From assembly GCA_038231215.1 (NCBI GenBank), contig JBBRLS010000018.1, positions 3,832-67,831 of the forward strand: a stretch of DNA of 64,000 nucleotides, given 5' to 3'. Both the position numbers and the translations under genes were made by a program. The notes beneath the pieces were generated by a model that was not told the DNA's origin, did not search any database, and worked only from the letters and a program-made list of their open reading frames with translations. Positions 1 through 64,000 of this stretch are shown here, one piece after another; positions within the stretch are counted from its first letter, which is position 1, and the number at the start of each line of letters is the position of its first letter. The stretch is from Burkholderiales bacterium (GTDB lineage Bacteria > Pseudomonadota > Gammaproteobacteria > Burkholderiales > Burkholderiaceae_C).

Positions 1-953
1 GCCCATGTCGCCGCGATCCGCTCCTGCAACTGCGCCGCCCCCCACTCGCCGGCGCGTTTCTTGGCCTGCGCTGGTGCGAAGAAGAGCACTGGGCGCGGGC
101 CCGGCAGTCCCTTGCCGCCGCCCAGTTCTTCCCAATGCGTGCCGCCGACCGAGCAACTGTAGGCAAGCTTGTCTCGCCAATGGTTGTGAGTCGTCGCGCG
201 CAGTGCGGCGTTGCCGCTCATGTCGACATAGACGGCAGACGAGTCCGCGGACAGGCGCGTCACGTCGGCATACGGCAGCACCTCGTCGTAGCACCCGAGG
301 CTCTTCGTGAAGGCAAGGTTGGCGGGCGACGTGAGGCCGACACTGACCACCGCGCCGGGCTGGCCGCGCCGGGCCGCAAGGCAGAACCCGAGGCCATACG
401 CCGTCTTGCTCGACGCGCTCGACACCAGCACCGTCGGCGCGCCGAAGAATCCGTTGTCCGCGAGAAAGTCGTCGATCAGGAACGAGGTGGTGAAGAGGGG
501 CCGGAGCAGGGCAAGTAGCGCCTCGTCGGACTGGCGATAGAGGGAGTCATGGCTGCAGCGAAGGTACTGGTTGTAGACCGAGTGCAGCTCGCGCCGATGC
601 GCCGCCCCGTCGATGAAGCGGCTCGCGTCGATGTGTACAGGGTAGAGCACGACTTCGTCAGCCATCGGGAAGTAACCATAGAAGCGCTCGCCCGTTTCGA
701 CGCCGCCGCAACGCGACTCGCTCACGGTCGCAAAGCCCCAGACCGGAATGCATCCGGTCGCCTCGTCGCCGGTCGGAAAGAAGCTCCAGTAGCTCATCGC
801 GTCGCCGAACGCGCCGTAGGTAATGTTGTTCGAGGTGAGGGCGAAGCGGTCGATGCGCATGCGTACAGCACCCGCCTCGAGAGGAGCCGCGGGCGCCTCG
901 AGCCACTGCGTGCGGCGCAACTCGTTTCGGGCCACCGTGAAGGTCGTGGTCAT
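1..953 (-). CDS. DUF2855 family protein (3' end runs off the window)
   Basis: Hand translation from the ATG at 953: MTTTFTVARNELRR...RFALTSNNITYGAFGDAMSYWSFFP...IPVWGFA...GERFYGYFPM...LLRPLFTTSFLIDDFL...SSASSKTA. No stop before the left edge, so it is missing from the ORF track. Confidence 0.8.
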   Translation of the reverse strand, partial: MTTTFTVARNELRRTQWLEAPAAPLEAGAVRMRIDRFALTSNNITYGAFGDAMSYWSFFPTGDEATGCIPVWGFATVSESRCGGVETGERFYGYFPMADEVVLYPVHIDASRFIDGAAHRRELHSVYNQYLRCSHDSLYRQSDEALLALLRPLFTTSFLIDDFLADNGFFGAPTVLVSSASSKTAYGLGFCLAARRGQPGAVVSVGLTSPANLAFTKSLGCYDEVLPYADVTRLSADSSAVYVDMSGNAALRATTHNHWRDKLAYSCSVGGTHWEELGGGKGLPGPRPVLFFAPAQAKKRAGEWGAAQLQERIAATW

Positions 954-985
954 ATGATGTCTTTCGATGTGGGAGGGGCAAGGCG

Positions 986-1846
986 ATGCGAAGCGCGATG
1001 GTGACATTTCCCGGCGATGAAGTCTGGCCCTCGATCGGCCTGGGCACCTGGCGGATGGGCGAATCGGCGGGTCGGCGTCTCGCCGAAGTCGGCGCCGTTC
1101 GCGCCGCGATCGAGATGGGCTACCGCGTCATCGACACCGCTGAAATGTATGGTGAAGGCGGCGCGGAAGAGGTCGTCGGCAGCGCCGTCGCCGAAAGCCT
1201 TCGCGCCGGGACGGTCCGGCGCGAAGAGCTCTTCATCGTCACCAAGGTCTATCCGCACAACGCCAGCAAGGCGGGCACCGTGGCGGCCTGCGAGCGCAGC
1301 CTTCGTCGTCTCGGCCTCGACAGCGTCGACTGCTACCTGTTGCACTGGCGCGGCTCGGTGCCGCTCGGCGAGACCGTTTCCGCCTTCGAGGACCTTCGGG
1401 CGCGCGGTTGGTTCCGCCACTGGGGAGTAAGCAATTTCGATCTCGACGACATGGAGGAATTGCTCGGTGTCGACGGCGGCGAGCGCTGCACGACGAACCA
1501 GATCTACTACTCGCTGAGCGCGCGCGGCCCGGCCTTCGCCCTGTTGCCGTGGCAAGAGGCCCGGGGCATCGTGACGATGGCGTACTCGCCGATCGACCAG
1601 GGCGCACTGGCCCGCAACGCCGGCTTGCGCGCTATCGCTGCACGTCTTGCGATCACGCCGGCCCAATTGGCGCTGGCGTGGCTCGCCGCGCAGCCGGGCG
1701 TGATGGCGATTCCAAAATCGTCGGACCTTGCGCGCCTGAAGGAAAACCTCGACTCGCGAGACGTCGAGCTTTCGGCCGAGGACCTGGCGGCACTCGACCG
1801 AGCGTTCCCGCCGCCCGAGGGCAAGACGCCGCTCACCATGCGATGA
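986..1846 (+). CDS. Aldo/keto reductase (YeaE-like)
   Basis: GLGTW, IDTAEMYG, TKVYP, YLLHW and AYSPI motifs, plus the IPKSS cofactor loop. Confidence 0.92.
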   Translation: MRSAMVTFPGDEVWPSIGLGTWRMGESAGRRLAEVGAVRAAIEMGYRVIDTAEMYGEGGAEEVVGSAVAESLRAGTVRREELFIVTKVYPHNASKAGTVAACERSLRRLGLDSVDCYLLHWRGSVPLGETVSAFEDLRARGWFRHWGVSNFDLDDMEELLGVDGGERCTTNQIYYSLSARGPAFALLPWQEARGIVTMAYSPIDQGALARNAGLRAIAARLAITPAQLALAWLAAQPGVMAIPKSSDLARLKENLDSRDVELSAEDLAALDRAFPPPEGKTPLTMR

Positions 1847-1862
1847 GCGGCGCCTGGCTCTC

Positions 1863-2117
1863 TCATAGCCGGCTCACGCCGGGCAACCAGCCGACGAATC
1901 GGCCGTCCACGTAGAGCGCACCTTCCGGGGCGCCCGCCTCGGCGTGGAACTCGAAGCGCGGGTCGGACATCACGGCCGCCGGCTCGCGTGCCAGGCTCTG
2001 CGCCAGGCGCGCGAGCAGGGCGCTCGCGCTTTGCAGCAAGGCTGCCGCGAGGCTGCGCCCCGCTTCGGCCAAGGGTGCGGGGGCCTTGGCCCACCCCAGT
2101 TCTTTCAAGCTCGACAT
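1863..2117 (-). CDS. Small hypothetical protein (84 aa)
   Basis: AGGAAG upstream of the ATG. Ala/Leu helical N-terminus and an ordered C-terminus (EFHAEAGAPEGALYVDGRFVGWLPGVSRL). Confidence 0.65.
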   Translation of the reverse strand: MSSLKELGWAKAPAPLAEAGRSLAAALLQSASALLARLAQSLAREPAAVMSDPRFEFHAEAGAPEGALYVDGRFVGWLPGVSRL

Positions 2118-2163
2118 GATGGTCTTCCTGTGCGTTGGCGAAGACGGCGTCGCCGCCTTCGGT

Positions 2164-2322
2164 TCATGGGCTGTGCCTCATTTCGTTCAGTTGGCGCCGG
2201 AGCGCGTTGGCAGCGCGCTGGCGTTGGGTTCGTCCGTCGGGCCGGTGCGATCCGGCACGGCGCAGTCGCGCCGCCATCGCCATCGGGTTGCGCGGACGGG
2301 GCATGTTGAGTTCGATCTTCAT
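2164..2322 (-). CDS. Small basic protein (52 aa; PRNP...RRAGSH motif), possible ribosome-associated/rescue factor
   Basis: Strong AAGGAG Shine-Dalgarno 8 nt before the ATG at 2322. MKIELNMPRPRNPMAMAARLRRAGSHRPDGRTQRQRAANALRRQLNEMRHSP. The function is inference only. Confidence 0.65.
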   Translation of the reverse strand: MKIELNMPRPRNPMAMAARLRRAGSHRPDGRTQRQRAANALRRQLNEMRHSP

Positions 2323-2350
2323 GACATCGGCTCCTTCGCGTTCAGGGACA

Positions 2351-2392
2351 AAAAGCAAAACGGCCCGGTGCAGTGACGCGACCCGGGCCGTT
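2351..2392 (-). terminator. Intrinsic terminator / attenuator hairpin
   Basis: Minus strand AACGGCCCGG...CCGGGCCGTT stem followed by TTGCTTTT, lying just upstream of the RBS of the 52-aa gene. Confidence 0.75.
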
Positions 2393-2425
2393 GACGAAGT
2401 CTCTTTCGAGACCCTCAGCATGGCT

Positions 2426-2533
2426 TTACCCGGGCGGTGCTCCTATTGCACCCAAGACAGTCATCGATGCAGCGGCGCGGCCTGCGAGAAGGCAGGTCGA
2501 GACGGCGATCGAAGCGAGATTCAGCAGGGACAT
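2426..2533 (-). CDS. Putative leader peptide (35 aa)
   Basis: MSLLNLASIAVSTCLLAGRAAASMTVLGAIGAPPG*. It lies between a sigma70-like promoter and the terminator and is too short for the ORF track. Confidence 0.45.
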   Translation of the reverse strand: MSLLNLASIAVSTCLLAGRAAASMTVLGAIGAPPG

Positions 2534-2597
2534 GTGTCTTCCGACTTGGGTTGGGGAGGCGGGGTGTCGCCGTGCGCCAAGGCGCCGACTTGTTCAA

Positions 2598-2627
2598 ATG
2601 ATAAACGTGCGTCGACCGGGCTGGCAA
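2598..2627 (-). promoter_or_regulatory. Sigma70-like promoter
   Basis: Minus strand TTGCCA-N18-TATCAT. Confidence 0.5.
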
Positions 2628-2654
2628 GCGAATTCCGACGATCGCGCGAAGGCC

Positions 2655-3170
2655 TCAGCGTTTTCGTTTCAGCGGCGCCACAGCGGCGGCCGCCTTCGAC
2701 CAGAGCTGGGAGTCGGGGTCCGGTCCGGCGACGCCCGATGTCGGCGGTGACGGGGCTGAGGGTGGCTGCAGTGCTTCTCCGAGCAGGTCGAGCAGGCGCG
2801 AGCGCGCCCGCTCCGGGTGGCGTCGGTAGTAGCTCAACACCAGGCCGACGATGAAGCGCTCGTCGTCGTCGGCGGGCGCATCGGCAGGCGTGGCGCGGCT
2901 TCCAGGGTCGTGCGGCTCGTCGAGCCAACCGGCGGGCTTGTGACAACGCTGCTCGAACTGGCGCGCCAGGCGCTCGCCGATCTGCCGCGAGCGCGCCTTG
3001 ATCTGGCTCCAGTAACTCGGCTGGATGAGCAGCCGCTCGGCAAAGCGGCCGTCGAGGCCGCGCGCGGCGGTGGCGTCGGGATGCTTGACAACGGCGCGGA
3101 CGAAATCGTCGAACAGCGCCATCGCGTTCTCGAAGCGGATCTGCGCGAGGTCGCGCGGCTCGGTCGGCAT
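2655..3170 (-). CDS. Cro/CI-like HTH-domain protein
   Basis: Likely start MPTEPRD at 3170. The segment SYWSQIKARSRQIGERLARQFEQRCHKPAGWLD resembles the N-terminal HTH of phage repressors. Confidence 0.6.
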   Translation of the reverse strand: MPTEPRDLAQIRFENAMALFDDFVRAVVKHPDATAARGLDGRFAERLLIQPSYWSQIKARSRQIGERLARQFEQRCHKPAGWLDEPHDPGSRATPADAPADDDERFIVGLVLSYYRRHPERARSRLLDLLGEALQPPSAPSPPTSGVAGPDPDSQLWSKAAAAVAPLKRKR

Positions 3171-3241
3171 GGGCACCAATGATAAAGCTTGTTTATCAGA
3201 TCGGCCGGACGCTTGCGCCTGCGTCCGCGTCGCGGTCCTGC

Positions 3242-4741
3242 CTACTGGAACGCGACCTCCGCAAAGCTGCGCAGCTTCCTGCTGTGCAACTGGTCGATGC
3301 CCGCTTCGCGCAGCAACTCGATGGCACGGATGCCGATGCGCAGGTGCTGGTCGACGCGCTCGCGATAGAAATGATTCGCCATGCCGGGCAGCTTGATCTC
3401 GCCGTGCAGCGGCTTGTCGCTGACGCAGAGCAAGGTTCCGTACGGGACGCGAAAGCGAAAGCCGTTGGCGGCGATGGTGGCGCTCTCCATGTCGAGCGCG
3501 ATCGCCCGGCTCTGGCTGAAGCGCCGCTCCGGCGTGCTGATGGCATCGCGCGATGGCAGCAGCTCCCAATTGCGGTTGTCGGTGCTCGCGACGGTGCCCG
3601 TGCGCATGATCCGCTTCAGCTCGTAGCCCTTGAGCTGCGTCACTTGTGCCACTGCCTCCTCGAGCGCGACCTGAACCTCCGCGAGCGCCGGGATCGGCAC
3701 CCAGAGCGGGAGGTCCTCGTCGAGCACGTGGTCCTCGCGGACGTAGCCGTGCGCCAATACGTAGTCGCCGAGCTGCTGCGTGTTGCGCAGGCCGGCGCAG
3801 TGGCCGAGCATCACCCAGGCATGCGGCCGCAGCACCGCGATGTGGTCGGTGATCGTCTTCGCGTTGGCTGGTCCGACGCCAATGTTGACCATCGTGATGC
3901 CGCTTCCGTCCTCGCGCTTCAGGTGATAGGCAGGCATCTGCGGCAGGCGCGGCGGCGTGGCGCCGAGGTCGTCGCCCGGGCGCGAGGCGGCGCCGCGCGG
4001 CCGCTCGATGACGTTGCCCGGCTCCACGAAGGCGTCGTACTTGTCGTGGCCCGCGCCGCCGGCCATTGCCTCGTGGCCGAGGCGGACGAACTCGTCGATG
4101 TAGAACTGGTAGTTCGTGAACAGCACGAAGTTCTGGAAGTGCTCGGGGTCGGTGCCCGTGTAGTGGCGCAGGCGATGCAGCGAATAGTCGACGCGGGGCG
4201 CCGTGAACAGCGACAGCGGATGCGGCTGCCCTGGCCCGGCGACAAAGGTGCCATTGGCGATGCCGTCGTCCATCGCGCCGAGGTCGGGCAGGTCGAACAG
4301 GTCGCGCATGAGGAGGCGCCGCTCGAGCGTCAGGCTGCCTTCGATATGGTCGTGCTCGGCGAACGAGAAGTGAACGGGGATCGGCTGCACGCTGGTGCCG
4401 ATCTCGAGCGAGACGCCGTGGTTCTCGAGCAGCAGGCGGAACTGCTCCAGATAGTAGGTCGCGAAAAGGTCGGGCCGCGTCAGCGTCGTCTCGTAGGTTC
4501 CCGGACCGGACACGAAGCCGTAGCTGAGGCGCGAATCGGCGCGCGCGACCGTGTCCGTGTGAATGCGCACGAAGGGATAGCAGGCGCGAACGCGGCCGCC
4601 CGGCGCGGCGCCGCTGACGAACGCTTGCAACGCGCCGCGCAGGTGATCGACGCTGCCGTCGTAGATCTCGCGGGCGCGCGACAGCGCCGCCTCGGCGCTG
4701 TCGAAGCGCGCCGGTGCGATGAACGGCGGGAGCAGCGCCAC
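3242..4741 (-). CDS. amn: AMP nucleosidase
   Basis: FQNFVLFTNYQFYIDEF, QMPAYHL, MVNIGVGPANAKTITDH, ALDMESATIAANG and VSDKPLHGE motifs. Confidence 0.95.
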   Translation of the reverse strand: MALLPPFIAPARFDSAEAALSRAREIYDGSVDHLRGALQAFVSGAAPGGRVRACYPFVRIHTDTVARADSRLSYGFVSGPGTYETTLTRPDLFATYYLEQFRLLLENHGVSLEIGTSVQPIPVHFSFAEHDHIEGSLTLERRLLMRDLFDLPDLGAMDDGIANGTFVAGPGQPHPLSLFTAPRVDYSLHRLRHYTGTDPEHFQNFVLFTNYQFYIDEFVRLGHEAMAGGAGHDKYDAFVEPGNVIERPRGAASRPGDDLGATPPRLPQMPAYHLKREDGSGITMVNIGVGPANAKTITDHIAVLRPHAWVMLGHCAGLRNTQQLGDYVLAHGYVREDHVLDEDLPLWVPIPALAEVQVALEEAVAQVTQLKGYELKRIMRTGTVASTDNRNWELLPSRDAISTPERRFSQSRAIALDMESATIAANGFRFRVPYGTLLCVSDKPLHGEIKLPGMANHFYRERVDQHLRIGIRAIELLREAGIDQLHSRKLRSFAEVAFQ

Positions 4742-4743
4742 CG

Positions 4744-5031
4744 TCAGCCGATCTTTGCGAAGCCGTGCACCGCCAGTGGCGAGGCGAGCATGGGCATCGC
4801 GGCGCCGATTGCCGCGGCGACGTGCGGCGTCTTCATGTGCGCGTCGACGTCACCCTGCGAATTCCAGCGCTCGACGGTCTGGAAGACGTGCAGCGCATCG
4901 GGTCGCTGGAACAGTTCGTACTCGATGCATCCCGATTCGCCGCGCGAAGTCTCTGCCAGTCCGACGAGCATGGCCTTTGCCGCCGCAGCGTGCTCGGGCT
5001 TGACGATGATCGAAGCCATCACGTGGATCAT
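4744..5031 (-). CDS. Putative quinol monooxygenase (ABM domain)
   Basis: SRGESGCIEYEL...ERWNSQGDVDAHMKTPH; 95 aa. Confidence 0.85.
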   Translation of the reverse strand: MIHVMASIIVKPEHAAAAKAMLVGLAETSRGESGCIEYELFQRPDALHVFQTVERWNSQGDVDAHMKTPHVAAAIGAAMPMLASPLAVHGFAKIG

Positions 5032-5126
5032 GTTGCTGTCTCCTCGATGTGCGTCGCGTGCAAAATCGCCCGCAACGCCCGATGATGCCGTAGCCGGATG
5101 ACGCCTCCTCACACTCGCCGCCAGCC

Positions 5127-6392
5127 ATGAAGGTTCTCGTGCTCGGCGCCGGTGTCATCGGCGTGACCGCGGCCTACGAACTCGCCGTCGCCGGCCACGA
5201 AGTGACGGTCGTCGATCGCCAGCCGGCGCCCGCGCTGGAGACGAGCTATGGCAACGCCGGCGAGGTCTCGCCGGGCTATTCGGCGCCCTGGGCCGGGCCG
5301 GGCGTGCCGCTCAAGGCGATCAAATGGCTGGCCATGCACCATCGGCCGCTCGTCATCCGGCCGCACGTCGACATGGCCTTCGTCGCCTGGGTGCTGGCGA
5401 TGCTGCGCAACTGCACGGCGGCCCGGTATGCGATCAACAAGTCGCGCATGGTGCGGCTCGCCGAGTACAGCCGCGACTGCCTGCGCGCTTTGCGCGCGAG
5501 CACCGGGATTTCCTACGACGAGCGCATGCAGGGCACGCTGCAGCTCTTTCGCACGCAGAAGCAGTTCGACGGCAGCGCCGGCGACATCGCCGTGCTGCGC
5601 GAAAGCGGCGTCGCCTTCGAGCTGCTCGACCGCGCCGGCTGCATCCGCCACGAGCCGGCACTGGCGCTCGTGCGCGACAAGTTCGTCGGCGGCCTGCTCC
5701 TGCCCGGCGACGAGACCGGCGACTGCTTCAAGTTCACGCAGCGGCTCGCCGCGCTGGCGGCCGAGCGCGGCGTCTCGTTCCGCTTCGGCACGACGATTCG
5801 CGGCATCGTGCGCAACGGCGCGGTCGTGGACGGCGTCGCCACCGGCGGCGGAACGCTGACCGCCGATGCCTACCTGGTCGCCCTCGGCAGCTACTCGCCG
5901 CTGCTGCTCGGACCGATCGGCGTTCGCATCCCTGTCTATCCGGTCAAGGGTTATTCGATCACCGTGCCCATCGTCGACGCCACCGGTGCGCCCGAGTCGA
6001 CGGTGATGGACGAGACGCACAAGGTCGCGGTGACGCGCCTGGGCGACCGCATCCGCGTCGGCGGCACCGCCGAGCTGGCGGGCTACACGCTGAAGCTTCA
6101 CGAAGCGCGAAGGAACACGCTGTCGCACGTCGTGAGCGACCTGTTTCCCAAAGGCGGCGACGTGTCGCGCGCCGAGTTCTGGTGCGGCCTGCGACCGATG
6201 ACGCCCGACGGCACGCCCGTCATCGGCGCGACGCCGATCGGCAATCTCTTTCTCGCCACCGGCCACGGCACGCTCGGCTGGACGATGGCCGCCGGCACGG
6301 GTCGCGTGATGGCCGACGTCATCTCCGGCCGCCCGGCGGGCATCGACCTCTCGGGCCTGACGATCGCGCGCTACGCCGGCGCGGTTCGCTGA
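5127..6392 (+). CDS. dadA: D-amino acid dehydrogenase
   Basis: GAGVIG FAD motif, [15 protein letters not shown] and GLRPMTPDG...TGHGTLGWT. Confidence 0.93.
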
Positions 6393-6431
6393 GCCGATGG
6401 CAAACCGCGGCTTCACGTCCCGAGCACGCCG

Positions 6432-8255
6432 ATGATCGAGGTCCGTTCGCCGCTTGCTGCCAGCGTCGTCGCCGTGGTCGTCGAGATCGGACAGGTCGTT
6501 CACGCCGGGGCCACGCTGGTCGTCGTCGAGTCGATGAAGATGGAGCACGAGGTACGCGCTGCGGCCGATGGCGAGGTCGCATCGTCGCGCGTCGGTCCTG
6601 GCGACATCGTGACCGAAGGCGAGGTTCTGATCCTGCTCGCGCCGATCGACGTGGAGCGGTACGCGACGCCGACGAGCACATCCGTCGGCGCCGCTGCGAG
6701 TGCGCCCGCGCTCCGCGACGACTTTCTCGAGCTGCGAGCCCGCGAAGCCTTCACCGCCGACGCGAGCCGGCCAGAGGCGGTGACGCGACGCCACGCGCTC
6801 GGCCTGCGCACCGCGCGCGAAAACCTCGCCGACCTGTGCGACGAAGGCAGCTTCGTCGAATACGGCGCGCTCGCCTTCGCCGCGCAACAGACCCGGCGCA
6901 ACCTCGACGACCTGCTCCGCCACACGCCGGCCGACGGCATGGTCACCGGCATCGGCAGCGTCAATGGCGATGCGTTCGGCGCCGAGCGTTCGCGCACCGT
7001 CGTCATGGCTTACGACGCGACCGTGCTGGCCGGCACGCAGGGCATGCGCAACCACCAGAAGACCGACCGCATGCTCGGCATCGCACTGGAGCAGAAGTTG
7101 CCGGTCGTGCTGTTCGCCGAGGGAGGCGGCGGCCGCCCGGGCGATGTCGACATGCCGATCGTCGCCGGGCTGCACGTCGCGACCTTCGCGAGCTTCGCGC
7201 GGCTGTCGGGTCAGGTCCCGGTGCTCGGCATTGCGGCGGGCCGCTGCTTTGCCGGCAACGCCGCGCTGCTCGGTTGCTGCGACACCATCATCGCGACGCG
7301 CGCCAGTTCGATCGGCATGGGCGGCCCGGCGATGGTCGAAGGCGGCGGTCTCGGCAGCTTTCGCCCCGAGCAGATCGGGCCGAGCGACGTGCAGTCGCGC
7401 TCCGGCGTGATCGACGTGCTCGTCGACGACGAGGTGGCTGCTGTCGCCGTGGCCAGGCGTTATCTGTCGCTGTTCCAGGGGCACATCCCGACGTGGCGGG
7501 CAGGCGATCAGAACGCGCTGCGCGACCTCCTGCCGACCAACCGCTTGCGTGTCTACGAGATCCGCGGCGTGATCGAGGCGATCGTCGACCTCGACTCGAC
7601 GATCGAGTTGCGCGCCGGCTTCGGCGCCGGCGTAGTCACCGCGCTGGCCCGCATCGAGGGTCGGCCAGTCGGCGTGCTGGCCAGCAATCCGGCGCACCTC
7701 GGCGGCGCGATCGACGCAGACGCGGCCGACAAGGCGGCGCGCTTCATGCAGCTATGCGACGCGCACGGCCTGCCCGTCGTCTCGCTGATCGACACGCCCG
7801 GCTTCATGGTCGGCCCCGAGATCGAGACGCGCGGTCAGGTGCGGCACGTCAGCCGGATGTTCATCGTCGCCGCCCAGTTGCGTGTTCCCGTCGTCGCCGT
7901 GGTTCTGCGCAAGGCCTACGGCCTGGGCGCGATGGCGATGGCGGGCGGCGGCCTGCATGCGCCGCTCGCCACCGCGTCGTGGCCGAGCGGCGAGTTCGGT
8001 GCCATGGGTCTCGAGGGTGCGGTGGAGCTCGGGTTTCGCAAGGAGCTCGACGCGGCCGAAGCGGGGGCCGAGCGAGACGCGCTGCGTGATCGACTGGTGG
8101 CGGCTCAGTACGCCAAGGGCAAAGCAATCAACATGGCCGCCACGCTGGAGATCGATGCCGTCATCGACCCGGCCGAGACGCGGCGCTGGCTGTCCCTGTC
8201 TCTGGTATCCGCGAAGACCGCTGAGCGCGGCGGGCGATTCATCGATCCCTGGTGA
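6432..8255 (+). CDS. Biotin-carrier + carboxyltransferase fusion (acyl-CoA carboxylase family)
   Basis: N-terminal biotinyl motif ESMKME, followed by carboxyltransferase motifs (YDATVLAGTQG, EGGGGRPGD, GRCFAGNA, DTPGFMVG). Confidence 0.88.
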   Translation: MIEVRSPLAASVVAVVVEIGQVVHAGATLVVVESMKMEHEVRAAADGEVASSRVGPGDIVTEGEVLILLAPIDVERYATPTSTSVGAAASAPALRDDFLELRAREAFTADASRPEAVTRRHALGLRTARENLADLCDEGSFVEYGALAFAAQQTRRNLDDLLRHTPADGMVTGIGSVNGDAFGAERSRTVVMAYDATVLAGTQGMRNHQKTDRMLGIALEQKLPVVLFAEGGGGRPGDVDMPIVAGLHVATFASFARLSGQVPVLGIAAGRCFAGNAALLGCCDTIIATRASSIGMGGPAMVEGGGLGSFRPEQIGPSDVQSRSGVIDVLVDDEVAAVAVARRYLSLFQGHIPTWRAGDQNALRDLLPTNRLRVYEIRGVIEAIVDLDSTIELRAGFGAGVVTALARIEGRPVGVLASNPAHLGGAIDADAADKAARFMQLCDAHGLPVVSLIDTPGFMVGPEIETRGQVRHVSRMFIVAAQLRVPVVAVVLRKAYGLGAMAMAGGGLHAPLATASWPSGEFGAMGLEGAVELGFRKELDAAEAGAERDALRDRLVAAQYAKGKAINMAATLEIDAVIDPAETRRWLSLSLVSAKTAERGGRFIDPW

Positions 8256-8292
8256 GGCAGCCGCACTGCCGGGTTGGCATTCCGGCGCGGGT

Positions 8293-8478
8293 TCAGCCGA
8301 GGTCGGTGAAGGTCGTGACTTCGGGCCAGTGGCGGGCTTGCAGGGCCGGGTGCGCGGCTTCGTAGCCGATGTCGAGGCCATCGGCTTCGCCAGAGGAAAC
8401 CTCTGCGGGCAGCGAGGACTGCACGCTGCTGCGGTACCACCGCTTCACGTCTTCGACCCAGTCCGCATCGCTCGTCAT
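8293..8478 (-). CDS. Small hypothetical protein (61 aa)
   Basis: Acidic, non-shadow composition (MTSDADWVEDVKRWY...); fills an intergenic gap. Confidence 0.45.
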   Translation of the reverse strand: MTSDADWVEDVKRWYRSSVQSSLPAEVSSGEADGLDIGYEAAHPALQARHWPEVTTFTDLG

Positions 8479-8834
8479 CGCATTCCCCTTGCGGCTTGCG
8501 CCTGCCGTTTCTCCAGCGTCGCCACTGTCGCTTTGCGCTCGATATCCGACTATCGGCCAAAGGGGGGGCGCACAGTAGGAGTGAACCTACAGTTGCACAC
8601 GACGAGCGCCAATTTAGTCGCGCGGCATGACGCGATGAAGACAGCCGGTGCGCCCGCGAGACGGAAGGTGCGCGCGCGATACAGCCGGCGCGTCGGCGCA
8701 CTCCGACGCGAGGCTCAGCGCTCGGCCCACGCCGCGTCGAGGGAGCCTCGGGCAGTCGGTACGCCGTGGCGGGCGCATCGTTCGGGTCACAGCGAACGGC
8801 GTCGTCACGACGCCGGAACTTCCAGGTGCACAAC

Positions 8835-9452
8835 ATGAAATCGAAGACCTTTCCCTCGACGCTGGCGGCGGCCAGCGCCATCACCGCCGCCATCGCCGCC
8901 CTGACCCTGAGCGCCTGCGGTCCGAAGGACGCGACAGGGTCCGCGGCGGCCACGCCCGCGGCGCAGATGCAAGCGGCCAACCCGGTTCCGCCAGCGCCCG
9001 TCGCCGAGCCCGCCACCACGATGCCTTCGCCGCCCCTGCAGCGGACTCCGGTTCCTGGCGTGGCGCCGCAGCCCGGGTATCCGCGGCAGCCCGCGTACCC
9101 GGCACAATCGAGCTATCCGGCTCCGCTCGCGGCAAACGCCTATGCGCCTCCACCGAACCACGTCGCCGAACGCCACGCCGCCGAAGCGGTCGTCGGTTCC
9201 GTGCTCGGCGCGGTCGTCGGCAACCAGTTCGGCCACGGCGCCGGGCGTGCCGGCATGACCGGCGTGGGTGCCGTTGGTGGCGCCATCGCCGGCAACAACC
9301 TCGAGCGCAACCATCGTGAAGCGATCACCGGCTACCGCGTCAGCATCCGCCTCGACAACGGCACGACGCGCAGCTTCGAGCGCAACGAAATCGGTGGCCT
9401 GCAGGTCGGCGATCGGGTCAAGCTCGACGCCGGAACGTTCCGCCGCGTCTGA
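8835..9452 (+). CDS. Glycine-zipper 2TM outer-membrane lipoprotein
   Basis: Lipobox LSAC, Pro/Ala/Gln linker, GSVLGAVVGNQFGHGAG...GAVGGAIAGN zipper, and a C-terminal YRVSIRLDNG...GDRV. Confidence 0.85.
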   Translation: MKSKTFPSTLAAASAITAAIAALTLSACGPKDATGSAAATPAAQMQAANPVPPAPVAEPATTMPSPPLQRTPVPGVAPQPGYPRQPAYPAQSSYPAPLAANAYAPPPNHVAERHAAEAVVGSVLGAVVGNQFGHGAGRAGMTGVGAVGGAIAGNNLERNHREAITGYRVSIRLDNGTTRSFERNEIGGLQVGDRVKLDAGTFRRV

Positions 9453-9479
9453 CATGCGCGAGACCGTCGCGCCGATTCG

Positions 9480-10310
9480 ATGACCGCCGCGTCGGGCGTC
9501 ATCCGGGTCGGCGTCGGCGGCTGGGTGTTCCCGCCTTGGCGGAACAATTTCTTTCCGCCCGGGCTGGCGCAGAAGAACGAGCTCGAGTATGCGAGCGGGC
9601 AGCTCACGGCGATCGAGATCAACGCGACCTATCACCGTCTGCAAAAGCCGGCCAGCTTCGCCAAATGGCGCGACGCCACGCCGCCGGGCTTCGTGTTCAG
9701 CGTCAAGGGCTCGCAGTACGTGACGAACCGGCGGGTGCTCGGCGAGGCGGGCGAGGCGATCGAGCGCTTCATGGCCAGCGGCCTGGCCGAGCTCGACGCC
9801 AAGCTCGGGCCGATCGTCTGGCAATTCGCGACCACGAAGGTTTTCGACCTCGACGATTTCGCAGCCTTCGTGGATCTCCTGCCTGGAAAGCTCGGCGCAT
9901 TGACGCTGCGCCACGCGGTCGAGGTGCGCCATCCCAGCTTCATGACGCCGGAGTTCCTGGCGCTGGTCCGCCGTCGCGGTGTCGCCACGGTGTTCGCCGA
10001 CTCCGACAAGTACCCGTCATTCGCCGACACGAGCGGCGGCTTCGTCTACGCGCGGCTCATGAACACGGAGCCGCAACACGCCACCGGCTACCCTCCCGGA
10101 CGCATTGCGGACTGGGCCGATTGCGCCCGTGTCTGGGCCGGCGGCGGCGAGCCCGCGGGCTTGCCGCGCATCGAGGCGGAAGGCGCGTCGGTCAAGGCTC
10201 CGCGCGACGTTTTTGCCTTCTTCATCAGCGGCGCCAAAGAACGTGCGCCTGCCGCGGCCGTGGCGATGCTGAAGGCGCTCTCTACCGGAACGTCGTCCTC
10301 CGCGAAGTGA
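9480..10310 (+). CDS. DUF72 domain protein
   Basis: IRVGVGGW, IEINATY, FSVKGS, LGPIVWQF and AVEVRHPSF motifs. Confidence 0.9.
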   Translation: MTAASGVIRVGVGGWVFPPWRNNFFPPGLAQKNELEYASGQLTAIEINATYHRLQKPASFAKWRDATPPGFVFSVKGSQYVTNRRVLGEAGEAIERFMASGLAELDAKLGPIVWQFATTKVFDLDDFAAFVDLLPGKLGALTLRHAVEVRHPSFMTPEFLALVRRRGVATVFADSDKYPSFADTSGGFVYARLMNTEPQHATGYPPGRIADWADCARVWAGGGEPAGLPRIEAEGASVKAPRDVFAFFISGAKERAPAAAVAMLKALSTGTSSSAK

Positions 10311-10335
10311 TCCTGAGAGAAGCGGGCGGGGCATG

Positions 10336-10376
10336 AAAAAGGCCTCGCGGCTGCCGTGAGCAGCGCGCGAGGCCCT
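10336..10376 (-). terminator. Intrinsic terminator downstream of DUF1328 gene
   Basis: Minus strand GGCCTCGCG...CGCGAGGCC followed by TTTTT. Confidence 0.65.
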
Positions 10377-10392
10377 GGCCTCGTCGGGGTCG

Positions 10393-10557
10393 CTAGACGC
10401 CTCGGTTGCGTCCGAACAGGAAGGTCGCGATGGCGAGGATGATGAAGACGACGAAGAGGATCTTGGCGATGCCGGCGGCGCCGGCGGCAATGCCGCCGAA
10501 GCCGAACAGCGCCGCGATCAACGCGATCACGAAAAATACGACGGCATAGTGAAGCAT
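10393..10557 (-). CDS. DUF1328 / UPF0391 small membrane protein (YtjA-like)
   Basis: [35 protein letters not shown]; AGGAG RBS. Confidence 0.93.
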
Positions 10558-10779
10558 GAGGAACTCCTGGGTTGACGCGGCAGTCGCGGTGCGGAAATGT
10601 GCGGCTGCTGCGGTGTGCGTATCTTCGGGGCGGGCCCGCGCAGGGGCGATAGGCTCTGCGGCAGGCCGCGTGTCGGGAGTGCGAGGGACGCGCTGTCGGA
10701 CGGGTCCGACGTTGCGCTCGTCGCGCCGGACTCGCGTGCCACACTTGTCGGCCTCCTTTTCATCCGCAACCGGCCTCTC

Positions 10780-12486
10780 ATGAGCGACTTGACGCATGAC
10801 GCTTCGGCTTTCCCTGCGCCGGCCCCGAGCGCGACGCCCGAGCGCCCGCCGCGAGCGGCCGCGACCATCGTCGTCGTGCGCGACGGAGCGAGCGGGCTCG
10901 AGGTGCTGCTGTCGCGCCGCGCCGAAGGCAGCGACTACACGAGCGGCGCCTGGGTCTTTCCGGGCGGCATCGTCGACGCGCGTGACCGCGACGCGCACGG
11001 AGCCTGCGTCGGCCTCGACGACACCGCGGCGAGCGCAAAGCTCGGCCTGGACAGCGGCGGCCTCGACTTCTTCGTCGCCGCCATCCGCGAATGCTTCGAG
11101 GAGTCGGGATTGCTGTTCGCCCGTGCGCTCGCCGACGACGCCGTCGCGCTCGACGGTGCCGCCGTCGCCCGCCTCGTGCCTTGGCGCCATTTGCTGCATC
11201 AGCGCGAGCACGGCATCGCCGAGCTGTGCGCCAGGGAAGGCATCCGCCTCGACGCGGGCGCCCTGGTCTACCTGAGCCACTGGCTCACACCGCTCGGCCG
11301 CGCCAAACGCTACGACACGCGCTTCTTCATCGCCGCGGCGCCGGCATCGCAGGTTGCGCTTTTCGACGGCACCGAGATGGTCGAGCAGCTCTGGATCGCG
11401 CCGTCCGAAGCGCTGGCGCGCAGCCGCACCCTGAAGCTGCTGACGCCGACGCAGAAGACGCTCGACCTGATCGCCCGCTTCGCCGACGTCGCAGCGCTGA
11501 TGGCCTGGGCCGCGGCGCCGCGCAGCGTGCCGCTGACCATGCCGCACGTCGCGCTCGGCAAGGACGGCCTGCGACCGGTGCTGCCTGACGAGCCGGCCTG
11601 GGCCGAGCTCGGCCGCATCGATCCGGCTGGCCATGGTCATGGCTCCTACGATCTCGACCCGGGCCGGGCGGTGCGCCTCTCGGAGCGGGTGATCCGCGTC
11701 ACCGCGGGCAACGGCAGCATGATGACCGGCCCCGGAACCAACACCTACCTGGTCGGCGGCGGCCTTTCGAACGAATGGGCGGCGATCGATCCGGGCCCGG
11801 CCATCGACGCGCACGTCGAGGCGATCCTCGCCGCGGCCCCCGGCCCGATCACGCGCATCTTCGCGACGCACACCCACACCGACCATTCGCCGGCCACCGT
11901 CGCGTTGAAGGCGCGCACTGGCGCGACGGTGCACGGCCTCGTGGCGCGCCATCGCGAGTGGCAGGACGCGAGCTTCGTTCCCGATGTCACCTTGACCGGC
12001 GGCGAACGCATCGAGATCGCGCCGGGGACGACGCTTGCCGCCATCCACACGCCCGGCCACGCCTCCAACCATCTCTGCTACCTGCTCGAAGAAGAGAGGA
12101 CGCTCTTCACCGGCGATCACGTCATGCAGATGTCGACCGTCGTCATCAATCCGCCCGACGGCGACATGCGCGCCTACATCGAGTCGCTTCGCTCGCTGCT
12201 CTCGCACGAGCTCGACTGGCTGGCGCCCGGCCACGGCTTCCTGATGGCCGAGCCACGCCAGGCGATGGAAAAGGTCATCGCGCACCGGCTCGGGCGCGAA
12301 GCCAAGGTGCTCGTCGCCTTGCGCGATCTCGAACCGGCATCGAGCGAGGCCCTGCTTGCGCAGGTCTACGCCGACGTGCCTGCCAAGCTGCACCTGATGG
12401 CCATGCGCTCGCTCACCGCGCACCTGCACAAGCTGCGCGACGACGGGGTCGCCGCCGAAAGCGGCGGCGCCTGGTCGCTGCGCTGA
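10780..12486 (+). CDS. NUDIX hydrolase - MBL-fold hydrolase (LACTB2-like) fusion
   Basis: N-terminal AWVFPGG...[11 protein letters not shown] and HWLTP...KRYDTRFF. C-terminal [23 protein letters not shown] and FTGDH. Confidence 0.9.
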
Positions 12487-12498
12487 GCGGCTCTCGCC

Positions 12499-13659
<1,161 letters not shown>

Positions 13660-13669
13660 GTCGCGAGAC

Positions 13670-16600
13670 CTACATGCTCCGCCGATACTGCCCGCCGACC
13701 TCGAACAGCGCGTCGGTGATCTGGCCGAGCGAGCAGACGCGCACCGCGTCCATCAGCACCTCGAACACGTTGACGTTGGCGATGACGGCGCTCTTCAGGC
13801 GCTGCAGCATGGCCGGCGACTCGCCCGCGTGACGCGCATGAAAGTCGGCGAGCCGGGCGAGCTGGCTCTGCTTTTCCTCTGCCGTCGATCGCTGCAGTTC
13901 GACGTGGTCGGGCGCCGTGTCGCCGTGCGGATTGCGAAAGGTGTTGACGCCGACGATCGGGTACTCGCCCGAGTGCTTCTGCATCTCGTAGTGCATCGAC
14001 TCTTCCTGGATCTTGCCGCGCTGGTAGCCGGTCTCCATCGCGCCGAGCACGCCGCCGCGCTCGGCGATCTTCTCGAACTCCGAGAGCACCGCTTCCTCGA
14101 CCAGCTCGGTCAGCTCGTCGATGATGAACGAGCCCTGGTTCGGGTTCTCGTTCTTCGCCAGACCCCACTCGCGGTTGATGATGAGCTGGATCGCCATCGC
14201 CCGGCGCACGCTGTCTTCGGTCGGCGTCGTGATCGCTTCGTCGAAGGCATTCGTGTGCAATGAATTGCAGTTGTCGTAGATCGCGATCAGCGCCTGCAGC
14301 GTGGTGCGGATGTCGTTGAACTGCACTTCCTGCGCGTGCAGCGAGCGGCCGCTCGTCTGCACGTGGTACTTGAGCTTCTGGCTGCGCTCGTTGGCGCCGT
14401 AGCGGTGGCGCATCGCCACCGCCCAGATGCGCCGCGCGACGCGGCCCATCACCGTGTACTCGGGGTCCATGCCGTTGGAGAAGAAGAAGCTCAGGTTCGG
14501 CGCGAACTCGTCGACCTTCATGCCGCGCGCCAGGTACGCCTCGACGAAGGTGAAGCCGTTCGAGAGCGTGAAGGCAAGTTGGCTGATCGGGTTGGCGCCC
14601 GCTTCGGCGATGTGATAGCCGGAGATGCTGACCGAGTAGAAGTTCTGCACCCGGTGCTGCACGAACCTCTGTGCGATGTCGCCCATCACCTTGAGCGAGA
14701 ACTCCGTCGAGAAGATGCAGGTGTTCTGGCCCTGGTCTTCCTTCAGGATGTCGGCCTGCACCGTTCCGCGCACGTTCTGCTTGACCCACCTGGCGATGTC
14801 GGCCGCTTCGCCGGCTTCCGGCTCGCGGCCTTGCTCGGCCTCGAACTTGTCGAGCTTCTGGTCGATCGCCGTGTTCATGAACATGGCCAGGATCGTCGGC
14901 GCCGGCCCGTTGATCGTCATGCTCACGCTGGTCGTGGGGCTCGTCAGGTCGAAGCCGGAATAAAGGACCTCCATGTCCTCGAGCGTGGCGATCGAGACGC
15001 CCGAATTGCCGACCTTGCCGTAGATGTCGGGCCTGAGGGCCGGGTCGTTGCCGTACAGCGTGACCGAGTCGAAGGCGGTCGACAGGCGCTTGGCCGGCAT
15101 GCCGGCCGAGAGCAGCTTGAAGCGAGTGTTGGTCTTGAAGGCGTCGCCCTCGCCGGCGAACATGCGTGTCGGATCCTCGTTCTCGCGCTTGAACTCGAAG
15201 GTGCCCGCGGCATACGGAAACGCGCCAGGCACGTTGTCGAGCAGCAGCCACTTCAGGATCTCGCCGTGATCCTCGTAGCGCGGCAGGGCGACCTTGCGGA
15301 TCTTCGTCCCCGAGAGCGACGTGGAGACGAGTGCAGTGCGGATCTCGCGATCGCGCACGGTCACCACATATTCGTCGCCGGCGTAGGCCTGCTGCAGCGC
15401 AGGCCATTCGGCGAGCAGACGACGCGCGTTCGGGTCCAGCCGCTGCTCGCGCTCGGCGGCCAGCCCGTTGACGGCGCCGACCGCGTTCATCTTTTCCGGG
15501 TTGGCCTCGGTCAGCATGCGGCCGCTCTCGCGCAGCTGCTGGATCTCGCGCGCCAGGCGGGCCTGGGCGAGGGCGTGCTTCTTGTAGTGGCGAACCGCAT
15601 CGGCGATGTCGGCCAGGTAGCGCGACCGCGCGCCGGGAACGATGGGCACCTGGTGCGTGCTGTGCCGGGTCGACGCGGCGGGCAGCGCGCCGCCGGCCCG
15701 CGCCGGCAGGCCGAGCGCGACCAGGCGCGCCAGCATCGCCTGGTAGAGCGCGGTGACGCCGTCGTCGTTGAAGCGGCTGGCCATGGTGCCGAACACCGGC
15801 ATCTCGTCGGGCCGCCGGCCAAACGCCTCGCGGTTGCGCTGCACCTGCTTGGCAACGTCGCGCAGCGCGTCGGCGGCGCCCTTGCGGTCGAACTTGTTGA
15901 TGGCGACGAACTCGGCGAAGTCGAGCATGTCGATCTTCTCGAGCTGGCTGGCGGCGCCGAACTCCGGCGTCATCACGTAGACCGGCACGTCGACCAGCGG
16001 CACGATCGCCGCGTCGCCCTGGCCGATGCCCGAGGTCTCGACGATGACGAGATCGAAGCCGGCCGCCTTCACCGCCGCCAGCACGTCGGGCAGGGCGGCG
16101 CTGATCTCCGAGCCGAAGTCGCGCGTCGCCAGCGAGCGCATGAAGACGCGCGGGCCGTCGTCCCACGGCGCGATGGCGTTCATGCGGATGCGGTCGCCGA
16201 GCAGCGCGCCGCCGCTCTTCCTCCGCGACGGGTCGATGCTGATGACGGCGATCTGCAAGGCATCGCCCTGGTCGAGGCGCAGGCGCCGGATCAGCTCGTC
16301 GGTGAGGCTGGACTTGCCGGCGCCGCCGGTGCCCGTGATGCCGATCACCGGCGTCTTCGCGGCGGCCGCCGAGCTGCGCAGATCGCCGAGCAGCGACGGC
16401 GCCGCGGCACCGTTCTCGATCGCCGTGATGAGCTGCGCGAGGGCGCGACGCGACGACCGACTGCTGCCCCGGATCGCATCGAGCGTGGTCGGCGCGTACG
16501 GCGACAAGTCGACGTCGCAGCGCATCATCATCTCGCCGATCATGCCGGCCAGGCCCATTCGCTGGCCGTCTTCGGGGCTGTAGATGCGTTCGACGCCATA

Positions 16601-16966
16601 GGCCTGCAGCTCGGCGATCTCGCTCGCCACGATGACGCCGCCGCCGCCGCCGAAGACCTTGATGTGCGCGCCGCCGCGCTCCCTGAGCAGGTCGACCATG
16701 TACTTGAAGTACTCGACGTGGCCGCCCTGGTAGGAGCTGATGGCGATGCCCTGCACGTCTTCCTGGAGCGCCGCCGTCACCACCTCATCGACCGAACGGT
16801 TGTGGCCCAGGTGCACGACCTCGGCGCCCATTCCCTGAAGGATGCGGCGCATGATGTTGATGGCCGCGTCGTGCCCGTCGAAGAGCGCCGCGGCGGTGAC
16901 GAAGCGCACCTTGTGCGCCGGCCGGTATTGGGCCAGCGCCTTGTAGTCGGCGGAGAGTTCGGTCAT
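13670..16966 (-). CDS. icmF: Fused isobutyryl-CoA mutase / MeaB-type GTPase
   Basis: N-terminal B12-binding DGHDAAIN, GTPase GTGGAGKSS...ETSGIGQ...NKFD, and a C-terminal mutase domain ([24 protein letters not shown]); 1098 aa. Confidence 0.95.
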
Positions 16967-17008
16967 GGGCGTCTCTTGCGGGTAGGGCGGCCTGGGCGCG
17001 AACGAACG

Positions 17009-17866
17009 CTAAGGCACCTTGAGGTTCGACAGCGACGGGTCGCCCGGGGGGTAGCGCAGCTTCAAGTCGATCAGCGCCTTCTTGACGACGCCGGCAATCA
17101 TCAGGTTGCGGTGCGTCTTCGAATCCGCCGGAACGATCGTCCACGGCGCCCAGGTCGTGCCGGTCGCGGCGACGACGGCGCTGTAGGCCGCCTGGTACTC
17201 GTCCCAGTGCTTGCGGGCTTCGAGGTCGCCGAGCGCGAACTTCCAGTGCTTGGTCGGGTCGTCGAGCCGCTCCTGCAGGCGCAGGCGCTGCTCTTCCTTC
17301 GAGATGTGGAGCAGGAACTTGAGGACGATCGTGCCGGTCTCGACCAGCATGCGCTCGAAGTCGTTGATCTGCGCGTAGCGCTGCTTCGTCTCTTCCTTCG
17401 TGATCCAGCCCTTGACGACCGGCACGAGCACGTCTTCATAGTGGCTGCGGTTGAAGAGCAGCACCTCGCCGGCGGCCGGCACCTTCTGGTGGATTCGCCA
17501 GAGATAGTCGTGTGCGCGCTCCTCGTCGGAAGGCGCCTTCCAGGCGACGGTGTGCACGCCGAGCGCGCTCATCTGGCCGAACACGCCGCGGATCGTGCCG
17601 TCCTTGCCACTCGTGTCGGTGCCCTGCAGGACGACCAGCAGCTTGAAGCGCCGGTCGGCGTAGAAGAGGTCCTGGAGCTTGTCGAGCTCGACCGCGAGCG
17701 TCGCGGCGGCCGCCTTGTCGGCCGCCTTGTCGCCCGACGAGAACGGCTTGGCATCGGAGGCGATGCGCGACAGCTCGAACGACCTGCGCCCGCGCCGCCG
17801 GTCGCCTGCCGTTGCGCCGGCAAACTGGAAGTCGGCCAGGCGCGCGCTGCTTTTGCTTTTCGCCAA
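17009..17866 (-). CDS. ppk2: Polyphosphate kinase 2 family (class III-like)
   Basis: [10 protein letters not shown] Walker [19 protein letters not shown] and [11 protein letters not shown]. Probable TTG start after GGAG. Confidence 0.9.
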
Positions 17867-17909
17867 GTTGTCTCCACCGCCGTAGAAGGCGTCGCCTCGA
17901 CGCGAGGCC

Positions 17910-17929
17910 AATTGACGTATACGTCAATT
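17910..17929. promoter_or_regulatory. LiuR-type operator palindrome
   Basis: Perfect 20-bp palindrome AATTGACGTATACGTCAATT, sharing the ACGT-N2-ACGT core with the site upstream of liuR at 34809. Confidence 0.75.
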
Positions 17930-18029
17930 ACAAGTGTAGCGCCGTGCGCCGGGCTTTCTGGCCGGGCGGACGACGGCAGGGTCGCTCCCGCTTTACAGTC
18001 GCGTGCTCGAACCCACCCGAGGAGCTGCC

Positions 18030-18473
18030 ATGACCCGCGTCGACCGCGCTTTCGCCAGTTTGCTGTTCGCCGTCGCGTTCGCGCTGCTCGCCGCGCCGGC
18101 GGCGCGCGCCGAGCGTGTCTCCAGCGACGATTCGAGGGCAGTCCGCGCCGTCGTCGAGGCGCAGCTCTCGGCCTTTGCCGCCGACGACGCCAAGCGCGCG
18201 TTCTCGTACGCCGCGCCGTCGATCCGCGAGATGTTCGGTACGCCCGACCGCTTCATGGCGATGGTGCGCGCCGGCTATCCGGTCGTCTACCGGCCGGCCT
18301 CGGTGGTCTTTCTCAATCCCGAACGGGTCGAGGGGCAGTTGTTGCAGGGCGTGCATCTCACCGATGGCAGCGGCGCGCTCTGGCTCGCCGTCTACCGGCT
18401 CGAGCGGCAGCCCGACAAGTCCTGGCGCATCGCCGGCTGCGACGTGCAGCCGAGCACGGGCAAGATGACCTGA
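18030..18473 (+). CDS. DUF4864 domain periplasmic protein
   Basis: Signal peptide, then [26 protein letters not shown]...[15 protein letters not shown]. Confidence 0.85.
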
Positions 18474-18487
18474 CCCGGGTCGAGGCC

Positions 18488-19255
18488 ATGGCCTTCCTCG
18501 CGCTCGACATCGGCAACACCCGCCTCAAGTGGGCGCTCTACAGCGCGCCCAAACCCGGCGCGGGACTGCTCCATCACGGCGCCGTCTTTCTCGAAGCGAT
18601 CGACGACTTGGCCGAATCGCAGTGGCGCGCCCTACCGGCGCCCACGAGCATGCTCGGCAGCATCGTCGCCGGCGAAGGCATTCGCCGGCGCGCCGAAGCG
18701 CAGCTCGAGATCTGGGACGTCGAGCCGCGCTGGGTGGTGAGCTCGGCTTCGGCCGGCGGCGTGACCAACGGCTACGACCATCCGACCCGGCTCGGCGTCG
18801 ACCGCTGGGTGGCGCTGATCGGCGCCCGGCAGCGCATCCTGTCGCGCGGCGCACCCCGGCCGGTGCTCGTCGTCATGGTCGGCACCGCGGTGACGGTCGA
18901 CGCCCTCGACGCCAGCGGGCGCTTTCTCGGCGGCCTGATCCTGCCCGGCTTCGGCCTCATGCTGCGCGCGCTCGAGATGGGGACGGCGGGATTGAAGGCT
19001 CCGACCGGCGAGGCCGTCGACTTTCCCACCAATACCAGCGACGCGCTGATGAGCGGCGGCTCCGAAGCCATCGCTGGCGCGGTCGGTCGCATGTACCGCA
19101 AGCTCGAGAACAAGAGCGGCGAGGCGCCGGCCATCTTCATGGGCGGCGGCGCCGCGGTCAAGCTGGCGGCTATCACCGACCAGCCGGTCGAGATGGTCGA
19201 GACGCTGATCTTCGACGGCCTGCTGCACCTGCAGTCGAGGCGGCTCGCGCTCTGA
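18488..19255 (+). CDS. coaX: Type III pantothenate kinase
   Basis: [24 protein letters not shown] and GGLILPG. Confidence 0.93.
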
Positions 19256-19284
19256 CCGCCGACGGCCGACGAGGAGGTTCGCGC

Positions 19285-19764
19285 ATGGCCCATCACACGG
19301 CAGAGACGATCTGGAGCCGCGGCGACGCCAGCCGCGAAGACTTCGTCGCCAACCGCTACAGCCGGCGCCACCTGCTGCGCTTCGACGGCGGTGCCGAGCT
19401 GCCGGGATCGTCGTCGCCGCATGTCGTGCCGCTGCCGTATTCGGACGCGGCGGCGGTCGACCCGGAAGAAGCCTTCGTCGCCTCGCTCTCGAGCTGCCAC
19501 ATGCTGTGGTTTCTCTCGCTCGCCGCGCGCGACCGCTTCTGCGTCGATCACTACGCCGATGCGGCGACCGGCCTGCTGGCGAAGAACGCGGAGGGATGCC
19601 TGGCGATGACGGTCGTGATCCTGCATCCGTCGGTCGTGTTTTCCGGCGAGCGGATGCCGAGCCGGGCCGACATCGAGCGGCTGCACCACGAGGCGCATGA
19701 GTCGTGCTTCATCGCCACTTCGGTGAAGTCCGAGGTGCGTTGCGAGCCGGTGTTCGCGGCCTGA
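19285..19764 (+). CDS. OsmC family protein
   Basis: DPEEAFVASLSSCHMLWFL and HEAHESCFIATSV (two conserved Cys); GAGGAGG RBS. Confidence 0.9.
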   Translation: MAHHTAETIWSRGDASREDFVANRYSRRHLLRFDGGAELPGSSSPHVVPLPYSDAAAVDPEEAFVASLSSCHMLWFLSLAARDRFCVDHYADAATGLLAKNAEGCLAMTVVILHPSVVFSGERMPSRADIERLHHEAHESCFIATSVKSEVRCEPVFAA

Positions 19765-19767
19765 AGA

Positions 19768-19803
19768 CCCTCACCCCGGCCCTCTCCCGCAAGCGGGAGA
19801 GGG
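19768..19803. repeat. REP-like hairpin element (CCCTCACCCC-GGCCCTCTCCC type)
   Basis: CCCTCACCCCGGCCCTCTCCCGCAAGCGGGAGAGGG between convergent genes; recognisable intergenic repeat type. Confidence 0.75.
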
Positions 19804-19813
19804 GGCAAGTCGG

Positions 19814-21148
19814 TTAGAGGATGTAGCGGGAGAGGTCGACGTCCTGCGCCAGCTCGGCGAGCTTGGAGTCGACCGCGGCGGCGTCGATGACGATGGTCTG
19901 GCCGCCGCGGTTGGGCGCATCGAAGCTCACTTCGTCGAGCAGCCGTTCCATCACCGTCGAGAGGCGGCGCGCGCCGATGTTCTCGGTGCGCTCGTTGACG
20001 TCGTAGGCGATCTGCGCGATGCGCCGGATTGCGGCCGGCGCGATCTCGAGCGTCACGCCTTCGGTCGCGAGCAGCAGCGTGTACTGCTTGACGAGGCTGG
20101 CGTGGGTCTGCGTCAGGATCGCCTCGAAGTCGTCGACCGAGAGCGGGCCGAGCTCGACGCGGATCGGAAAGCGCCCCTGCAGCTCGGGGATCAGGTCGCT
20201 CGGCTTGGCGAAGTGGAACGCGCCCGAGGCGATGAACAGGATGTGGTCGGTCTTCACCATCCCGTACTTGGTGTTGACGGTCGTGCCCTCGACCAGCGGC
20301 AGCAGGTCGCGCTGCACGCCCTGGCGCGAGACGTCGGCGCCCTGCGTCTCAGAGCGCGAGGCGACCTTGTCGATCTCGTCGATGAAGACGATGCCGTTCT
20401 GCTCGGCGTTGGCGAGCGCGGTCGCCTTGACCTCGTCGTCGTTGACGAGCTTGGCGGCTTCTTCGTCGACGAGGAGCTTGTGCGCCTCGACGATCTTCAT
20501 CTTGCGCGCCTTCTTCTTGCCGCCACCGAGGTTGGCGAACATGCCGCGCAACTGCTCGGTCATGTCTTCCATGCCGGCCGGGCCCATGATCTCCATCGAC
20601 GGCTTGGCCTCGGCGACCTCGATCTCGATCTCGCGGTCGGCCAGCGCGCCTTCGCGCAGGCGCTTGCGCATCACCTGACGCGCCGTGTTGTCGGCCGAGG
20701 GCGAGGGCGCCAGGCCGAACTCGGCGCGCGTGCCAGGCACGATGATCTCGAGGATGCGGTCTTCGGCGGCGTCTTCGGCGCGCGCGCGCTGGCGGCGCAT
20801 GGCCGTCTCGCGCTCCTGCTTGACGGCCATGTCGACGAGGTCGCGGATGATCGAGTCGACGTCCTTGCCGACGTAGCCGACCTCGGTGAACTTGGTCGCC
20901 TCGACCTTGATGAAAGGCGCGTCGGCCAGCCGTGCGAGGCGGCGCGCGATCTCGGTCTTGCCGACGCCGGTCGGGCCGATCATGAGGATGTTCTTCGGTG
21001 TGATCTCGCCGCGCATCGCTTCGTCGACCTGCTGGCGGCGCCAGCGGTTGCGCAGCGCGATCGCGACGGCGCGCTTGGCGCCCGACTGACCGACGATGTG
21101 CCGGTCGAGCTCGGAGACGATCTCCTGCGGCGTCATGCTCGACTTCAT
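19814..21148 (-). CDS. hslU: ATP-dependent protease ATPase subunit HslU
   Basis: [32 protein letters not shown] and [12 protein letters not shown]. Confidence 0.97.
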
Positions 21149-21681
21149 TCCAGCGTCTCGATCGTGTGGTTCTGGTTCGTGTAGATGCACAGATCGCCGG
21201 CGATCTCGAGCGAGCGCTTGACGATCTCCCTCGGCGCCAGCTCGGTGTTCTGCAGCAGCGCGCGCGCCGCCGCGCTGGCATAGGAGCCGCCCGAGCCGAT
21301 GGCGACGATGCCGTACTCGGGCTCGAGCACGTCGCCGTTGCCGGTGATGATGAGCGAGCTCTCGTGATCGGCGACGGCGAGCATTGCCTCGAGCCGGCGC
21401 AGCACGCGGTCGGTGCGCCAGTCCTTGGTCAGCTCGATGGCCGAGCGCACGAGGTTGCCCTGGTGCTTCTCGAGCTTGGCCTCGAAGCGCTCGAACAGGG
21501 TGAAGGCGTCGGCGGTCGCCCCGGCAAAGCCGGCCAGCACCTTGTCGTGATGCAGGCGCCGGATCTTCTTCGCCGTCGCCTTGACGACGATGTTGCCGAG
21601 CGTGACCTGGCCGTCGCCGCCGAGCGCCACGACGTGGCCGCGGCGCACGCTGACGATCGTCGTGCCGTGATAGTTTTCCAT
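21145..21681 (-). CDS. hslV: ATP-dependent protease peptidase subunit HslV
   Basis: [28 protein letters not shown] and GSGG. Confidence 0.97.
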
Positions 21682-21738
21682 CCCGCGCAGATTGTGACGC
21701 GGCCGGCCGGCTTCAAGCCGCGCCCGCCCCAAGCCAGG

Positions 21739-23448
21739 TCAGATCGTGCGCACCTTGACCGTCGCGTGCTCGTTGATTCCCATCGCGCCGAAGAAGAGCG
21801 CCACCATGCGATGCGCCTCGATGAAGCTGACGCTGCGGTTTTCGGCGCGCCGCGCCAGCACCCAGTTGAGCAGGTCGCCGGCGGCGATGAAGTCGACGCG
21901 GATCAGGCGCGCGCACGAGACGTTGACGATGGTCGCCTTGCCGAGCTCGGCGTCGAGCTTTTTCAGCGTCGTCGCGATGTCGCCGATGAGCTGGCCCGAG
22001 AGTTCGACCGTGGCCACCTCGATCATCGCCGGGTCGTCGGTGAGCTGCGACTCCTGGAAGCTGGTCGAGACGTCGCTCACCAGCGTCAGCGGAGGCACGG
22101 TCGTGCTCTGGTTCGAGCCGCTGATACGGACGATGCTCCTGGCCGGCTCCCACGAGGGCGGCGAGACCTCGTAGGTGACGCAATAGTCGATCGCCGCCTC
22201 GTCGAACTGGTCCGGGCGGTTCGTCATGCGCAAGGCGTCGAGGCGAACCTGCCAGAACGCCGGGTCGGCATCGCGCACACCGGTGGGCGCGGCCTCCTGC
22301 AGCACGACGAACAGGCGATCGCCCGAGAGCCAGCGCATGTCGAGATCCTGCGGGATCCAGCTGCGGAACAACTCCGAGAGCCGGCCGCAGGCCTCGGCAT
22401 CGATCGTCTGCAGGGCGCCCCAGTCGAAGACCCAGGGCAAGGGCATCTGCAATGCCAGCGAGGCCAGCTTGGCGACGCCGTCGGCGTCGAGATAGTTGGG
22501 GCAGACCCAGCCGACCTGGCCTTCGACGCGAGAGCTGCTCGGCCGCTCCTCGCTGGCCGCCTCGGCAACCAGCTTGGGCATCGAGAACCATTGCGGCGCC
22601 GACCAGCCGAACTGCTGTGCGTAGTCGAGGGCCAGACTCTCGAACTTGTGCTGCTGGCCGATGGCGCGGTAGAGATCGAACAGCACCAGCCAGGTCTCGG
22701 CATGTTGGGCGCGCGCTCCGCCTGGGCCGGTCTGCGCCGCCAGCGACTGCTCGCACTGCTCGAAGTCGGCATTGGCGAAGGCGATCACGGCTTCGTCGAG
22801 GTCGGGGTCGTGGGTGACCTCGGGACTGTTCGCCGAGAACGCCTTGCCGAAGTCCTCGGCCGGCGACAGGTCGAGTCGAATCGGCGCGATCGATGCCGAG
22901 CGCGCGGCGGCAGGCACCGTCTTGACGATCTTGCCTGCCGGCGCCGACTGGGGAACGAAGTCCTCGACGCGGCCGCCGTGCGCTGGTGCGGCCGGCGGCG
23001 CGGGTGGCCGGCCGGCGAGCATGTCCATCGGCGCCGGCTGCGTCGGCGCGTTGTAGAACTCGGGGCCGCGGCGCTGCGTACTGGCGTAGCTGTCGCCCAC
23101 CATCTGCTGCTCGATCTCATCGATCTTGGTCTTGATGCCGGCGTCCTGGCGGGCCGGCGACTCGGAGGCACGCGGCTGCGAGTCGTCGAGCCGCGACGAG
23201 CCGAGCGCGGCGATCTGCTCGCTCGAGAGGCCTTCGCGGCGCACCTTGCGCAGCATGTCGAACTCGCGTTTGCGCACGAAGTCGTTGCGGCGCTTGCGCT
23301 CGATCATCGCCTTGAGCTCACCCTTGGCGTAGTCGCTTTCGCGGGTGTCCTCGACGGGCGCATCGAGTTCGGTCCAGTCCGTGGACGGATTCGCCACGAA
23401 CTTGACGACCTTGCGAAAGAAACTCGTCGTGTCTTTGGGTTCCGCCAT
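21739..23448 (-). CDS. Conserved protein with TPR-like and C-terminal STAS-like domains
   Basis: C-terminal VSCARLIRVDFIAAGDLLNWV is STAS-like. DPDLDEAVIAFANADF...WLVLFDLYRAIG is helical. Located between dksA and hslV. Confidence 0.75.
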   Translation of the reverse strand: MAEPKDTTSFFRKVVKFVANPSTDWTELDAPVEDTRESDYAKGELKAMIERKRRNDFVRKREFDMLRKVRREGLSSEQIAALGSSRLDDSQPRASESPARQDAGIKTKIDEIEQQMVGDSYASTQRRGPEFYNAPTQPAPMDMLAGRPPAPPAAPAHGGRVEDFVPQSAPAGKIVKTVPAAARSASIAPIRLDLSPAEDFGKAFSANSPEVTHDPDLDEAVIAFANADFEQCEQSLAAQTGPGGARAQHAETWLVLFDLYRAIGQQHKFESLALDYAQQFGWSAPQWFSMPKLVAEAASEERPSSSRVEGQVGWVCPNYLDADGVAKLASLALQMPLPWVFDWGALQTIDAEACGRLSELFRSWIPQDLDMRWLSGDRLFVVLQEAAPTGVRDADPAFWQVRLDALRMTNRPDQFDEAAIDYCVTYEVSPPSWEPARSIVRISGSNQSTTVPPLTLVSDVSTSFQESQLTDDPAMIEVATVELSGQLIGDIATTLKKLDAELGKATIVNVSCARLIRVDFIAAGDLLNWVLARRAENRSVSFIEAHRMVALFFGAMGINEHATVKVRTI

Positions 23449-23496
23449 GGGGAGAATCGGCGACACCAAACAGGCCCGGGGATGCGGGCCTGTCGC

Positions 23497-24513
23497 TCAG
23501 TCGCCGAACATTTTCTGCTTCAGCTCGCGACGCTGCTGCGCCTCGAGCGACAGTGTAGCCGTGGGCCGCGCGATGAGGCGCCCCAGGCCGATGGGTTCGC
23601 CGGTTTCGTCACAGAAACCGTACTCGCCGGATTCCAGCCGGCCCAGCGATTGCGAGATCTTCTTCAGAAGCTTGCGCTCACGGTCGCGCGTGCGCAACTC
23701 CAGGGCATGCTCTTCCTCGATGGTCGCCCGGTCGGCCGGATCGGGAACGATCGAGGTGTCTTCGCGCAGGTGCTCGGTGGTCTCGCCGGCGTTGCTGAGC
23801 AGGTCGTCCTTGAGGGCGCCGAGCTTCATCTTGAAGAACTCGATCTGCTTGTCGTTCATGTACTCCGAGTCGGGCATGGCCAGCACCTCGGCGTCGGTCA
23901 ACTCGCGGCCGCTCTTGGTCTTCCAGGCGTTGGCGAGTTTCGGATCGGCCTTCTGCTTCTCGCGGGGGATGTCGATTTCTTCGGTTTTCATCTGTCGAGT
24001 CGGCGGCCGGGGCGGTGCGAACCGATCCGCGAATCGTGAAGTCGGCGGTGGCAAGGGGGCCTGCACCGGAGCGACGAAGTATTTGGGCGTGCCGCGCCCG
24101 GGCTTGCGCGGTACGACGCCGGCGGGGAATCCAATTGGCGGGCCTGCGACGACAGGCGGCGTTGCTGCCGCGACCTTCGCGGCCGCCGGCACAACTGCAG
24201 GCTTGGGCGCCGGCGCCGAAACGATCGCCGGAGCGGCGTGCGGCTTGGCGGCCTTTGCGGTCTTTGCGGCCGGCGCGGGCACGGGCTTGGCGGTGTGGGG
24301 CTTCGGCGCCGCCTTGGCGGCGACCTTCTTCTCGGGCTTGGCGACCGCCTTCTTCGCGACGGGGACCTTGGTCGGGGTCGCCTTCCTGACGGGCGCGCGT
24401 GCCGCCCTGGCCGGGGCGGATTTCTTCGCGGTCGCCTTCCGGGCGGGTGCGGCGTGCCTGGCGCCGGACGGCGCCTTCGACGGTGTCTTCTTCTTGCCGG
24501 CTGATGTACTCAC
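23497..24513 (-). CDS. dksA: RNA polymerase-binding factor DksA with long Ala/Lys/Pro-rich N-terminal extension
   Basis: DPADRATIEEE coiled-coil tip and RDRERKLLKKI. GTG start after GAGGAGG. Confidence 0.9.
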   Translation of the reverse strand: MSTSAGKKKTPSKAPSGARHAAPARKATAKKSAPARAARAPVRKATPTKVPVAKKAVAKPEKKVAAKAAPKPHTAKPVPAPAAKTAKAAKPHAAPAIVSAPAPKPAVVPAAAKVAAATPPVVAGPPIGFPAGVVPRKPGRGTPKYFVAPVQAPLPPPTSRFADRFAPPRPPTRQMKTEEIDIPREKQKADPKLANAWKTKSGRELTDAEVLAMPDSEYMNDKQIEFFKMKLGALKDDLLSNAGETTEHLREDTSIVPDPADRATIEEEHALELRTRDRERKLLKKISQSLGRLESGEYGFCDETGEPIGLGRLIARPTATLSLEAQQRRELKQKMFGD

Positions 24514-24622
24514 AGGTCCTCCTCGCGACGACGGCTCGACCCCGCATGGCAAGGCGGCTGTGCGGGGTGGGGCCGGTTCAAGCGCCGCGGATTGTAGTCA
24601 CCTGCTATGCCGGAGCGAAACC

Positions 24623-25666
24623 TCACGCCAGACACTGTTTGAGACCCTGTTCCAGGATCTCGCGCGGCAGGTCGATGCCGATGAACACCATCTTGCTGTT
24701 TTTCTTCTCGCCGGGCATCCATTTCGGCCCCAGGTCGCTGCCCATCAACTGGTGCACGCCCTGGAAGATGACCTTGCGATCGGCGCCCTTCATCCATAGC
24801 ACGCCCTTGTAGCGAAGCAGCTTGGGGCCGTAGACCTGGACGATGGCGCCGAGAAAGTCCTCGAGCTTGCCGGCATCCAGCGGCTTGTCGGCGCGGAAGA
24901 CGAAGGACTTGACGTCGTCGTCGTGAACGTGATGGTGCGGGTGGTCGCAGTGCTCGCCCTCTGCGTGATCGTGGCCTTCGTGGTCGTGGTGATCGTGACC
25001 GTGCTCGTCGGCCTTCAGGAAATCGGGATCGATCTCGAGCTTGGCGTTGAGGTTGAAGCCCTTCAGGTCGAACACGTCGGCGATCGGCACCTCGCCGAAG
25101 TTGACCTTCGACTGCTTTGCGCGCGGGTTCATGTGCTTGATGCGGTGAATCAGCGCGCCGACCGTCTCGTCGTCGACGAGGTCGGTCTTGCTGATGAAGA
25201 TCTGGTCCGCAAAGCCGACCTGGCGGCGCGCTTCCTGGCGGTCGTCGAGCTGCTGGTCGCCGTGCTTGGCGTCGACCAGGGTGAGGATCGAGTCGAGCAG
25301 ATAGCTCTCGGCGATTTCGTCGTCCATGAAGAAGGTCTGGGCGACCGGGCCGGGGTCGGCCAGGCCCGTTGTCTCGATGACGACTCGGTCGAAGTCGAGC
25401 TCGCCCTTTCTCTTCTTCTCGGCCAGGTCGGCCAAGGTCGTGCGCAGATCCTCGCGGATCGAGCAGCACACGCAGCCGTTGTTGAGCTGGATGATCTGCT
25501 CCTTCGAGTCCTGCACCAGGATCTCGTTGTCGATGTTCTCCTCGCCGAACTCGTTCTCGATGACGGCGATCTTCTGGCCGTGCGCCTCGGTCAGCACGCG
25601 CTTGAGCAGGGTCGTCTTGCCCGAGCCCAGGAAGCCGGTCAGGATGGTGGCGGGGATGAGGCTCAT
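24623..25666 (-). CDS. COG0523 (CobW/ZigA-type) metallochaperone GTPase
   Basis: GFLGSGKT, NEFGE, GCVCC, IETTGLADP and a His-rich insert. Confidence 0.92.
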   Translation of the reverse strand: MSLIPATILTGFLGSGKTTLLKRVLTEAHGQKIAVIENEFGEENIDNEILVQDSKEQIIQLNNGCVCCSIREDLRTTLADLAEKKRKGELDFDRVVIETTGLADPGPVAQTFFMDDEIAESYLLDSILTLVDAKHGDQQLDDRQEARRQVGFADQIFISKTDLVDDETVGALIHRIKHMNPRAKQSKVNFGEVPIADVFDLKGFNLNAKLEIDPDFLKADEHGHDHHDHEGHDHAEGEHCDHPHHHVHDDDVKSFVFRADKPLDAGKLEDFLGAIVQVYGPKLLRYKGVLWMKGADRKVIFQGVHQLMGSDLGPKWMPGEKKNSKMVFIGIDLPREILEQGLKQCLA

Positions 25667-25850
25667 GGGCGATTCACTCTGGGTTGCGGGTTCGATAGGC
25701 AGGGCTCGCCGCCATGCGGCGCGCGGGCGAACGCGGAGATGAGGCCGGCGACCGCCCCTTCAAGGTAGCAGACTTGTCAAGCGGGTACGTTTCGCGCTTC
25801 GGGTAAGCTGGATGGCGCTCCGGTTTCGCCGGCCGCCACTTCCACCTCCG

Positions 25851-26744
25851 ATGTCAGAACCTCCTGCCGCCCGCGCCGCGCGCGGCGCCGACAAGGCCGC
25901 CGCGCCGCCCGACCGGCGCAATATCTTCCAGAAGCTCGTCGATCTCGTCTCGCCGGGCCCCGAGTCGCGCGACCAGCTCATGGAGTCGCTCGCCGACGCC
26001 GAGCACAAGGAGCTGATCGAGCCCGAGTCGCGCATGATGCTCGAGGGCGTGCTGCGCATGGCCGACATGACGGCCGGCGACGTGATGGTGGCCGCGCCGC
26101 ACATGGACCTGCTCGACATCGACGCGCCGTACGACGAGCTGCTGCACGTCATCATCCGCACCGGCCATTCGCGCTTTCCGGTCTTCGAGGAGCGGCGCGA
26201 CAACGTCATCGGCATCCTGCTCGCCAAGGACCTGCTCAAGCTGCATCGCTCACCCGACCTGAGCCTGCGCACGCTGCTGCGGCCGGCGGTGTTCGTGCCC
26301 GAATCGAAGGCGCTCAACGACCTGCTGCGCGACTTTCGTTCCAACCGCAATCACCTCGCCATCGTCATCGACGAGTTCGGCAGCACCGCAGGGCTTCTGA
26401 CCATCGAGGACGTGCTCGAAGAGATCGTCGGCGAGATCGAGGACGAGTTCGACGACAAGGACGGCGAGAGCAGCATCTACACGCTCGCCGACGGCGGCCA
26501 GCGGGTCGCCGGCGACACGACCATCGCGGCAGTGAATGGCTTCTTCGACGTCGCGCTGCCGACCGACGAGTTCGAGACGATCGGCGGCCTCGTCGCCCAG
26601 GAACTCGGGCGCGTGCCGCGGCGCGGCGAGTCGGTCACCATCGGCGGTCTCGTCTTCACCGTGATGCTGACGCGCGGCGGTGCGGTGCGCTGGTTCAAGG
26701 TCACCGGCGCCGCCGAAGAGGCGCTCGGGTCGGACGGCGCTTGA
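25851..26744 (+). CDS. corC: CBS-domain Mg/Co efflux-associated protein CorC
   Basis: GHSRFPV, IVIDEFG...GLLTIEDVLEEIVGEIEDEFD and a CorC C-terminal domain; upstream of lnt. Confidence 0.88.
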   Translation: MSEPPAARAARGADKAAAPPDRRNIFQKLVDLVSPGPESRDQLMESLADAEHKELIEPESRMMLEGVLRMADMTAGDVMVAAPHMDLLDIDAPYDELLHVIIRTGHSRFPVFEERRDNVIGILLAKDLLKLHRSPDLSLRTLLRPAVFVPESKALNDLLRDFRSNRNHLAIVIDEFGSTAGLLTIEDVLEEIVGEIEDEFDDKDGESSIYTLADGGQRVAGDTTIAAVNGFFDVALPTDEFETIGGLVAQELGRVPRRGESVTIGGLVFTVMLTRGGAVRWFKVTGAAEEALGSDGA

Positions 26745-28291
26745 CGGCATCGGCCGGCGGCGGTCGGCGTGCTGGACCGGCCTGGCCGGTCGGGGTCGAC
26801 GTCGGTTTCGTCGCCGCGCTAGGAGCGGCGCAGACGATCGCCTTCGTCCACACCGCGTTCTGGCCGGCGCAGGTGATGGCCATCGCGTTGCTCGCCTGGC
26901 GAGTCGGCATGGCATCGCCGGGTCGCGCTTTCGTCCTCGGCCACGCCTTTGGAACGGCGTGGCTCTGCGCCGGCACGTGGTGGCTCTACGTCAGCATGCA
27001 TCGCTATGGCGGCCTGCCGGCGTGGTTGGCGGCGCTCGCCGTGTTCGCGCTGGCCAGCTTTCTCTCCCTCTATCTCGGCGCGGCGATGGCGTCGGCGGCA
27101 CGTTGGCGCGGTCGCGGCGCGCTGGCGAGCGCCGCGCTGTTCGCGGCAGTCTGGCTCCTCGCCGAATGGGCGCGCGGCGTCATCTTCACCGGCTTTCCGT
27201 GGCTGGCGAGCGGTTATGCGCAGATCGATTCGCCGCTGGCCGGCTACGCGCCGTGGCTCGGCGTCTATGGCATCGGCGCAGTCGTGGCCGGGGTGGCGGC
27301 CGCCTTCGGCTTCAGCCACCTCGGAACGCTGCGCGCCTGGCTCGCACCGGGCGCTGCACTGCTGGTCGCGATCGTCCTCGGCGCATTCGCCGGTGGCGTC
27401 GACTTCACGCGGCTGACGACGACGCTTTCGGTGACGCTGCTGCAGAACAACGTGGCGCAGGACGAGAAGTTCGAGGCGCGCTTCGTCCCCGAGGCGCTCG
27501 CCCTGACTGCCGCGCAGCTCGATCAGGCGAAGGGCGACCTCGTCGTCGGGCCCGAGACCGTCATCCCTCTGCTGCCCAGCCAGCTCGACCCGGCCTGGTG
27601 GCAGGACGTGCTGACGCGATTCCGGCAGCCGGGCCGCGCTGCGATCGTCGGCCTGCCGCTCGGCAACGACGACGCCGGCTACACCAACTCGGCGGCCGGC
27701 ATCTCGGCGGCGACCGCGGCCATGCCCGGCGGCTTCTATCGCTACGACAAGCACCACCTCGTTCCCTTCGGCGAATTCATTCCGCGCGGCTTTCGCTGGT
27801 TCACCGAGCTCATGAACATCCCGCTCGGCGACTTCAACCGCGGCCCGCTCACTGCGCCCTCGTTCGTCGTCAAAGGCGAGCGCGTCGCGCCGAACATCTG
27901 CTACGAAGACCTGTTCGGCGAGGACCTCGCGGCGCGCTTCGTCCCCGAAGCAGCGGCGCCGACGATCCTCGCCAACATCAGCAACATCGGCTGGTTCGGC
28001 GAGACCATCGCCGTCGCCCAGCACCTCGAGATCTCGCGCATGCGCACGCTCGAGCTGCAGCGGCCGATGATCCGCGCCACCAACACCGGCGCCACGGCGG
28101 TGATCGATCACCGCGGCGTCGTCGTGAAGTCGTTGCCGCCGTTCACGAAAGGCGCGCTTGAAGCGACGGTCGAAGGACGCAGCGGCCTCACGCCATTTGC
28201 GGCGTGGGCCGGACGATTCGGCCTGTGGCCGTTATTCGCCGTGGCGGCGACGGTGCTGCTACTCGCCGTCGCGCGTCGTCGTCGCGCCTAA
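26741..28291 (+). CDS. lnt: Apolipoprotein N-acyltransferase
   Basis: [26 protein letters not shown] and RATNTG. Confidence 0.95.
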
Positions 28292-28349
28292 AATCGAGTC
28301 TCGTCGCAGAGCACGCCCGCCTCGGGACGGCCAGCCGAGAACCCGCCCG

Positions 28350-29288
28350 ATGCTCTCGTTCCAGGACATCATTCTTCGCTTGCAGACCTACTGGTCGGGA
28401 TATGGCTGCGCCTTGCTGCAGCCTTACGACATGGAGGTCGGCGCCGGCACCAGCCACACCGCTACCTTCCTGCGCGCGATCGGCCCCGAGCCCTGGAAGG
28501 CGGCGTACGTGCAGCCGAGCCGTCGCCCCAAGGACGGCCGCTATGGCAACAACCCGAACCGGCTCCAGCACTACTACCAGTACCAGGTCGTGCTGAAGCC
28601 CGCGCCCGCCGACATCCTGGATCTCTACCTGGGCTCGCTCGAAGCTCTCGGGTTCGACCTCAAGACCAACGACGTGCGCTTCGTCGAAGACGACTGGGAG
28701 AACCCGACGCTCGGCGCCTGGGGCCTCGGCTGGGAGGTCTGGCTGAACGGCATGGAAGTGACGCAGTTCACCTACTTCCAGCAGGTGGGCGGCCTCGAGT
28801 GCAAGCCGATCACGGGCGAGATCACCTACGGGCTCGAGCGGCTGGCGATGTACGTGCAGGGCGTCGACAACGTCTACAAGCTGCAGTGGACCGAGGGCCT
28901 GACCTACGCCGACGTCTATCACCAGAACGAGTTCGAGCAGAGCACCTACAACTTCGAGCACAGCGACGTCGAGTTCCTGCTCGCCGCTTTTGCCGCGCAC
29001 GAGCGCCAGGCCAAGGCACTGATGGAGTTGCAGCTCGCGTTGCCGGCGTATGAACAGGTGCTGAAGGCGGCGCACAGCTTCAACCTGCTCGACGCGCGAG
29101 GCGCGATCAGCGTGACGGAGCGGGCGGCGTACATCGGGAGGATTCGCGTGCTGGCGAAGAGCGTCGCGCAGAGCTATCTCGAGAGCCGGGCGCGACTGGG
29201 ATTTCCGATGGCGCCGAAGGCGTGGGGCGACGAGATCAGTGCGCAGCTTGCGGCAAAGGCCTTGGCTGCCGAGAAGCGAGCCACGTGA
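28350..29288 (+). CDS. glyQ: Glycine--tRNA ligase alpha subunit
   Basis: [24 protein letters not shown] and ITYGLERL. Confidence 0.97.
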
Positions 29289-31411
29289 TGGCCCAAGTCG
29301 ATACCGCGCCGCTGTTGGTCGAGCTGCTCGTCGAGGAACTGCCGCCCAAAGCGTTGAAGGCGATCGGTGCGGCGTTCGCCGACGGCATCGGCAACGGCTT
29401 GATCCGCGCGCAGCTGAAGCTGCGCGACGCGGACTGGACCTGGTACGCGACGCCGAGGCGACTGGCGGTTCTGGTCCCGAATGTGCTCGCCCGCGCTTCG
29501 GATCGCGCCGGGGAAATCAAGCTGATGCCCGCAAGCGTGGGTCTTTCTGCTGCCGGCGAGCCGACGCCCGCGCTGCTCAAGAAGCTGGCAGCGCTCGGCG
29601 CCGACGCAACGGTGGTTCCGCGACTCAAACGGCGCATCGACGGCAAGGCCGAAACCTTGTTCTTCGACAGCATCGTTGCGGGCGTCAGCGTGGCCGACGG
29701 GTTGCAGCAGGCACTCGAAGCAACGCTTGCGCGCCTGCCCATCCCGAAGGTCATGCAGTACCAGCTCGCCGACGGCTGGACGACAGTCGCATTCGTCCGC
29801 CCGGCGCACGCGCTGGTGGCGCTGCACGGCGATGCCGTCGTGCCCGTGCACGCCCTCGGCCTCAAGGCCGGCCGCGCCACGCTCGGCCATCGCTTCGAGG
29901 CGAAGCAAACGCCGATCCTCGTGCGCGAGGCCTCGAGCTACGAGCAGCAACTGCGCGATGAGGGCGCGGTGATCGCGAGCTTCGCCGGCCGGCGTGCCGA
30001 GACCGCGCGCCAGCTCGCAGCGGCCGCAGCCAGCGCCGGCCTCACGCCAATCGATGACGCGGCCCTCCTCGACGAGGTGACGGCGCTGGTCGAGCGGCCG
30101 AACGTCGTCGCATGCAGCTTCGAGGCCGAGTTTCTCGACGTGCCGCCCGAGTGCCTGATCCTGACGATGAAGGCCAACCAGAAGTACTTCCCGCTCCTCG
30201 ATGCGAAGGGCGCGTTGACGAACCGCTTCCTCGTCGTCAGCAACATCGCCCCGGCCGACACGAGCCGCATCGTCGAAGGCAACGAGCGCGTTGTCCGGCC
30301 ACGGCTCGCCGACGCGAAGTTCTTCTTCGACCAGGACCGGAAAAGGACGCTCGAGTCGCGAGTGGCCGGGCTCGACAGGGTCGTATACAACGCCAAGCTT
30401 GGCAGCCAGGGCGAACGAGTGAAGCGCGTGCGCGCGATTGCTCGCTGGGTCGCCGAGCGAATCGGCGCGAATGTCGAGAACGCCAGCAGGGCCGCCGAGT
30501 TGTCCAAGGCCGACCTCCTGACAGACATGGTCGGCGAGTTCCCCGAACTGCAAGGAATCATGGGCGGCTACTACGCGGCTCATGACGGCGAAAACGAAGA
30601 TGTCGTCACGGCCATCAGGTCGCAGTACGTCAATCCTCGCGGCGAGATCGACGAGGCGCCGAATCTCGTCGCAGCGGCGCTTCTCATTGCCGACCGCGCG
30701 GAGACGCTCGTGGGAATCTGGGGCATCGGCCTCAAGCCGACCGGCGAAAAAGACCCCTATGCGCTTCGTCGACACGCTCTCACGCTGCTTCATGCCTTCT
30801 CCTTGCTGACGTTCGCAACCGGCGCTGCAGCGCTGCGCCTCTCTTTGCCCGAGCTGCTCGAATTCGCTCGCTCCACTTTCTCTGCAGCCCTGTCCGACGA
30901 CACCGTTGACGAAGTCACGGATTTCATCTACGAGCGGCTCGGTAATCAACTTGCGATGCGCTTCGACGTACGCACCGTTGGCGCCGTCATGGCGCTGCGT
31001 CCGCCTCTGCAGGAAGTCGAGCCACGCCTCGAGGCCGTCGTGGCCTTTCAGCAGTTGCCCGAAGCATCCGCTCTTGCTGCCGCAAACAAGCGGGTCGGCA
31101 ACATCCTTAAGAAGTCGGGCGAAGGCGCAGAGGGTGAGGTCGATACGGCGCTGCTGCGCGAGCCGGCTGAGGCGGCGTTGCATGGTGCGCTTGGCGAGGT
31201 TGGACCACGCTCGGCGGCGGCGTTCGAGCGGCGCGACTATGCCGCGTCGTTGCAGGCACTTGCTGCCCTGCGCTCGCCGGTCGATGCCTTCTTCGATACC
31301 GTCATGGTCAACGTCGACGATGCGGCGCTGCGGACCAACCGACTGGTTCTTCTCGCGGCCTTGCATAACGAGATGAACCGAGTGGCTGACCTGTCCAGGC
31401 TTGCGACCTGA
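29288..31411 (+). CDS. glyS: Glycine--tRNA ligase beta subunit
   Basis: LLVELLVEELPPK, TPRRLAV, FVRPAH, MVGEFPELQG and KDPYALRR; overlaps the glyQ stop. Confidence 0.95.
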   Translation: MAQVDTAPLLVELLVEELPPKALKAIGAAFADGIGNGLIRAQLKLRDADWTWYATPRRLAVLVPNVLARASDRAGEIKLMPASVGLSAAGEPTPALLKKLAALGADATVVPRLKRRIDGKAETLFFDSIVAGVSVADGLQQALEATLARLPIPKVMQYQLADGWTTVAFVRPAHALVALHGDAVVPVHALGLKAGRATLGHRFEAKQTPILVREASSYEQQLRDEGAVIASFAGRRAETARQLAAAAASAGLTPIDDAALLDEVTALVERPNVVACSFEAEFLDVPPECLILTMKANQKYFPLLDAKGALTNRFLVVSNIAPADTSRIVEGNERVVRPRLADAKFFFDQDRKRTLESRVAGLDRVVYNAKLGSQGERVKRVRAIARWVAERIGANVENASRAAELSKADLLTDMVGEFPELQGIMGGYYAAHDGENEDVVTAIRSQYVNPRGEIDEAPNLVAAALLIADRAETLVGIWGIGLKPTGEKDPYALRRHALTLLHAFSLLTFATGAAALRLSLPELLEFARSTFSAALSDDTVDEVTDFIYERLGNQLAMRFDVRTVGAVMALRPPLQEVEPRLEAVVAFQQLPEASALAAANKRVGNILKKSGEGAEGEVDTALLREPAEAALHGALGEVGPRSAAAFERRDYAASLQALAALRSPVDAFFDTVMVNVDDAALRTNRLVLLAALHNEMNRVADLSRLAT

Positions 31412-31431
31412 CGACCGCCACAATCCGCGTC

Positions 31432-32037
31432 ATGAAGCTCGTCATCCTCGACCGCGACGGCACGATCAACGAGGATCGCGACGACTACGTGAAGTCGGCC
31501 GACGAGTGGCTGCCGGTGCCCGGCGCGCTCGAGGCGATCGCGCGGCTCAACCACGCCGGCTGGCACACCGTGATCGCGTCCAACCAGTCGGGGCTGGCGC
31601 GCGGCCGCTTCGACATGGCGGCGCTCAACGCCATCCACGCCCGCATGAATCGCGAACTGGCCGAGGTGGGCGGGCGCATCGACGCGATCTTCTTCTGCCC
31701 GCATGGCCCCGACGACGGCTGCCGCTGCCGCAAACCCCTGCCTGGGCTGTTCGAGACGATCGGCGAGCGCTACGGCATCGACCTCGCCGAGGTGCACGCC
31801 GTCGGCGACTCGCTGCGCGACCTTCAGGCCGGCGATGCGGCCGGATGCATGACGCACTTCGTGTGCACCGGCAAAGGCGCGCGTCTCGACGAGGCCGAAC
31901 TCGTCGCCGTGCAGAGCGCGGTGCCGAAGGCGCGCATCCATGCCGACCTCGCTGCCTTTGCCCATGAGCTGCTGCACGAAGAGCGGGTCGAGCGCGGCGA
32001 TGCGGCGGAGCCCGACTCGGTGTTCGGCGCGCTGTGA
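31432..32037 (+). CDS. gmhB: D-glycero-beta-D-manno-heptose-1,7-bisphosphate 7-phosphatase
   Basis: LDRDGTIN, SNQSG, CPH...CRCRKP and VGDS HAD motifs. Confidence 0.92.
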   Translation: MKLVILDRDGTINEDRDDYVKSADEWLPVPGALEAIARLNHAGWHTVIASNQSGLARGRFDMAALNAIHARMNRELAEVGGRIDAIFFCPHGPDDGCRCRKPLPGLFETIGERYGIDLAEVHAVGDSLRDLQAGDAAGCMTHFVCTGKGARLDEAELVAVQSAVPKARIHADLAAFAHELLHEERVERGDAAEPDSVFGAL

Positions 32038-32777
32038 TGCGGAAAGCGCTCGCGGTGCTCCGCTCGGCACTGTTCTTCCTGTTCCTGTTCGTCACCATCG
32101 TGCCGTGGGCGACGGTCGCCGTCGTCTATTCGATCTTCGTGCGCGGCACGCGCGTCTACTGGCTGTGCGCGGGCTGGCTCAAGCTCTCGATCTGGGGCGC
32201 GCGCGTCATCTGCGGCGTTCGCGCCCGTGTGCGCGGATGGGAGAACCTGCCCGATACGCCCGTCGTCCTGCTCTCCAAGCACCAGTCGGCGTGGGAGACG
32301 CTGGCCTTCCCGGCCCTCATGCCGCACCCGCTCTGCTACGTCTTCAAGCGCGAGCTGCTCTGGATTCCGTTCTTCGGCTGGGCGATGGCGCGCATGGACC
32401 TGATCCACATCGATCGCAGCAAGCGCGCCGAGGCGTGGGCCAAGGTCGCCGAGCAGGGCCGCCGCTACATGGCGCAAGGCAACTGGGTGATCATGTTTCC
32501 CGAAGGTACGCGCACCGCCCGCGGCAGCCAGGGCAAGTACAAGAACGGCGGCACCCGCCTCGCCGTCGAGACCGGTCGGCCCGTGCTGCCGGTGGCCGTG
32601 AGCTCGGCACGCTGCTGGCCGCGCAAGAGTTTGGTGCTGCGGCCCGGTGTGGTCGACATCTCGATAGGCAAGCCCATCTCGTCCACCGGCCGCGACGCCG
32701 ATTCGCTGATGCGCGAGGTCGAGGCCTGGATCGAGACCGAGATGCGCGTCATCGATCCGGAGGCGTATCGGATATGA
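32037..32777 (+). CDS. plsC: 1-acyl-sn-glycerol-3-phosphate acyltransferase
   Basis: SKHQSAWET, FPEGTR and IDRS. Confidence 0.9.
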   Translation: MRKALAVLRSALFFLFLFVTIVPWATVAVVYSIFVRGTRVYWLCAGWLKLSIWGARVICGVRARVRGWENLPDTPVVLLSKHQSAWETLAFPALMPHPLCYVFKRELLWIPFFGWAMARMDLIHIDRSKRAEAWAKVAEQGRRYMAQGNWVIMFPEGTRTARGSQGKYKNGGTRLAVETGRPVLPVAVSSARCWPRKSLVLRPGVVDISIGKPISSTGRDADSLMREVEAWIETEMRVIDPEAYRI

Positions 32778-33661
32778 GCCCGTCGATCGTGCGCGGCCTG
32801 CGTCGCATCGTCGACGCGCTGCAGCGCAGCCTCTTCGACGAAGTCGATCGCTCGCCCGTCATCGAGTTGCCGCCGCCCGCCGACCTGTCGCGCCACCCGC
32901 GCGCCAATCGCGAGCTGGCGCTCGACGGCCGGCGCATCGCCTTCCTGCTCAGGCGTTCGCGCCGGCGCAGCATCGGCTTCGTCGTCGGCGCAGAAGGCCT
33001 TGCCGTCAGCGCGCCCAAGTGGGTGGCGCTGCGCGAGATCGACGCCGCAGTGCGCGAAAAGAGCGGCTGGATCCTCGCCAAGCTCGCCGAGCAGCGCGAG
33101 CGCACGTCGCGGCTCGACGCGGCGCGCATCGTCTGGGCCGATGGCGCCGAGATGAGCTATCTCGGCGACCGGATCCGCATCGCGCTCGACGCGCGGCATG
33201 GCCTGGCCGCCGGTGAGGTCGTGCTCGACGGCGATGCCGAGTCGTCGGTCGGCGCAGATGACGCTCCGTTGCGCCGCCTGCACGTCGGACTGCCGCACAG
33301 CGCCGCGCCCGAACGGCTGCGCGACGCAGTGCAAAGCTGGCTGCAGCGCGAGGCGCGCGCCGTGTTCGAGGCGCGCTGCAAGCACTTCGCCGAGCGGCTC
33401 GGGGTGCGCGTCACGCGCCTCACGCTGTCTTCGGCGACGACGCGCTGGGGCAGCGCCAGCGCCAGCGGCGCGATCCGGCTTCACTGGCGGCTGATCCATT
33501 TTCCGATGGCGACGATCGACTACGTCGTCGCCCACGAGTTGGCGCATCTGCGCGAGATGAACCACAGCCCGAAGTTCTGGGCGGTCGTGCGCTCGGTCGT
33601 GCCCGACTACGAGGCGGCGCGCGGCCAACTCGGCAGCGAACCGCTGGCGGCCTGGGACTGA
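32774..33661 (+). CDS. YgjP/DUF45 metallopeptidase-like protein
   Basis: RRSIG, TRWGSAS and DYVVAHELAHLREMNHSPKFW. Confidence 0.88.
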   Translation: MSPSIVRGLRRIVDALQRSLFDEVDRSPVIELPPPADLSRHPRANRELALDGRRIAFLLRRSRRRSIGFVVGAEGLAVSAPKWVALREIDAAVREKSGWILAKLAEQRERTSRLDAARIVWADGAEMSYLGDRIRIALDARHGLAAGEVVLDGDAESSVGADDAPLRRLHVGLPHSAAPERLRDAVQSWLQREARAVFEARCKHFAERLGVRVTRLTLSSATTRWGSASASGAIRLHWRLIHFPMATIDYVVAHELAHLREMNHSPKFWAVVRSVVPDYEAARGQLGSEPLAAWD

Positions 33662-33689
33662 GCCCCAGCCCGCGGCGACCGGCGGCGCG

Positions 33690-34790
33690 CTACGGCGCGC
33701 TCAGCTCGAAGCGATAGACGCCGTCGTCGCCGATCCGCCGCGCCAGCCTGCCCTGATACCAGAGCGCGTGCACATGGGCGATCGATTCGCCCATCGCGAA
33801 GGTCATCTGATGCAGGTCGAGCGGCCGCCTGAAGATCACCGGCACCAGCTCGAAGGCGCTTTGCGGCCCTACGGCGGCGAGCGCCTCCAGCACGTCGACG
33901 AAGCGTGCCGCGTGGTGCGCCTGCAACTGATCGATGCGCGTGTGCAGGCCCTTGAAGGGCCGGCCGTGCGAGGGCAGCACGAGCACGTCGGCAGGGATCC
34001 GGCGCATGCGCTCGATCGAGTCGAGGTACTGGGTCAGCGAATCGGCCTCGGGCTCGATGTCGATGACGCTGACGTTGGTGGAAATGCGCGGCAGCACCAT
34101 GTCGCCGCTGATCAGCACGCCTTGCGCGGCGTTGTGCAGCGCCATGTGCTCCGGCGCGTGGCCGTAGCCGACGTGGCAGACCCAGTCGCTGAGCGCCGCG
34201 CCGCTGCCCACTGCGACCGCGCCGCCGTCGAGCAGGCGCCGGTAGGCCAGCGGCAGCGCTGGGACGAGGTTCTTGTAGTAGTTGCTGCGCGCGCCGACCT
34301 TGCCCACGGCCTCCGGATCGGCCGCCATGCCATGCTGCGCCATGAAGGCCGCCGAGAGCGGCCCGCCGAAGCCGGCGCTGGCGCTGCTCGCCAGCCGCGC
34401 GACGTTGAAGTCGGTGGCGCTGATCCAGAGGCGAACGTTCCAGCGCTCGCACAGCCAGTGCGCGCAGCCGATGTGGTCGGGATGCATGTGCGTGACGATG
34501 ACGCGCAGGACAGGCAGGCCGCCGAGCTTGGTCGCAAAGATGCTCTCCCAGGCCGCGCGTGTCGCCGCGTCGTCGATGCCGCTGTCGACGATGGTCCAGC
34601 CCTGGGTGACGACGCCCTCGTCGTCGCGTTCGTCGCGCAGCAGCCAGAGGTTGATGTGGTCGAGCGCGAAGGGCAGCCCCATGCGCACCCAGAGCACGCC
34701 GGGCGCCACCTCGATGGCCGATCCGCGCTCGGGCAGCGTCTCCCCGAAGGGGTAGTCGAGCTGGCGCTCAAGGGCGTTCATCGGCGTCAT
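33690..34790 (-). CDS. MBL-fold metallo-hydrolase
   Basis: LPFALDHINLWLL, THMHPDHIG, GHAPEH and LPSHG. Confidence 0.9.
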   Translation of the reverse strand: MTPMNALERQLDYPFGETLPERGSAIEVAPGVLWVRMGLPFALDHINLWLLRDERDDEGVVTQGWTIVDSGIDDAATRAAWESIFATKLGGLPVLRVIVTHMHPDHIGCAHWLCERWNVRLWISATDFNVARLASSASAGFGGPLSAAFMAQHGMAADPEAVGKVGARSNYYKNLVPALPLAYRRLLDGGAVAVGSGAALSDWVCHVGYGHAPEHMALHNAAQGVLISGDMVLPRISTNVSVIDIEPEADSLTQYLDSIERMRRIPADVLVLPSHGRPFKGLHTRIDQLQAHHAARFVDVLEALAAVGPQSAFELVPVIFRRPLDLHQMTFAMGESIAHVHALWYQGRLARRIGDDGVYRFELSAP

Positions 34791-34808
34791 TCGTTCTACA
34801 CTTTCCAC

Positions 34809-34824
34809 TTTACGTAAACGTCAA
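34809..34824. promoter_or_regulatory. LiuR operator in the divergent liuR/MBL promoter
   Basis: Imperfect palindrome TTTACGTAAACGTCAA directly upstream of the MerR-family gene. Confidence 0.75.
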
Positions 34825-34841
34825 TCGGGAGTGTATTCGCG

Positions 34842-35276
34842 ATGCCTGCCGGAGCTGCCCTGTCGCGCTCGCGACATCCCGATCGCGCCGCTGCGGCGAC
34901 GGTCTTCACGATCGGCGAGCTGGCGCGCGAGTTCGGCGTCACCACCCGCGCGATCCGCTTCTACGAGGACTGCGGACTGCTCGACCCGCAGCGTGCCGGC
35001 CGCAACCGCGTCTACAGCGCACGAGACCGCACGCGGCTCAAGCTCACGCTGCGCGGCAAGCGCCTGGGCTTGAAGCTCGCGGCAGTGAAAGAGCTGGTCG
35101 ACATGTACGAATCGAAGCGCGACACCGGCCCGCAGCTGCGCCGCTTTCTCGGCGTGCTGGCGCGCCATCGCAGCCAGCTCGAGCAGCGCCTCGGCGATCT
35201 GCAGACCACGCTTGCCGAGGTGCTGGCGCAGGAGGCCGAGGCACGGCGCCTGCTCAAGGCGCGAACCGCATCGTGA
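34842..35276 (+). CDS. liuR: MerR-family regulator LiuR
   Basis: FTIGELAREFGVTTRAIRFYED...RDRTRLKLTLRGKRLG; heads an acyl-CoA catabolic cluster. Confidence 0.85.
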   Translation: MPAGAALSRSRHPDRAAAATVFTIGELAREFGVTTRAIRFYEDCGLLDPQRAGRNRVYSARDRTRLKLTLRGKRLGLKLAAVKELVDMYESKRDTGPQLRRFLGVLARHRSQLEQRLGDLQTTLAEVLAQEAEARRLLKARTAS

Positions 35277-35283
35277 GCCGGTC

Positions 35284-35949
35284 ATGACGACCCATCTCGA
35301 CGAGCTTTTCGACCGCAACCGTCGCTGGGCCGAGGCGACCGAGCAGCGCTCGCCCGGCTTCTTCACGCAGCTCCTCGCGCAGCAGGCGCCGCAATACCTC
35401 TGGATCGGCTGCGCCGACAGCCGCGTGCCGGCGAACGAACTGGTCGACCTGCTGCCGGGCGAGCTGTTCGTGCATCGCAACGTCGCCAACGTCGTCGCGC
35501 ACGGCGACCTCAACTGCCTGAGCGTCATCCAGTTCGCCGCCGACGTGCTGCAGGTGCGGCACATCATCGTCGTCGGTCATTCGCACTGCGGCGGCGTCAT
35601 CGCCGCGCTCGAGGGCCGGCGCCTGGGCCTGGCCGACAACTGGCTGCGCTACGTGCAGGACGTGCGCGATCGGCACGCCGAGTGGCTGGAGACGGTCGAC
35701 GCGGCCGCGCGGGTCGACGCGCTCGGCGAGCTCAACGTCGTCGAGCAGGCGCGCCACGTCTGCGAGACGACGGTCGTGCGCGACGCCTGGGCGCGCGGCC
35801 AGGAGCTGGTCGTGCACGGCTGGTTCTACGGCCTGCAGAACGGCCTGCTCGAGGACCTGCGTTTCACGGTCGCCAGCCTCGAAGAGGTCGACGCCGAATA
35901 TGCGCAAGCCGTTGCCGCGGTGCGCGAACGCTACGCCGCGAAGACGTGA
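35284..35949 (+). CDS. can: Beta-class carbonic anhydrase
   Basis: [18 protein letters not shown] and GHSHCGG. Confidence 0.95.
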
Positions 35950-37802
35950 ACGCGCCGCCGGCCTATCCCGCCGCGCTGACCGATGCGCGTGCCTTCGCCA
36001 TCGCCAAGGCGATGCTCGAGGGCTTCGATCGCCACTATCGCCTCTTTCGCCAGGCCAGCACCGAGGCGCAGGCGCGCTTCGAAGCGGCCGACTGGCGCGG
36101 CCAGCAGCGCGCCCAGGTGCTGCGCATCGAGTACTACGACACGCGCGTCGAAGAGGCGGCCGAGCGACTGCAAAGCGAGTTCGAGGCGGCGGCCTTGCCG
36201 ATGGACGTCTGGCAGCAGGTCAAGCTGCACTACATCGGCCTGCTCATCGACCACTACCAGCCCGAGCTCGCCGAGACCTTCTTCAACTCGGTGACGACGA
36301 AGATCCTGCACCGCAGCTACTTCCACAACGACTTCATCTTCGTCCGACCCGCCGTCTCGACCGAATACATCGAGAACAACGAGCCGGCCGCGCTGCCGAC
36401 CTACCGCGCCTACTATCCGACGCGCGATACGCTGGCCGCGACCTGGCTACGCATCGTCAACAACTTCCAGCTCCAACGCGAGTTCGAGGACCTGGAGCGC
36501 GACGTCGGCTCGGCGATGGCGGCCGTCGACGAGCAGCTCGGCGACGCGCCCTTGCGCACCAACTTCCAGATCCAGGTGCTGTCGTCGCTCTTCTTCCGCA
36601 ACAAGGGCGCCTACCTCGTCGGCAAGATCATCAACGGCTTCCATGAGACGCCGTTCGCGCTGCCGATCCTGCACGGTAAGGTGGGCGGCCTCGTGATCGA
36701 CACCGCGCTGTTCGGCGAGGACGAGTTGCTACTCGTCTTCAGCTTCGCCCGCGCCTATTTCATGGTGGCGATGGAGGTGCCTTCGGCTTACGTGCAGTTC
36801 CTGCGCTCCCTGATGCCGCGCAAGCCCCGCTCCGAGATCTACAGCGCGATCGGCCTGCAGAAGCAGGGCAAGAACATCTTCTACCGCGACTTCCTGATGC
36901 ACACGCGGCACTCGTCCGACATGTTCCGCATCGCCCCCGGCATCAAGGGCATGGTCATGCTGGTGTTCGACCTGCCGAGCTTTCCCTTCGTGTTCAAGGT
37001 CATCAAGGACTTCTACCCGGCGCAAAAGGAAACGACGCGCGAGAAGATCAAGGGCAAGTATCTGCTCGTCAAGCAGCACGACCGGGTCGGCCGCATGGCC
37101 GACACGCTCGAGTACAGCAACGTCGCGTTCCCGCGCGATCGCTTCGACGACGAGCTGATTGCCGAGCTGTTCCACTTCTGTCCCAGCCTGATCGAGGAAG
37201 ACGGCGACACGCTGGTGATCCGCCATGTCTACATCGAGCGGCGCATGATCCCGCTCAACATCTACCTGCAGGAAGCGTCGCGCGCGCAGTGCGACCGGGC
37301 GGTGGTCGAGTACGGCAACGCCATCAAGGATCTGGTGCGCGCCAACATCTTTCCGGGCGACATGCTGTGGAAGAATTTCGGCGTGACGCGTCACGGCAAG
37401 GTCGTCTTCTACGACTACGACGAGATCGAGTACCTGACCGACTGCAACTTCCGCAAGGTGCCCGAGGCGCGCAACGAGGAAGAAGAGATGTCGGGCGAGG
37501 TCTGGTACGCGGTCGGCCCGAAGGACGTGTTTCCCGAGACCTTCGCTCCGTTCCTGCTCGGCAATCCGGCAGTGCGCGAGGTCTTCATGGCGCACCATGC
37601 GGACTTGCTCGAGCCGGAGTTCTGGCAAGGCCACAAGCAGGAAATCCTGGCCGGCTACGTGCATGATGTATTCCCCTACGAGGCGCACAAGCGCTTCGAG
37701 GTTCGCCGCGCTGCTTTGGCGCGCGTCGGCAAGCCCGTTGTCATCCTGAGCGAAGCGAAGGATCTCGCCTCGGCCGAAGATCCTTCACTGCGTTCAGGAT
37801 GA
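35946..37802 (+). CDS. aceK: Isocitrate dehydrogenase kinase/phosphatase
   Basis: [33 protein letters not shown] and DMLWKNFGV...VFYDYDEI; GTG start. Confidence 0.95.
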
Positions 37803-37860
37803 CAAGCACTGTCAGCTCAGGATGACGAGCACTGTCAGCTCAGGATCGCAAGCACTGTCA
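37739..37860. repeat. REP-like palindrome (TGTCATCCTGAGCGAAGCGAAGGATCT...AGATCCTTC...CAGGATGACA) with three 23-bp tandem units
   Basis: Long inverted repeat at 37739-37804. Tandem units G(T/C)TCAGGAT...GCACTGTCA at 37792, 37815 and 37838. Confidence 0.85.
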
Positions 37861-37885
37861 TCGTCATTGAAAGAGGAGTTCCTCC

Positions 37886-39064
37886 ATGGCTGATTCCATC
37901 GTCATCGTTTCCGCCGCCCGCACGCCGATCGGCGGCATGCTCGGCGACTTCAGCGCGCTCGCCGCGCATCAGCTGGGCTCGGTCGCCATCAAGGCAGCGG
38001 TGGAGCGCGCCGGCATCACCGGCGACGCCGTGAGCGAAGTGCTGATGGGCAACTGCCTGATGGCCGGCCAGGGCCAGGCGCCGGCACGCCAGGCGGCGCT
38101 CGGCGCCGGCCTGCCGCAGGCGGCGGGAGCAGTCACGCTCTCGAAGATGTGCGGCTCCGGCATGCGCGCCATGATGTTCGCGCACGACATGCTGAAGGCC
38201 GAGAGCGCCGAGATCGTCGTTGCCGGCGGCATGGAGAGCATGACCAATGCGCCGCACCTCACCTTCGTGCGCAAGGGCGTGCGCTACGGCACGGCGCAGC
38301 TCTACGACCACATGGCGCTCGACGGCCTCGAAGACGCCTACGAGCGCGGCCGCGCGATGGGCGTGTTCGCCGAGGAGTGCGTCGCCAAGTACAAGTTCAG
38401 CCGCGAGGCGATGGACCAGTTCGCCATCACTTCGACGCAGCGCTCGAAGAAGGCCAACGAGGATGGCAGCTTCGACTGGGAAATGGCACCAGTGACCGTG
38501 CCGGGCAAGGGCGGCGACACGGTGATCAAGTTCGACGAGCAGCCGTTCAAGGCCAAGCTCGACAAGATCCCGGGCCTGAAGCCGGCGTTCAAGAAAGACG
38601 GCACGATCACCGCCGCCACCTCGTCGAGCATCTCCGACGGCGCTGCCGCTCTGGTGCTGATGCGCGAATCGACCGCCACGCGCCTCGGCGTCAAGCCGAT
38701 CGCCCGCATCGTTGCCCACGCGGTGCATGCGCAGGCGCCGAACTGGTTCACGACGGCACCGGTCGGCGCGATCCAGAAGGTGCTGAAGTCGTCGGGCTGG
38801 ATGTCGGAAGACGTCGAGCTCTGGGAAGTGAACGAGGCCTTCGCCGCGGTCACGATGGCGGCCATGACGGAGTTCGATCTGCCCGCGCAAATCGTCAATG
38901 TGCACGGCGGCGCGGTGGCGCTCGGCCACCCGATCGGCGCGAGCGGCGCGCGCATCGTCGTCACGCTGCTCGGCGCCTTGCGCCAGGCCGGCAAGAAAAA
39001 GGGCGTCGCGGCGCTTTGCATCGGCGGTGGCGAAGCGACGGCGATGGCGGTCGAGCTGTTCTAG
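37886..39064 (+). CDS. Acetyl-CoA C-acetyltransferase (thiolase)
   Basis: KMCGSG, SISDGAAA, NEAFA, GHPIGASG and CIGGG. Confidence 0.95.
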   Translation: MADSIVIVSAARTPIGGMLGDFSALAAHQLGSVAIKAAVERAGITGDAVSEVLMGNCLMAGQGQAPARQAALGAGLPQAAGAVTLSKMCGSGMRAMMFAHDMLKAESAEIVVAGGMESMTNAPHLTFVRKGVRYGTAQLYDHMALDGLEDAYERGRAMGVFAEECVAKYKFSREAMDQFAITSTQRSKKANEDGSFDWEMAPVTVPGKGGDTVIKFDEQPFKAKLDKIPGLKPAFKKDGTITAATSSSISDGAAALVLMRESTATRLGVKPIARIVAHAVHAQAPNWFTTAPVGAIQKVLKSSGWMSEDVELWEVNEAFAAVTMAAMTEFDLPAQIVNVHGGAVALGHPIGASGARIVVTLLGALRQAGKKKGVAALCIGGGEATAMAVELF

Positions 39065-39100
39065 GGCGCGAGCCCCTCCCATAGCGACAACAGACAACAA

Positions 39101-39742
39101 GTGCTGCTCGGCACTCACTCCCTCGGCCTCTTCGCGGCGGCCGTCTTCGTCATCAACGCGACGCCCGGCGTCGACATGATGCTGACGCTGACGCGCACGC
39201 TGCGCTACGGCGTGCGCGGCGGCATGGCGGCGGCATGCGGCGTCATGGCTGGTTGCGTCGTCCATGCGCTGGCGGCGGCGCTCGGGCTCGCGGCGCTGCT
39301 CGCCGCGTCGAGCGCGGCGTTCGCCCTCGTCAAGTGGCTCGGCGCCGGCTATCTTGTGTGGCTGGCCTGGGGCATGTTGCGCAGCGCCTTCGCCGGCGGC
39401 GACGCCGCCGCAGCGCTGCCCACAGCCGAGCGCCCCGGCGTCACCGCGCTGTTTCGGCAGGGCCTTCTGACCAACATCCTCAATCCGAAGATCGCACTCT
39501 TCTTTCTCGCCCTGCTGCCGCAATTCATCGCCGTCGACGCGCCCGACAAGACGCTCGCCTTCCTGTTTCTCGGTGCCTGGTTCGTCGTCCAGGGCGGCCT
39601 CTTCCTGTTCGGCTTCGTGCTGCTCGTCGCGCCGCTCGGACGTTGGCGCGCGAGCTCGTTCTGGAGGCGCGGCCTGAATGCGGCGGGCGCTGGCCTCTTC
39701 GTCTGGCTGGCGGCGCGCCTCGCGCTCGTCGAGCGCGCATGA
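39101..39742 (+). CDS. LysE/RhtB family translocator
   Basis: TPGVDM, GAGYLVWL and GLLTNILNPKIALFF. Confidence 0.9.
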   Translation: MLLGTHSLGLFAAAVFVINATPGVDMMLTLTRTLRYGVRGGMAAACGVMAGCVVHALAAALGLAALLAASSAAFALVKWLGAGYLVWLAWGMLRSAFAGGDAAAALPTAERPGVTALFRQGLLTNILNPKIALFFLALLPQFIAVDAPDKTLAFLFLGAWFVVQGGLFLFGFVLLVAPLGRWRASSFWRRGLNAAGAGLFVWLAARLALVERA

Positions 39743-40206
39743 CCGCGACGACGGTGAGCGAAGCGCCCGCCTTAGTCGGCGAGACCTTCACGCTGCGCGT
39801 TCGCATCGCCGACGACGAAATCCCGGCCTTCGCGAATTCGGTGCACGACCACAACCCGCTGCACCACGACCTGGCCACCGCACTGGCCGCCGGCTATCGT
39901 GGCCTGATCGCCTCGGGCACCCAGCTCGGCAGCATCTTCATGGCCATGACGGCAACCCATTTCGCGCAGCCGACCGCCAGCGGACTGAAGCGATCCGGCG
40001 TCGGCATGGGCTTCGACATCCGCTTTCGCGCACCGGTCTACGCCGACGAGGACATCGACCTGCGCTGGGCCGTGACCGGCATCCTGAAGAAGGACAAGCT
40101 CGACGGCTGGATCACCCGTCTCGAGGGCGAGGCGCGAACCGGCGATACGCTCCTGCTCAGCGGCACGGGCACCCTGCTGCTGCGCTTGCCGAAAGCCGCT
40201 GCATGA
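39739..40206 (+). CDS. MaoC family dehydratase (hot-dog fold)
   Basis: FANSVHDHNPLHHD...IASG and IRFRAPVY. Confidence 0.8.
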   Translation: MTATTVSEAPALVGETFTLRVRIADDEIPAFANSVHDHNPLHHDLATALAAGYRGLIASGTQLGSIFMAMTATHFAQPTASGLKRSGVGMGFDIRFRAPVYADEDIDLRWAVTGILKKDKLDGWITRLEGEARTGDTLLLSGTGTLLLRLPKAAA

Positions 40207-41333
40207 TCCTCGACGAAGACCACCGCGCCGTGCAGGACGCCGTGCGCGCCTACGTGCGGGACCGCATCTCGCCGCACGCCGCGCAATGGGACCGCGAGGG
40301 CCACTTTCCGAAGGCCGAGCTGCAGGGGCTCGCCGCGCTCGGCTGCTACGGCGTCGCCGTGCCCACCGACTACGACGGCGCCGGCCTCGACTACCTGGCG
40401 CTCGCCGTCATCCTCGAAGAGATCGCGGCGGGCGACGGCGCGACCTCGACCATCGTCAGCGTCAACAACTGCCCGGTCTGCTCGATCCTCATGGCCTGGG
40501 CCAACGAGGCGCAGAAGGAGCGCTGGCTGAAGCCGCTGGCGCGCGGCGAGATGCTGGGCGCGTTCTGTCTCACCGAGCCGCACGTCGGCTCGCAAGCCGA
40601 CGGGCTGAAGACGACGGCCGTGCGCGATGGTGCCGACTACGTGCTGAATGGCGTCAAGCAGTTCATCACCAGCGGCAAGAACGGCGACCTCGCGATCGTC
40701 ATGGCGGTGACCGACAAGGCGGCCGGCAAGCGGGGCATCAGCGCCTTCGTCGTGCCTACGACGACGCCGGGCTACAACGTGGCGCGTCTCGAAGAAAAGC
40801 TCGGCCAGCACGCCAGCGACACCGCGCAGATCGTCTTCGAGAACTGCCGCGTGCCGGCCGACCACCTGCTCGGCGAAGAAGGCCAGGGCCTGAAGATCGC
40901 GCTCTCGGGGCTCGAAGGCGGGCGCATCGGCATCGGCGCACAGGCGATCGGCATGGCGCGTGCCGCCTTCGACGCGGCGCTCGCCTACTCGAAGGACCGC
41001 GTCGCCTTCGGCAAGCCGATCTTCGAGCACCAGGCCGTGCAGTTCCGCCTCGCCGGCATGGCGACGCAGATCGAGGTGGCGCGCCAGATGGTGCATCACG
41101 CGGCGAGCCTGAAGGACGCCGGCCTGCCCTGTCTCAAGGAGGCGGCGATGGGCAAGCTCTTCGCCAGCGAGATGGCCGAGCGCGTCTGCAGCGAGGCGAT
41201 CCAGGTCTTCGGCGGCTACGGCTACGTGAGCGACTTTCCCGTCGAGCGCATCTACCGGGACGTGCGCGTCTGCCAGATCTACGAAGGCACGTCGGACGTG
41301 CAGAAGATCCTCATCGCGCGCGCCCTGGGCTGA
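40203..41333 (+). CDS. Short/branched-chain acyl-CoA dehydrogenase
   Basis: [36 protein letters not shown] and IYEGTSDVQ. Confidence 0.93.
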
Positions 41334-41341
41334 CCAGCTGC

Positions 41342-41412
41342 TGTCATCCCGAGCGAAGCGAAGGATCTCGCTTGCCGCCAGGTCCGAGATTCTTCGCTGC
41401 GCTCAGAATGAC
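41342..41412. repeat. REP-like palindrome, second full copy
   Basis: TGTCATCCCGAGCGAAGCGAAGGATCT...AGATTCTTCGCTGCGCTCAGAATGACA between convergent genes. Confidence 0.85.
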
Positions 41413-41421
41413 ATGAGATGT

Positions 41422-42885
41422 TCAGCGGCCCGACCGCGCCGCCAGCTTCATGCGCAGGCCGACCGGAAACATCGCAAACGCCAGCCGCTCGGCCGGCGCC
41501 TTGCCCGACTCGGTGCCGACGTCCACGAGCGTGTAGTTGCGCGCGATCAGCGAGAGCACCATCTTCATCTCCAGCAGCGCCAGGTAGCGGCCGGGGCAGA
41601 GCCGCGGGCCGCCGCCGAAGGGCATGGAGGCGCGATTCAGTGCGCGTGTGCTTTCGGCGCCGCCGTCGAGCCAGCGCGCGGGCCGGAACTCGGCGGCATC
41701 GCTGCCCAAGGTCGCCGTGTCGATCGCGGGCTTGCGCATGACGCAGAAGACGATCGTGCCTTTGCGTATCGGCATGCCGGCGAGCGTCGAGTCGCGATTC
41801 GACTCGACGAAGATGAGCGGCGCGACCGGACGCAGGCGCATCGCCTCGTGAATGCATGCATCGACGTAGTCGAGCCCGCGCGCTCGGTCGAAGTCGTGCA
41901 GCACGCGTTCGTCGCCCAGCGTCGCGTCGACCTCGTCGACCAGCCTTTGCCACGCGTCGCGATCGCGGTGCAGCAGATAGAGCGCCCAGCCGAGCGTGTT
42001 GGCGGTGGTGTCTTCGCCGCCCAGCAGCACGGTCAGCACGTTGCCGGCGATCTGCGCCTCGCTGAGGGCGCTGCCGTCGGCGTCGCGTGCGGCAAGCAAG
42101 GCCTCGAGAAGATTGGGCGGCTTGGCGGCGCGCTCGGGCTCGGCCGCCATGCGCGTGCGCGCCTCCTCGACGAAGCCGCGCACCGCCTTGTGCACCTCGG
42201 CGAGGTGACGATCGAAGTCGCGGTCGATCGGCAGGCGGACGTGGCGCCAGTAAGGGAATGGCATGTTGATGCGCCGATAGATCATCGGGAAGACCTTGTC
42301 GAGGTGCGCTTGCAGCACGTCGTGGCCGGCCTCGATGGTGTTGACGTCGGAACCGAAGGCGAGGCCCGCCGTCACGTCGACGGTGTAGCGCATGAGCTGC
42401 GCCTGCAGGTCGATCGCCTCGCCGCTTTGCGCCGCGGCGCCGAGGCGGCGGTCGAAGCGCTCGGTGACGCGGACCAGCGACGGAAAGAAGCGCGCCAGGT
42501 GACCCGGGTCGAAGGCCGACATGACGAGCCGGCGCTGCCGCCGCCAGTCGTCGCCTTCGGCGGTGAAGACGCCGTCGCCGCCCATTTCCTTGATGACCGA
42601 GCCGACGACGCCGATGCGCTTCCAGCCGTCGGGACGATCGCGCAGCAGGCCGGCGATGAGCGGGCCGTCGGCGAGCACGACGATGGGCCGGCCGCCGAGC
42701 GTGAGGCGGTAGAGCGGGCCGTACTCGTCGGCCCATCGCTCCAGCCGCTCGTGCATGCGCGGCAGGTCGAGTTGCGGCAGGTTGCCGAGCACGGGCCAGG
42801 GGCGCGGGCCGCGCAGGTCCTTCAGCGATCGCGGCGCAGGCGCGCGCGCTGGCTCGGCGGCGGCCTCGGTCGACATGTGCTCCAT
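41422..42885 (-). CDS. Cytochrome P450
   Basis: GPRPWPVLGNL, I-helix GGEDTT, EAMR (ExxR) and heme motif FGGGPRLCPG. Confidence 0.93.
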   Translation of the reverse strand: MEHMSTEAAAEPARAPAPRSLKDLRGPRPWPVLGNLPQLDLPRMHERLERWADEYGPLYRLTLGGRPIVVLADGPLIAGLLRDRPDGWKRIGVVGSVIKEMGGDGVFTAEGDDWRRQRRLVMSAFDPGHLARFFPSLVRVTERFDRRLGAAAQSGEAIDLQAQLMRYTVDVTAGLAFGSDVNTIEAGHDVLQAHLDKVFPMIYRRINMPFPYWRHVRLPIDRDFDRHLAEVHKAVRGFVEEARTRMAAEPERAAKPPNLLEALLAARDADGSALSEAQIAGNVLTVLLGGEDTTANTLGWALYLLHRDRDAWQRLVDEVDATLGDERVLHDFDRARGLDYVDACIHEAMRLRPVAPLIFVESNRDSTLAGMPIRKGTIVFCVMRKPAIDTATLGSDAAEFRPARWLDGGAESTRALNRASMPFGGGPRLCPGRYLALLEMKMVLSLIARNYTLVDVGTESGKAPAERLAFAMFPVGLRMKLAARSGR

Positions 42886-42979
42886 CGAAAGTCGCTCCTG
42901 TGCAGATCGTGAGGGTTGTACCACCGTGCGTTCGGGCGGCGCCTCTTGTCGACGCACGGCCGGACAAGTACCCTTTGCC

Positions 42980-43591
42980 ATGCCCGCGACTCCATTGGCC
43001 ATCGACTTCTACGTCGACTTCTCTTCGCCCTATACCTACATCGCGTCGGAATGGATCGAGGCGCTGGCCGCAAGGCACGGCCGCACCGTCGACTGGAAGG
43101 CGATCCTGCTCGGCGTCACCTTCCAGGCGGCCGAGCTGCGGAGCCCGGTCAGCCATCCGATCAAGCGCGAATATTCGTTGCACGACTTCGACCGCTCGGC
43201 GCGCTTCGCCGGCGTGCCCTTCACCTTGCCCGATCCCTTTCCGATCGGCACGCAGAACGCGGCGCGCCTGTTCTGGTGGTTGAAGGACGAGCGGCCCGCG
43301 TCGGCGGCGCCCTGGGCGCGGCACTGCCTTCGCGCCTATTTCACGCGCAACGTCAACCTTTCCGATGTCGATGCGCTGAAGCGCCTGGCCGCCGAGTTCG
43401 GCATCGACGCCGACGAGGCCGAGGCGGTGTGGACGGCGCCGACCTGGAAGGCGCGCCTGCGCCAGACCTGCGACGAGGCGATCGCGCGCGGTGTGTTCGG
43501 CGCGCCCTTTTTCATCGTCGACGGCGAGCCGTTCTGGGGCAACGACCGGCGCGCCCAGATCGAGCGCTGGTTGACCGGCGGCCCGTTCTAG
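42980..43591 (+). CDS. 2-hydroxychromene-2-carboxylate isomerase family (DsbA/kappa-GST fold)
   Basis: IDFYVDFSSPYTY and GVFGAPFFIVDGEPFWGNDR. Confidence 0.88.
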   Translation: MPATPLAIDFYVDFSSPYTYIASEWIEALAARHGRTVDWKAILLGVTFQAAELRSPVSHPIKREYSLHDFDRSARFAGVPFTLPDPFPIGTQNAARLFWWLKDERPASAAPWARHCLRAYFTRNVNLSDVDALKRLAAEFGIDADEAEAVWTAPTWKARLRQTCDEAIARGVFGAPFFIVDGEPFWGNDRRAQIERWLTGGPF

Positions 43592-43628
43592 CCCGGCATC
43601 GCCAGACATTTTTCAGGAATTCATCACG

Positions 43629-44195
43629 ATGGAATTGCTCGGCTACCTGCGCACGCAGGTCCACGCCAACCGGCTCGCCAATCACCGCCTGCATCACGCC
43701 ATGCGAACGCTGTCGCGCGAGGAATTCCTGGCGACGCGAACGAACTTTTTCCCGAGCCTGGCGGAGACGCTCAACCACATCCTCGCCGTCGACCTCTACT
43801 ACCTCGCCGCACTGCACGGCGAGGCCGACATGGCGCGCCAGTGGGATGACGCGCCGGTTTGCGAAACCGTCGCCGATCTCGCCTTTGCGCAGGCAGCCGC
43901 CGACCAGCGCTTCATCGATCACGTCGGCGCGCTTTCGGCGGCGCAACTCGAGGACGTCGTCGACATGGTTCGCAACGAAGGCCGCATCCAGCGCGAGCAG
44001 CGCGGCCACGTCATCGCCCATCTGCTCAACCACCAGGTGCATCACCGCGGCCAGGCGCATGCCATGCTCGCTGGCACCGCCGTCAAGCCGCCGCAGATCG
44101 ATGAATTCCTGATGCCGAGCGAGGCGCACTTTCGTGTCGACGAACTGAAGGCGCTCGGCTGGACCGAGGCGGCGCTGTTCAAGACGGCTGCATGA
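43629..44195 (+). CDS. DinB family protein
   Basis: ANHRL, FPSLAETLNHILAVD and HLLNHQVHHRGQAH. Confidence 0.88.
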   Translation: MELLGYLRTQVHANRLANHRLHHAMRTLSREEFLATRTNFFPSLAETLNHILAVDLYYLAALHGEADMARQWDDAPVCETVADLAFAQAAADQRFIDHVGALSAAQLEDVVDMVRNEGRIQREQRGHVIAHLLNHQVHHRGQAHAMLAGTAVKPPQIDEFLMPSEAHFRVDELKALGWTEAALFKTAA

Positions 44196-44236
44196 GGTGT
44201 ATGATGCACTCAAATCAATAGATTTATACACATCAT
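44192..44236. promoter_or_regulatory. AT-rich vapBC promoter with inverted repeats (probable autoregulatory operator)
   Basis: ATGAGGTGTAT...ATACACATCAT inverted repeat enclosing AAATC-AATA-GATTT. Confidence 0.6.
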
Positions 44237-44474
44237 GCGCACGAACATCCTGATCGACGACGCAGTTCTCGATGCAGCCATGCGGGCGGGGCCCTACAAG
44301 ACGAAGAAAGATGCCGTCGAAGCCGGACTGAAGCTGCTCGCCCGGCAGGCTGCATATCGCGAGATCCTGGCCTTGCGCGGCAAGCTGCGCTGGGACGATG
44401 CGGCCGAGGCTGGCCGCCGTGTCGTCAGCGAACCGTCGGTGCAATATGCGGTTCGTCGCAAGCCAAAGAAATGA
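44235..44474 (+). CDS. vapB: VapB family antitoxin
   Basis: MRTNILIDDAVLDAAM...TKKDAVEAGL (RHH-like); overlaps the toxin start. Confidence 0.88.
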   Translation: MRTNILIDDAVLDAAMRAGPYKTKKDAVEAGLKLLARQAAYREILALRGKLRWDDAAEAGRRVVSEPSVQYAVRRKPKK

Positions 44475-44872
44475 TCCTCGTCGACTCGTCGGTATGGATC
44501 GATTTCTTCAACGGTCATGAAAATGCGGGCGTCGAACGCCTGGCCGATCTGCTTGCCGACGGCACCGCGCCGCTCACGATGGCCGACCTCGTTCTCTTCG
44601 AGGTGTTGCGCGGCTTCCGTGACGAACAGGACTTCAACGCCGCACGTCGGACGCTGGCCGCGTTGCCGGTCGTCGAGATCGGTGGCGAAGACGAAGCCGT
44701 TCGTGCCGCGCGGCACTACCGCCTGCTCCGCTCTCGAGGCTTGACCGTGAACAGCCCGGTCGATGTGTTGCTCGCCAGCTTCTGCATCGAGCACGACAGC
44801 GCCCTGCTTCACAACGACCGCGACTTCGATGCGCTCGAGCGTCACGCGGGCCTGCGCGTCTGGCGCCCCTGA
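44471..44872 (+). CDS. vapC: VapC PIN-domain toxin
   Basis: MILVDSSVWID, EVLRG, VDVLLA and HNDRDF; acidic PIN residues present. Confidence 0.92.
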   Translation: MILVDSSVWIDFFNGHENAGVERLADLLADGTAPLTMADLVLFEVLRGFRDEQDFNAARRTLAALPVVEIGGEDEAVRAARHYRLLRSRGLTVNSPVDVLLASFCIEHDSALLHNDRDFDALERHAGLRVWRP

Positions 44873-44875
44873 CCG

Positions 44876-46015
44876 ATGGAGAGCATCTACCTCACCCCCG
44901 AGCACGAGCTGCTGCGCGACCAGGTGGCGCGCTTCGTCGCGCGCGAGGTCGAGCCGCACGCGCTCGCCTGGGAAGACGTCGGCCACACGCCGCGCGAGGT
45001 GCTGAAGAAGCTCGGCGGCGCCGGCCTGCTCGGCCTGATGTACGAAGGCGATCACGGCGGCGCCGACGCCGATACGCTCACCAATCTCGTCTTCGCCGAA
45101 GCGCTATCGCAATCGACCTTCGGCGGCTTCATCATCACCGTGCTCGTGCACACCGACATGGCGAGCCCGCACCTGCACCACGCCGGCACCGCGGCGCAGA
45201 AGGCGCGCTGGATGCCGGGCATCACGGCGGGCGTCACCATCACTGCCGTCGCCATCTCCGAGCCGGGCGCCGGCTCCGACGTCGCCGGCATCCGCACGAC
45301 GGCCAAGCGATCGGCGGACGGCAACGAGTGGATCCTGAACGGCACCAAGCTCTTCATCACCAACGGCGTGCTGGCCGACCTGTACTTCGTCGCCGCCAAG
45401 ACCGGCGAAGGCCGGCACGCGATGTCGATGTTCATCGTCGAGAAAGGCACGCCGGGCTTTCGCGTCGGCCGCGCGCTCGACAAGTCGGGCTGGCTTTCTT
45501 CCGACACGGCAGAGCTGGTGTTCGAGAACTGCCGCATTCCGGCCGACCGGCTGCTCGGCGAAGAGAACCGCGGCTTCTACTCGGTGATGAAGAACTTCCA
45601 GACCGAGCGCATCGCCCTCGGCGCGATGGCCATCGGCCACTGCATGCAGGCGCTCAAGGTGACGCTCGAGCACGTGCGCGACCGCCGTGCCTTCGGCGCG
45701 ACCTTGTTCGACAAGCAGGTGATCCGCCAGCGACTGGCGATGCTTGATGCCAAGGTGCGCGCCGCGCGATCGTTCATGTACCACTGCGCCTGGCGCGTCA
45801 CGCAGGGCCACGACGTGGTCCAGGAAGTCTCGATGCTGAAGGCGCTGACCGGCGAGCTCGTCAACGAAGTCGTCTCCGGCTGCCAGCAGTTCCACGGCGG
45901 CATGGGTTACATGCGCGGCACGGTGATCGAGCGGCTCTGGCGCGACGCGCGGGTGCTCGCGATCGGCGGCGGCGCGACGGAGGTGATGCTCGATGAGGTC
46001 GCCAAGCGCTATTGA
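44876..46015 (+). CDS. Acyl-CoA dehydrogenase (long-chain/AtuD-like)
   Basis: AISEPGAGSDVAG, NGTKLFITNG, QFHGGMGY and IGGGATEVM. Confidence 0.92.
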   Translation: MESIYLTPEHELLRDQVARFVAREVEPHALAWEDVGHTPREVLKKLGGAGLLGLMYEGDHGGADADTLTNLVFAEALSQSTFGGFIITVLVHTDMASPHLHHAGTAAQKARWMPGITAGVTITAVAISEPGAGSDVAGIRTTAKRSADGNEWILNGTKLFITNGVLADLYFVAAKTGEGRHAMSMFIVEKGTPGFRVGRALDKSGWLSSDTAELVFENCRIPADRLLGEENRGFYSVMKNFQTERIALGAMAIGHCMQALKVTLEHVRDRRAFGATLFDKQVIRQRLAMLDAKVRAARSFMYHCAWRVTQGHDVVQEVSMLKALTGELVNEVVSGCQQFHGGMGYMRGTVIERLWRDARVLAIGGGATEVMLDEVAKRY

Positions 46016-46045
46016 CACGCCGGTTGCGGCCGGCAGAAAGACGAC

Positions 46046-46834
46046 ATGACGAGCACCCTTCGCATCGAACAGTCGGGCGCCGTTGCCCGTGTCTGGCTGG
46101 ATCGGCCCGACGTGCGCAATGCGCTCAACGGCGTGCTGATCCGGGAGCTGGCGACCACCTTCGCGTCGCTCGCCGCCGACGACTCGGGCGTGCGCGCCAT
46201 CGTTCTCGGCGGCAGCGGCAAGGCCTTCTGCGCCGGCGCCGACCTCGCCTTCATGCGCGAGGTCGGCAGCTACACCTGGGAGCAGAACCGCGCCGATGCG
46301 GAGGTGCTCGCCGAGATGCTGTGGTCGATCTACACCTGCCCGGTTCCGGTGGTGGCGCGCATCCACGGCGACTGCTACGCGGGCGGCCTCGGCATCGCCT
46401 CGGTGTGCGACATCCGAGTCGCCGCCGACGTCGCGACCTTCTGCCTCAGCGAGGCGCGGCTCGGCCTCTTGCCGGCGACGATCAGCCCCTACGTCGTGCG
46501 CGCGATGGGCGAGCAGGCGGCACGGCGCTACTTCGTCACGGCCGAGCGATTCAGCGCCGCCGAGGCCAAGGCGATGGGCTTCGTGCACGAGCTCTGCGCG
46601 GCCGACGAGCTCGACGCCAAGGTCGCCGCGATGGTCGCGGCCCTGGTCGCTAACGGACCGATGGCGACGCGCGCCTGCAAGCAGCTCGTGCAGGACGTCG
46701 CCGGACGCGATATCACGCCGGCGCTGCGCGCCGAGACGGCACGACGCATAGCAGACATCCGCGCCAGCGCCGAAGGCAAGGAAGGCGTGCAGAGCTTTCT
46801 CGAGAAGCGCAAGCCGGGCTGGATCGTGCCGTGA
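46046..46834 (+). CDS. liuC: Enoyl-CoA hydratase, methylglutaconyl-CoA hydratase type
   Basis: RPDVRNA, AFCAGADL, GGLG and LSEARLGLLPATISPYV. Confidence 0.8.
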   Translation: MTSTLRIEQSGAVARVWLDRPDVRNALNGVLIRELATTFASLAADDSGVRAIVLGGSGKAFCAGADLAFMREVGSYTWEQNRADAEVLAEMLWSIYTCPVPVVARIHGDCYAGGLGIASVCDIRVAADVATFCLSEARLGLLPATISPYVVRAMGEQAARRYFVTAERFSAAEAKAMGFVHELCAADELDAKVAAMVAALVANGPMATRACKQLVQDVAGRDITPALRAETARRIADIRASAEGKEGVQSFLEKRKPGWIVP

Positions 46835-47466
46835 ACCTCGACCTCACGCACCTCGTCGCCATCGCCGCCGCGCTCGGCTGGGCGAGCGGCCTGCGCCTCT
46901 ACGCCGTGGTCTTTCTCACCGGGGCGGCCGGCGCGCTCGGCTGGGTCGACTTGCCGCCCGGCCTGCATGTGCTCGAGAGCCCGTGGCTGCTCGGCGCGAG
47001 CGGCGTCATGCTGTTCGTCGAGTTCTTCGTCGACAAGATCCCCGGCCTCGACAGCGTCTGGGACGCCCTGCACACGCTGATCCGCATTCCGGCCGGCGCC
47101 TTGCTCGCCGCGGCAGTGTTCGGCGGCGACCACGTGACCTGGGAAATCGCCGCCGCACTGCTGGGCGGCACGCTGGCCGCGACCAGCCACGTCGCCAAGG
47201 CGACGACGCGCGCTGCCGCCAACACCTCGCCCGAGCCGTTCTCGAACATCGCCCTGTCGCTGTTCGGCGACGGGCTGGTGCCGCTTGCGCTCTGGCTGTC
47301 GTGGGCGCATCCGGTGGCCTTCTTCGTCGCCCTCGCCTTCGCGCTGGCGGTGATGGTCGCGACGATATGGATCCTGGCGCGCTTCCTGCGTCGCGCCGCG
47401 AGCGCCGTCTCCCTGCGCTATCGTCGGCCGATGCCCCCTGCCGCCCACATCGAGGTGAACCGATGA
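46831..47466 (+). CDS. DUF4126 membrane protein
   Basis: GWASGLRLYA, EFFVDKIPGLDSVWD and ANTSPEPFSN. Confidence 0.88.
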   Translation: MNLDLTHLVAIAAALGWASGLRLYAVVFLTGAAGALGWVDLPPGLHVLESPWLLGASGVMLFVEFFVDKIPGLDSVWDALHTLIRIPAGALLAAAVFGGDHVTWEIAAALLGGTLAATSHVAKATTRAAANTSPEPFSNIALSLFGDGLVPLALWLSWAHPVAFFVALAFALAVMVATIWILARFLRRAASAVSLRYRRPMPPAAHIEVNR

Positions 47467-48407
47467 GCGCCTTTCCTTCGAAGGTCACGCTGGTCGACGT
47501 CGGGCCGCGCGACGGGCTGCAGAACGAGAAGCAGAACGTCGACGCGGCGGTCAAGATCGAGCTCGTGCATCGCCTGCAGGCGGCCGGCCTGCGCGAGATC
47601 GAGGTGACGAGCTTCGTCAGCCCGAAGTGGGTGCCGCAGATGGCCGACAACGTCGCGGTCCTCGCCGGCATCGCCAGGAAGCCCGGCGTTCGCTACTCGG
47701 TGCTGGTGCCGAACATGAAGGGGCTCGACGCCGCGCTTTCGGCGCCGCGCGCGCTGTGGCCCGACGAGATCGTCGTCTTCGGCGCGGCGACCGAAGCCTT
47801 CAGCCATCGCAACATCAACTGCTCGATCGCCGAGAGCGTCGAGCGCTTCCGGCCGGTCGTCGCCGCCGCTCACGCGCACGGCATCAAGGTGCGCGGCGCC
47901 GTCTCGGTGGCGCTCGGCTGCCCGTACCAGGGCGAGGTGAGTGCCGACGAGGTCGAGCACATCGTCAGGCTGATGAAGGAGATCGGCGTCGACCACTGCG
48001 GCATCGCCGACACGATCGGCGTCGGCACACCGAAGAAGGTACAGGCCGCGATGGAGCGAGCGCTGCGCCACTACCCGATCGCCGAGGTGAGCGGCCATTT
48101 CCACGACACCTATGCGCAGGCGGTGGGCAACGTCTACGCCGCGCTCGAGGTCGGCATCGCCACCTTCGACGCCAGCGTCGCCGGTCTCGGCGGCTGCCCG
48201 TACGCGAAGGGCGCGACCGGCAACGTCGCGACCGAGGACGTGCTGTTCCTGCTGAACGGGCTGGGCATCGAGACGGGCGTGTCGATCGATGGCGTGATCG
48301 ATGCGGCTGCGTTCATTTCCGGCGTGCTGGGCAGGAAGCCGGTCTCGCGCTCGGCGAACGCGTTGCTCGCCAAGCGCGCCGCAGCGGCCGAGAAGGCAAC
48401 CGTCTAG
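47463..48407 (+). CDS. liuE: Hydroxymethylglutaryl-CoA lyase
   Basis: VGPRDGLQNE, ADTIG, HFHDT and GLGGCPYAKGATGN. Confidence 0.93.
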   Translation: MSAFPSKVTLVDVGPRDGLQNEKQNVDAAVKIELVHRLQAAGLREIEVTSFVSPKWVPQMADNVAVLAGIARKPGVRYSVLVPNMKGLDAALSAPRALWPDEIVVFGAATEAFSHRNINCSIAESVERFRPVVAAAHAHGIKVRGAVSVALGCPYQGEVSADEVEHIVRLMKEIGVDHCGIADTIGVGTPKKVQAAMERALRHYPIAEVSGHFHDTYAQAVGNVYAALEVGIATFDASVAGLGGCPYAKGATGNVATEDVLFLLNGLGIETGVSIDGVIDAAAFISGVLGRKPVSRSANALLAKRAAAAEKATV

Positions 48408-51400
48408 CTCCAGTCGCGCAGCGCCCGATGCGTCGGGTTGCGCTGCAGGAAGCTGTCGCGAAACTCGGGCGGCATTGCGTCTTCCGCGCGCGCGGCGATC
48501 CAGGCGGCGGCAGCCTTGGCGCGGGCCAGCGCCTCGGCCTCTCGACCGACGGCACGCAGCGCCTGCGCAAGCCACAGTGTGCATTGGGGAAGCGCCGCGC
48601 CGATCGGCCACTCCGCCATCGCTCGCTCCGTCTCGGCGATGCCGGCAGCGGCCGCGATCGCGTCGCCCTCCAGCGCCGAAAGCCAGCAGCGCAACGCGTA
48701 GAGCGGAAGGAGTTGCTCGCGCAGGCCTTCCGACTCGCATCGGTCGATGAGGACGCTGCATTGCGCTGCGCGAAGCTCGGGGCGGACCGCCTTGCCCGCA
48801 GTCAGCACCAGCTCGCATGCGACGAGCAGGTTTTCGGAATCGAGCGCCGACGACACCGCCGCCACGGCATCGATGGCGCCACCGGTCGCAAGCCGGTACG
48901 CCCAGCGCAGCGCAAGCGCGCGCTCGCGCAAACGCGCGAACTGGGCGGCAGCGGCGAAGGCCTCGACGTATCGATGCGCGAGGTCCGGTCGGCCGAGGTC
49001 GAGATAGATCTCGGCGAGCGCGCTCGCCAGCCGCTGGTGCGTGTCGCCCTGCTCGGCGACGCGCTGCCGGTTTTCCTCGATCACCGCCAGGGCCTCGTGC
49101 CAACGTGCGCCGCGCCGATGCACGTCGGCGAGGATGTACACGGTACTGACGAAATTGACGGCCATCATGTCGGTACCGCGCAGCGCCTCGAGAGCGCGGC
49201 GGGCCGTCTTGCAGGCGACATCGAACTTGCCGAGGTGCGACTGGCAGAGCGCCTGCCGCGAACAGAGCATCGGCAGGGCCGACGACGAGCCCGACGCGAG
49301 CGAAGCCAGCCAGGCCTGCTGTCGGGCCAGCGCCTGTCGCGCCCGGCCGGCCCAGAGCATCACGAGGTCGGTGCTTTGCTCGATGTCGATGGCGCGGCTC
49401 TCGCGACCGATGCGCCGGTGGACCTCGGCGGCCGCGGTGAAGCGGGACGCCGCGTCGTGCAACCTGCCGGCATAGGCATCGTGAACGCCCTGGCTGAACC
49501 TGCACTCCGCCTCGATGAGGTCGTCGCCGGCCTCGATGGCCATCGCCAGCGTCTCATCGAGTATCGGCAGGAAGTCTTCGAGGTCGCCGCGCTCGTGCCG
49601 GGCGACGAGGCGAAAGTAGGCGAGGCGAATGCGCTGCGACGCGGTGTGCGCGAGCGGCGCGAGGCGCTCGACGGACTCATCGAAGGCCGCCATCGGACCG
49701 AGCTCGGTCATCGCCTCGGTGCAGTCGAACAGCAGGTCGAAGGCGGCGTCGGACTGGCCGCGCAACAACTCGATCGAGGCGGCGCGGAAGTAGGCTTCGC
49801 GGACTTCGCGGCTGCGCCCGAGCTGCCACGCCTGCCGCGCCGCGGCGGCGAGGTGAGGGATCGCGGCGGCCTCGTCGCCGGCGCTGAGCAGATGGTGGGC
49901 GAGGCGCGCCGGTCCGGCGCCGCGCTGCGCGAGATGGACCGCGACACGTCCGTGCAGCACGCGGGCGATCGGCTCCGGCAAGAGGCGCTGCGCCGCTTCG
50001 CCGATCAGGTCGTGCATGAAGCCGCGTGAATCGAGCAGGCCGAGGCGTTCGAGCGCGTGCCACGCGTCAGCGAGCTCGAGGACATCGCGCCGGCTCACCG
50101 CCGCCGCCAGCTCGGGATCGAACTCGTGGCCGGCGACAGCGGCGATGCGCACGACGAGCAGCCCATCGGCCGGCAGCGCCGTCAAGCGCTGCTCGAGCAG
50201 CTCGGCGACGCGTGCGGGCGCCTCAAGTGCGTCGGCACGCAGCTGGCCGTGCTTCTCGAGGGCGTGGCGGATCGTCTCCAGCAGGTGCAGGGGATTGCCG
50301 CCGATGCGCCGCATCAGGGCCGCCGCGACGGAGCGGGCGTCGACGAGCGGCACATGCAGGGATTCGACGAAGGGCTGCACGTCGGCGGCATCGAGCGGCA
50401 GCAAGGGCAGCGTCACGACGTCGCCGCGGCCGCCGAGCGCGGCCAGGCGCTGGGCAGCGCTCTCGCCCTGAAGCCGCGAAGCGAACGCAAAGCGAAGGCC
50501 GCCGAGGCTGGTCCGGTCGAGCAGCTCTTGCCAGAGGTCGAAGCTGGCATCGTCGGCGAACTGCAGATCGTCGAGCACGAGGGCGGAGAGGCCCTGGCCT
50601 GCCGCCGCCGCCAGCAGCTCGGTGACGACGGGCAGCGCCGACTGCACGTTCGGCGCCTGGCCTTCGCGCGGCGCGCTCATGCGCGAGAGGAAGCGCCGGT
50701 GCGCGGCGGTTGCGCCGACCGCCGGCCAGCGCTCGCGCAGGAGGTGCACGAGACGATGGACGGTCGCCAGCGGCACCTTGTCGTCGCCCGGCCGGGCACG
50801 CAGCACCAGCCGGCCCGGCTCGCTCTCGCACAGGGCGTCGAGAAGCCGGCTCTTGCCCGCGCCGGCCTCGCCCGTGAGCAGGAACACGCGTCGTGCCGCC
50901 CAGGTCGTCGCCAGCTCGGCGAGCAGCCGGTCGCGGCCGACCAGCACGGGTGGCCGCAACGCCGATGCCGGCAGCGGCTGGCCGGCGATCCAGGTGTGCG
51001 GGCGTGCTTGCTCGACGGTGTGCAGCAGGGCCAGCGTTTCCGCCGAGGGCCGCGTGCCGATCTCGTCCTTGAGCGTGCGCTCGCAGTGATCGAAGGCGAG
51101 CAGGGCGGCGGAGCGGTCGCCGCGCAGATAGTGCAGGCGCATCAGGTGGCGATGCGCGGCTTCGCTCAAGGGGTCGAGCTGCAACAGGGTCTGCGCCACG
51201 GGCAGCGCGGCGGCGAGCTCGCCGGCGCTTTCGAGAGCGCTGACCTGCGCCTCGAGGTCGCGCCGCTGACCGGTGAGGCGGCGCTCGCGCTGCTCGTGCA
51301 GCCAGCGGTTCAGGTCGGGTGCATCGGGGAACTGCAGGTCGCCGAGCACACCGACTTCGGCGTCCAGATCGTGATGCACGGCTTCGCCGAGACGCAGCGC

Positions 51401-51637
51401 GCTGCCACCGCTGACCAGCTCGCCGCAATGCTTCTTGAGGTGAAAGAGACGCTGCCGCAGCGTGTTGCGCGCCGCCTCGGGCTCGCTGCCCGGCCACAGC
51501 AACTCGGCCAGCCGGGCCCGCGGCGTCGGACCCTCGAGCGCCAGCCAGGCCAGCAGCGCCGCGTCGCGCGGGGCGAGCGCGCTGTTCGAGCCGTCGGCGA
51601 GGGTGGCCGACGCGAGGTCGACCAGGTGCAGGCGCAT
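48404..51637 (-). CDS. SARP/BTAD-domain regulator with AAA/STAND ATPase and TPR-like C-terminus
   Basis: wHTH (LLAWLALEG...LLWP...ARNTLRQRL) and BTAD (DPLSEAAHRHLMRLH...GTRPSAET). Walker A GEAGAGKS, Walker B LVLDDLQFAD, then a helical repeat tail. Confidence 0.88.
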   Translation of the reverse strand: MRLHLVDLASATLADGSNSALAPRDAALLAWLALEGPTPRARLAELLWPGSEPEAARNTLRQRLFHLKKHCGELVSGGSALRLGEAVHHDLDAEVGVLGDLQFPDAPDLNRWLHEQRERRLTGQRRDLEAQVSALESAGELAAALPVAQTLLQLDPLSEAAHRHLMRLHYLRGDRSAALLAFDHCERTLKDEIGTRPSAETLALLHTVEQARPHTWIAGQPLPASALRPPVLVGRDRLLAELATTWAARRVFLLTGEAGAGKSRLLDALCESEPGRLVLRARPGDDKVPLATVHRLVHLLRERWPAVGATAAHRRFLSRMSAPREGQAPNVQSALPVVTELLAAAAGQGLSALVLDDLQFADDASFDLWQELLDRTSLGGLRFAFASRLQGESAAQRLAALGGRGDVVTLPLLPLDAADVQPFVESLHVPLVDARSVAAALMRRIGGNPLHLLETIRHALEKHGQLRADALEAPARVAELLEQRLTALPADGLLVVRIAAVAGHEFDPELAAAVSRRDVLELADAWHALERLGLLDSRGFMHDLIGEAAQRLLPEPIARVLHGRVAVHLAQRGAGPARLAHHLLSAGDEAAAIPHLAAAARQAWQLGRSREVREAYFRAASIELLRGQSDAAFDLLFDCTEAMTELGPMAAFDESVERLAPLAHTASQRIRLAYFRLVARHERGDLEDFLPILDETLAMAIEAGDDLIEAECRFSQGVHDAYAGRLHDAASRFTAAAEVHRRIGRESRAIDIEQSTDLVMLWAGRARQALARQQAWLASLASGSSSALPMLCSRQALCQSHLGKFDVACKTARRALEALRGTDMMAVNFVSTVYILADVHRRGARWHEALAVIEENRQRVAEQGDTHQRLASALAEIYLDLGRPDLAHRYVEAFAAAAQFARLRERALALRWAYRLATGGAIDAVAAVSSALDSENLLVACELVLTAGKAVRPELRAAQCSVLIDRCESEGLREQLLPLYALRCWLSALEGDAIAAAAGIAETERAMAEWPIGAALPQCTLWLAQALRAVGREAEALARAKAAAAWIAARAEDAMPPEFRDSFLQRNPTHRALRDWS

Positions 51638-51737
51638 GGCAGCCGGTGCCGCACGCCGGCTGGCATGCGACGGGCGGCTGGTGAGGGTGGCTGCGATGGT
51701 AGCTACGAAAGAAGCGGCGAGGACCCGTATCGAGGAC

Positions 51738-54176
51738 TCACGGGCACGGCACGACCGCCGGACAGAAACCGTTGAAGGTGCGCGGCGTCGTCTCCTTGCA
51801 CGAGGCGACTGCGGTGAATGTGTTGCTCGCCAGGAAGTCCGGCTGCAGATCGGCACGCCAGCCGCGATCGATGCCGAATAGTGCGCTCGAAAGGATCTCG
51901 GTGTTGGTGATGAACTGGCTCTGGGGCGGCCCGAAGATGCGGATCGCCGCGTCGTTGATGGGGACGCCGGGGAAGGGACACGAATTTCCTCCCGAAACCG
52001 ATGCGCCGCCGGCGAACTCGACCCGCACGTTCTGCATCGTGCTGCGCGGATCGACCGCGCCGGCGAAGCCGATGCCGAGCCAGTCGCCGGCCTTCGACGC
52101 GGGCCCCTGGTCGGACGTGAACACGATCTTCTGGTCGACTGCCGCTCCGCCGATCGCGATCAACGCGCCTCGGGCCGGACTGGTGCCGCTTCCCGGGTCG
52201 ACGTTGAACGTTCCGCCGGGCGGGAACTGGACGGTGACACCGGGTTCGATCGTCAGTACGGCGACCTGTCCGGCGACTTGCGAATTGATGTCCATGCGTC
52301 CGCTGTCGGCGCCGCTGCCGACGTGATACGGCACGCCGCGGTTGTGCATCGTCTGGTCGTCGACGACCGGGCCGCCCGAGCCGGCGATGGCGATCGCGTC
52401 GTGGCCGTTGCCGGTGTAGGTGCCGCTCGGCACCGAGCCGATCACCCGGGCATAGACGTGCACCGGATAGCCGGCCGAGCCGTGCACGGTGAGCTGCTGC
52501 GAGCTGGCGTCGAAGCCGACCGGCCCGTTGATGTAGACGCCCTGGCTGAGCGAGCCGCCGATGTCGACGTTGTCGACGTGGAAGCTGCCGATGAGGCTCG
52601 GGCTCTGCATGTGCAGCACCCCAGCGTAAGCGGGGTTGGTGCTGAACGGATCGCCGCCGCCGGTGAGCACCGCGTGGTTCAGCGACAGGTTGCCGCCGAG
52701 GTTGCGGATGGACGCCCAGGCCATGCCGGCGACCTTCGCCTCGAAGGTGACCGGCCGGCCCGCCGATCCGTTGGCAACCAGGCTGCCGGTCGGCGTCACC
52801 GTCACCGTGCCACCCTTGACGATGCGCACCACGGCGCACTCCTGGATCGTCACGGGGGCCGAGACGTTGATGTCGAAGGGGATGATGTGCGGGCTGCCGG
52901 CCTCGGTCCAGGTCTCGGCGGCGTTGATGCTGCCGTGCGTCGTGCCCGCGCCGGCCGGCGCCGCACAGGGCAGCACGCCGCCGACCGGGCCGCAGGTCAG
53001 GTTGAGCGTGGTGACGTCGGCGTTGCCGACGGTGCCGCTGACGAACGAGGTGCCGGCGATCGCGCCGGGGCCGGTGAAGAAGCAGGTCTGGTTGGTCGGC
53101 TGGACGCGCACGCTGATGCTGAAGCTCGTGCCGTTGATGGCGCTGGTGTCGCTGGCCGCGTAGACGAAGCTGTTGTTGGTGATCGCCGCGGTGCCGAGTT
53201 GAACGCCCAGGTTCGGCGCGAAGTAGGTCAGGTCGAGGCCGCTGCCGGTCAGGCCGGTGATCGTTCCGCCGACCGAATAGGCGGGCGGGTAGGGGCAGTC
53301 GACGACGACGTCGGCGATGTCGCTGCTGCCGATCGTGCCCGTGCCGTTCGTGACGGTGCAGGTCTGATCCGGCGTTCGCGGCTGGGCCGCGATCGTCACG
53401 TTGTAGGCGCTGCCCAACGGCAAGGCGGTGGCGAAGGCATAGGTTCCGTCGATGAAGCGCGTCAGGTCGTCGCCGCCGTTGTTCTGCAGCTTGATCCCGT
53501 TTGCCGAGTGCTGCCTAAGGCCGGTGATCGTCAGCGACACGGTGTGCGTGCCGCAGACCACGTTGACGCCATTGACGTCGGCCGCGGCGACCGTGCCGCT
53601 GCCGTTGACGACGACGCAGGTCTGCGCCGGGCCGGTCGGCTGATTGACGATCGAGACGGCGTAGACAGTGCCGGTGACGGCGCTGGTCCGGCTCGGGCCG
53701 AACACGAACGCGCCGTTGGCGTTGACCTGATCGATCGACGGCAGGCTGACGTTGTCGGCGTTGTATTGCAGCGTCAGGCCCGTGCCGGTGAGCCCGGTGA
53801 CCGTGCCGCCGACCGCGTAAGCGGTGGCGTAGGGGCAGTCGATCGCGACGTTGGTGACGTCGGCGCCGGCGATCGAGCCGCTGCCATTGGTGACCGTGCA
53901 GGTCTGGTCGGGAGCGGTCGGTTGCGACGAGACCGTCACGGCGTAGGCGGCGCCGGCGGCGAGCGCGGTCTTGAAGGCGAACGCACCGTCGCCGAACACC
54001 CTGAGGTCGTCGCCGCCGTTGTTGCGCAGGGTCGCCCCGTTGTACGACGTACGCAGGCCCGTCACGGTGACGGACACGGTGTGCGTCGAGGTGTCGGGCG
54101 TGGTGCCGCCGCCGCCGCAGGCCGAGACCAATACGAGGAGCGCCAGGGCACCGACGCAGCGAAGAACTGAAACCAT
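51738..54176 (-). CDS. Large lipoprotein with four Cys-pair beta-sandwich repeats and a C-terminal beta-helix-like domain
   Basis: Lipobox LVSAC. Four repeats of about 85-100 aa (..GTVTGL..QP..QTC..NGSG..V.C). C-terminal WTEAGSPH...TFEAK and VTVQF...IVFTS segments. Confidence 0.85.
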   Translation of the reverse strand: MVSVLRCVGALALLVLVSACGGGGTTPDTSTHTVSVTVTGLRTSYNGATLRNNGGDDLRVFGDGAFAFKTALAAGAAYAVTVSSQPTAPDQTCTVTNGSGSIAGADVTNVAIDCPYATAYAVGGTVTGLTGTGLTLQYNADNVSLPSIDQVNANGAFVFGPSRTSAVTGTVYAVSIVNQPTGPAQTCVVVNGSGTVAAADVNGVNVVCGTHTVSLTITGLRQHSANGIKLQNNGGDDLTRFIDGTYAFATALPLGSAYNVTIAAQPRTPDQTCTVTNGTGTIGSSDIADVVVDCPYPPAYSVGGTITGLTGSGLDLTYFAPNLGVQLGTAAITNNSFVYAASDTSAINGTSFSISVRVQPTNQTCFFTGPGAIAGTSFVSGTVGNADVTTLNLTCGPVGGVLPCAAPAGAGTTHGSINAAETWTEAGSPHIIPFDINVSAPVTIQECAVVRIVKGGTVTVTPTGSLVANGSAGRPVTFEAKVAGMAWASIRNLGGNLSLNHAVLTGGGDPFSTNPAYAGVLHMQSPSLIGSFHVDNVDIGGSLSQGVYINGPVGFDASSQQLTVHGSAGYPVHVYARVIGSVPSGTYTGNGHDAIAIAGSGGPVVDDQTMHNRGVPYHVGSGADSGRMDINSQVAGQVAVLTIEPGVTVQFPPGGTFNVDPGSGTSPARGALIAIGGAAVDQKIVFTSDQGPASKAGDWLGIGFAGAVDPRSTMQNVRVEFAGGASVSGGNSCPFPGVPINDAAIRIFGPPQSQFITNTEILSSALFGIDRGWRADLQPDFLASNTFTAVASCKETTPRTFNGFCPAVVPCP

Positions 54177-54226
54177 GACCGACTCCCCTCGGGAACGTCC
54201 CCGAAGGAAGAGGTTGTAGGCAACGC

Positions 54227-54246
54227 GCCGTTATGAAAGCGTTAGG
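54227..54246 (-). promoter_or_regulatory. 11-bp-period direct repeat box upstream of the 812-aa lipoprotein
   Basis: Coding strand CCTAACGCTTT CATAACGGC; TACAAC lies 8 nt downstream. Confidence 0.5.
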
Positions 54247-54355
54247 TCGGACGGCGCGGCGCGAGCGAGGCGGTCGGGTTCGGCCTCGGCTCGGGGTCGA
54301 AGCCGGACAGCGTTCGCGACGTGGGCGCGGCGACGCCTGGCAGTCGATAGGCGAC

Positions 54356-54595
54356 CTACATCTCCCGGGTGCTGGGCAGAAAGCCGGTGTCGCGCTCGAC
54401 TGACGCCTTGCTTGCCAGCCGAGCGGCATCGGTCTGATCATCGACGCCGGTGCCCGCCTCGGCGAAGTGGCGAGCGAGATCCGCCGCCGTGTGAAAGAGA
54501 TGCGGCTCTTCCTCGTCGAGACGACGCGCGGTGGCGCGAAAAGTCCCGTGCTCATGCCACAAGCGAACGAGGTACACAGTGGCATCGTTGTTCAT
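54356..54595 (-). CDS. Small hypothetical protein (79 aa, YLVRLW motif)
   Basis: AGGAGA RBS. MNNDATVYLVRLWHEHGTFRATARRLDEEEPHLFHTAADLARHF. Confidence 0.75.
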   Translation of the reverse strand: MNNDATVYLVRLWHEHGTFRATARRLDEEEPHLFHTAADLARHFAEAGTGVDDQTDAARLASKASVERDTGFLPSTREM

Positions 54596-54692
54596 GCTTC
54601 TCCTGATGCAGAGATGGTGCGCATCGTGGATCTCTTCGAGTCAAGGACGCTGTCGGGGCAATGCAGCCCTGATGACATCACTCTGAGTGGAG

Positions 54693-54712
54693 GGCGTTTC
54701 CTTGGCGTTTCC
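54693..54712 (-). promoter_or_regulatory. 11-bp-period direct repeat box upstream of the 79-aa gene
   Basis: Coding strand GGAAACGCCAA GGAAACGCC; CAGAGT lies 7 nt downstream. Confidence 0.6.
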
Positions 54713-54763
54713 CGACACCGCGGCGGATCGTCCGATCGCGCTGTCGCGAACCAGGCCCGACCT

Positions 54764-57700
54764 CTAGCGCGACGTTGCCGGATCGTTCAGAGCGAGCAGG
54801 AACTCGTCGATCGTGCAGGCATCGACCGCTCCGGCGTGCGGTGTGCCGCTCGTCAGGCGTTCGGCGCGTTCCGCTGCATCACGGCGGGTCGGCACGTCGA
54901 GGCCGGGATCCTGCGCGACCATGCGCAACAAGCGCGCGGCAGCGAGTGGCTCGTTGCGGGCGACGAGCCACTCGGCATAGGCCGAAGCCCCGTACAGCAC
55001 GTCTTGCGGGGAGCGACGTTCGGCCGCGGCTCGCACGACGTCGCGCAATCGAGCCAGTGCGGCTTCGTGCTCGCCCTCGGCGATGTCGATGCGCGCCAGG
55101 CCGATGGAAGAGGATGACTCCATCGGCCACGCGCCCGACTCCCGACTCCATGCTTGGCTCGACGAGAAATGCTCACGTGCCTGTGCCAGCAGGCCGAGGT
55201 TGCGGCAGACCCGGCCCATGTTCAGCTCGATGTAGCGTCCTATGGAATCGATACCGAAGGCTGCGCAGTGACGCAAGCCGTCTCCCAGGGTCAAGCGCGC
55301 GGCGTCGAATTCCCGACAGGCGTTCTGCAGATTGCCCAGGTTGGTGAGGTTGATCGCGACGTTGTACTGGTCGCCGAGCTCGCGCATGATCTCGAGCGCG
55401 AGCGTCAAGTCCGCCCTCGATTCTTCGAGGCGACCCAGGACCTGCAGCGCGACGCCCCTGTTCCCGAGCGCCCAGCCGACGCTGTGACGATCTTCGCAGG
55501 CCGTGGCGACGCGCAGCCCCTCTTCGAAGCGCTCCAGGGCCAGCGCGTTGTCGCCGAGTGTGTAGTGCGCCATGCCCGTGTTGAGGATGCAGCCGACCCA
55601 GGCTTCGCTGTCGTCGCCTTTCTCCGCAAGGGCAATGCCGGCCTGCGCGACATCCAACGCTTCGCTCAACTCGCCGCTGCGGTGCAGCAGCATCGACAAC
55701 CCATGCCGCGAACGCGAAATCGCCCGGTTCGCAGACGTCGAACCACTCGCAATCGCCAAGGCAGGCCGCAGTTCGCGGATGCCTTCGGGCAGCCGTCCCT
55801 GGTTCTCGAAAAAAGACCAGAGCGCTCGCACCATGTCACCCACCAGGTCAATACGTCCCATGGCGAGGGCGCGCCGCCAGGCGGTGATGTGGTTTGCTAA
55901 CTCGCCGATGACGCCGCGCACGAGCAAGCGCTGGTCGCCGATGGCGTGCGGCGCAAGCTCGGCCAGTTCGCGCGCGAAGTATTCCGTGTGCCGGCGGTGT
56001 ACATCGTGTGCCCGGGAAGGCTCGTCGGCGAGGCGTGCCGCAGCATAGGCGGCGATCGTCGGGTGCAGTGTGAAGCGCCCGTCCGCGCCGCCGCCGACCA
56101 GGCTGCGGTCGACCAACGACGACAGCAGCGGCAGCGCCACCTCGCATGCCGAACGTGCGGCGCGATGCGTGAAGCCGCCTTCGAAGATCGATAGCGCGGC
56201 GAGTGCGCGCCTCTCGGCGTCGGCCAGCAAGCTGAAGCTGCGATCGAGGACGGCGCGCAGGCTCGCGTGTTCAGGTCGGGCAGCGACGACGGTGCTTGTC
56301 GGATCGCGCTCGAGGGCGTCGATCGAGCGACCGAGGTCGCTGGCTATTTCCTCGGGTGGCAGCAGACGTACCCAGGCCGCCGCGAGCTCGATCGCCAGCG
56401 GCAGGCCGTCGACCGCTTCGACGATGTCGATCACGGCGGCGAGGTGGCGACGCAGGTCGAAGCCGCGCAAAGCCGCACGAGCGCGCGTGTCGAAGAGCCG
56501 CACGGCGTCGAAGCTCGGCGCCACGTCGAAGTCGCGGCTGAGCGCGTCGGGTACAGCCAGGCCGTGCAGGCGCATCGGCCATTCGTCGCGACAGCGGGTG
56601 AGCGTGCGCGAGGTGAGAAGGACGCACGCGCCGGGCGCGGCGGCGAGCAGCCGGTCGAGGAAGAGCGGCAGTCCGTCGAGGTGCTCGCCGTTGTCGAGGA
56701 CGAGCAGGTTGCGGGTCGGCGGCAATCGCCGTGATACCTGCTCGAGCGGATCTTCGCCGGCCCGCAACTCCAGGCCGAGTTGCCCGGCGAGCCGCGCGAC
56801 AACAGCGGATACGTCGATCAGGTCCTGAAGGTCGGTCCAGCGTGCGCCGCCGGGAAACGACGCCCCCATCTCGGCGAGCGCCTGGCGCGCCAACCGGCTC
56901 TTGCCGACGCCGCCCGGCCCGACGAGGGTGACGAGGCGACCCTGCGGCTCCGCGAGCATGGCGCGCAACTCGGTCATCTCGGTGCGGCGGCCGATCAGGC
57001 GATCGCTCTCGTCGGGAGCTGTCTCGCGCGCCGCCGCCGGTCCCTGCGGCTCCAGGCATCTGCGCAGGCTGCTCGACGGCTCGATGCCAAGGCTTTCGGC
57101 CAGGCGAACGGCGTAGTCGTTGTAGATGCGCTGTGCGCCGGCGCCACGGCCGCCGGCCAGTTCGTCGCGGATCAGCACCTCGATCGCACTTTCGTCCAGA
57201 GCATCGCTTTCGAGCAGGCGGCGTGCCAGCGCCAGGCGTTGCGGCTGATCGGTCGAGGTGGCGAGGAGCTCGATGCAAGCCTGGCGCCATGAGGACGCCG
57301 CCTGTTCGCGCTGGCGCGCCAGCCACTCCGCCAGCGGCTCGTTGCCGACCGCGTCGATGCCCGTGCACAGCGGTGGACCGCCGATGGCGATCGCCTCGGC
57401 AAGGCGCCTTTCGCTCAGCGCTTCCCGATAAGCCGCGAGGTCGGTATCGACATGCCAGCGCAGTGCCTGTTCGCCTGCTTCCAGAGATTCCGTTCCGGGC
57501 AACTCGCGCGCACGGAAGACGACCTTGCGCAGGTTGCGGCGAGCTTCCATGGCGGGCCGGTCGGGCCAAAGCAGGCTGGCGACGAGATCCCGCTGCACCC
57601 ACTCGCCGCGATGTATCGCCAGCAGCACGAGCAGTTGATAGCGCCGCTCTGCGACGAACGGCACCGGGGCTCCGGCAACGTGCAGTGCGGGCGCTCCGAA

Positions 57701-57766
57701 CAGGAAGAGACGCGGCCTCTCCCGGCCAGGCGATGACGCCAAAGCCACCTCGACGAGATCGTGCAC
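54764..57766 (-). CDS. SARP/BTAD-domain regulator with NB-ARC-like STAND ATPase and TPRs
   Basis: wHTH (LLVLLAI...LLWP...ARRNLRK) and BTAD (LDESA...LGIEPS). Walker A GPGGVGKS, Walker B LLVLDNGEH, GLPLAIELAA, then a TPR tail. Confidence 0.9.
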   Translation of the reverse strand: MHDLVEVALASSPGRERPRLFLFGAPALHVAGAPVPFVAERRYQLLVLLAIHRGEWVQRDLVASLLWPDRPAMEARRNLRKVVFRARELPGTESLEAGEQALRWHVDTDLAAYREALSERRLAEAIAIGGPPLCTGIDAVGNEPLAEWLARQREQAASSWRQACIELLATSTDQPQRLALARRLLESDALDESAIEVLIRDELAGGRGAGAQRIYNDYAVRLAESLGIEPSSSLRRCLEPQGPAAARETAPDESDRLIGRRTEMTELRAMLAEPQGRLVTLVGPGGVGKSRLARQALAEMGASFPGGARWTDLQDLIDVSAVVARLAGQLGLELRAGEDPLEQVSRRLPPTRNLLVLDNGEHLDGLPLFLDRLLAAAPGACVLLTSRTLTRCRDEWPMRLHGLAVPDALSRDFDVAPSFDAVRLFDTRARAALRGFDLRRHLAAVIDIVEAVDGLPLAIELAAAWVRLLPPEEIASDLGRSIDALERDPTSTVVAARPEHASLRAVLDRSFSLLADAERRALAALSIFEGGFTHRAARSACEVALPLLSSLVDRSLVGGGADGRFTLHPTIAAYAAARLADEPSRAHDVHRRHTEYFARELAELAPHAIGDQRLLVRGVIGELANHITAWRRALAMGRIDLVGDMVRALWSFFENQGRLPEGIRELRPALAIASGSTSANRAISRSRHGLSMLLHRSGELSEALDVAQAGIALAEKGDDSEAWVGCILNTGMAHYTLGDNALALERFEEGLRVATACEDRHSVGWALGNRGVALQVLGRLEESRADLTLALEIMRELGDQYNVAINLTNLGNLQNACREFDAARLTLGDGLRHCAAFGIDSIGRYIELNMGRVCRNLGLLAQAREHFSSSQAWSRESGAWPMESSSSIGLARIDIAEGEHEAALARLRDVVRAAAERRSPQDVLYGASAYAEWLVARNEPLAAARLLRMVAQDPGLDVPTRRDAAERAERLTSGTPHAGAVDACTIDEFLLALNDPATSR

Positions 57767-57982
57767 GGGGCTCCCTCCCTTGGCGGCGAATGCTACGCCG
57801 CCGATGCGGTGCGCACCCGGTCATTTCGGAAGCGTGCGTCGCTACGGCGCCGGGTCGAAGTGCAAGGTGAATGCCGTTCCCGTGCCGACCATGCGCCCGC
57901 TGCCGTTGGACACCTGCCACTGCATCTGCAATCGCTCTCCGGCGGCCATACGAGTCGTGGTGCATGCTTGCATGACGCTTGA

Positions 57983-58144
57983 GGCGCCGGTGGCCGCGTG
58001 GTCGAAGGTGCGGGATCGGCGGTGACCTTCGAGTTCGGCGGTCGCAGGATGACGCTTCATCGTCCCCACCCGCGCAAGGAGGCCCTGCGATATCGGGTGC
58101 TGGCGGTTCGGGAGTTCGTCGAACGAATGGGGATCAAACCATGA
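57983..58144 (+). pseudogene. hicA: 5'-truncated HicA toxin remnant
   Basis: Hand translation GAGGRVVEGAGSAVTFEFGGRRMTLHRPHPRKEALRYRVLAVREFVERMGIKP*. The stop overlaps the hicB ATG; an in-frame TGA sits at 57980. Confidence 0.7.
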
Positions 58145-58497
58145 GCAACGCAATGACCTACAAGGGCTACACGGCGTCGATGGTCTTCGATGCCGAAGAC
58201 AAGATCATCGTCGGCCGGGTCCTCGATGTCGACGACATCATCTCGTTTCACGGCGAGACCGTGGCCGAGTTCGAAGCGACGTTCCACGCTTGCGTCGACG
58301 CTTACATCGCTGCGTCCCGTGAACTCGGAACGGCGCCGGAGAAACCGGCCAGCGGCAGGCTCATGCTCCGGATCGCCCCCGAAGTTCATGCCGCCGCGCT
58401 CAAGGCCGCAGCCGCCAGCGGCACCAGCTTGAACAAGTGGGCCGAGAAGACGCTTCGGGTCGCCGCGCGCCGCAGGGGAGCCGTTTCCGCCGCTTGA
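58141..58497 (+). CDS. hicB: HicB family antitoxin
   Basis: MTYKGYTA...IISFHGETVAE...PEKPASGRLMLRIAPEVH. Confidence 0.9.
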   Translation: MSNAMTYKGYTASMVFDAEDKIIVGRVLDVDDIISFHGETVAEFEATFHACVDAYIAASRELGTAPEKPASGRLMLRIAPEVHAAALKAAAASGTSLNKWAEKTLRVAARRRGAVSAA

Positions 58498-58506
58498 GGG
58501 CGGCAC

Positions 58507-58535
58507 GCCTTGCTCGCCAAGCGGGCGAGCAAGGC
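58507..58535. terminator. Strong hairpin between convergent hicB and lipoprotein genes
   Basis: Perfect 12-bp stem GCCTTGCTCGCC-N5-GGCGAGCAAGGC; no clear U tract. Confidence 0.45.
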
Positions 58536-58695
58536 TGCGGCCGGCTGAGCCTTCGGTGTCGCTGACTAGGGCGCAGGCTCGAAGTGCAGGGGTCGCGGAT
58601 GACCTGTGGCGTGAGCCTTGCTCTGGGATAGCCAACCGGGGCGACCTACACCTCATCCGCTCCATGCCTGCCCAGTTCCATCCGGGAATTGCCGG

Positions 58696-60831
58696 TCAGT
58701 ACACCGGCTGTGCGGACAGATCGATATTGGTGCCGTACTGACCCCCGCGTCCGTCATCCTGCCGCCGCTCCCAACGGAAGATCAGGCCATCGCATCTGCC
58801 TTTGCCGGGATTGGCCTTCTCCGTACGGCCGCTGACTGTGTCCGTCCCACCGGCGATCGCTTTGCTTCCCGAAAAAGTGCTTCCAGAAAAAGGAGCGCCG
58901 TTGGACCAAACAATGGGGATAGAAATGCCCCCACCGTTAAATGTAAGCGTCGTTTCGGTGACGAAAGCAGGGTAGTTCGGTACGTAATACGGATTGGGAA
59001 TGGGAAAACCCGAAACGAGCGCCGTCCCCACGAAGGCGCCGACGTGATCACAGGTAATCGGCTCCGGTTTGGCGAAGTCGAGCGTGACGGTGGCGAGCAC
59101 TTCGTCGGTGATGCCGAGCAGGGCAGCGCAGGCACTGCCCGTACGTCGTATGCGCAGCATGTGCGTGCCCTGGTCGTCGGCCGCCAGGCCCGCGGCCGAG
59201 AGCAGCCCGCTCGTCGTCAGCGTGCCGAGCGCGCCGGCGAGCAAGCCCGGGCCGCTGCCGCTGACGCTGGCCACCTCGGCGTTCTCGAAGGTGACCTTGA
59301 GCGTCTCGCCACCCGCGCTGTCGCACTCCAGCGCGGCGACGCTGCCGCTCACCTGCAACGATCCGCCGCTGCGCATCGCCACCGTGGCGCTGCGCACCGG
59401 ATCGGCCGGTGCGTCGGGCAGCGCCGCGAAGCCGAGCGTCGCAGCGGCGACCGCAGCCCCCGTGCTGTCGCTGCTCTGCACGTCGATGCGCGTGCGCACG
59501 AACTGCACGTCCTGCTGCAGCACCGCAGTCGGGCCGAAGGCGTCGAGCAGGTCGGCGTACTGCACCAGCGTCGCACCGGTCTTGGCGGCGGTCCACGCCG
59601 ACTGGCGCGCCGGCATCACGGCCGGGTCGAGCAGCTGAGTCTGCAGTGTGCTCTCGTAGCCGCTCAGGTCGAGCGCGGCCGGGCGCACGCCGGCGGCAGT
59701 CGCCCGCGCGCGGCCCGAGGCGGCCTGCGCCGCGCTGGCCGCAGGGTCGGTGCTCTGCAGGGTGCGCGCCTCGCGCTTGAGCTCGCGCGCGCCGCGCACG
59801 TCGCTGGCCGGCTGCGCGATCTGCGCCGGGGTCGAGGAGCGTCCAAGGCCGGCATTGACGAGGTCGAACTCGCGCTTGACGACATTGCTGGCGGCATCGG
59901 TCGCCGAGCCGGTGCACGGCGTGCCGCCCAGCCGCATGGCGAGCGAGTCCCAGTACATGATGACGCTGACCACCGGCTTGTAGTCGCCCCAGGCGGCGAT
60001 CGACGCCGTTTGCGAGCGCGTGATCGCGGCCGCGCGTTCGCGGCAGGCGGTGTCGTGCGCTTCGCTCAGGAAGGGTTGCGCCAGTGCGATGTAGCCGTCC
60101 TCGCCGCTGCGCATGAGCAGCCCGGCGATTTGCTGCTGGCTGTAGATGGCGGCGATGAACAGGCCACGCGCTTGCAGGTCGGCGATGCTGGCCCGCGCCG
60201 CGGTCACCTGCAGGGTGATCTCGAGCCTTTGCTGGGCCGAGAGCGAGCCGGGCGGATCGGGCAGCGGGTCGTCCTGCGGGCCGGCGCGCTGCGCGTGCTT
60301 GCGGTCTGCGGCAGCCGCCCCGAGCGGCTTGAGGTTCGCACCGCCGAAGGTGACGAGCGTGGCGGTGAGCGTGCGCGCCGACTTGTCGACCACCGTGGGT
60401 GCGTAGGCGCCCGCGCCGCCGATGTCCTGGCGCAGCGACGCCAGCGCGTCGGGCGTGATGCCGGCGGGCAGCTCCATCGTCACCGTCACCGGCCTGGCGA
60501 AGACCAGGCTGCCGGGCTCGAGCTTGAGGCTGACGAAGTCGCCCGCGACGGGCGCCACGGGCGTGACCTTGACGAGCGTGTCGGCACTCAGCGCGCCGGC
60601 GGGGAACGCGAAGTGCACCTTGACGCCGAGCGTGGTCGCATCGAGCGTGCCGCCGGCCGCGCCCACGGTCTGCGTCACCGGGTCGCCGAGCGGGCCGCTC
60701 AGCTTGACCGCCTGGGGCGTGGCCGGAGCCACGTAGTCGCCGCCGCCGCAGGCGGCCAGGGCGAGGGCGGCGAGCAGCGCTGCCGCCCGTGCAATGAACC
60801 GATGCGCCTTGCGGCCCTGAAGATCGCCCAT
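58696..60831 (-). CDS. Large lipoprotein with N-terminal ZU5-like domain
   Basis: Lipobox LAAC and AGGAGG RBS. TVGAAGGTL...FPAGAL...LEPGSLVFARPVTV is a ZU5-like pattern, followed by a helical middle and beta-rich C-terminus. Confidence 0.8.
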   Translation of the reverse strand: MGDLQGRKAHRFIARAAALLAALALAACGGGDYVAPATPQAVKLSGPLGDPVTQTVGAAGGTLDATTLGVKVHFAFPAGALSADTLVKVTPVAPVAGDFVSLKLEPGSLVFARPVTVTMELPAGITPDALASLRQDIGGAGAYAPTVVDKSARTLTATLVTFGGANLKPLGAAAADRKHAQRAGPQDDPLPDPPGSLSAQQRLEITLQVTAARASIADLQARGLFIAAIYSQQQIAGLLMRSGEDGYIALAQPFLSEAHDTACRERAAAITRSQTASIAAWGDYKPVVSVIMYWDSLAMRLGGTPCTGSATDAASNVVKREFDLVNAGLGRSSTPAQIAQPASDVRGARELKREARTLQSTDPAASAAQAASGRARATAAGVRPAALDLSGYESTLQTQLLDPAVMPARQSAWTAAKTGATLVQYADLLDAFGPTAVLQQDVQFVRTRIDVQSSDSTGAAVAAATLGFAALPDAPADPVRSATVAMRSGGSLQVSGSVAALECDSAGGETLKVTFENAEVASVSGSGPGLLAGALGTLTTSGLLSAAGLAADDQGTHMLRIRRTGSACAALLGITDEVLATVTLDFAKPEPITCDHVGAFVGTALVSGFPIPNPYYVPNYPAFVTETTLTFNGGGISIPIVWSNGAPFSGSTFSGSKAIAGGTDTVSGRTEKANPGKGRCDGLIFRWERRQDDGRGGQYGTNIDLSAQPVY

Positions 60832-60900
60832 GATCGATGCCTCCTGTGGCGGGCTGCATCGACACTTCGCGCAGACCCTGGGACCGTACTGTCCTCAGGG

Positions 60901-60920
60901 GGCGTTTCTCGAGCGTTTCC
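60901..60920 (-). promoter_or_regulatory. 11-bp-period direct repeat box upstream of the ZU5-like lipoprotein
   Basis: Coding strand GGAAACGCTCG AGAAACGCC; GACAGT lies 7 nt downstream. Confidence 0.6.
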
Positions 60921-60932
60921 CCATCTCGCGAC

Positions 60933-61030
60933 GAGATCCTTCGCTCCGCTCAGGATGACTGTGGCTGCGCTCAGGATGACATTGGCTGCGCTCAGGAGGA
61001 CGTTGGCGGCGCTCAGGAGGACGTTGACGG
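60933..61030. repeat. REP-like half element with four 21-bp tandem units
   Basis: GAGATCCTTCGCTCCGCTCAGGATGAC, with CGCTCAGGA(T/G)GAC-N9 units at 60947, 60968, 60989 and 61010. Confidence 0.85.
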
Positions 61031-61048
61031 CGGCTTGCGCCGCCAATG

Positions 61049-61825
61049 TCACTTCTCGACGAAGGCGCGCTCGATCACGTAGGCGCCGGCCTGGCCGATG
61101 CCGGCGGAGATCGTGAAGCCGGCGGCGTCGAGCACGGCGCGCATGTCCTTCAGCATCGCCGGGCCGCCGCAGATCATGGCGCGGTCGTGCGCCGGGTCGA
61201 TCTGCGGAAAGCCGATGTCGCGGCACAGCTTGCCACTGGCGATCAGATCGGGCAGGCGGCCCTGGTGGCGGAAAGGCTCGCGCGTCACCGTCGGGTAGTA
61301 GACGAGCTTTGCGCGGACCTGGTCGCCGAGGAAATCGTCCCTTGGCAGGTCGTGGGCGATCAGGTCGTCGTAGGCCAGCTCGTCGACCTTGCGCACACCG
61401 TGCACGAGGATGATCTTCTCGAAGCGCTCGTAGGTGTCGGGGTCGCGGATGATGCTCATGAAGGGCGCCAGGCCGGTGCCGGTCGCGAACAGGTAGAGAT
61501 AGCGACCGGGCAACAGGTCGGTGAGCACCAGGGTGCCGGTGGGCTTGCGGCCGATCAGCACCTCGTCGCCGACCTTCAGGTGCTGCAGGCGCGAGGTGAG
61601 CGGCCCGTCCTGCACCTTGATGCTGAAGAACTCGAGATGCTCCGCGTAGTGCGCGCTGGCGATCGAATAGGCGCGCATCAGCGGCTTGCCGTCGACCATG
61701 ATGCCGACCATCACGAAGTGGCCGCTCTCGAAGCGCAGGCTGGCCCCGCGCGTGCAAGTGAAGGAGAAGAGCGATTCGTTCCAGTGATGGACCGAGAGAA
61801 CCTTTTGGGAGTCGAAAGCCGCCAT
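61049..61825 (-). CDS. fpr: Ferredoxin--NADP+ reductase
   Basis: VLSVHHWNESLFSF, RAYSIAS, GPLTSRL, ATGTGLAPF and MICGGP. Confidence 0.95.
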   Translation of the reverse strand: MAAFDSQKVLSVHHWNESLFSFTCTRGASLRFESGHFVMVGIMVDGKPLMRAYSIASAHYAEHLEFFSIKVQDGPLTSRLQHLKVGDEVLIGRKPTGTLVLTDLLPGRYLYLFATGTGLAPFMSIIRDPDTYERFEKIILVHGVRKVDELAYDDLIAHDLPRDDFLGDQVRAKLVYYPTVTREPFRHQGRLPDLIASGKLCRDIGFPQIDPAHDRAMICGGPAMLKDMRAVLDAAGFTISAGIGQAGAYVIERAFVEK

Positions 61826-61952
61826 GCGATGGGGAACCTCGTGATCTGCACGGACAAGGGCGCCGTGCCGATCGTCCTTCGCGCCGGTATGGCGCATGCT
61901 AGATTGTCCCTGCATTGAGGGAGGCCCTTCGTTGACGAAGGCAGGCAGCACG

Positions 61953-62786
61953 ATGACCCGTTTCGAGCGACCCGAGTCGATGGCCGAGGCGACGAGCCTG
62001 CTCGCGGCCGGCGACTGGGTGCCGCTCGCCGGCGGCACCGACCTCTACCCGGCGCAGGTCGGCCGGACGATGCCGCGACCCTTGCTCGATCTCTCCCGTG
62101 TCGCCGGGCTGCGCGGCATCCGGCAAAGCAACGACGGCTGGACGATCGGCGCGACGACGACCTGGACCGACGTCATCCGCGCCGATTTGCCGCCGCTCTT
62201 CGATGCGCTCAAGGCCGCGGCGCGCGAAGTCGGCGGCTTGCAGATCCAGAACACGGGCACGATCGCCGGCAACGTCTGCAACGCCTCGCCGGCCGCCGAC
62301 GGCATGCCGGTGCTGCTCGCGCTCGGCGCCGAGGTGGAACTGCACAGCACTCTCGGCTCGCGGCGTCTGCCGCTCGACGCCTTCGTGCTCGGCCCGCGGC
62401 GTACTGCGCGGCGCAGCGACGAGCTGGTGACGGCGTTGCACATTCCTTCCCGCAGCGCGCGGGCGAGGTCCGTGTTCGCCAAGCTCGGCGGGCGCCGCTA
62501 TCTCGTGATCTCGATCGCCATGGTCGCGGTCGTCGTAGATGTCGATGGGGGGGGCCGAGTCATCGACGCGGGCATCGCCGTCGGCAGTTGCTCGGCGGTG
62601 GCCAAGCGCCTGCCATCGCTCGAAGCGCGCCTGCTGGGACACGACGTCGCCGAGCTCGCCGACTGCGTCGAGGCCGACGACCTCGCACCGCTCACACCGA
62701 TCGACGACGTGCGGGCCAGCGCCGGGTTTCGTCTCGACGCGACGCTCACCTTGCTGCGTCGCGCTCTCGCGTCGCTCGCGCCATGA
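61953..62786 (+). CDS. Xanthine/CO dehydrogenase family FAD-binding subunit
   Basis: AGGTDL, QIQNTGTIAGN and NASPAAD. Confidence 0.9.
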   Translation: MTRFERPESMAEATSLLAAGDWVPLAGGTDLYPAQVGRTMPRPLLDLSRVAGLRGIRQSNDGWTIGATTTWTDVIRADLPPLFDALKAAAREVGGLQIQNTGTIAGNVCNASPAADGMPVLLALGAEVELHSTLGSRRLPLDAFVLGPRRTARRSDELVTALHIPSRSARARSVFAKLGGRRYLVISIAMVAVVVDVDGGGRVIDAGIAVGSCSAVAKRLPSLEARLLGHDVAELADCVEADDLAPLTPIDDVRASAGFRLDATLTLLRRALASLAP

Positions 62787-64000
62787 CGGCACGCGACCTC
62801 GAGGCACGCCAGATCGTGCGCCTGCACGTCAACGGTGGCGAGCGCGAGCTGGTCGGCGACCCGACACGACGCCTCTCCGATGCGCTGCGCGACGAGCTCG
62901 GCCTGATCGGCACGAAGGTCGGCTGCCACGCCGGCGACTGCGGCGCCTGCACGGTGCTGCTCGACGAGGCGCAGGTGTGCGCCTGCATCGTCGCCGTCGG
63001 CCAGTGCGAAGGCCGCGCCGTGACGACGGTCGAGGGTCTTGCCGACGCGAGCGGCGTACTCTCGCCCTTGCAGCGCGCCTTCGTCGCGCACGGCGCGGCG
63101 CAGTGCGGCATCTGCACGCCGGGCATGCTGATGAGCGCCGAGTCCTTGCTGCGCGCCAACCCGGCGCCGAGCGAGGCCGAGGTGCGCGACGCGCTCGCGG
63201 GCGTGCTCTGCCGCTGCACGGGCTACACCAAGATAGTCGAGGCGGTGCTCGCGGTCGCAGCGGGCGAAGCGAGCGATGCACCGGTCGCGCTGTCCGGCTT
63301 CGCCGTCGGCAGCCGCGCCGCGCGCCTCGACGCGCCGGTCAAGGTGCGTGGCGAAGAGCGCTTCGGCGCCGATCAGTGGCCGGCCGCGCGGGAGTCGGCA
63401 TTGACGATGCGCGTGGTGCGCTCGCCGCATGCGCATGCCTCGTTCGAGATCGGCGACCTCGAGGCGTTCAAGCGGCGCTGGCCCGGCATCGTCGATGTGA
63501 TCACCGCCGCCGACGTGCCGAGCAACGCCTTCGCGATCTTCGCCGACTTGCGCGACCAACCGGTGCTGGCCGACGGCGTCGCGCGCTTTCGCGGCGAGGC
63601 CGTGCTGGCGATCGTGGGCGATGCCGAGGCGGTGCTTGTGGTGCCTGAAAGCGAGATGCCGGTTCGCTTCGACGCGCGTCTCGCGCACGAGAGCATCGAC
63701 GCGGCGCTCGATGCGGCAGGTCGCGGCGAGGCGATGCACGCCCGCTATCCCGACAACGTGCTCTGCCGCGGCCGCGTCGTCTCGGGTGATATTGAGGCGG
63801 CGCTGGCCGATCCCGTGCGATCGGCGCTTCGTGCGAGTTCGAGCTTCGAGACGCGTCATGTCGAGCACGCCTACATCGAGCCGGAGGCGGGTTATGCCGA
63901 AGTCGTCGCCGGGGACACGCCCGACGCGCCGCGCCGCATCCGCATCTTCGCCTGCACGCAGACGCCCTACATGGACCGCGACGAGGTGGCGCACGTGCTC
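62783..64000 (+). CDS. Molybdopterin oxidoreductase, fused 2Fe-2S + Mo subunit (partial, runs off window)
   Basis: Hand translation GTKVGCHAGDCGACTV, QCGICTPG, CRCTGY, continuing in frame into the Mo subunit (VVRSPHAHA, HAYIEPEAG, TQTPY). Confidence 0.88.
   Translation, partial: MTARDLEARQIVRLHVNGGERELVGDPTRRLSDALRDELGLIGTKVGCHAGDCGACTVLLDEAQVCACIVAVGQCEGRAVTTVEGLADASGVLSPLQRAFVAHGAAQCGICTPGMLMSAESLLRANPAPSEAEVRDALAGVLCRCTGYTKIVEAVLAVAAGEASDAPVALSGFAVGSRAARLDAPVKVRGEERFGADQWPAARESALTMRVVRSPHAHASFEIGDLEAFKRRWPGIVDVITAADVPSNAFAIFADLRDQPVLADGVARFRGEAVLAIVGDAEAVLVVPESEMPVRFDARLAHESIDAALDAAGRGEAMHARYPDNVLCRGRVVSGDIEAALADPVRSALRASSSFETRHVEHAYIEPEAGYAEVVAGDTPDAPRRIRIFACTQTPYMDRDEVAHVL

Follow-up and report, generated by a model that had tools for sequence, protein, structure and literature searches.

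On the minus strand of the window, the whole 64-kb stretch of Burkholderiales DNA analysed here, a short leader lies between a promoter and two small genes. We put the probability at roughly 60% that it works as a ribosome-mediated (leader-peptide) transcription attenuator and so gates the two-gene operon. A preliminary description of the sequence had proposed such an attenuator, and the proposal has gained support from more than 50 leaders in which the upstream ORF, hairpin, terminator and both genes (A and B) are syntenic, from a reading frame under selection, from a pairing predicted in 31 of 39 leaders and from folds with parts of the leader masked.

The promoter, the 35-codon ORF, the intrinsic terminator and the ribosome-binding site with its 52-aa gene were all named in that description, and all are present. 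The sigma-70-type promoter TTGCCA-N18-TATCAT was assigned by sequence match at 2627–2598; it is the sole sigma-70-like match within 2.1 kb, for which shuffled sequence yields 0.1. Judging from the position of the -10 element, the transcript is predicted to start at about 2591 and would begin with a hairpin at 2588–2566 and the motif GCGACACCCCG at 2570–2560. The base of this hairpin covaries among relatives (CG 16 / UA 12), and the motif is kept in every leader type. The leader ORF (MSLLNLASIAVSTCLLAGRAAASMTVLGAIGAPPG) occupies 2533–2426 and ends with GAPPG-TAA, the stop codon being at 2428–2426. The terminator at 2391–2350 consists of a 5' arm CGGCCCGGG (2390–2382), a 3' arm CCGGGCCG (2368–2361) and a U tract (2360–2350); its tail reads UUUUGCUUUUU. 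It folds with -21.8 kcal/mol (z = -3.7), and none of 200 shuffled sequences folds equally well. A simple terminator scanner missed it for the sole reason that the loop exceeds 8 nt. The Shine–Dalgarno sequence GAAGGAG (2337–2331) precedes gene A (2322–2164), which encodes an Arg-rich protein of 52 aa with the core motif PRNP..RRAGSH. Right after its stop codon is a hairpin (GAAGGCGGCG-A-CGCCGUCUUC, 2140–2160), the stem of which varies but still pairs in relatives (no formal count). Gene B (2117–1863) encodes 84 aa with the C-terminal motif EFHAEAGAPEGALYVDGxxVGWLPGVxRL. No other promoter was found, and the gap from terminator to Shine–Dalgarno sequence is only about 28 nt.

The arrangement recurs in related soil and freshwater Burkholderiales, in MAGs named Methylibium, Rhizobacter, Piscinibacter and Caldimonas. 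BLAST and pattern searches revealed the order promoter-ORF-hairpin-terminator-A-B in 41 unique leaders, plus leaders with variant terminators. The terminator stem is invariant in the 41 leaders, pairing is kept in the variant stems from other genera, and the inner stem and loop are conserved as GUUGCRUCACYGC. Gene A is conserved directly behind the terminator. In some genera the same promoter and genes occur and the leader ORF is absent.

The ORF is 33–45 codons long among the relatives. The start codon ATG aligns across 38 of 41 leaders; two others (L014 and L015) have CTG instead, and L060 is out of frame. The distance from the ATG to the CCGG at the ORF end falls into five classes (85, 88, 94, 97 and 100 nt) and equals 1 mod 3 in 40 of the 41 leaders. 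The untranslated spacer from CCGG to the terminator occurs in all lengths from 40 to 50 nt except 47. Because the indels in the ORF are multiples of three while the spacer lengths are free, the leader reading frame is under selection. The stop codon is in frame but variable (TAA, TGA or TAG; alternatively TGA/TAG at the base of hairpin P2, five codons further on). The dN/dS of the leader peptide is 0.71, versus 0.25 for gene A, and this nearly neutral evolution suggests that translation of the leader matters and its product does not. Taken together, the leader ORF is most likely a translated short frame. Pro-Pro aside, no residue type was found to be enriched or conserved in the peptide, and no codon run matches an operon end product. 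A signal-peptide or Sec-monitor reading of the peptide was rejected since neither N-terminal hydrophobicity nor charge is conserved.

The near-neutral dN/dS also bears on another reading, in which the leader would be an independent gene with a separate terminator, coding for a small RNA of about 240 nt or a small protein. A and B would then depend for their expression on steady leaky read-through, and there would be no switch. Such a gene would be consistent with the sequence conservation in distant relatives, which stops at the terminator T tract. It would also agree with two soil metatranscriptomes in which the word depth of leader contigs is above that of the downstream genes, and with one contig that ends 4 nt past the U tract, although contig depths and contig ends are weak evidence. 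However, a dN/dS of 0.71 argues against the product being functional as a protein, the leader was found nowhere but in fusion with the A/B operon, and a complementary element, conserved in position, is common to the ORF end and the terminator arm. We therefore regard an independent gene as improbable. A terminated leader might in addition act in trans, which would not replace a role in cis. Metatranscriptome contigs run across the terminator into gene A, and the leader is thus co-transcribed with gene A. A supposed transcript end at the terminator (run X30, locus L105) was discarded, as the contig in fact extends beyond the terminator and has its end within gene A, which supports co-transcription and not termination.

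Three hairpins were found between the start of the ORF and the terminator. P0 (CCUGC-CUUCUC-GCAGG, 2481–2496) lies inside the ORF, and its stem differs among relatives (CTGCC..GGCAG, CACC..GGTG and CTGCCGC..GCGGCAG in the alignment; no formal covariation count). P1 (GGUGC-loop-GCACC, 2436–2452; -6.5 kcal/mol) encodes Gly-Ala-x-Gly-Ala-(Pro) and has both-sided changes in 4 of 7 pairs. P2 (2392–2417; -8.8 kcal/mol) consists of a core, GGGUCUC-GAAA-GAGACUU at 2414–2397, and a UGA/UCA base extension, with compensatory changes in 7/7 core pairs and 3/3 base pairs. The hairpin had been described as GAAA-capped, which is true of the window; among the relatives, only the closest share the GNRA loop, whereas elsewhere other loops occur and covariation maintains the hairpin. 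Overall, 91.9% of the alignment cells are paired and double changes occur at 14 pairs. The covariation score is 0.216, compared with 0.095 for shuffles (0 of 500 reach 0.216) and 0.014–0.047 for slid controls. Since a MAFFT alignment misplaced the variable hairpins, RNAalifold recovered from it no more than the terminator and the 5' hairpin base, and a hand-seeded covariance model was therefore used instead. A search of positions 1500–3500 on both strands with Rfam covariance models (E up to 10) gave no match on the leader, only sub-threshold chance matches.

The preliminary description also claimed that one octamer occurs both at the ORF end and in the left arm of the terminator. Indeed, GCCCGGGT is present at 2435–2428, in the final codons, and at 2388–2381, in the terminator 5' arm. 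With only five occurrences on both strands of the window, the octamer is unlikely to be present by chance twice on one strand at a spacing of 47 nt. We propose that the upstream copy, GCCCGGGU (2435–2428), together with GCC at 2424–2422, forms the 5' strand of an antiterminator (2422–2435), which pairs with 2388–2381 in local folds. GCCCGGGU starts with the third base of the first Pro codon and continues over the next Pro and the Gly codon into the stop codon. CCGG is invariant in 36 aligned leaders and missing from the ORF end in a few others (L109, L125); it is fixed even across a codon wobble position or where the encoded amino acids are Ser-Gly, Thr-Gly, Ala-Gly or Arg-Ala. With the 3' arm left out of local folds, the last ORF codons (CCCGG and the nearby GCC) pair with the terminator 5' arm in 31 of 39 leaders. 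Masked folding, which had been proposed as a check, gave the expected alternatives in the window: a ribosome footprint at the stop codon leads to the terminator, and blocking of the 3' arm leads to the octamer–octamer helix.

This pairing is supported by complementarity but not by covariation. For the proposed antiterminator, 92.5% and 87.5% of the alignment cells are paired, but the changes are one-sided only and none is compensatory. The check for conservation in relatives suggested in the preliminary description speaks for the upstream ORF, the covarying P1 and P2 and the terminator, but it revealed no compensatory changes between the ORF end and the terminator arm. A comparison of cognate with non-cognate duplexes of ORF end and arm gave no covariation signal either (mean difference -0.5 kcal, 55% better), and among other 38-nt segments of the same leader and its downstream genes a median of 17% pair with the arm equally well. 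We relied on local folds because, in whole-leader minimum-energy folds of growing transcripts, the terminator arm often pairs elsewhere and its partner is not robust. The antiterminator of the window has -24.3 kcal/mol versus -30.6 kcal/mol for P2 plus terminator. Since the terminator state is 4–20 kcal more stable than the antiterminator, antitermination would have to be kinetic.

From these features we infer what the antiterminator is, which way the regulation runs, when read-through occurs and what role proline has. Transcription would start about 58 nt upstream of the ORF, and the RNA behind the ORF could adopt two alternative forms. One is the intrinsic terminator; in the other, GCCCGGGU and the GCC past the stop codon would pair with the terminator 5' arm and enclose P2. 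A ribosome that elongates, pauses or terminates at the last codons would cover the antiterminator 5' strand, so that the terminator forms and the operon is off. If the leader is untranslated, or if the ribosome is late or held further upstream, the antiterminator would form first and allow read-through into A and B. Because the switch would be set by the presence of a ribosome at the ORF end, the leader would report general translation capacity rather than the supply of one amino acid. The Ala-Pro-Pro-Gly at the ORF end may act as a brake by lengthening the stay of the ribosome over the switch.

The strong conservation of some untranslated parts could also point to a trans-acting factor (protein A or B, the neighbouring regulator, Hfq or a small RNA) that binds the terminator loop or the 5' motif, with the ORF as a passenger or helper. 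The inner stem and loop of the terminator (GUUGCRUCACYGC) and the 5' motif CAGCGACACC show conservation far beyond that of ordinary terminators or UTRs, in L112 and L115 the same promoter is followed by a hairpin and T tract but no ORF, and protein A is small and very basic. A factor of this kind would leave the frame selection and the in-frame placement of the stop codon unexplained, and searches of A, B and the regulator detected neither an RNA-binding domain nor a known family. We consider such a factor very unlikely as the main regulator, to about the same degree as an independent leader gene.

The terminal Pro-Pro-Gly, which the preliminary description suggested could make the leader sensitive to EF-P, deserves separate consideration. 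Motifs of the types XPP and PPX, APP and PPG included, rank with the strongest of those at which ribosomes stall in an EF-P-dependent manner. Most leaders have APPG, or PP in the last eight codons, and many relatives have a second Pro-Pro; one shortened leader of 13 codons reads MTRRIPPPAEPPR and another ends with GPPPRR. The motif is therefore common, as suggested, but Pro-Pro has been lost in at least nine leaders (L025, L093/L108, L099, L105, L111, L117, L123, L124 and L127) that keep both ORF and terminator. Furthermore, each nucleotide of GCA-CCG-CCC-GG lies within an RNA helix, either the 3' arm of P1 or the proposed antiterminator strand. The Ala wobble position covaries with the base it pairs with in P1, the second Pro codon is nearly always CCC and not CCG, which is usually the commoner of the two, and the Gly wobble position is free. 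Given this wobble behaviour and the helix overlap, RNA constraints alone can account for Pro-Pro-Gly. A sensor specific for proline or EF-P would have its decisive arrest at Ala-Pro-Pro-Gly, and its output would track EF-P activity or prolyl-tRNA supply, not general translation. However, a ribosome stalled at Pro-Pro-Gly would still mask the antiterminator and would thus deepen repression instead of inducing the operon. An engineered polyproline before the pyrL terminator has been shown to increase termination in an efp mutant (PMC5021804), so attenuation can be altered in this way. EF-P sensing by the leader is possible on the basis of its motif; a sensor dedicated to proline or EF-P is unlikely.

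Neither A nor B belongs to a known family. The gene A family comprises 896 clusters with the core motif PRNP..R.AG.H, and no Pfam or NCBIfam match was found for 25 family members and 7 distant members. Gene B has more than 3300 homologues, all hypothetical; its AlphaFold model (pLDDT 71) shows a long helix and a beta-hairpin, and a fold search with this model returned no structural match. No biosynthetic function was found for either gene. Homology of the 52-aa protein to the rescue factor ArfA was not supported: the family members have no match to PF03889 (KGKGSY motif), and hhalign of the family against the ArfA alignment gave a probability of 0.25% (E = 0.24). PF03889 is absent from the genome of the window and from 25 relatives, which leaves room for an ArfA analogue but proves nothing. 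In a sample of the class, ArfA occurs in 5 of 400 genomes and the gene A family in 19 of 401, both too rare for a test of complementary distribution. Weak second BLAST matches of the 52-aa gene (L019–L023) are not paralogues but chance GC-rich matches inside unrelated genes.

A second control layer may act at initiation. In relatives, a near-invariant operator, CTTGCGCAAGATAATC-N4-GTTTATCATYTGCGCAAG, overlaps the promoter. The operator is also written TTGCGCAA, and the copy in the window itself is degenerate. The adjoining upstream gene on the minus strand (2655–3170, start codon predicted) encodes a putative CI-like helix-turn-helix regulator of about 171 aa, which weakly matches phage CI repressor (E = 0.03). 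The 3' end of the regulator gene is kept upstream of the promoter in most loci, and the regulator is likely to be the partner of the operator. A more far-reaching idea is that the leader senses translation capacity or EF-P activity and switches on an unrecognised ribosome-associated stress module, made up of the basic protein of about 52 aa, a possible analogue of small rescue or hibernation factors, and its 84-aa partner, which would also be under a CI-like repressor acting at one of the most conserved operators of the family. We regard this idea as quite unlikely, slightly more so than a dedicated proline sensor. If poor leader translation does turn the operon on, a role of A and B in translation stress becomes directly testable, and the leader would lend itself, as a compact natural example, to the study of how the time that ribosomes spend at Pro-Pro-Gly-stop influences transcription termination. 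The operator and the neighbouring candidate repressor provide a second handle for experiments.

The proposed attenuator resembles the classical leaders trpL, hisL, leuL, pheL and thrL: a promoter-proximal mini-ORF, here most likely translated, is followed by a terminator, the 5' arm of which is here predicted to pair alternatively with the ORF 3' end. As in those leaders, a ribosome at the ORF end would favour termination, and the terminator is favoured thermodynamically, whereas the antiterminator would act kinetically. It differs from them in its lack of a cognate codon run, its non-biosynthetic genes, its longer ORF (33–45 codons) and its conserved internal hairpins. No 1:2-type anti-antiterminator, as in classical attenuators, was found in the leader, and an untranslated leader is therefore predicted to read through, unlike the classical ones. 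In E. coli pyrBI (pyrL), the outcome is likewise set by the position of the leading ribosome when RNA polymerase reaches the terminator. There, however, the ribosome covers the terminator and prevents termination, whereas the present ORF stops 15–35 nt before the terminator stem; the ribosome cannot reach the terminator and is thus predicted to promote termination.

Term-seq identified uORF attenuators that respond to antibiotics or translation stress in the leaders of Listeria lmo0919 and B. subtilis vmlR and bmrCD. Like these, the present leader would use a generic uORF to sense ribosome progress, with slow or blocked translation leading to the antiterminator and read-through. Those leaders control ABC-F or efflux resistance genes in Firmicutes, whereas ours belongs to a beta-proteobacterial lineage and precedes two unknown small proteins. 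Proline-containing leaders are represented by Salmonella mgtP (the mgtCBR leader), the engineered PPP-pyrL and PP-hisL reporters and CutF of Rhodobacter (PMC5021804, PMC8129111). In these, as here, consecutive Pro codons adjoin an RNA switch whose outcome could be tuned by the status of EF-P or prolyl-tRNA; here, in contrast, the prolines are at the extreme end of the ORF, their codons are strands of helices, and several lineages do without them. Natural leader-peptide attenuators are known from enterobacterial amino-acid operons and Firmicutes resistance genes. The leader described here would add a conserved one from a beta-proteobacterial lineage, which differs from the known systems in a peptide free of amino-acid specificity, in a near-optimal polyproline stall motif at its end and in the control of two uncharacterised but widespread small proteins.

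Every part of the proposed leader-peptide attenuator was found on the minus strand where the preliminary description had placed it. A sigma-70-type promoter, TTGCCA-N18-TATCAT (2627-2598), is the sole match of its kind in 2.1 kb (shuffles, 0.1) and is followed by a 35-codon leader ORF, MSLLNLASIAVSTCLLAGRAAASMTVLGAIGAPPG-TAA (2533-2426), the hairpin P2 (GGGUCUC-GAAA-GAGACUU; 2414-2397, -8.8 kcal/mol) and an intrinsic terminator (2391-2350) of -21.8 kcal/mol (z = -3.7), which none of 200 shuffles equalled in stability. A strong Shine-Dalgarno sequence, GAAGGAG (2337-2331), then precedes gene A, an ORF of 52 aa (2322-2164), and gene B, an ORF of 84 aa, lies at 2117-1863. The octamer GCCCGGGU, said to be shared by the ORF end and the 5' arm of the terminator, was located in the final ORF codons (2435-2428) and in that arm (2388-2381); it occurs five times in total on the two strands of the 64-kb window.

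The source genome is a 4.5-Mb MAG. BLAST with a 500-nt region gave matches in 20 of 61 relatives' genomes, all of the same genus, and in distant relatives the conserved block ended exactly at the T tract of the terminator. A scan of 185,579 species genomes for the terminator sequence pattern yielded 43 loci, 38 of them in Burkholderiales MAGs labelled Methylibium, Rhizobacter, Piscinibacter, Caldimonas and similar, from which 41 unique leaders were obtained; further leaders, whose terminators are variants, came from a later search via the downstream protein. The order promoter, ORF, hairpin, terminator, Shine-Dalgarno sequence, gene A (52-57 aa), gene B (84-99 aa) was the same in all leaders collected. 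A covariance model of the 3' half of the leader matched nine of 251 genomes of the family (eight of 201 genera), whereas gene B was found in 53 of the 251, indicating a wider operon to which the leader is an addition in a single sub-clade.

The leader ORF comprises 33-45 codons; its start codon is the aligned ATG in 38 of 41 leaders and CTG in two. It ends directly after ..APPG or five codons on, at a TGA or TAG in CGCUGA, a conserved sequence at the base of the following hairpin; the stop codon varies (TAA, TGA or TAG) while its position is kept. The distance from the ATG to the CCGG at the ORF end is 85, 88, 94, 97 or 100 nt and equals 1 mod 3 in 40 of 41 leaders. Between CCGG and the terminator, in non-coding sequence, every spacing of 40-50 nt occurs apart from 47. 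It follows that four or more independent indels had lengths divisible by three, and this only within the ORF. The peptide is barely constrained, with a dN/dS of 0.71 where gene A of these genomes has 0.25. Such a pattern across sequences is characteristic of a regulatory leader peptide, in which translation itself is under selection and the product is not. At one locus, L109, a shortened ORF of 13 codons, MTRRIPPPAEPPR, lies ahead of the same terminator and lacks CCGG at its end.

The RNA structure of the leader was evaluated with a hand-seeded covariance model to which the 41 leaders were aligned. In this alignment, 91.9% of cells were paired and 14 pairs showed two-sided changes; the covariation score was 0.216, compared with 0.095 for shuffles (0 of 500 as high) and 0.014-0.037 for slid controls. 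Compensatory changes were found in all ten pairs of P2 and in four of the seven pairs of P1, the hairpin inside the ORF before the prolines. The GNRA-capped hairpin of the preliminary description is thus conserved as a helix, but its GNRA loop is not. The terminator stem is invariant across the 41 leaders, partly because the collecting pattern required that stem. In other genera, however, it shows two-sided changes with pairing kept, from ACGG..CCGU to GCGG..CCGC or UCGG..CCGA, and from GGG..CCC to GGAC..GUCC or GGAG..CUCC. No match for the leader element was found in Rfam. The inner stem and loop of the terminator (2361-2382, minus strand; GUCGCGUCACUGC, consensus GUUGCRUCACYGC) are conserved far beyond what is usual for a terminator loop, possibly as a protein or RNA binding site.

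The alternative fold, or antiterminator, would pair the ORF end with the 5' arm of the terminator. In local folds from which the 3' arm was withheld, 31 of 39 leaders had the 5' arm paired with CCCGG at the end of the ORF; in most cases a second helix joined the GCC that follows to GGC, and the two helices together enclose P2. In the window, the antiterminator module was predicted at -24.3 kcal/mol, compared with -30.6 kcal/mol for P2 plus the terminator. The fold behaved as had been anticipated: with the ribosome footprint masked at the stop codon the terminator remained, and with the 3' arm blocked the octamer-octamer helix formed in local, ORF-length and full-length contexts. The ORF-end CCGG is invariant in the first 41 leaders despite spanning a wobble position, and was kept where the encoded residues had become Ser-Gly, Thr-Gly, Ala-Gly or Arg-Ala. 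However, the leader alignment held only one-sided changes in this helix and no compensatory ones, cognate duplexes of ORF end and arm had no advantage over non-cognate pairs (mean difference -0.5 kcal), and a median of 17% of other windows in these GC-rich leaders paired equally well with the terminator arm. The antiterminator is therefore plausible and conserved in position, but not proved by covariation; the proposed octamer pairing holds as a predicted fold at a conserved site and lacks the compensatory changes. The putative antiterminator strand lies within the final ORF codons.

Two of the strongest contexts for EF-P dependence meet in Ala-Pro-Pro-Gly. A second Pro-Pro precedes the stop in many relatives, and the 13-codon leader reads MTRRIPPPAEPPR. 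Several observations speak against selection on the peptide itself. These codons double as RNA: GCA-CC forms the 3' arm of P1 and G-CCC-GG the putative antiterminator strand. Of the wobble bases, that of the Ala codon covaries with the base it pairs with in P1 and that of the Gly codon is free, and the second Pro codon is nearly always CCC. Moreover, Pro-Pro is gone altogether from nine or more leaders in which the ORF and terminator persist, and a ribosome stalled at PPG would keep the antiterminator masked, so that a stall would deepen repression. Polyproline pausing is likely a brake that prolongs masking, with a role as an EF-P sensor possible but not established. An engineered precedent exists, in which polyproline ahead of pyrL gave more termination in an efp mutant (PMC5021804). 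A literature search on polyproline leader-peptide attenuation gave no mention of the present element.

Ahead of the operon, a nearly invariant element, CTTGCGCAAGATAATCAATCGTTTATCATYTGCGCAAG, overlaps the promoter at about 28 loci of the wider family (L100-L129 and L068). It contains two palindromic TTGCGCAA boxes about 30 bp, or three helical turns, apart; the window copy (2598-2627) is degenerate, with TTGCCAGC and TTGAACAA and an 18-nt spacer. A gene of about 171 aa (3170-2655, minus strand), always upstream of this operator, has weak similarity to the helix-turn-helix of phage CI repressor (E = 0.03); its product is probably the cognate regulator and a candidate for repressing the operon. 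A mechanically listed 304-aa ORF, which overlaps amn, is probably over-extended. In other genera, the same promoter occurs without the leader ORF: with a short UTR and no terminator in L068, with a hairpin and T tract in L112 and L115, and with leaders of about 350 nt in L118, L120, L121, L126, L128 and L129. The first three loci have neither the 5' hairpin nor the CAGCGACACC-like motif, variants of which are present in the long leaders.

The gene A protein is very basic and Arg-rich (about 52 aa; consensus MKIxI..KPRNPLVAxAxFRRAGSHR..RQQ..LRRELD..P) and belongs to a large, unnamed family (proteins P0133-P0282) with the core motif PRNP..R.AG.H, which comes to 896 clusters when a library of 1.8 billion proteins is grouped at 50% identity. 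Of 401 genomes sampled from the class, 19 have a member, and the distant members there show RNPVARSPLLRKGGAH. It had no match in Pfam or NCBIfam. By eye its N terminus resembles the ArfA motif, but this has no statistical support, and membership among ArfA-like rescue factors was unsupported (hhalign probability 0.25%); PF03889 was not found in the window's genome or its relatives. In the genome with loci L057 and L103, a tandem triplication of ELIDVAQRG is inserted into protein A. Directly behind the stop codon of gene A lies a strong hairpin, GAAGGCGGCG-A-CGCCGUCUUC (2140-2160, minus strand), whose stem sequence differs among relatives with pairing kept. Protein B has more than 3300 homologues, all hypothetical; its model, a long helix with a small beta-hairpin (pLDDT 71), gave no match in a structure search.

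Frame selection, the covariation of P1 and P2 and the conserved terminator support the core reading of a leader-peptide attenuator ahead of two small genes, here a new, well-conserved, ribosome-mediated one whose sensor ORF is specific to no amino acid. Metatranscriptome contigs from relatives span the leader and run past the terminator into gene A, so the two are co-transcribed; one contig stops 4 nt beyond the U tract, and contig depths are unreliable. The leader stop codon lies 15-35 nt ahead of the terminator stem, and a terminating ribosome extends about 12-13 nt beyond the A-site codon. We infer the sign and kinetics of regulation as follows. A ribosome terminating at the leader stop would cover GCCCGGGU and GCC with the terminator out of its reach; a ribosome on the final codons would thus let the terminator form and turn the operon off, and with no ribosome at the ORF end the antiterminator would form first and turn it on. 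With no conservation of the upstream codons, what the leader senses would be translation capacity in general and not a particular amino acid. A 1:2-type structure sequestering the ORF end in the untranslated leader was looked for and not found, so that read-through is the prediction for a leader that is translated slowly or not at all. This switch, as the best-supported model, resembles trp-type logic in the state with the ribosome at the end of the leader ORF, in which the terminator forms and the operon is off.

Follow-up and report, generated by a model that had tools for sequence, protein, structure and literature searches.

The closest described counterpart of the locus studied here is the AfsR-afsS system of Streptomyces coelicolor (PDB 8HVR, 8K60, 8JKE), in which a "large SARP" regulator of ~1000 aa carries, in this order, a SARP module, a NOD/NB-ARC-type NTPase and TPR repeats, and activates the neighbouring small-protein gene, afsS, from a promoter with two direct repeats of 11-bp period whose 3' repeat lies 8–9 bp from the −10 element. 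The general rule for SARP promoters is a spacing of 11 or 22 bp between the direct repeats, the 3' one of which lies 8 bp from the −10 (PMC10936776), and reviews describe SARPs as exclusive to actinobacteria (PMC10972967). Two other regulators invite comparison. EmbR of Mycobacterium tuberculosis (2FEZ) joins a winged helix (wHTH) and a BTAD domain to a C-terminal FHA domain, instead of an NTPase and TPR repeats, and regulates arabinosyltransferase genes. MalT and related STAND-TPR ATPases provide a functional analogy as ligand- and ATP-gated switches with a DNA-binding output and dedicated promoters, but MalT has a C-terminal LuxR-type helix-turn-helix, no N-terminal SARP module, and a different promoter architecture.

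We analysed a window of 64,000 nucleotides from a soil Burkholderiales bacterium with a 4.5-Mb genome. It encodes two regulators, STAND_A and STAND_B, with the domain order and approximate size of AfsR, next to promoters with the same repeat period and spacing; the gene for a 79-aa protein (small79), directly downstream of STAND_A and itself box-bearing, occupies the position that afsS has beside afsR. The differences from AfsR are nonetheless numerous. The host is a betaproteobacterial metagenome-assembled genome (MAG), the repeats read GAAACGC or TAACGC instead of CGTT(T/C)ATCGNN, the presumed targets are lipoprotein genes in a neighbourhood free of antibiotic clusters, the cassette lacks an AfsK-type kinase, and the similarity to AfsR is seen with profiles only. 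Small79 seems to belong to another family than AfsS, one that is unnamed. We consider it likely that the locus contains two independent AfsR-type cassettes in which binding to SARP repeats activates lipoprotein and small-protein genes.

Layout and history of the two cassettes

All five minus-strand genes listed in a preliminary description of this DNA were recovered by an ORF check with the sizes and domains given there, and the absence of biosynthetic genes was confirmed. The sole additional gene, overlooked at that stage, is an orphan hicB antitoxin-like gene on the plus strand (58141–58497; Pfam HicB, E 3.2e-15), with no recognisable HicA and only a 31-codon ORF upstream. Cassette 1 consists of the gene for the 812-aa lipoprotein Lipo812 (51738–54176, minus strand) followed by that for the 1077-aa regulator STAND_B (48404–51634, minus strand), the open frame of which extends to 51856 while its orthologues begin at MRLHLVDL. 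Cassette 2 comprises the genes for the 1000-aa regulator STAND_A (54764–57766), for small79 (54356–54595), predicted to be cytoplasmic, and for the 711-aa lipoprotein Lipo711 (58696–60831), all on the minus strand, with hicB between Lipo711 and STAND_A.

The two cassettes differ in their distribution. At least five further species of the genus carry cassette 1 at the identical chromosomal location; the order HMGL–STAND_B–Lipo812–fpr holds across five species, in which the STAND_B orthologues share 64–74% identity, and the Lipo812 orthologues are 81–92% identical. Cassette 2 is a ~6.7-kb insertion, is found elsewhere in the genomes of relatives and has a patchy distribution; its Lipo711 gene, downstream of STAND_A in relatives, is upstream of it here. 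As the genome is fragmented (187 contigs), a local misassembly at cassette 2 is conceivable. A 21-bp tandem repeat of 4.1 copies, identified with TRF (60947–61032, unstranded), lies close to the left-hand insertion junction, with the fpr-like gene on one side and the Lipo711 promoter box on the other. Comparison of these gene orders suggests that cassette 1 would be ancestral at this site and that cassette 2, together with the orphan hicB, would have entered between fpr and the promoter of Lipo812. The earlier term "accessory island" thus suits cassette 2 but not cassette 1, which keeps its position throughout the genus, and the idea of paired receptors forming one system gives way to that of two independent cassettes joined by insertion, with small79 and Lipo711-type genes as the partner set of STAND_A.

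These partnerships recur in other genomes. In 12 of 13 loci (the exception being L053), the small gene has a STAND_A-type gene no more than 8 kb away, and within the genus such a gene adjoins five of six small genes; STAND_A homologues of 47–48% identity adjoin both small-protein and Lipo711-like genes. The Lipo812–STAND pair was found again in a different genomic context (L057). The neighbourhood analysis that the preliminary description had proposed was therefore positive, each regulator type recurring with flanking lipoprotein or small-protein genes. The small79 family comprises ~90 clusters, all unnamed and all from Burkholderiales-type MAGs; its alignment defines the motif [YF]LV[RH]xW...FRA[ST].R..D, and no Pfam family matched it. 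Small79 may be a conserved, co-regulated partner of the STAND_A type.

Regulators and promoter boxes

The assignment of both proteins to the AfsR type, with SARP domain, NTPase domain and TPR repeats, is supported by sequence comparisons and agrees with their initial identification as SARP-STAND proteins. In Pfam searches, STAND_A matched BTAD with 23.7 bits (cut-off 22.1) and TPR_12 with 78 bits, while NB-ARC (23.2; cut-off 23.5) and AAA_16 (32.0; cut-off 32.6) fell just under their cut-offs; STAND_B matched BTAD (48.3) and AAA_16 (50.0), with TPR_12 at 27.1 (cut-off 30.1). Pfam did not detect the Trans_reg_C winged helix in either regulator. A profile of the regulator N-termini, however, matched EmbR, the best solved match to this module (2fez; E 7.8e-12, residues 15–254), as well as AfsR (8hvr, 8k60, 8jke; E 5.7e-7 to 4.7e-5), and these matches span the DNA-binding (wHTH) and activation (BTAD) domains in both proteins. 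The Walker motifs, already described as intact, were located in each ATPase: GPGGVGKS at 283 and LLVLDN at 354 in STAND_A, GEAGAGKS at 256 and ALVLDD at 352 in STAND_B. STAND_B has an MHD motif at 541, where STAND_A has LHP (residue 567).

All three promoters of the island fit the SARP layout, with direct repeats of 11-bp spacing placed 8–9 bp upstream of a −10-like hexamer, and none contains a sigma-70 −35/−10 consensus. A genome pattern search found GAAACGC-N4-GAAACGC upstream of small79 (candidate box 54680–54711, minus strand) and of Lipo711 (60888–60919, minus strand), followed after 8 nt by CAGAGT and GACAGT, respectively. The candidate Lipo812 box (54213–54245, minus strand), read from the sequence, is CTAACGC-N4-ATAACGG, followed after 8–9 nt by TACAAC. 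These −10 hexamers were assigned by eye and may be 1 nt off. The GAAACGC pair has exactly two occurrences across the 4.5 Mb of the genome, and both belong to the island, against an estimated chance expectation of ~0.03. A generalised STAND_B-type pattern (TAACGC/GTGACGC) has five genome-wide matches, compared with 0–1 in shuffled sequences; all five, the Lipo812 box among them, lie upstream of large lipoprotein genes, and two flank another STAND_B paralogue.

The boxes are also conserved across loci. The Lipo812 box is kept in five orthologous loci (L022, L023, L024, L027 and L030). Among Lipo812 orthologues the repeat sequence varies between TAACGC and GTGACGC, independently of regulator adjacency. 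In all 13 small-gene loci, a doubled [G/C]AAACGC box with a TAAGGT-like −10 lies 55–114 nt upstream of the small-protein gene, even in other families, in which the identity of the small protein drops to 25–45%. The shared boxes put forward earlier as a regulatory link thus have hardly any other match in the genome, and distant loci retain them. Because of this near-uniqueness and conservation, together with the box layout and the gene neighbourhood, the link from regulator to lipoprotein is well supported in silico.

Taking AfsR on the afsS promoter as a model, we infer that two SARP domains, each an OmpR-type winged helix plus BTAD, would bind the pair of heptamer direct repeats 11 bp apart, which would stand in for the −35 element, 8–9 bp ahead of the −10 hexamer, and would recruit RNA polymerase. 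The P-loop STAND NTPase and the C-terminal TPR repeats would gate this activity upon a signal. With boxes assigned to regulators by adjacency only, STAND_A would act through GAAACGC-N4-GAAACGC on the small79 and Lipo711 genes, and STAND_B through the TAACGC/TAACGG repeats on the Lipo812 gene. STAND_B may in addition drive its own gene by read-through from the Lipo812 promoter, since it starts 103 nt downstream of Lipo812 with no predicted terminator in between.

Lipoproteins and possible functions

The output of both cassettes would be outer-membrane or surface lipoproteins. Lipo812 has a VSAC lipobox at residues 17–20, and its AF2 model (pLDDT 77) contains an all-beta region at about residues 30–400 and a conserved, Cys-containing C-terminal domain that is also beta-rich. 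Two alternating repeat types, (A–B)x2, can be read by eye in its translation, in agreement with the repeat part of its first portrayal as a repeat/beta-helix protein. The best Foldseek matches of the model were multi-domain pilus adhesins (PitA, SpaC, TIE). Lipo812 thus looks like a stalked adhesin, its modelled series of beta-sandwich domains resembling by fold the tip and Ig-stalk adhesins of Gram-positive pili, but it is a Gram-negative lipoprotein without sequence similarity to PitA or SpaC, sortase motif or pilus genes.

Lipo711, with a LAAC lipobox at residues 25–28, is modelled by AF2 as a ZU5-like beta-sandwich (~50–161), a helical bundle (199–444) and a beta domain (447–585), followed by a variable, low-GC tip (~590–711). 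The "ZU5-like" label given to it at first holds for the fold, Foldseek retrieving ankyrin ZU5 structures (4d8o, E 1.9e-4; 3ud1, E 1.8e-3) with probability 1.0, but not for Pfam, where no ZU5 match appeared even at E≤10; unlike the ZU5 proteins ankyrin, UNC5 and PIDD/FIIND, Lipo711 has no UPA or death domain. Lipo711-type proteins share a conserved scaffold of ~590 aa and then end in unrelated C-terminal tips, which suggests a multi-domain scaffold with an exchangeable tip. Because of these two architectures, the cassettes may serve to display adhesin-like or ligand-binding proteins upon induction.

A nutrient- or substrate-sensing role, in which a MalT-like STAND-TPR regulator binds a substrate-derived small molecule or oligomer and induces a lipoprotein that binds or degrades the substrate, is possible but rather unlikely. 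Its molecular mechanism is the same as in the preferred reading, with a specific physiological role added. It agrees with the fact that a genome encodes several regulator paralogues with separate targets, and with the diversity of the box-bearing lipoproteins of this genome, which combine Ig stalks with varied heads (one has an HExxH-like motif and weak peptidase matches, another is an RCC1 propeller and a third an ELWxxDG-repeat protein), as well as with an S8 peptidase among the cargo of one relative and with the PD40/TolB-like propellers that end some Lipo711 relatives. By contrast, neither cassette is consistently accompanied by transporter, TonB-dependent receptor or catabolic genes, the neighbouring liu and xanthine-dehydrogenase-like genes only mark the insertion site, and Pfam recognised no enzymatic or carbohydrate-binding domain in Lipo812 or Lipo711.

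The exchangeable tips might instead suggest polymorphic surface effectors, with Lipo711-type scaffolds that deliver tips for intoxication or recognition and a STAND protein that turns them on upon sensing competitors. The foreign base composition of the Lipo711 tip (GC3 57–72%, against 88–100% elsewhere in the gene), the tandem arrays of 2–3 paralogues with differing tips in relatives and the toxin–antitoxin remnant hicB adjoining Lipo711 are in line with such a role. We nevertheless regard it as improbable: no tip is followed by an immunity-type small ORF (paralogues at L032 abut or overlap, and here Lipo711 is succeeded by hicB on the opposite strand), Pfam detected no toxin domain, several tips are propellers, that is, binding modules, and the cassette has no secretion or delivery genes.

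Even less probable is the NLR-like pattern sensor for cell–cell recognition, predation or defence initially envisaged, in its anti-phage or anti-predator form, where STAND-TPR proteins would recognise invader proteins like Avs and the lipoproteins would be effectors or mask receptors. The regulators do share the STAND NTPase, TPR repeats and MHD-type motif of NLR-like sensors, and cassette 2 is patchy and inserted, but PADLOC returned no system match (STAND_A had only a weak TPR match, and STAND_B a single marginal one to PDC-S68, E 0.0087), the effector position holds a DNA-binding SARP module and not a nuclease, protease or similar, cassette 1 is stable at one site in at least six species including this one, and the cargo of relatives includes secretin operons. 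Least credible of all, and already disfavoured, is coincidental adjacency, in which the regulators control genes elsewhere and the repeats arise by chance or serve other purposes: it could account for lone components (a STAND_A paralogue on contig C15 without nearby box or small gene, Lipo812 homologues without adjacent regulator at L025, L026 and L056, the last with no recognisable box, and, at L053, a small gene that has no regulator in the surrounding 8 kb), but not for boxes that are confined to these promoters and conserved at loci with low protein identity, nor for gene pairs that move jointly between genomic contexts.

In relatives, the cargo ranges from lipoprotein arrays to secretin operons and, once, the S8 peptidase; this variation points to a general regulatory device rather than one dedicated function. 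A Streptomyces-type switch known from the control of antibiotics in actinobacteria would here probably turn on surface proteins.

Two cassettes with different histories

Five minus-strand ORFs fill positions 48404-60831 of the window, which is C18:3832-67831 of a fragmented MAG (4.5 Mb, 187 contigs, ~69% GC); public homologues carry the label Caldimonas sp., Burkholderiales. From the higher coordinates downwards they encode a 711-aa lipoprotein, Lipo711 (58696-60831; lipobox LAAC, followed by GGGD), the 1000-aa AfsR-like regulator STAND_A (54764-57766), a 79-aa protein, small79 (54356-54595), an 812-aa lipoprotein, Lipo812 (51738-54176; lipobox VSAC, followed by GGGG), and a second AfsR-like regulator, STAND_B (48404-51634; 1077 aa when counted from MRLHLVDL, the start of its orthologues). 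Housekeeping genes surround the locus: a liu-type acyl-CoA dehydrogenase, an enoyl-CoA hydratase and an HMG-CoA lyase at one end, and at the other xanthine-dehydrogenase-like subunits and fpr, a gene resembling ferredoxin-NADP reductase. A vapB-vapC pair (VapB antitoxin and PIN domain; 44235-44872, plus strand) has inserted immediately before the gene for the liu-type acyl-CoA dehydrogenase. Pfam (even at E<=10) and NCBIfam gave nothing useful for Lipo711, Lipo812 or small79, and an Rfam scan of 47500-62000 retrieved no RNA family.

The preliminary description had treated the five genes as a single accessory island. The genes themselves stand, but they do not form one unit. When the island proteins were compared by tblastn with 20-kb regions from relatives, the order HMG-CoA lyase, STAND_B, Lipo812, fpr, xanthine dehydrogenase proved to be kept in five other species of the genus, with identities of 64-74% for STAND_B and 84-92% for Lipo812 (including one species, G030, whose match is split into four pieces). 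STAND_A, small79 and Lipo711 were absent by tblastn from all five of these loci. STAND_A homologues (47-48% identity) sit elsewhere in two of the species (G028, contig C381; G021, contig C431), each followed by a small79 homologue and then by one to three Lipo711-like genes. The locus thus consists of two cassettes: cassette 1 (Lipo812 and STAND_B), conserved in place, and cassette 2 (STAND_A, small79 and Lipo711), an insertion of ~6.7 kb between fpr and the Lipo812 promoter, as implied by its absence from the conserved site and by its homologues at other loci. At both of its junctions, traces of the ancestral intergenic sequence have survived.

Cassette 2 is itself rearranged. Lipo711 lies here upstream of STAND_A with a promoter box of its own; in the relatives it lies downstream of the small gene. 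The rearranged region is marked by an orphan hicB and by a tandem repeat (60947-61032; 4.1 copies of the 21-bp unit CGCTCAGGAGGACGTTGGCGG) located between the fpr-like gene and the Lipo711 box. An element adjoining this repeat, GAGCG(C/G)AGCGAAGGATCTCG, is present at the same intergenic site in relatives (L022 and L027). The hicB gene (58141-58497, plus strand; Pfam HicB, E 3.2e-15) lies between Lipo711 and STAND_A, and its GC content of 64.7% is below that of its neighbours. Upstream of it there is only a 31-codon ORF (58049-58144) and no recognisable HicA, so that hicB appears to be an orphan and not part of a type II HicAB pair.

Large SARP-like regulators and their predicted promoter boxes

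Both regulators pass the Pfam cut-off of 22.1 bits for the BTAD domain (PF03704), STAND_A with 23.7 bits and STAND_B with 48.3 bits; Pfam Trans_reg_C was detected in neither. Single-sequence searches of the PDB with the two proteins returned TPR proteins only, and a profile of the N-terminal part was needed to reach structures of known regulators. Built from the first 210-220 residues of nine proteins of the STAND_A/B type, this profile matched Mycobacterium tuberculosis EmbR (2fez, E 7.8e-12, residues 15-254) and Streptomyces coelicolor AfsR (8hvr, 8k60 and 8jke, E 5.7e-7 to 4.7e-5, residues 33-263), the matches spanning winged helix and BTAD alike. In the NTPase region, Pfam found AAA_16, NB-ARC and nSTAND matches in both proteins, just below the cut-offs in STAND_A and with 50 bits for AAA_16 in STAND_B. 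Motif reading confirmed the intact Walker A and B motifs reported earlier for both ATPases; the MHD motif is canonical in STAND_B and replaced by LHP at the equivalent place in STAND_A. The TPR regions (TPR_12, 78 bits in STAND_A and 27 bits in STAND_B) match LGN/Pins structures in the PDB. Judged from these sequence matches, both proteins share the SARP + NOD + TPR architecture termed ‘large SARP’ (PMC10972967). Orthology with AfsR itself was considered and rejected: the NCBIfam equivalog SARPRegAfsRStmc scored 31 bits, and in the TPR region only, against a cut-off of 1430. The regulators therefore have the architecture of AfsR but are not its orthologues.

The same genome carries further genes of this kind. 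Three tandem NB-ARC/TPR-type STAND genes (C76:1995-12742) match STAND_A only from residue ~250 onwards and so have no SARP module. A STAND_B paralogue at C35:36882-40444 is frameshifted, possibly as a pseudogene or through an assembly error; its immediate downstream neighbours are a TAACGG-N5-TAACGC box and an ORF of 123 aa that Pfam does not recognise.

Upstream of three genes we found boxes, that is, direct-repeat pairs of a heptamer with an 11-bp period lying before a -10-like hexamer (hexamers assigned by eye). The Lipo711 promoter reads GAAACGC-tcga-GAAACGC, 8 nt, GACAGT; that of small79 reads GAAACGC-caag-GAAACGC, 8 nt, CAGAGT; and that of Lipo812 reads CTAACGC-tttc-ATAACGG, 8-9 nt, TACAAC. 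The layout published for SARP-activated promoters has repeats at a distance of 11 or 22 bp, the 3' one lying 8 bp from the -10 element (PMC10936776). The three promoters, with 8-9 nt to the predicted -10, fit this layout in silico. A promoter scan of the region found no sigma-70 -35/-10 consensus at the Lipo711, small79 and Lipo812 genes, and predicted no minus-strand terminators. The motif GAAACGC-N4-GAAACGC occurs exactly twice in the whole genome, both strands considered, and both occurrences are those described here; the number expected by chance, estimated from base composition, is ~0.03. A generalised pattern for the STAND_B type ([AG]ACG[CG]-N6-[AG]ACG[CGA]-N8-10-TACAA) has five matches genome-wide, against 0-1 in shuffled sequences. 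In four cases a large lipoprotein gene begins 59-71 nt further downstream (Lipo812, C3_585, C3_887 and C55_679); the fifth match precedes C38_975, a putative lipoprotein whose start and signal peptide were not callable. The two matches on contig C3 flank another STAND_B paralogue. We compared the five box-bearing proteins and found no homology among them. Pfam gives all except Lipo812 an Ig-like domain; behind it lie ELWxxDG repeats, an RCC1 propeller or a region with an HExxH motif, and the remainder of C3_585 has no Pfam match.

The C3 locus (C3:112418-121429) is a third cassette, with the order box, 585-aa Big_5 lipoprotein, STAND_B paralogue, 318-aa secreted protein, box and 887-aa lipoprotein (Big_2 and an HExxH-like motif); both of its boxes read GTGACGC-N4-GTGACG[CG], followed by TACAAC. 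The boxes on C38 (13072, minus strand) and C55 (7446-7458, plus strand) are TAACGC/GTGACGC direct repeats, with three repeats in C55. The genes behind them, for a 975-aa protein (Big_2 and RCC1 propeller) and a 679-aa protein (Ig and ELWxxDG repeats), have near-identical 5' leaders and no regulator gene nearby.

Across relatives, the Lipo812 box is near-invariant in the five orthologous loci. Lipo812 homologues at three other sites (L025, L026 and L057) have GTGACGC-N4-GTGACG[AC] at the same spacing to TACAA[AC], and in L057 a BTAD-AAA-TPR gene lies directly downstream; a further homologue (L056) has neither regulator nor box. We rejected the idea that the box variant (TAACGC or GTGACGC) tracks the adjacent regulator, since L057 combines GTGACGC with an adjacent regulator gene. 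The small79 family comprises ~90 clusters; every one is unnamed and comes from Burkholderiales-type MAGs. In 13 of 13 loci examined (the window, L028, L029, L032, L033/L035, L048, L049/L050 and L051-L055), the motif [G/C]AAACGC-N4-[G/C]AAACGC, 8-9 nt and a TAAGGT-like hexamer stand 55-114 nt before the small gene. A BTAD-NB-ARC-TPR gene lies within 8 kb of it in 12 of them, usually immediately upstream, and genus-wide five of six small genes adjoin a STAND_A-like gene. Neighbourhood analysis of BTAD-STAND homologues, proposed in the preliminary description, thus bore out recurring lipoprotein and small-protein neighbours. What follows the small gene varies: Lipo711-like arrays, a ~440-aa protein with a secretin operon, a 691-aa protein with an S8 peptidase, or several signal-peptide proteins. 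In five loci from other Burkholderiales families (L048, L051, L052, L053 and L055), the small gene heads an operon with the unannotated ~440-aa protein and a secretin (PF00263). These genes may encode an export machinery or pilus-like apparatus that is uncharacterised and controlled through the SARP box. The L048 secretin is a lipoprotein with N-terminal TPRs, and this locus has two mirrored CAAACGC x2 boxes that would drive divergent genes.

Predicted structure of the two lipoproteins

The AF2 models of the two lipoproteins are of moderate confidence. That of Lipo711 (pLDDT 66) consists of a beta-sandwich, a helical bundle and a second beta domain, the tip (residues 590-711) lying outside the modelled part. 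Foldseek matched the beta-sandwich (domain pLDDT ~70-88) best to ankyrin ZU5, with probability 1.0 and E 1.9e-4; Pfam gave no ZU5 (PF00791) match at E<=10. The family alignment shows conservation as far as ‘TVTLDF’, beyond which come unrelated tips, some of them PD40/TolB-like propellers. The GC3 of the Lipo711 tip (57-72%, against 88-100% upstream in the gene) is foreign, and the tip was therefore probably acquired by recombination. A word-index search that yielded only eight relatives had made Lipo711 seem extremely rare; an exhaustive profile search overturned this, retrieving 111 representatives of the scaffold family at E<=1e-30. The family is thus moderately large, and many matches cover only the scaffold (profile positions ~10-590) in proteins of 690-1020 aa.

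Polymorphic toxins, too, combine a conserved scaffold at the N-terminus with a C-terminal domain that varies. The Lipo711 tip has no Pfam domain and thus no recognisable toxin domain; no ORF lies between the tandem paralogues of L032 and L035, and Lipo711 is followed in the window by hicB, which is encoded on the other strand. The lack of immunity-like ORFs after the tips argues against a toxin/immunity system.

Lipo812 (AF2 model, pLDDT 77) has two repeat types that alternate as (A-B)x2 over residues ~30-400, as read by eye, all-beta in the model, and a conserved, beta-rich, Cys-containing C-terminal domain. Its best fold matches, the Gram-positive pilus adhesins PitA and SpaC and the Bacillus anthracis TIE protein, suggest a stalk-plus-head surface protein. 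Searched by sequence, the PDB returned nothing for Lipo711 or Lipo812. Two fragments of a Lipo812 paralogue in the same genome (C10:39008-40090 and C10:27555-27814), with frame changes or internal TGA stops, are probably a decayed copy.

Proposed mechanism and relation to AfsR-afsS

In the mechanism that we infer, STAND_A and STAND_B would be ATP-gated activators of the AfsR type responding to a putative signal. The heptamer pairs, phased at 11 bp, would stand in for a -35 element: the SARP domains would bind there and bring in RNA polymerase. In the presumed assignment of regulators to boxes, STAND_A would act at the promoters of small79 and Lipo711, and STAND_B at that of Lipo812. STAND_B begins just 103 nt after Lipo812, with no terminator predicted between them, and may therefore autoregulate by read-through.

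As for the purpose of such a switch, the roles in defence, predation or cell recognition suggested earlier found no support. PADLOC detected no defence system, giving only a generic TPR match for STAND_A (E 2.4e-5), one marginal match to PDC-S68 for STAND_B (E 0.0087, 11.8 bits, residues 319-346); neither lipoprotein drew a match, nor did the small protein. A tentative reading, to which we give rather low credence, is that these AfsR-like NLR-type switches make up an unrecognised class of ‘sense-and-display’ cassettes, common throughout Burkholderiales and perhaps spread over several phyla, in which a large SARP with its own SARP-box promoter and a small cytoplasmic partner of the YLVRxW...FRAS family gate interchangeable envelope cargo. 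That cargo would include variable-tip lipoprotein arrays, stalked adhesins and secretin-based export operons; the small protein would be a co-activator, a feedback ligand of the TPR/NOD part or an AfsS-like downstream relay.

The closest known system, AfsR-afsS, shares the architecture and the promoter geometry and likewise has a small-protein target next to the regulator. The cassettes described here differ in host phylum, repeat sequence and small-protein family; moreover, they have lipoprotein targets, no biosynthetic cluster and no associated kinase. Reviews confine SARPs to actinobacteria and link them with antibiotic clusters (PMC10972967). In the literature we found no description of SARP-type control of lipoproteins in Gram-negative bacteria, an absence that is not proof. 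Here the complete AfsR architecture, with its promoter layout, is seen in Burkholderiales, where exported lipoproteins would be the output instead, and the predicted operators and targets are directly testable by binding assays and reporters. The analysis also defines three uncharacterised families, namely the ~70-aa small partner, the lipoprotein with a ZU5-like domain, conserved scaffold and exchangeable tip, and the lipoprotein with an Ig-like stalk, together with a rule for regulon prediction (two heptamers at an 11-bp period, 8-9 nt and a -10 element). If the signal of the NTPase/TPR part were found, these regulators would be a tractable case, beyond Streptomyces, of an NLR-like switch that acts on transcription.

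Follow-up and report, generated by a model that had tools for sequence, protein, structure and literature searches.

Tandem 11-bp repeats at three Burkholderiales promoters as putative operators of AfsR-like SARP-STAND regulators

Background

SARP activators are central to the regulation of antibiotic production in Streptomyces. AfsR of Streptomyces coelicolor, a large SARP of about 1000 amino acids (aa), has the domain order wHTH-BTAD-NB-ARC/AAA-TPR, and its direct target is the adjacent gene of a small protein, AfsS (63 aa in Streptomyces). Truncated to its SARP domain, AfsR is still active. Its operator, the afs box, consists of two 11-bp direct repeats over the -35 region of a promoter whose -35 is weak and whose -10 is suboptimal, and SARP promoters as a rule have a repeat period of 11 bp (or 22 bp), with 8 bp between the 3' repeat and the -10 element (PMC10936776). 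The small cluster-situated SARPs ActII-ORF4, DnrI and RedD consist of the SARP domain only, govern antibiotic gene clusters, and recognize heptameric direct repeats with 4-nt spacers (i.e., an 11-bp period), the 3' repeat again 8 bp from the -10 and the number of repeats sometimes three. EmbR of Mycobacterium tuberculosis has the same wHTH-BTAD fold, but it has a C-terminal FHA domain and is under the control of Ser/Thr kinases, and no such tandem-box regulon is attached to it here. PhoB-type response regulators, of the same winged-helix class, also read direct repeats 11 bp apart (the pho box) in place of the -35 element. In a 2024 review the SARPs were called exclusive to actinobacteria (PMC10972967).

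The locus described here lies in a stretch of 64,000 nucleotides (the window) of a Burkholderiales metagenome-assembled genome (MAG), and it resembles the AfsR/AfsS system in regulator architecture, in promoter layout, and in a small protein gene (56-90 aa in this group) next to the regulator, which we infer to be one of its targets. It differs from that system in its betaproteobacterial host, in box sequence, in the low identity of AfsR to the regulator-1 model (about 18%), in a small protein with no detected relation to known families, and in its other targets, which are large lipoproteins instead of antibiotic pathways. Unlike in the small SARPs, the SARP domain is followed by a STAND ATPase, and there is no adjacent biosynthetic cluster. 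Unlike PhoB, the regulators have no receiver domain, a BTAD domain follows the winged helix, and control would be exerted by the STAND ATPase/TPR module, not by phosphorylation. The relatives found here belong to Burkholderiales, Caldimonas, Aquabacterium and betaproteobacteria, outside an actinobacteria-only distribution; actinobacterial occurrence is a statement about distribution and not a structural criterion. What is new, and supported by the sequence comparisons below, is the presence outside actinobacteria of SARP-type operators and an AfsR/AfsS-like module that would drive lipoprotein genes.

Results and discussion

Two box families at three promoters

A preliminary description of this DNA reported that three promoters share an AACG direct repeat with an exact 11-bp period. 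All three strings were found on the minus strand (Table 1), and the observation is confirmed as far beyond chance: AACG-N7-AACG occurs six times in the window against 1.74 expected, and only one of 100 shuffled sequences reached six. The three sites constitute two box families, GAAACGS and TRACG, instead of one, the common core being only ACG. In the 4.5-Mb assembly GAAACG-N5-GAAACG has exactly two matches, sites 1 and 2 (about 0.2 expected from our own composition estimate), both of them intergenic and in the same orientation as the downstream gene, and the likeness between these two sites is confined to the box.

Table 1. Operators, -10-like hexamers and genes of the locus (positions in the window)
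Feature	Coordinates	Strand	Basis
Site 1 putative operator, GAAACGC x2 with a period of 11 bp, in front of the 711-aa lipoprotein gene	60902..60919 (60919-60913 + 60908-60902)	minus	read directly
Site 1 -10-like hexamer, GACAGT	60888..60893	minus	8-nt gap after 3' heptamer
Site 2 putative operator, GAAACGC x2, 53 nt past the regulator-1 stop codon, upstream of the 79-aa gene	54694..54711 (54711-54705 + 54700-54694)	minus	read directly
Site 2 -10-like hexamer, CAGAGT	54680..54685	minus	8-nt gap after 3' heptamer
Site 3 putative operator, TAACG-N6-TAACG, in front of the 812-aa lipoprotein gene	54229..54244 (54244-54240 + 54233-54229)	minus	read directly
Site 3 -10 hexamer, TACAAC	54213..54218	minus	10 nt past second TAACG
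Regulator 1, AfsR-like large SARP (wHTH-BTAD-NB-ARC/AAA-TPR), recognition helix AMEARRNLRKVVFRAR	54764..57766	minus	Pfam, EmbR match, AF2/Foldseek
Regulator 2, BTAD-AAA_16-TPR STAND regulator, SARP-type N-terminus, helix AARNTLRQRLFHLKK	48404..51637	minus	Pfam, orthologues
79-aa small-protein gene, conserved first gene behind GAAACG box	54356..54595	minus	homologue loci
711-aa lipoprotein gene, behind site 1	58696..60831	minus	homologues in G028 and G021
812-aa lipoprotein gene, behind site 3	51738..54176	minus	orthologues in the genus

Promoter geometry

The 11-bp period is exact at the three sites, and the same holds for every one of the 14 GAAACG and 52 TRACG sites that were inspected. Between the 3' heptamer and the -10-like hexamer there are 8 nt, whether the heptamer is GAAACGC (followed by GACAGT or CAGAGT) or TAACGGC (followed by TACAAC); the spacing of site 1 recurs in six class-A promoters, and in one subclass of relatives the gap is 9 nt. 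The -10 assignments are based on spacing and the A2/T6 pattern only, and they would place the transcription start sites near 60881 (site 1), 54673 (site 2) and 54206 (site 3). A consensus scan detected no sigma-70 -35/-10 promoter at any of the three sites; at site 2 the hexamer 17 nt upstream of the -10 is ACGCCA, by our count a 3/6 match to TTGACA. The proposed OmpR/SARP-type layout, in which the repeats replace the -35 element, agrees with both this negative scan and the published SARP spacing rule (PMC10936776).

Such words can also be read in another way. Promoters of ECF-type sigma factors typically carry GGAAC- or GAAAC-like -35 elements, and at sites 1 and 2 the first GGAAAC looks like such an element, so that the GAAAC and TGACG words might be the -35 of an alternative sigma factor with an incidental second copy. 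The distances speak against this: by our count the conserved hexamer is about 20-21 nt away from the first repeat and about 9-10 nt away from the second, where 16-18 nt are needed, and no conserved CGT-type -10 is present 16-17 nt past the first repeat. Furthermore, both copies are conserved and the two members of a pair are identical in type in 51 of 52 cases in the genus (TAACG or TGACG), which fits a dimer of identical DNA readers and not a single -35 element. The ECF reading, like that of one repeat as a -35, was rejected on spacing, and we regard it as very unlikely. A hairpin in the 5'UTR after site 3 was also considered and set aside, with weak support from one compensatory pair.

Two large regulators with SARP-type N-termini

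Both regulators score above the cut-off (22.1 bits) for the BTAD family PF03704, regulator 1 with 23.7 and regulator 2 with 48.3 bits. The AAA_16 and NB-ARC matches in the regulators reach or come close to their cut-offs, with intact Walker A motifs (GPGGVGKS and GEAGAGKS), and regulator 1 matches TPR_12 with 78 bits. The winged helix of regulator 1 matches Trans_reg_C with E=1e-3, below the Pfam cut-off; among solved structures its closest match in sequence is EmbR (residues 10-87, E=5e-4), and AfsR matches with E=0.1; the similarity in sequence to characterized SARPs is weak. An AF2 model of residues 18-267 (pLDDT 89) has as its top PDB matches in Foldseek the AfsR SARP domain within transcription initiation complexes (8k60 and 8hvr, E about 1e-8), the best structural match of this N-terminus, and EmbR, across about 240 residues, while the DNA-binding domains of OmpR/PhoB form the next tier.

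The winged helix of regulator 2, which has no Pfam match, is known here only from a conserved N-terminal motif, LLWP...LRQRLFHLKK. Translation of regulator 2 likely starts at the ATG at 51637; orthologues that are 72-76% identical, whose alignment begins at MRLHLVDL, are found directly downstream of the 812-aa gene in five relatives. Regulator 2 begins 100 nt past the 812-aa gene and no terminator is predicted in between; it is therefore probably co-transcribed from the TAACG promoter. The preliminary description had seen no box in front of either regulator gene, which is literally true, yet regulator 2 would be served by site 3 in this way. Upstream of regulator 1 a candidate box, CAAGC-N6-CAAGC near 57981, has the wrong geometry and is probably a chance occurrence. 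Contig C15 encodes a paralogue whose recognition helix is the same as that of regulator 1; it could share the GAAACG boxes, and as a binder it is indistinguishable from regulator 1.

The GAAACG box in relatives

A word-based search with the 79-aa protein matched only the protein itself, and related loci were searched with a six-sequence alignment as query. Each of the 12 clear homologues of the 79-aa gene (11 genomes, Burkholderiales MAGs) has a GAAACG box in front of it, followed after 9 or 10 nt by a -10-like hexamer; a locus in an Aquabacterium MAG has the identical CAGAGT of site 2 at the same spacing. In 10 of the 12 loci the box is adjoined by an AfsR-like gene 33-48% identical to regulator 1 (48% for the orthologue in genome G028), on the same strand in some loci and divergent in others, i.e., box and small gene lie either past the regulator stop codon or divergent to the regulator. 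The box is kept even where the regulator is just 33-41% identical and the gene order differs. In one genome, G032, the 4.2 kb of upstream sequence available contains no regulator-1 relative. Homologues of the 711-aa lipoprotein gene come after the small gene in G028 and G021, behind one shared box, and in G026 the box precedes a membrane-protein gene with a regulator-1 relative also adjacent. Genus-wide, GAAACG-N5-GAAACG taken by itself shows no enrichment, with 29 matches where the control has 24; about one third of its matches have the promoter architecture, six lie in an unrelated conserved element, and only the full architecture is enriched.

The TAACG and TGACG boxes in genome and genus

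The footprint of site 3, YTAACGnnnTTCATAACGGC followed by TACAAC, is kept in nine orthologous promoters of the 812-aa gene, in which the 8-nt spacer and the flanks vary while box and -10 stay; two further orthologues of that gene have TGACG-N6-TGACG-N10-TACAAM instead. The genome has 16 matches to T[AG]ACG-N6-T[AG]ACG, of which six have TAYAWN exactly 10 nt downstream and none has it at another offset, except for one at +21 that is a three-repeat site; two promoters of this genome, C55 and C17, have three repeats each, as in some small SARP targets. In the genus TRACG-N6-TRACG-N10-TAYAW has 52 matches against none for the reversed-pattern control, and in other genera of the family 11 against three. 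Many of the supporting sites are orthologous, and these observations are therefore not independent.

In relatives, TAACG and TGACG boxes stand directly before regulator genes. Unbiased scans of genome G000 placed six of eight matches, at three of five loci, within 3 kb of a wHTH-BTAD gene, such neighbourhoods making up about 1.3% of that genome by our arithmetic. No SARP gene was found near the TAACG-type promoters C38 and C55, nor near the TGACG promoters of G015 and G012.

These comparisons bear on a further alternative, that the likeness of the three sites is due to chance or to the duplication of promoter DNA, without a role in regulation. C38 and C55 are clearly paralogues of each other, with 5'UTRs that are similar along their whole length, the bare GAAACG pattern is unenriched as noted, and a further AACG-N7-AACG lies at 54773-54787 within the 3' end of the regulator-1 gene. 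Against this alternative stand the likeness of sites 1 and 2 in the box only, the orthologous promoters that retain box and -10 while the rest diverges, the 52-to-0 excess of the full TRACG pattern, and the company of distantly related regulators in varied gene orders, and of all alternatives we find this one the hardest to credit.

Covariation of box and recognition helix

Box type and recognition helix change together. GAAACG boxes pair with helices of the form R[RSN]NLRK[VL], TAACG boxes with ARNTLRQRL, ARNSLRQRL and AGNALRQRL (N[TSA]LRQRL), and TGACG boxes with ARANLRQRL and ARGNLRQRL ([AG]NLRQRL). In an ungapped HMMER alignment the K/Q position of the helix coincides with T88 of AfsR, a base-contacting residue (PMC10936776). 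The earlier suggestion that GAAACG and TAACG boxes may have different regulators is backed by this covariation and by synteny.

The same pairing is evidence on whether the repeats are instead operators of another tandem-binding winged-helix protein, e.g. an OmpR/PhoB response regulator encoded elsewhere, the SARP-like genes being mere neighbours or targets. The 11-bp repeats of PhoB-type proteins, the second-tier fold match to OmpR/PhoB DNA-binding domains, and box promoters with no nearby SARP gene (C38, C55, L072 and L073) would be in keeping with such a protein. On the other hand, in several paralogous lineages a change of box type goes along with a change in the recognition helix of the SARP-like protein encoded next to it, the adjacency persists in same-strand and divergent layouts, and in the loci read no response-regulator gene is conserved beside the boxes; we consider a response regulator of this kind unlikely.

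More tentatively, and with rather less than even confidence, we propose that a recognition code resides at the AfsR-T88 equivalent and the preceding turn: K at the T88 equivalent would go with GAAACG boxes and Q with TRACG boxes, and one helical turn earlier N-T/S/A would go with TAACG and A/G-N with TGACG. Under this proposal Burkholderiales would harbor a radiating family of AfsR-like SARP-STAND sensors, each with its own tandem box and together controlling dedicated surface-lipoprotein regulons, and in the regulator-1 branch the orphan protein of 56-90 aa might act as an AfsS-like relay or feedback protein. The helix and box variants form a natural series from which one could learn how DNA is read by SARP winged helices.

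Proposed mechanism

The claim that the repeats are operators is supported by the comparative evidence, i.e., rarity, conservation, synteny, covariation, fold and geometry: the boxes are kept beside orthologous regulators elsewhere, and the N-termini of both regulators are SARP-type. Since a dozen related genomes share this association of boxes and regulator genes, the regulator family probably works here as it does in Streptomyces. We consider it probable that the three sites are activator-dependent sigma-70-type promoters with SARP-type operators of large STAND regulators. They have no usable -35 element, and the two direct repeats one helical turn apart would be the operator of a SARP-type domain (OmpR-like winged helix and BTAD). 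As in AfsR, a pair of SARP domains would sit side by side on the two repeats, which would extend from about -38 to -17, overlapping the -35 position and ending 8 bp before the -10, and RNA polymerase would be recruited by the domains bound there. This activity would be gated by the NB-ARC/AAA and TPR parts in response to a signal.

Regulator 1, with its NLRK helix, would act on the GAAACGC boxes of sites 1 and 2 and thereby on the 79-aa and 711-aa genes, and regulator 2, with its NTLRQRL helix, on the TAACG box of site 3 and the 812-aa gene. Read-through past the latter would probably reach regulator 2 as well, amounting to positive autoregulation. For SARP-type activation in the Gram-negative Burkholderiales there is now a concrete set of putative operators with their regulators and targets, and the promoter motifs are usable for the annotation of regulons in MAGs.

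Putative target genes

The boxes give a first regulatory context to several large lipoproteins and to an uncharacterized family of small proteins, that of the 79-aa protein, which comprises 366 cluster representatives at E<=1e-3. The 79-aa protein has no Pfam match, and cluster look-up returned only "hypothetical protein" entries from metagenomes. Its model has a beta-beta-beta-alpha core with no PDB fold match below E=0.1. Orthologues of the 812-aa lipoprotein are 81-92% identical and occur in at least 10 genomes of the genus.

Repeat boxes and their occurrence in the genus

The preliminary description had reported three island promoters sharing an AACG direct repeat with an 11-bp period; read directly on the minus strand, the three repeat strings are exact in position. 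Sites 1 and 2, before the 711-aa and 79-aa genes, are GAAACG-N5-GAAACG boxes, which occur only at these two places in the 4.5-Mb assembly. Site 3, before the 812-aa gene, is a TAACG box of the TRACG (TAACG or TGACG) class; T[AG]ACG-N6-T[AG]ACG has 16 matches in the genome, six of them with TAYAWN exactly 10 nt downstream, and this hexamer is found at no other offset except at one three-repeat site. A start codon follows all six such promoters at a distance of 60-72 nt, and lipoprotein genes follow five (the start of the sixth, on contig C38, is unclear). The pattern TRACG-N6-TRACG-N10-TAYAW gave 52 matches versus none for the reversed search pattern in 49 genomes of the genus, and 11 versus 3 in 149 genomes from the family's other genera. 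Because many of the supporting sites are orthologues of one another, they are not independent observations. At 51 of the 52 sites in the genus the two repeats are the same word, as would be expected of a pair of identical readers. A fourth AACG-N7-AACG (AACGATCCGGCAACG, 54773-54787, minus strand) falls within the final codons of regulator 1, some 60 nt before site 2; it lacks a correctly spaced -10 and probably arose by chance.

Organization of the island

Features of the island and its flanks (window positions)
Feature	Coordinates	Strand	Location
Ferredoxin-NADP-reductase-like gene	61049-62038	minus	most upstream of the features listed
21-bp tandem array with REP-like end	60947-61032		between reductase stop codon and site 1
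Site 1		minus	between array/REP-like element and 711-aa gene
711-aa lipoprotein gene	58696-60831	minus	downstream of site 1
HicB gene	58141-58497	plus	between 711-aa gene and regulator 1
Regulator 1	54764-57766	minus	upstream of site 2
Site 2		minus	between regulator 1 and 79-aa gene
79-aa gene	54356-54595	minus	between sites 2 and 3
Site 3		minus	between 79-aa gene and 812-aa gene
812-aa lipoprotein gene	51738-54176	minus	after site 3
Regulator 2	likely start 51637, end 48404	minus	100 nt past 812-aa gene

In six relatives the TAACG box of the 812-aa gene lies directly behind the reductase gene, so in this genome the regulator-1 module (about 54250-61040), which comprises the 711-aa gene, hicB, regulator 1 and the 79-aa gene, is an insert between the reductase gene and the TAACG promoter. 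Genome G021 shows this reductase-TAACG order intact, with regulator-1 modules at other locations. Neither a sigma-70 consensus promoter nor an intrinsic terminator was predicted on the minus strand at or between the three sites. The tandem array (4.1 copies, 90% matches) is closed by the REP-like element GTCATCCTGAGCGnAGCGAAGGATC, present in about 256 genome copies (up to 3 mismatches). The HicB-family antitoxin gene (Pfam E=3e-15), opposite in strand to the rest of the module, is overlapped by an upstream ORF (58049-58144, plus strand), which may be a truncated toxin partner, since it encodes only 31 aa without a Pfam match.

GAAACG boxes and the small-protein gene

Homologues of the 711-aa protein pointed to loci in two relatives. 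These carry a regulator-1 orthologue (48% identical), GGGAAACGCCAAGGAAACGCC-N7-TAAGGT, a 79-aa homologue and 711-like lipoprotein genes in that order, and the TAA of the TAAGGT -10 hexamer doubles as the regulator stop codon. A profile of the small protein gave six strong matches in the genus, including the gene studied here, all with the box upstream. Scanning 185,579 species genomes added six loci from Burkholderiales MAGs (Aquabacterium or "beta proteobacterium" by label). Each carries GAAACG-N5-GAAACG with a -10-like hexamer, and in each a regulator-1 relative (33-44% identical over aligned stretches) ends just upstream. In relative G025 the regulator points away from the box and its small gene; in G026 a divergent regulator lies opposite a box followed by a membrane protein gene instead of the small-protein gene, and in G032 no regulator-1 relative was found within the 4.2 kb available upstream. 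Two sub-classes were distinguished: in one, 9 nt separate the box from nAnnGT and the helix is RRNLRKV; in the other, 10 nt separate it from TAnnnT and the helix is R[SN]NLRK[VL]L.

The 79-aa protein belongs to an unannotated family with 366 representative clusters at E<=1e-3; most members have 56-90 aa, and the consensus reads LFxVRVW...FRASVRRVDxE...LF. Its confidently modelled beta-beta-beta-alpha core had no match among solved structures. A distinct conserved element, GGGGAAC-GAAACGRAGCRGAAACG-ATTCCGATGCATGATAGCGACGCGC, accounts for six bare GAAACG-N5-GAAACG matches; it is common to six genus genomes (loci L016, L019, L030, L032, L038 and L044, at about 1490-1550 in each) and absent from this one.

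Regulators and recognition helices

Pfam places a weak Trans_reg_C, BTAD, NB-ARC/AAA_16 and TPR, in that order, in regulator 1, and BTAD, AAA_16 and TPR in regulator 2. Residues 18-267 of regulator 1, modelled with AF2 (pLDDT 89, pTM 0.79), include the recognition helix AMEARRNLRKVVFRAR; the best PDB matches of the model are the AfsR SARP domain in complex with RNA polymerase, and EmbR, followed by OmpR/PhoB domains. Sequence similarity to characterised SARPs (Streptomyces-type activators) is weak. The published SARP rule, a 3' repeat 8 bp from the -10 and a period of 11 or 22 bp (PMC10936776), holds at all three sites with -10 hexamers assigned from sequence.

Seven of the 11 BTAD matches in the genome are SARP-like with the LLWP...LR motif, and boxes flank or face the regulators on contigs C3, C17, C35 and C18. 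Box type tracks the recognition helix: TAACG accompanies ARNTLRQRL (regulator 2 and orthologues, G260), ARNSLRQRL (C35) and AGNALRQRL (G263), and TGACG accompanies ARANLRQRL (C3, G036, G026) and ARGNLRQRL (C17, G032, G031). The K/Q position dividing GAAACG from TRACG tentatively aligns (ungapped HMMER, E=0.1) with AfsR T88, for which we infer a chain-numbering offset of 20; T88 is reported to contact bases (PMC10936776). The regulator gene is directly preceded by a box in several relatives, a position suggestive of autoregulation.

Contig C15 encodes a regulator-1 paralogue with 43% identity across 963 aa (open frame 39842-42835 on the reverse strand, numbered along the reverse complement). 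This paralogue has the identical recognition helix (RRNLRKVVFRAH) and could share the two GAAACG boxes with regulator 1. It lies between acyl-CoA-synthetase-like and topoisomerase-like genes with no GAAACG box nearby. As candidate GAAACG-box readers the two proteins are inseparable.

The comparative evidence supports the earlier reading of the boxes as operators, and with it the presence in Burkholderiales of putative SARP-type operators together with an AfsR/AfsS-like arrangement. SARPs are described as exclusive to actinobacteria in a 2024 review (PMC10972967), and our literature search found no description of a SARP-type operator or AfsR/AfsS-like system in Burkholderiales.

TAACG promoter of the 812-aa gene

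An alignment of 11 orthologous 812-aa gene promoters shows YTAACGnnnTTCATAACGGC and TACAAC conserved in nine, with variation in the intervening 8 nt and in all upstream sequence; the other two have TGACG-N6-TGACG-N10-TACAAM in their place. In five relatives the 812-aa gene is followed by an orthologue of regulator 2 with 72-76% identity.

The 5'UTR past this promoter (54177-54212, minus strand; orthologues L053-L063) is foldable, such that CUCUUCC pairs with the ribosome-binding site GGGGAG and encloses a short GC hairpin (covariation support is weak, one compensatory pair), and similar GC hairpins lie behind TGACG promoters on C3, C38 and C55. Every box-driven gene of this genome whose start is clear encodes a lipoprotein with an ACGGG lipobox. 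One of the TGACG-type promoters (C3:118694, plus strand) precedes the gene for an 887-aa lipoprotein, which may be a zinc-metalloprotease because of its HEFAHVLQ (HExxH) motif.
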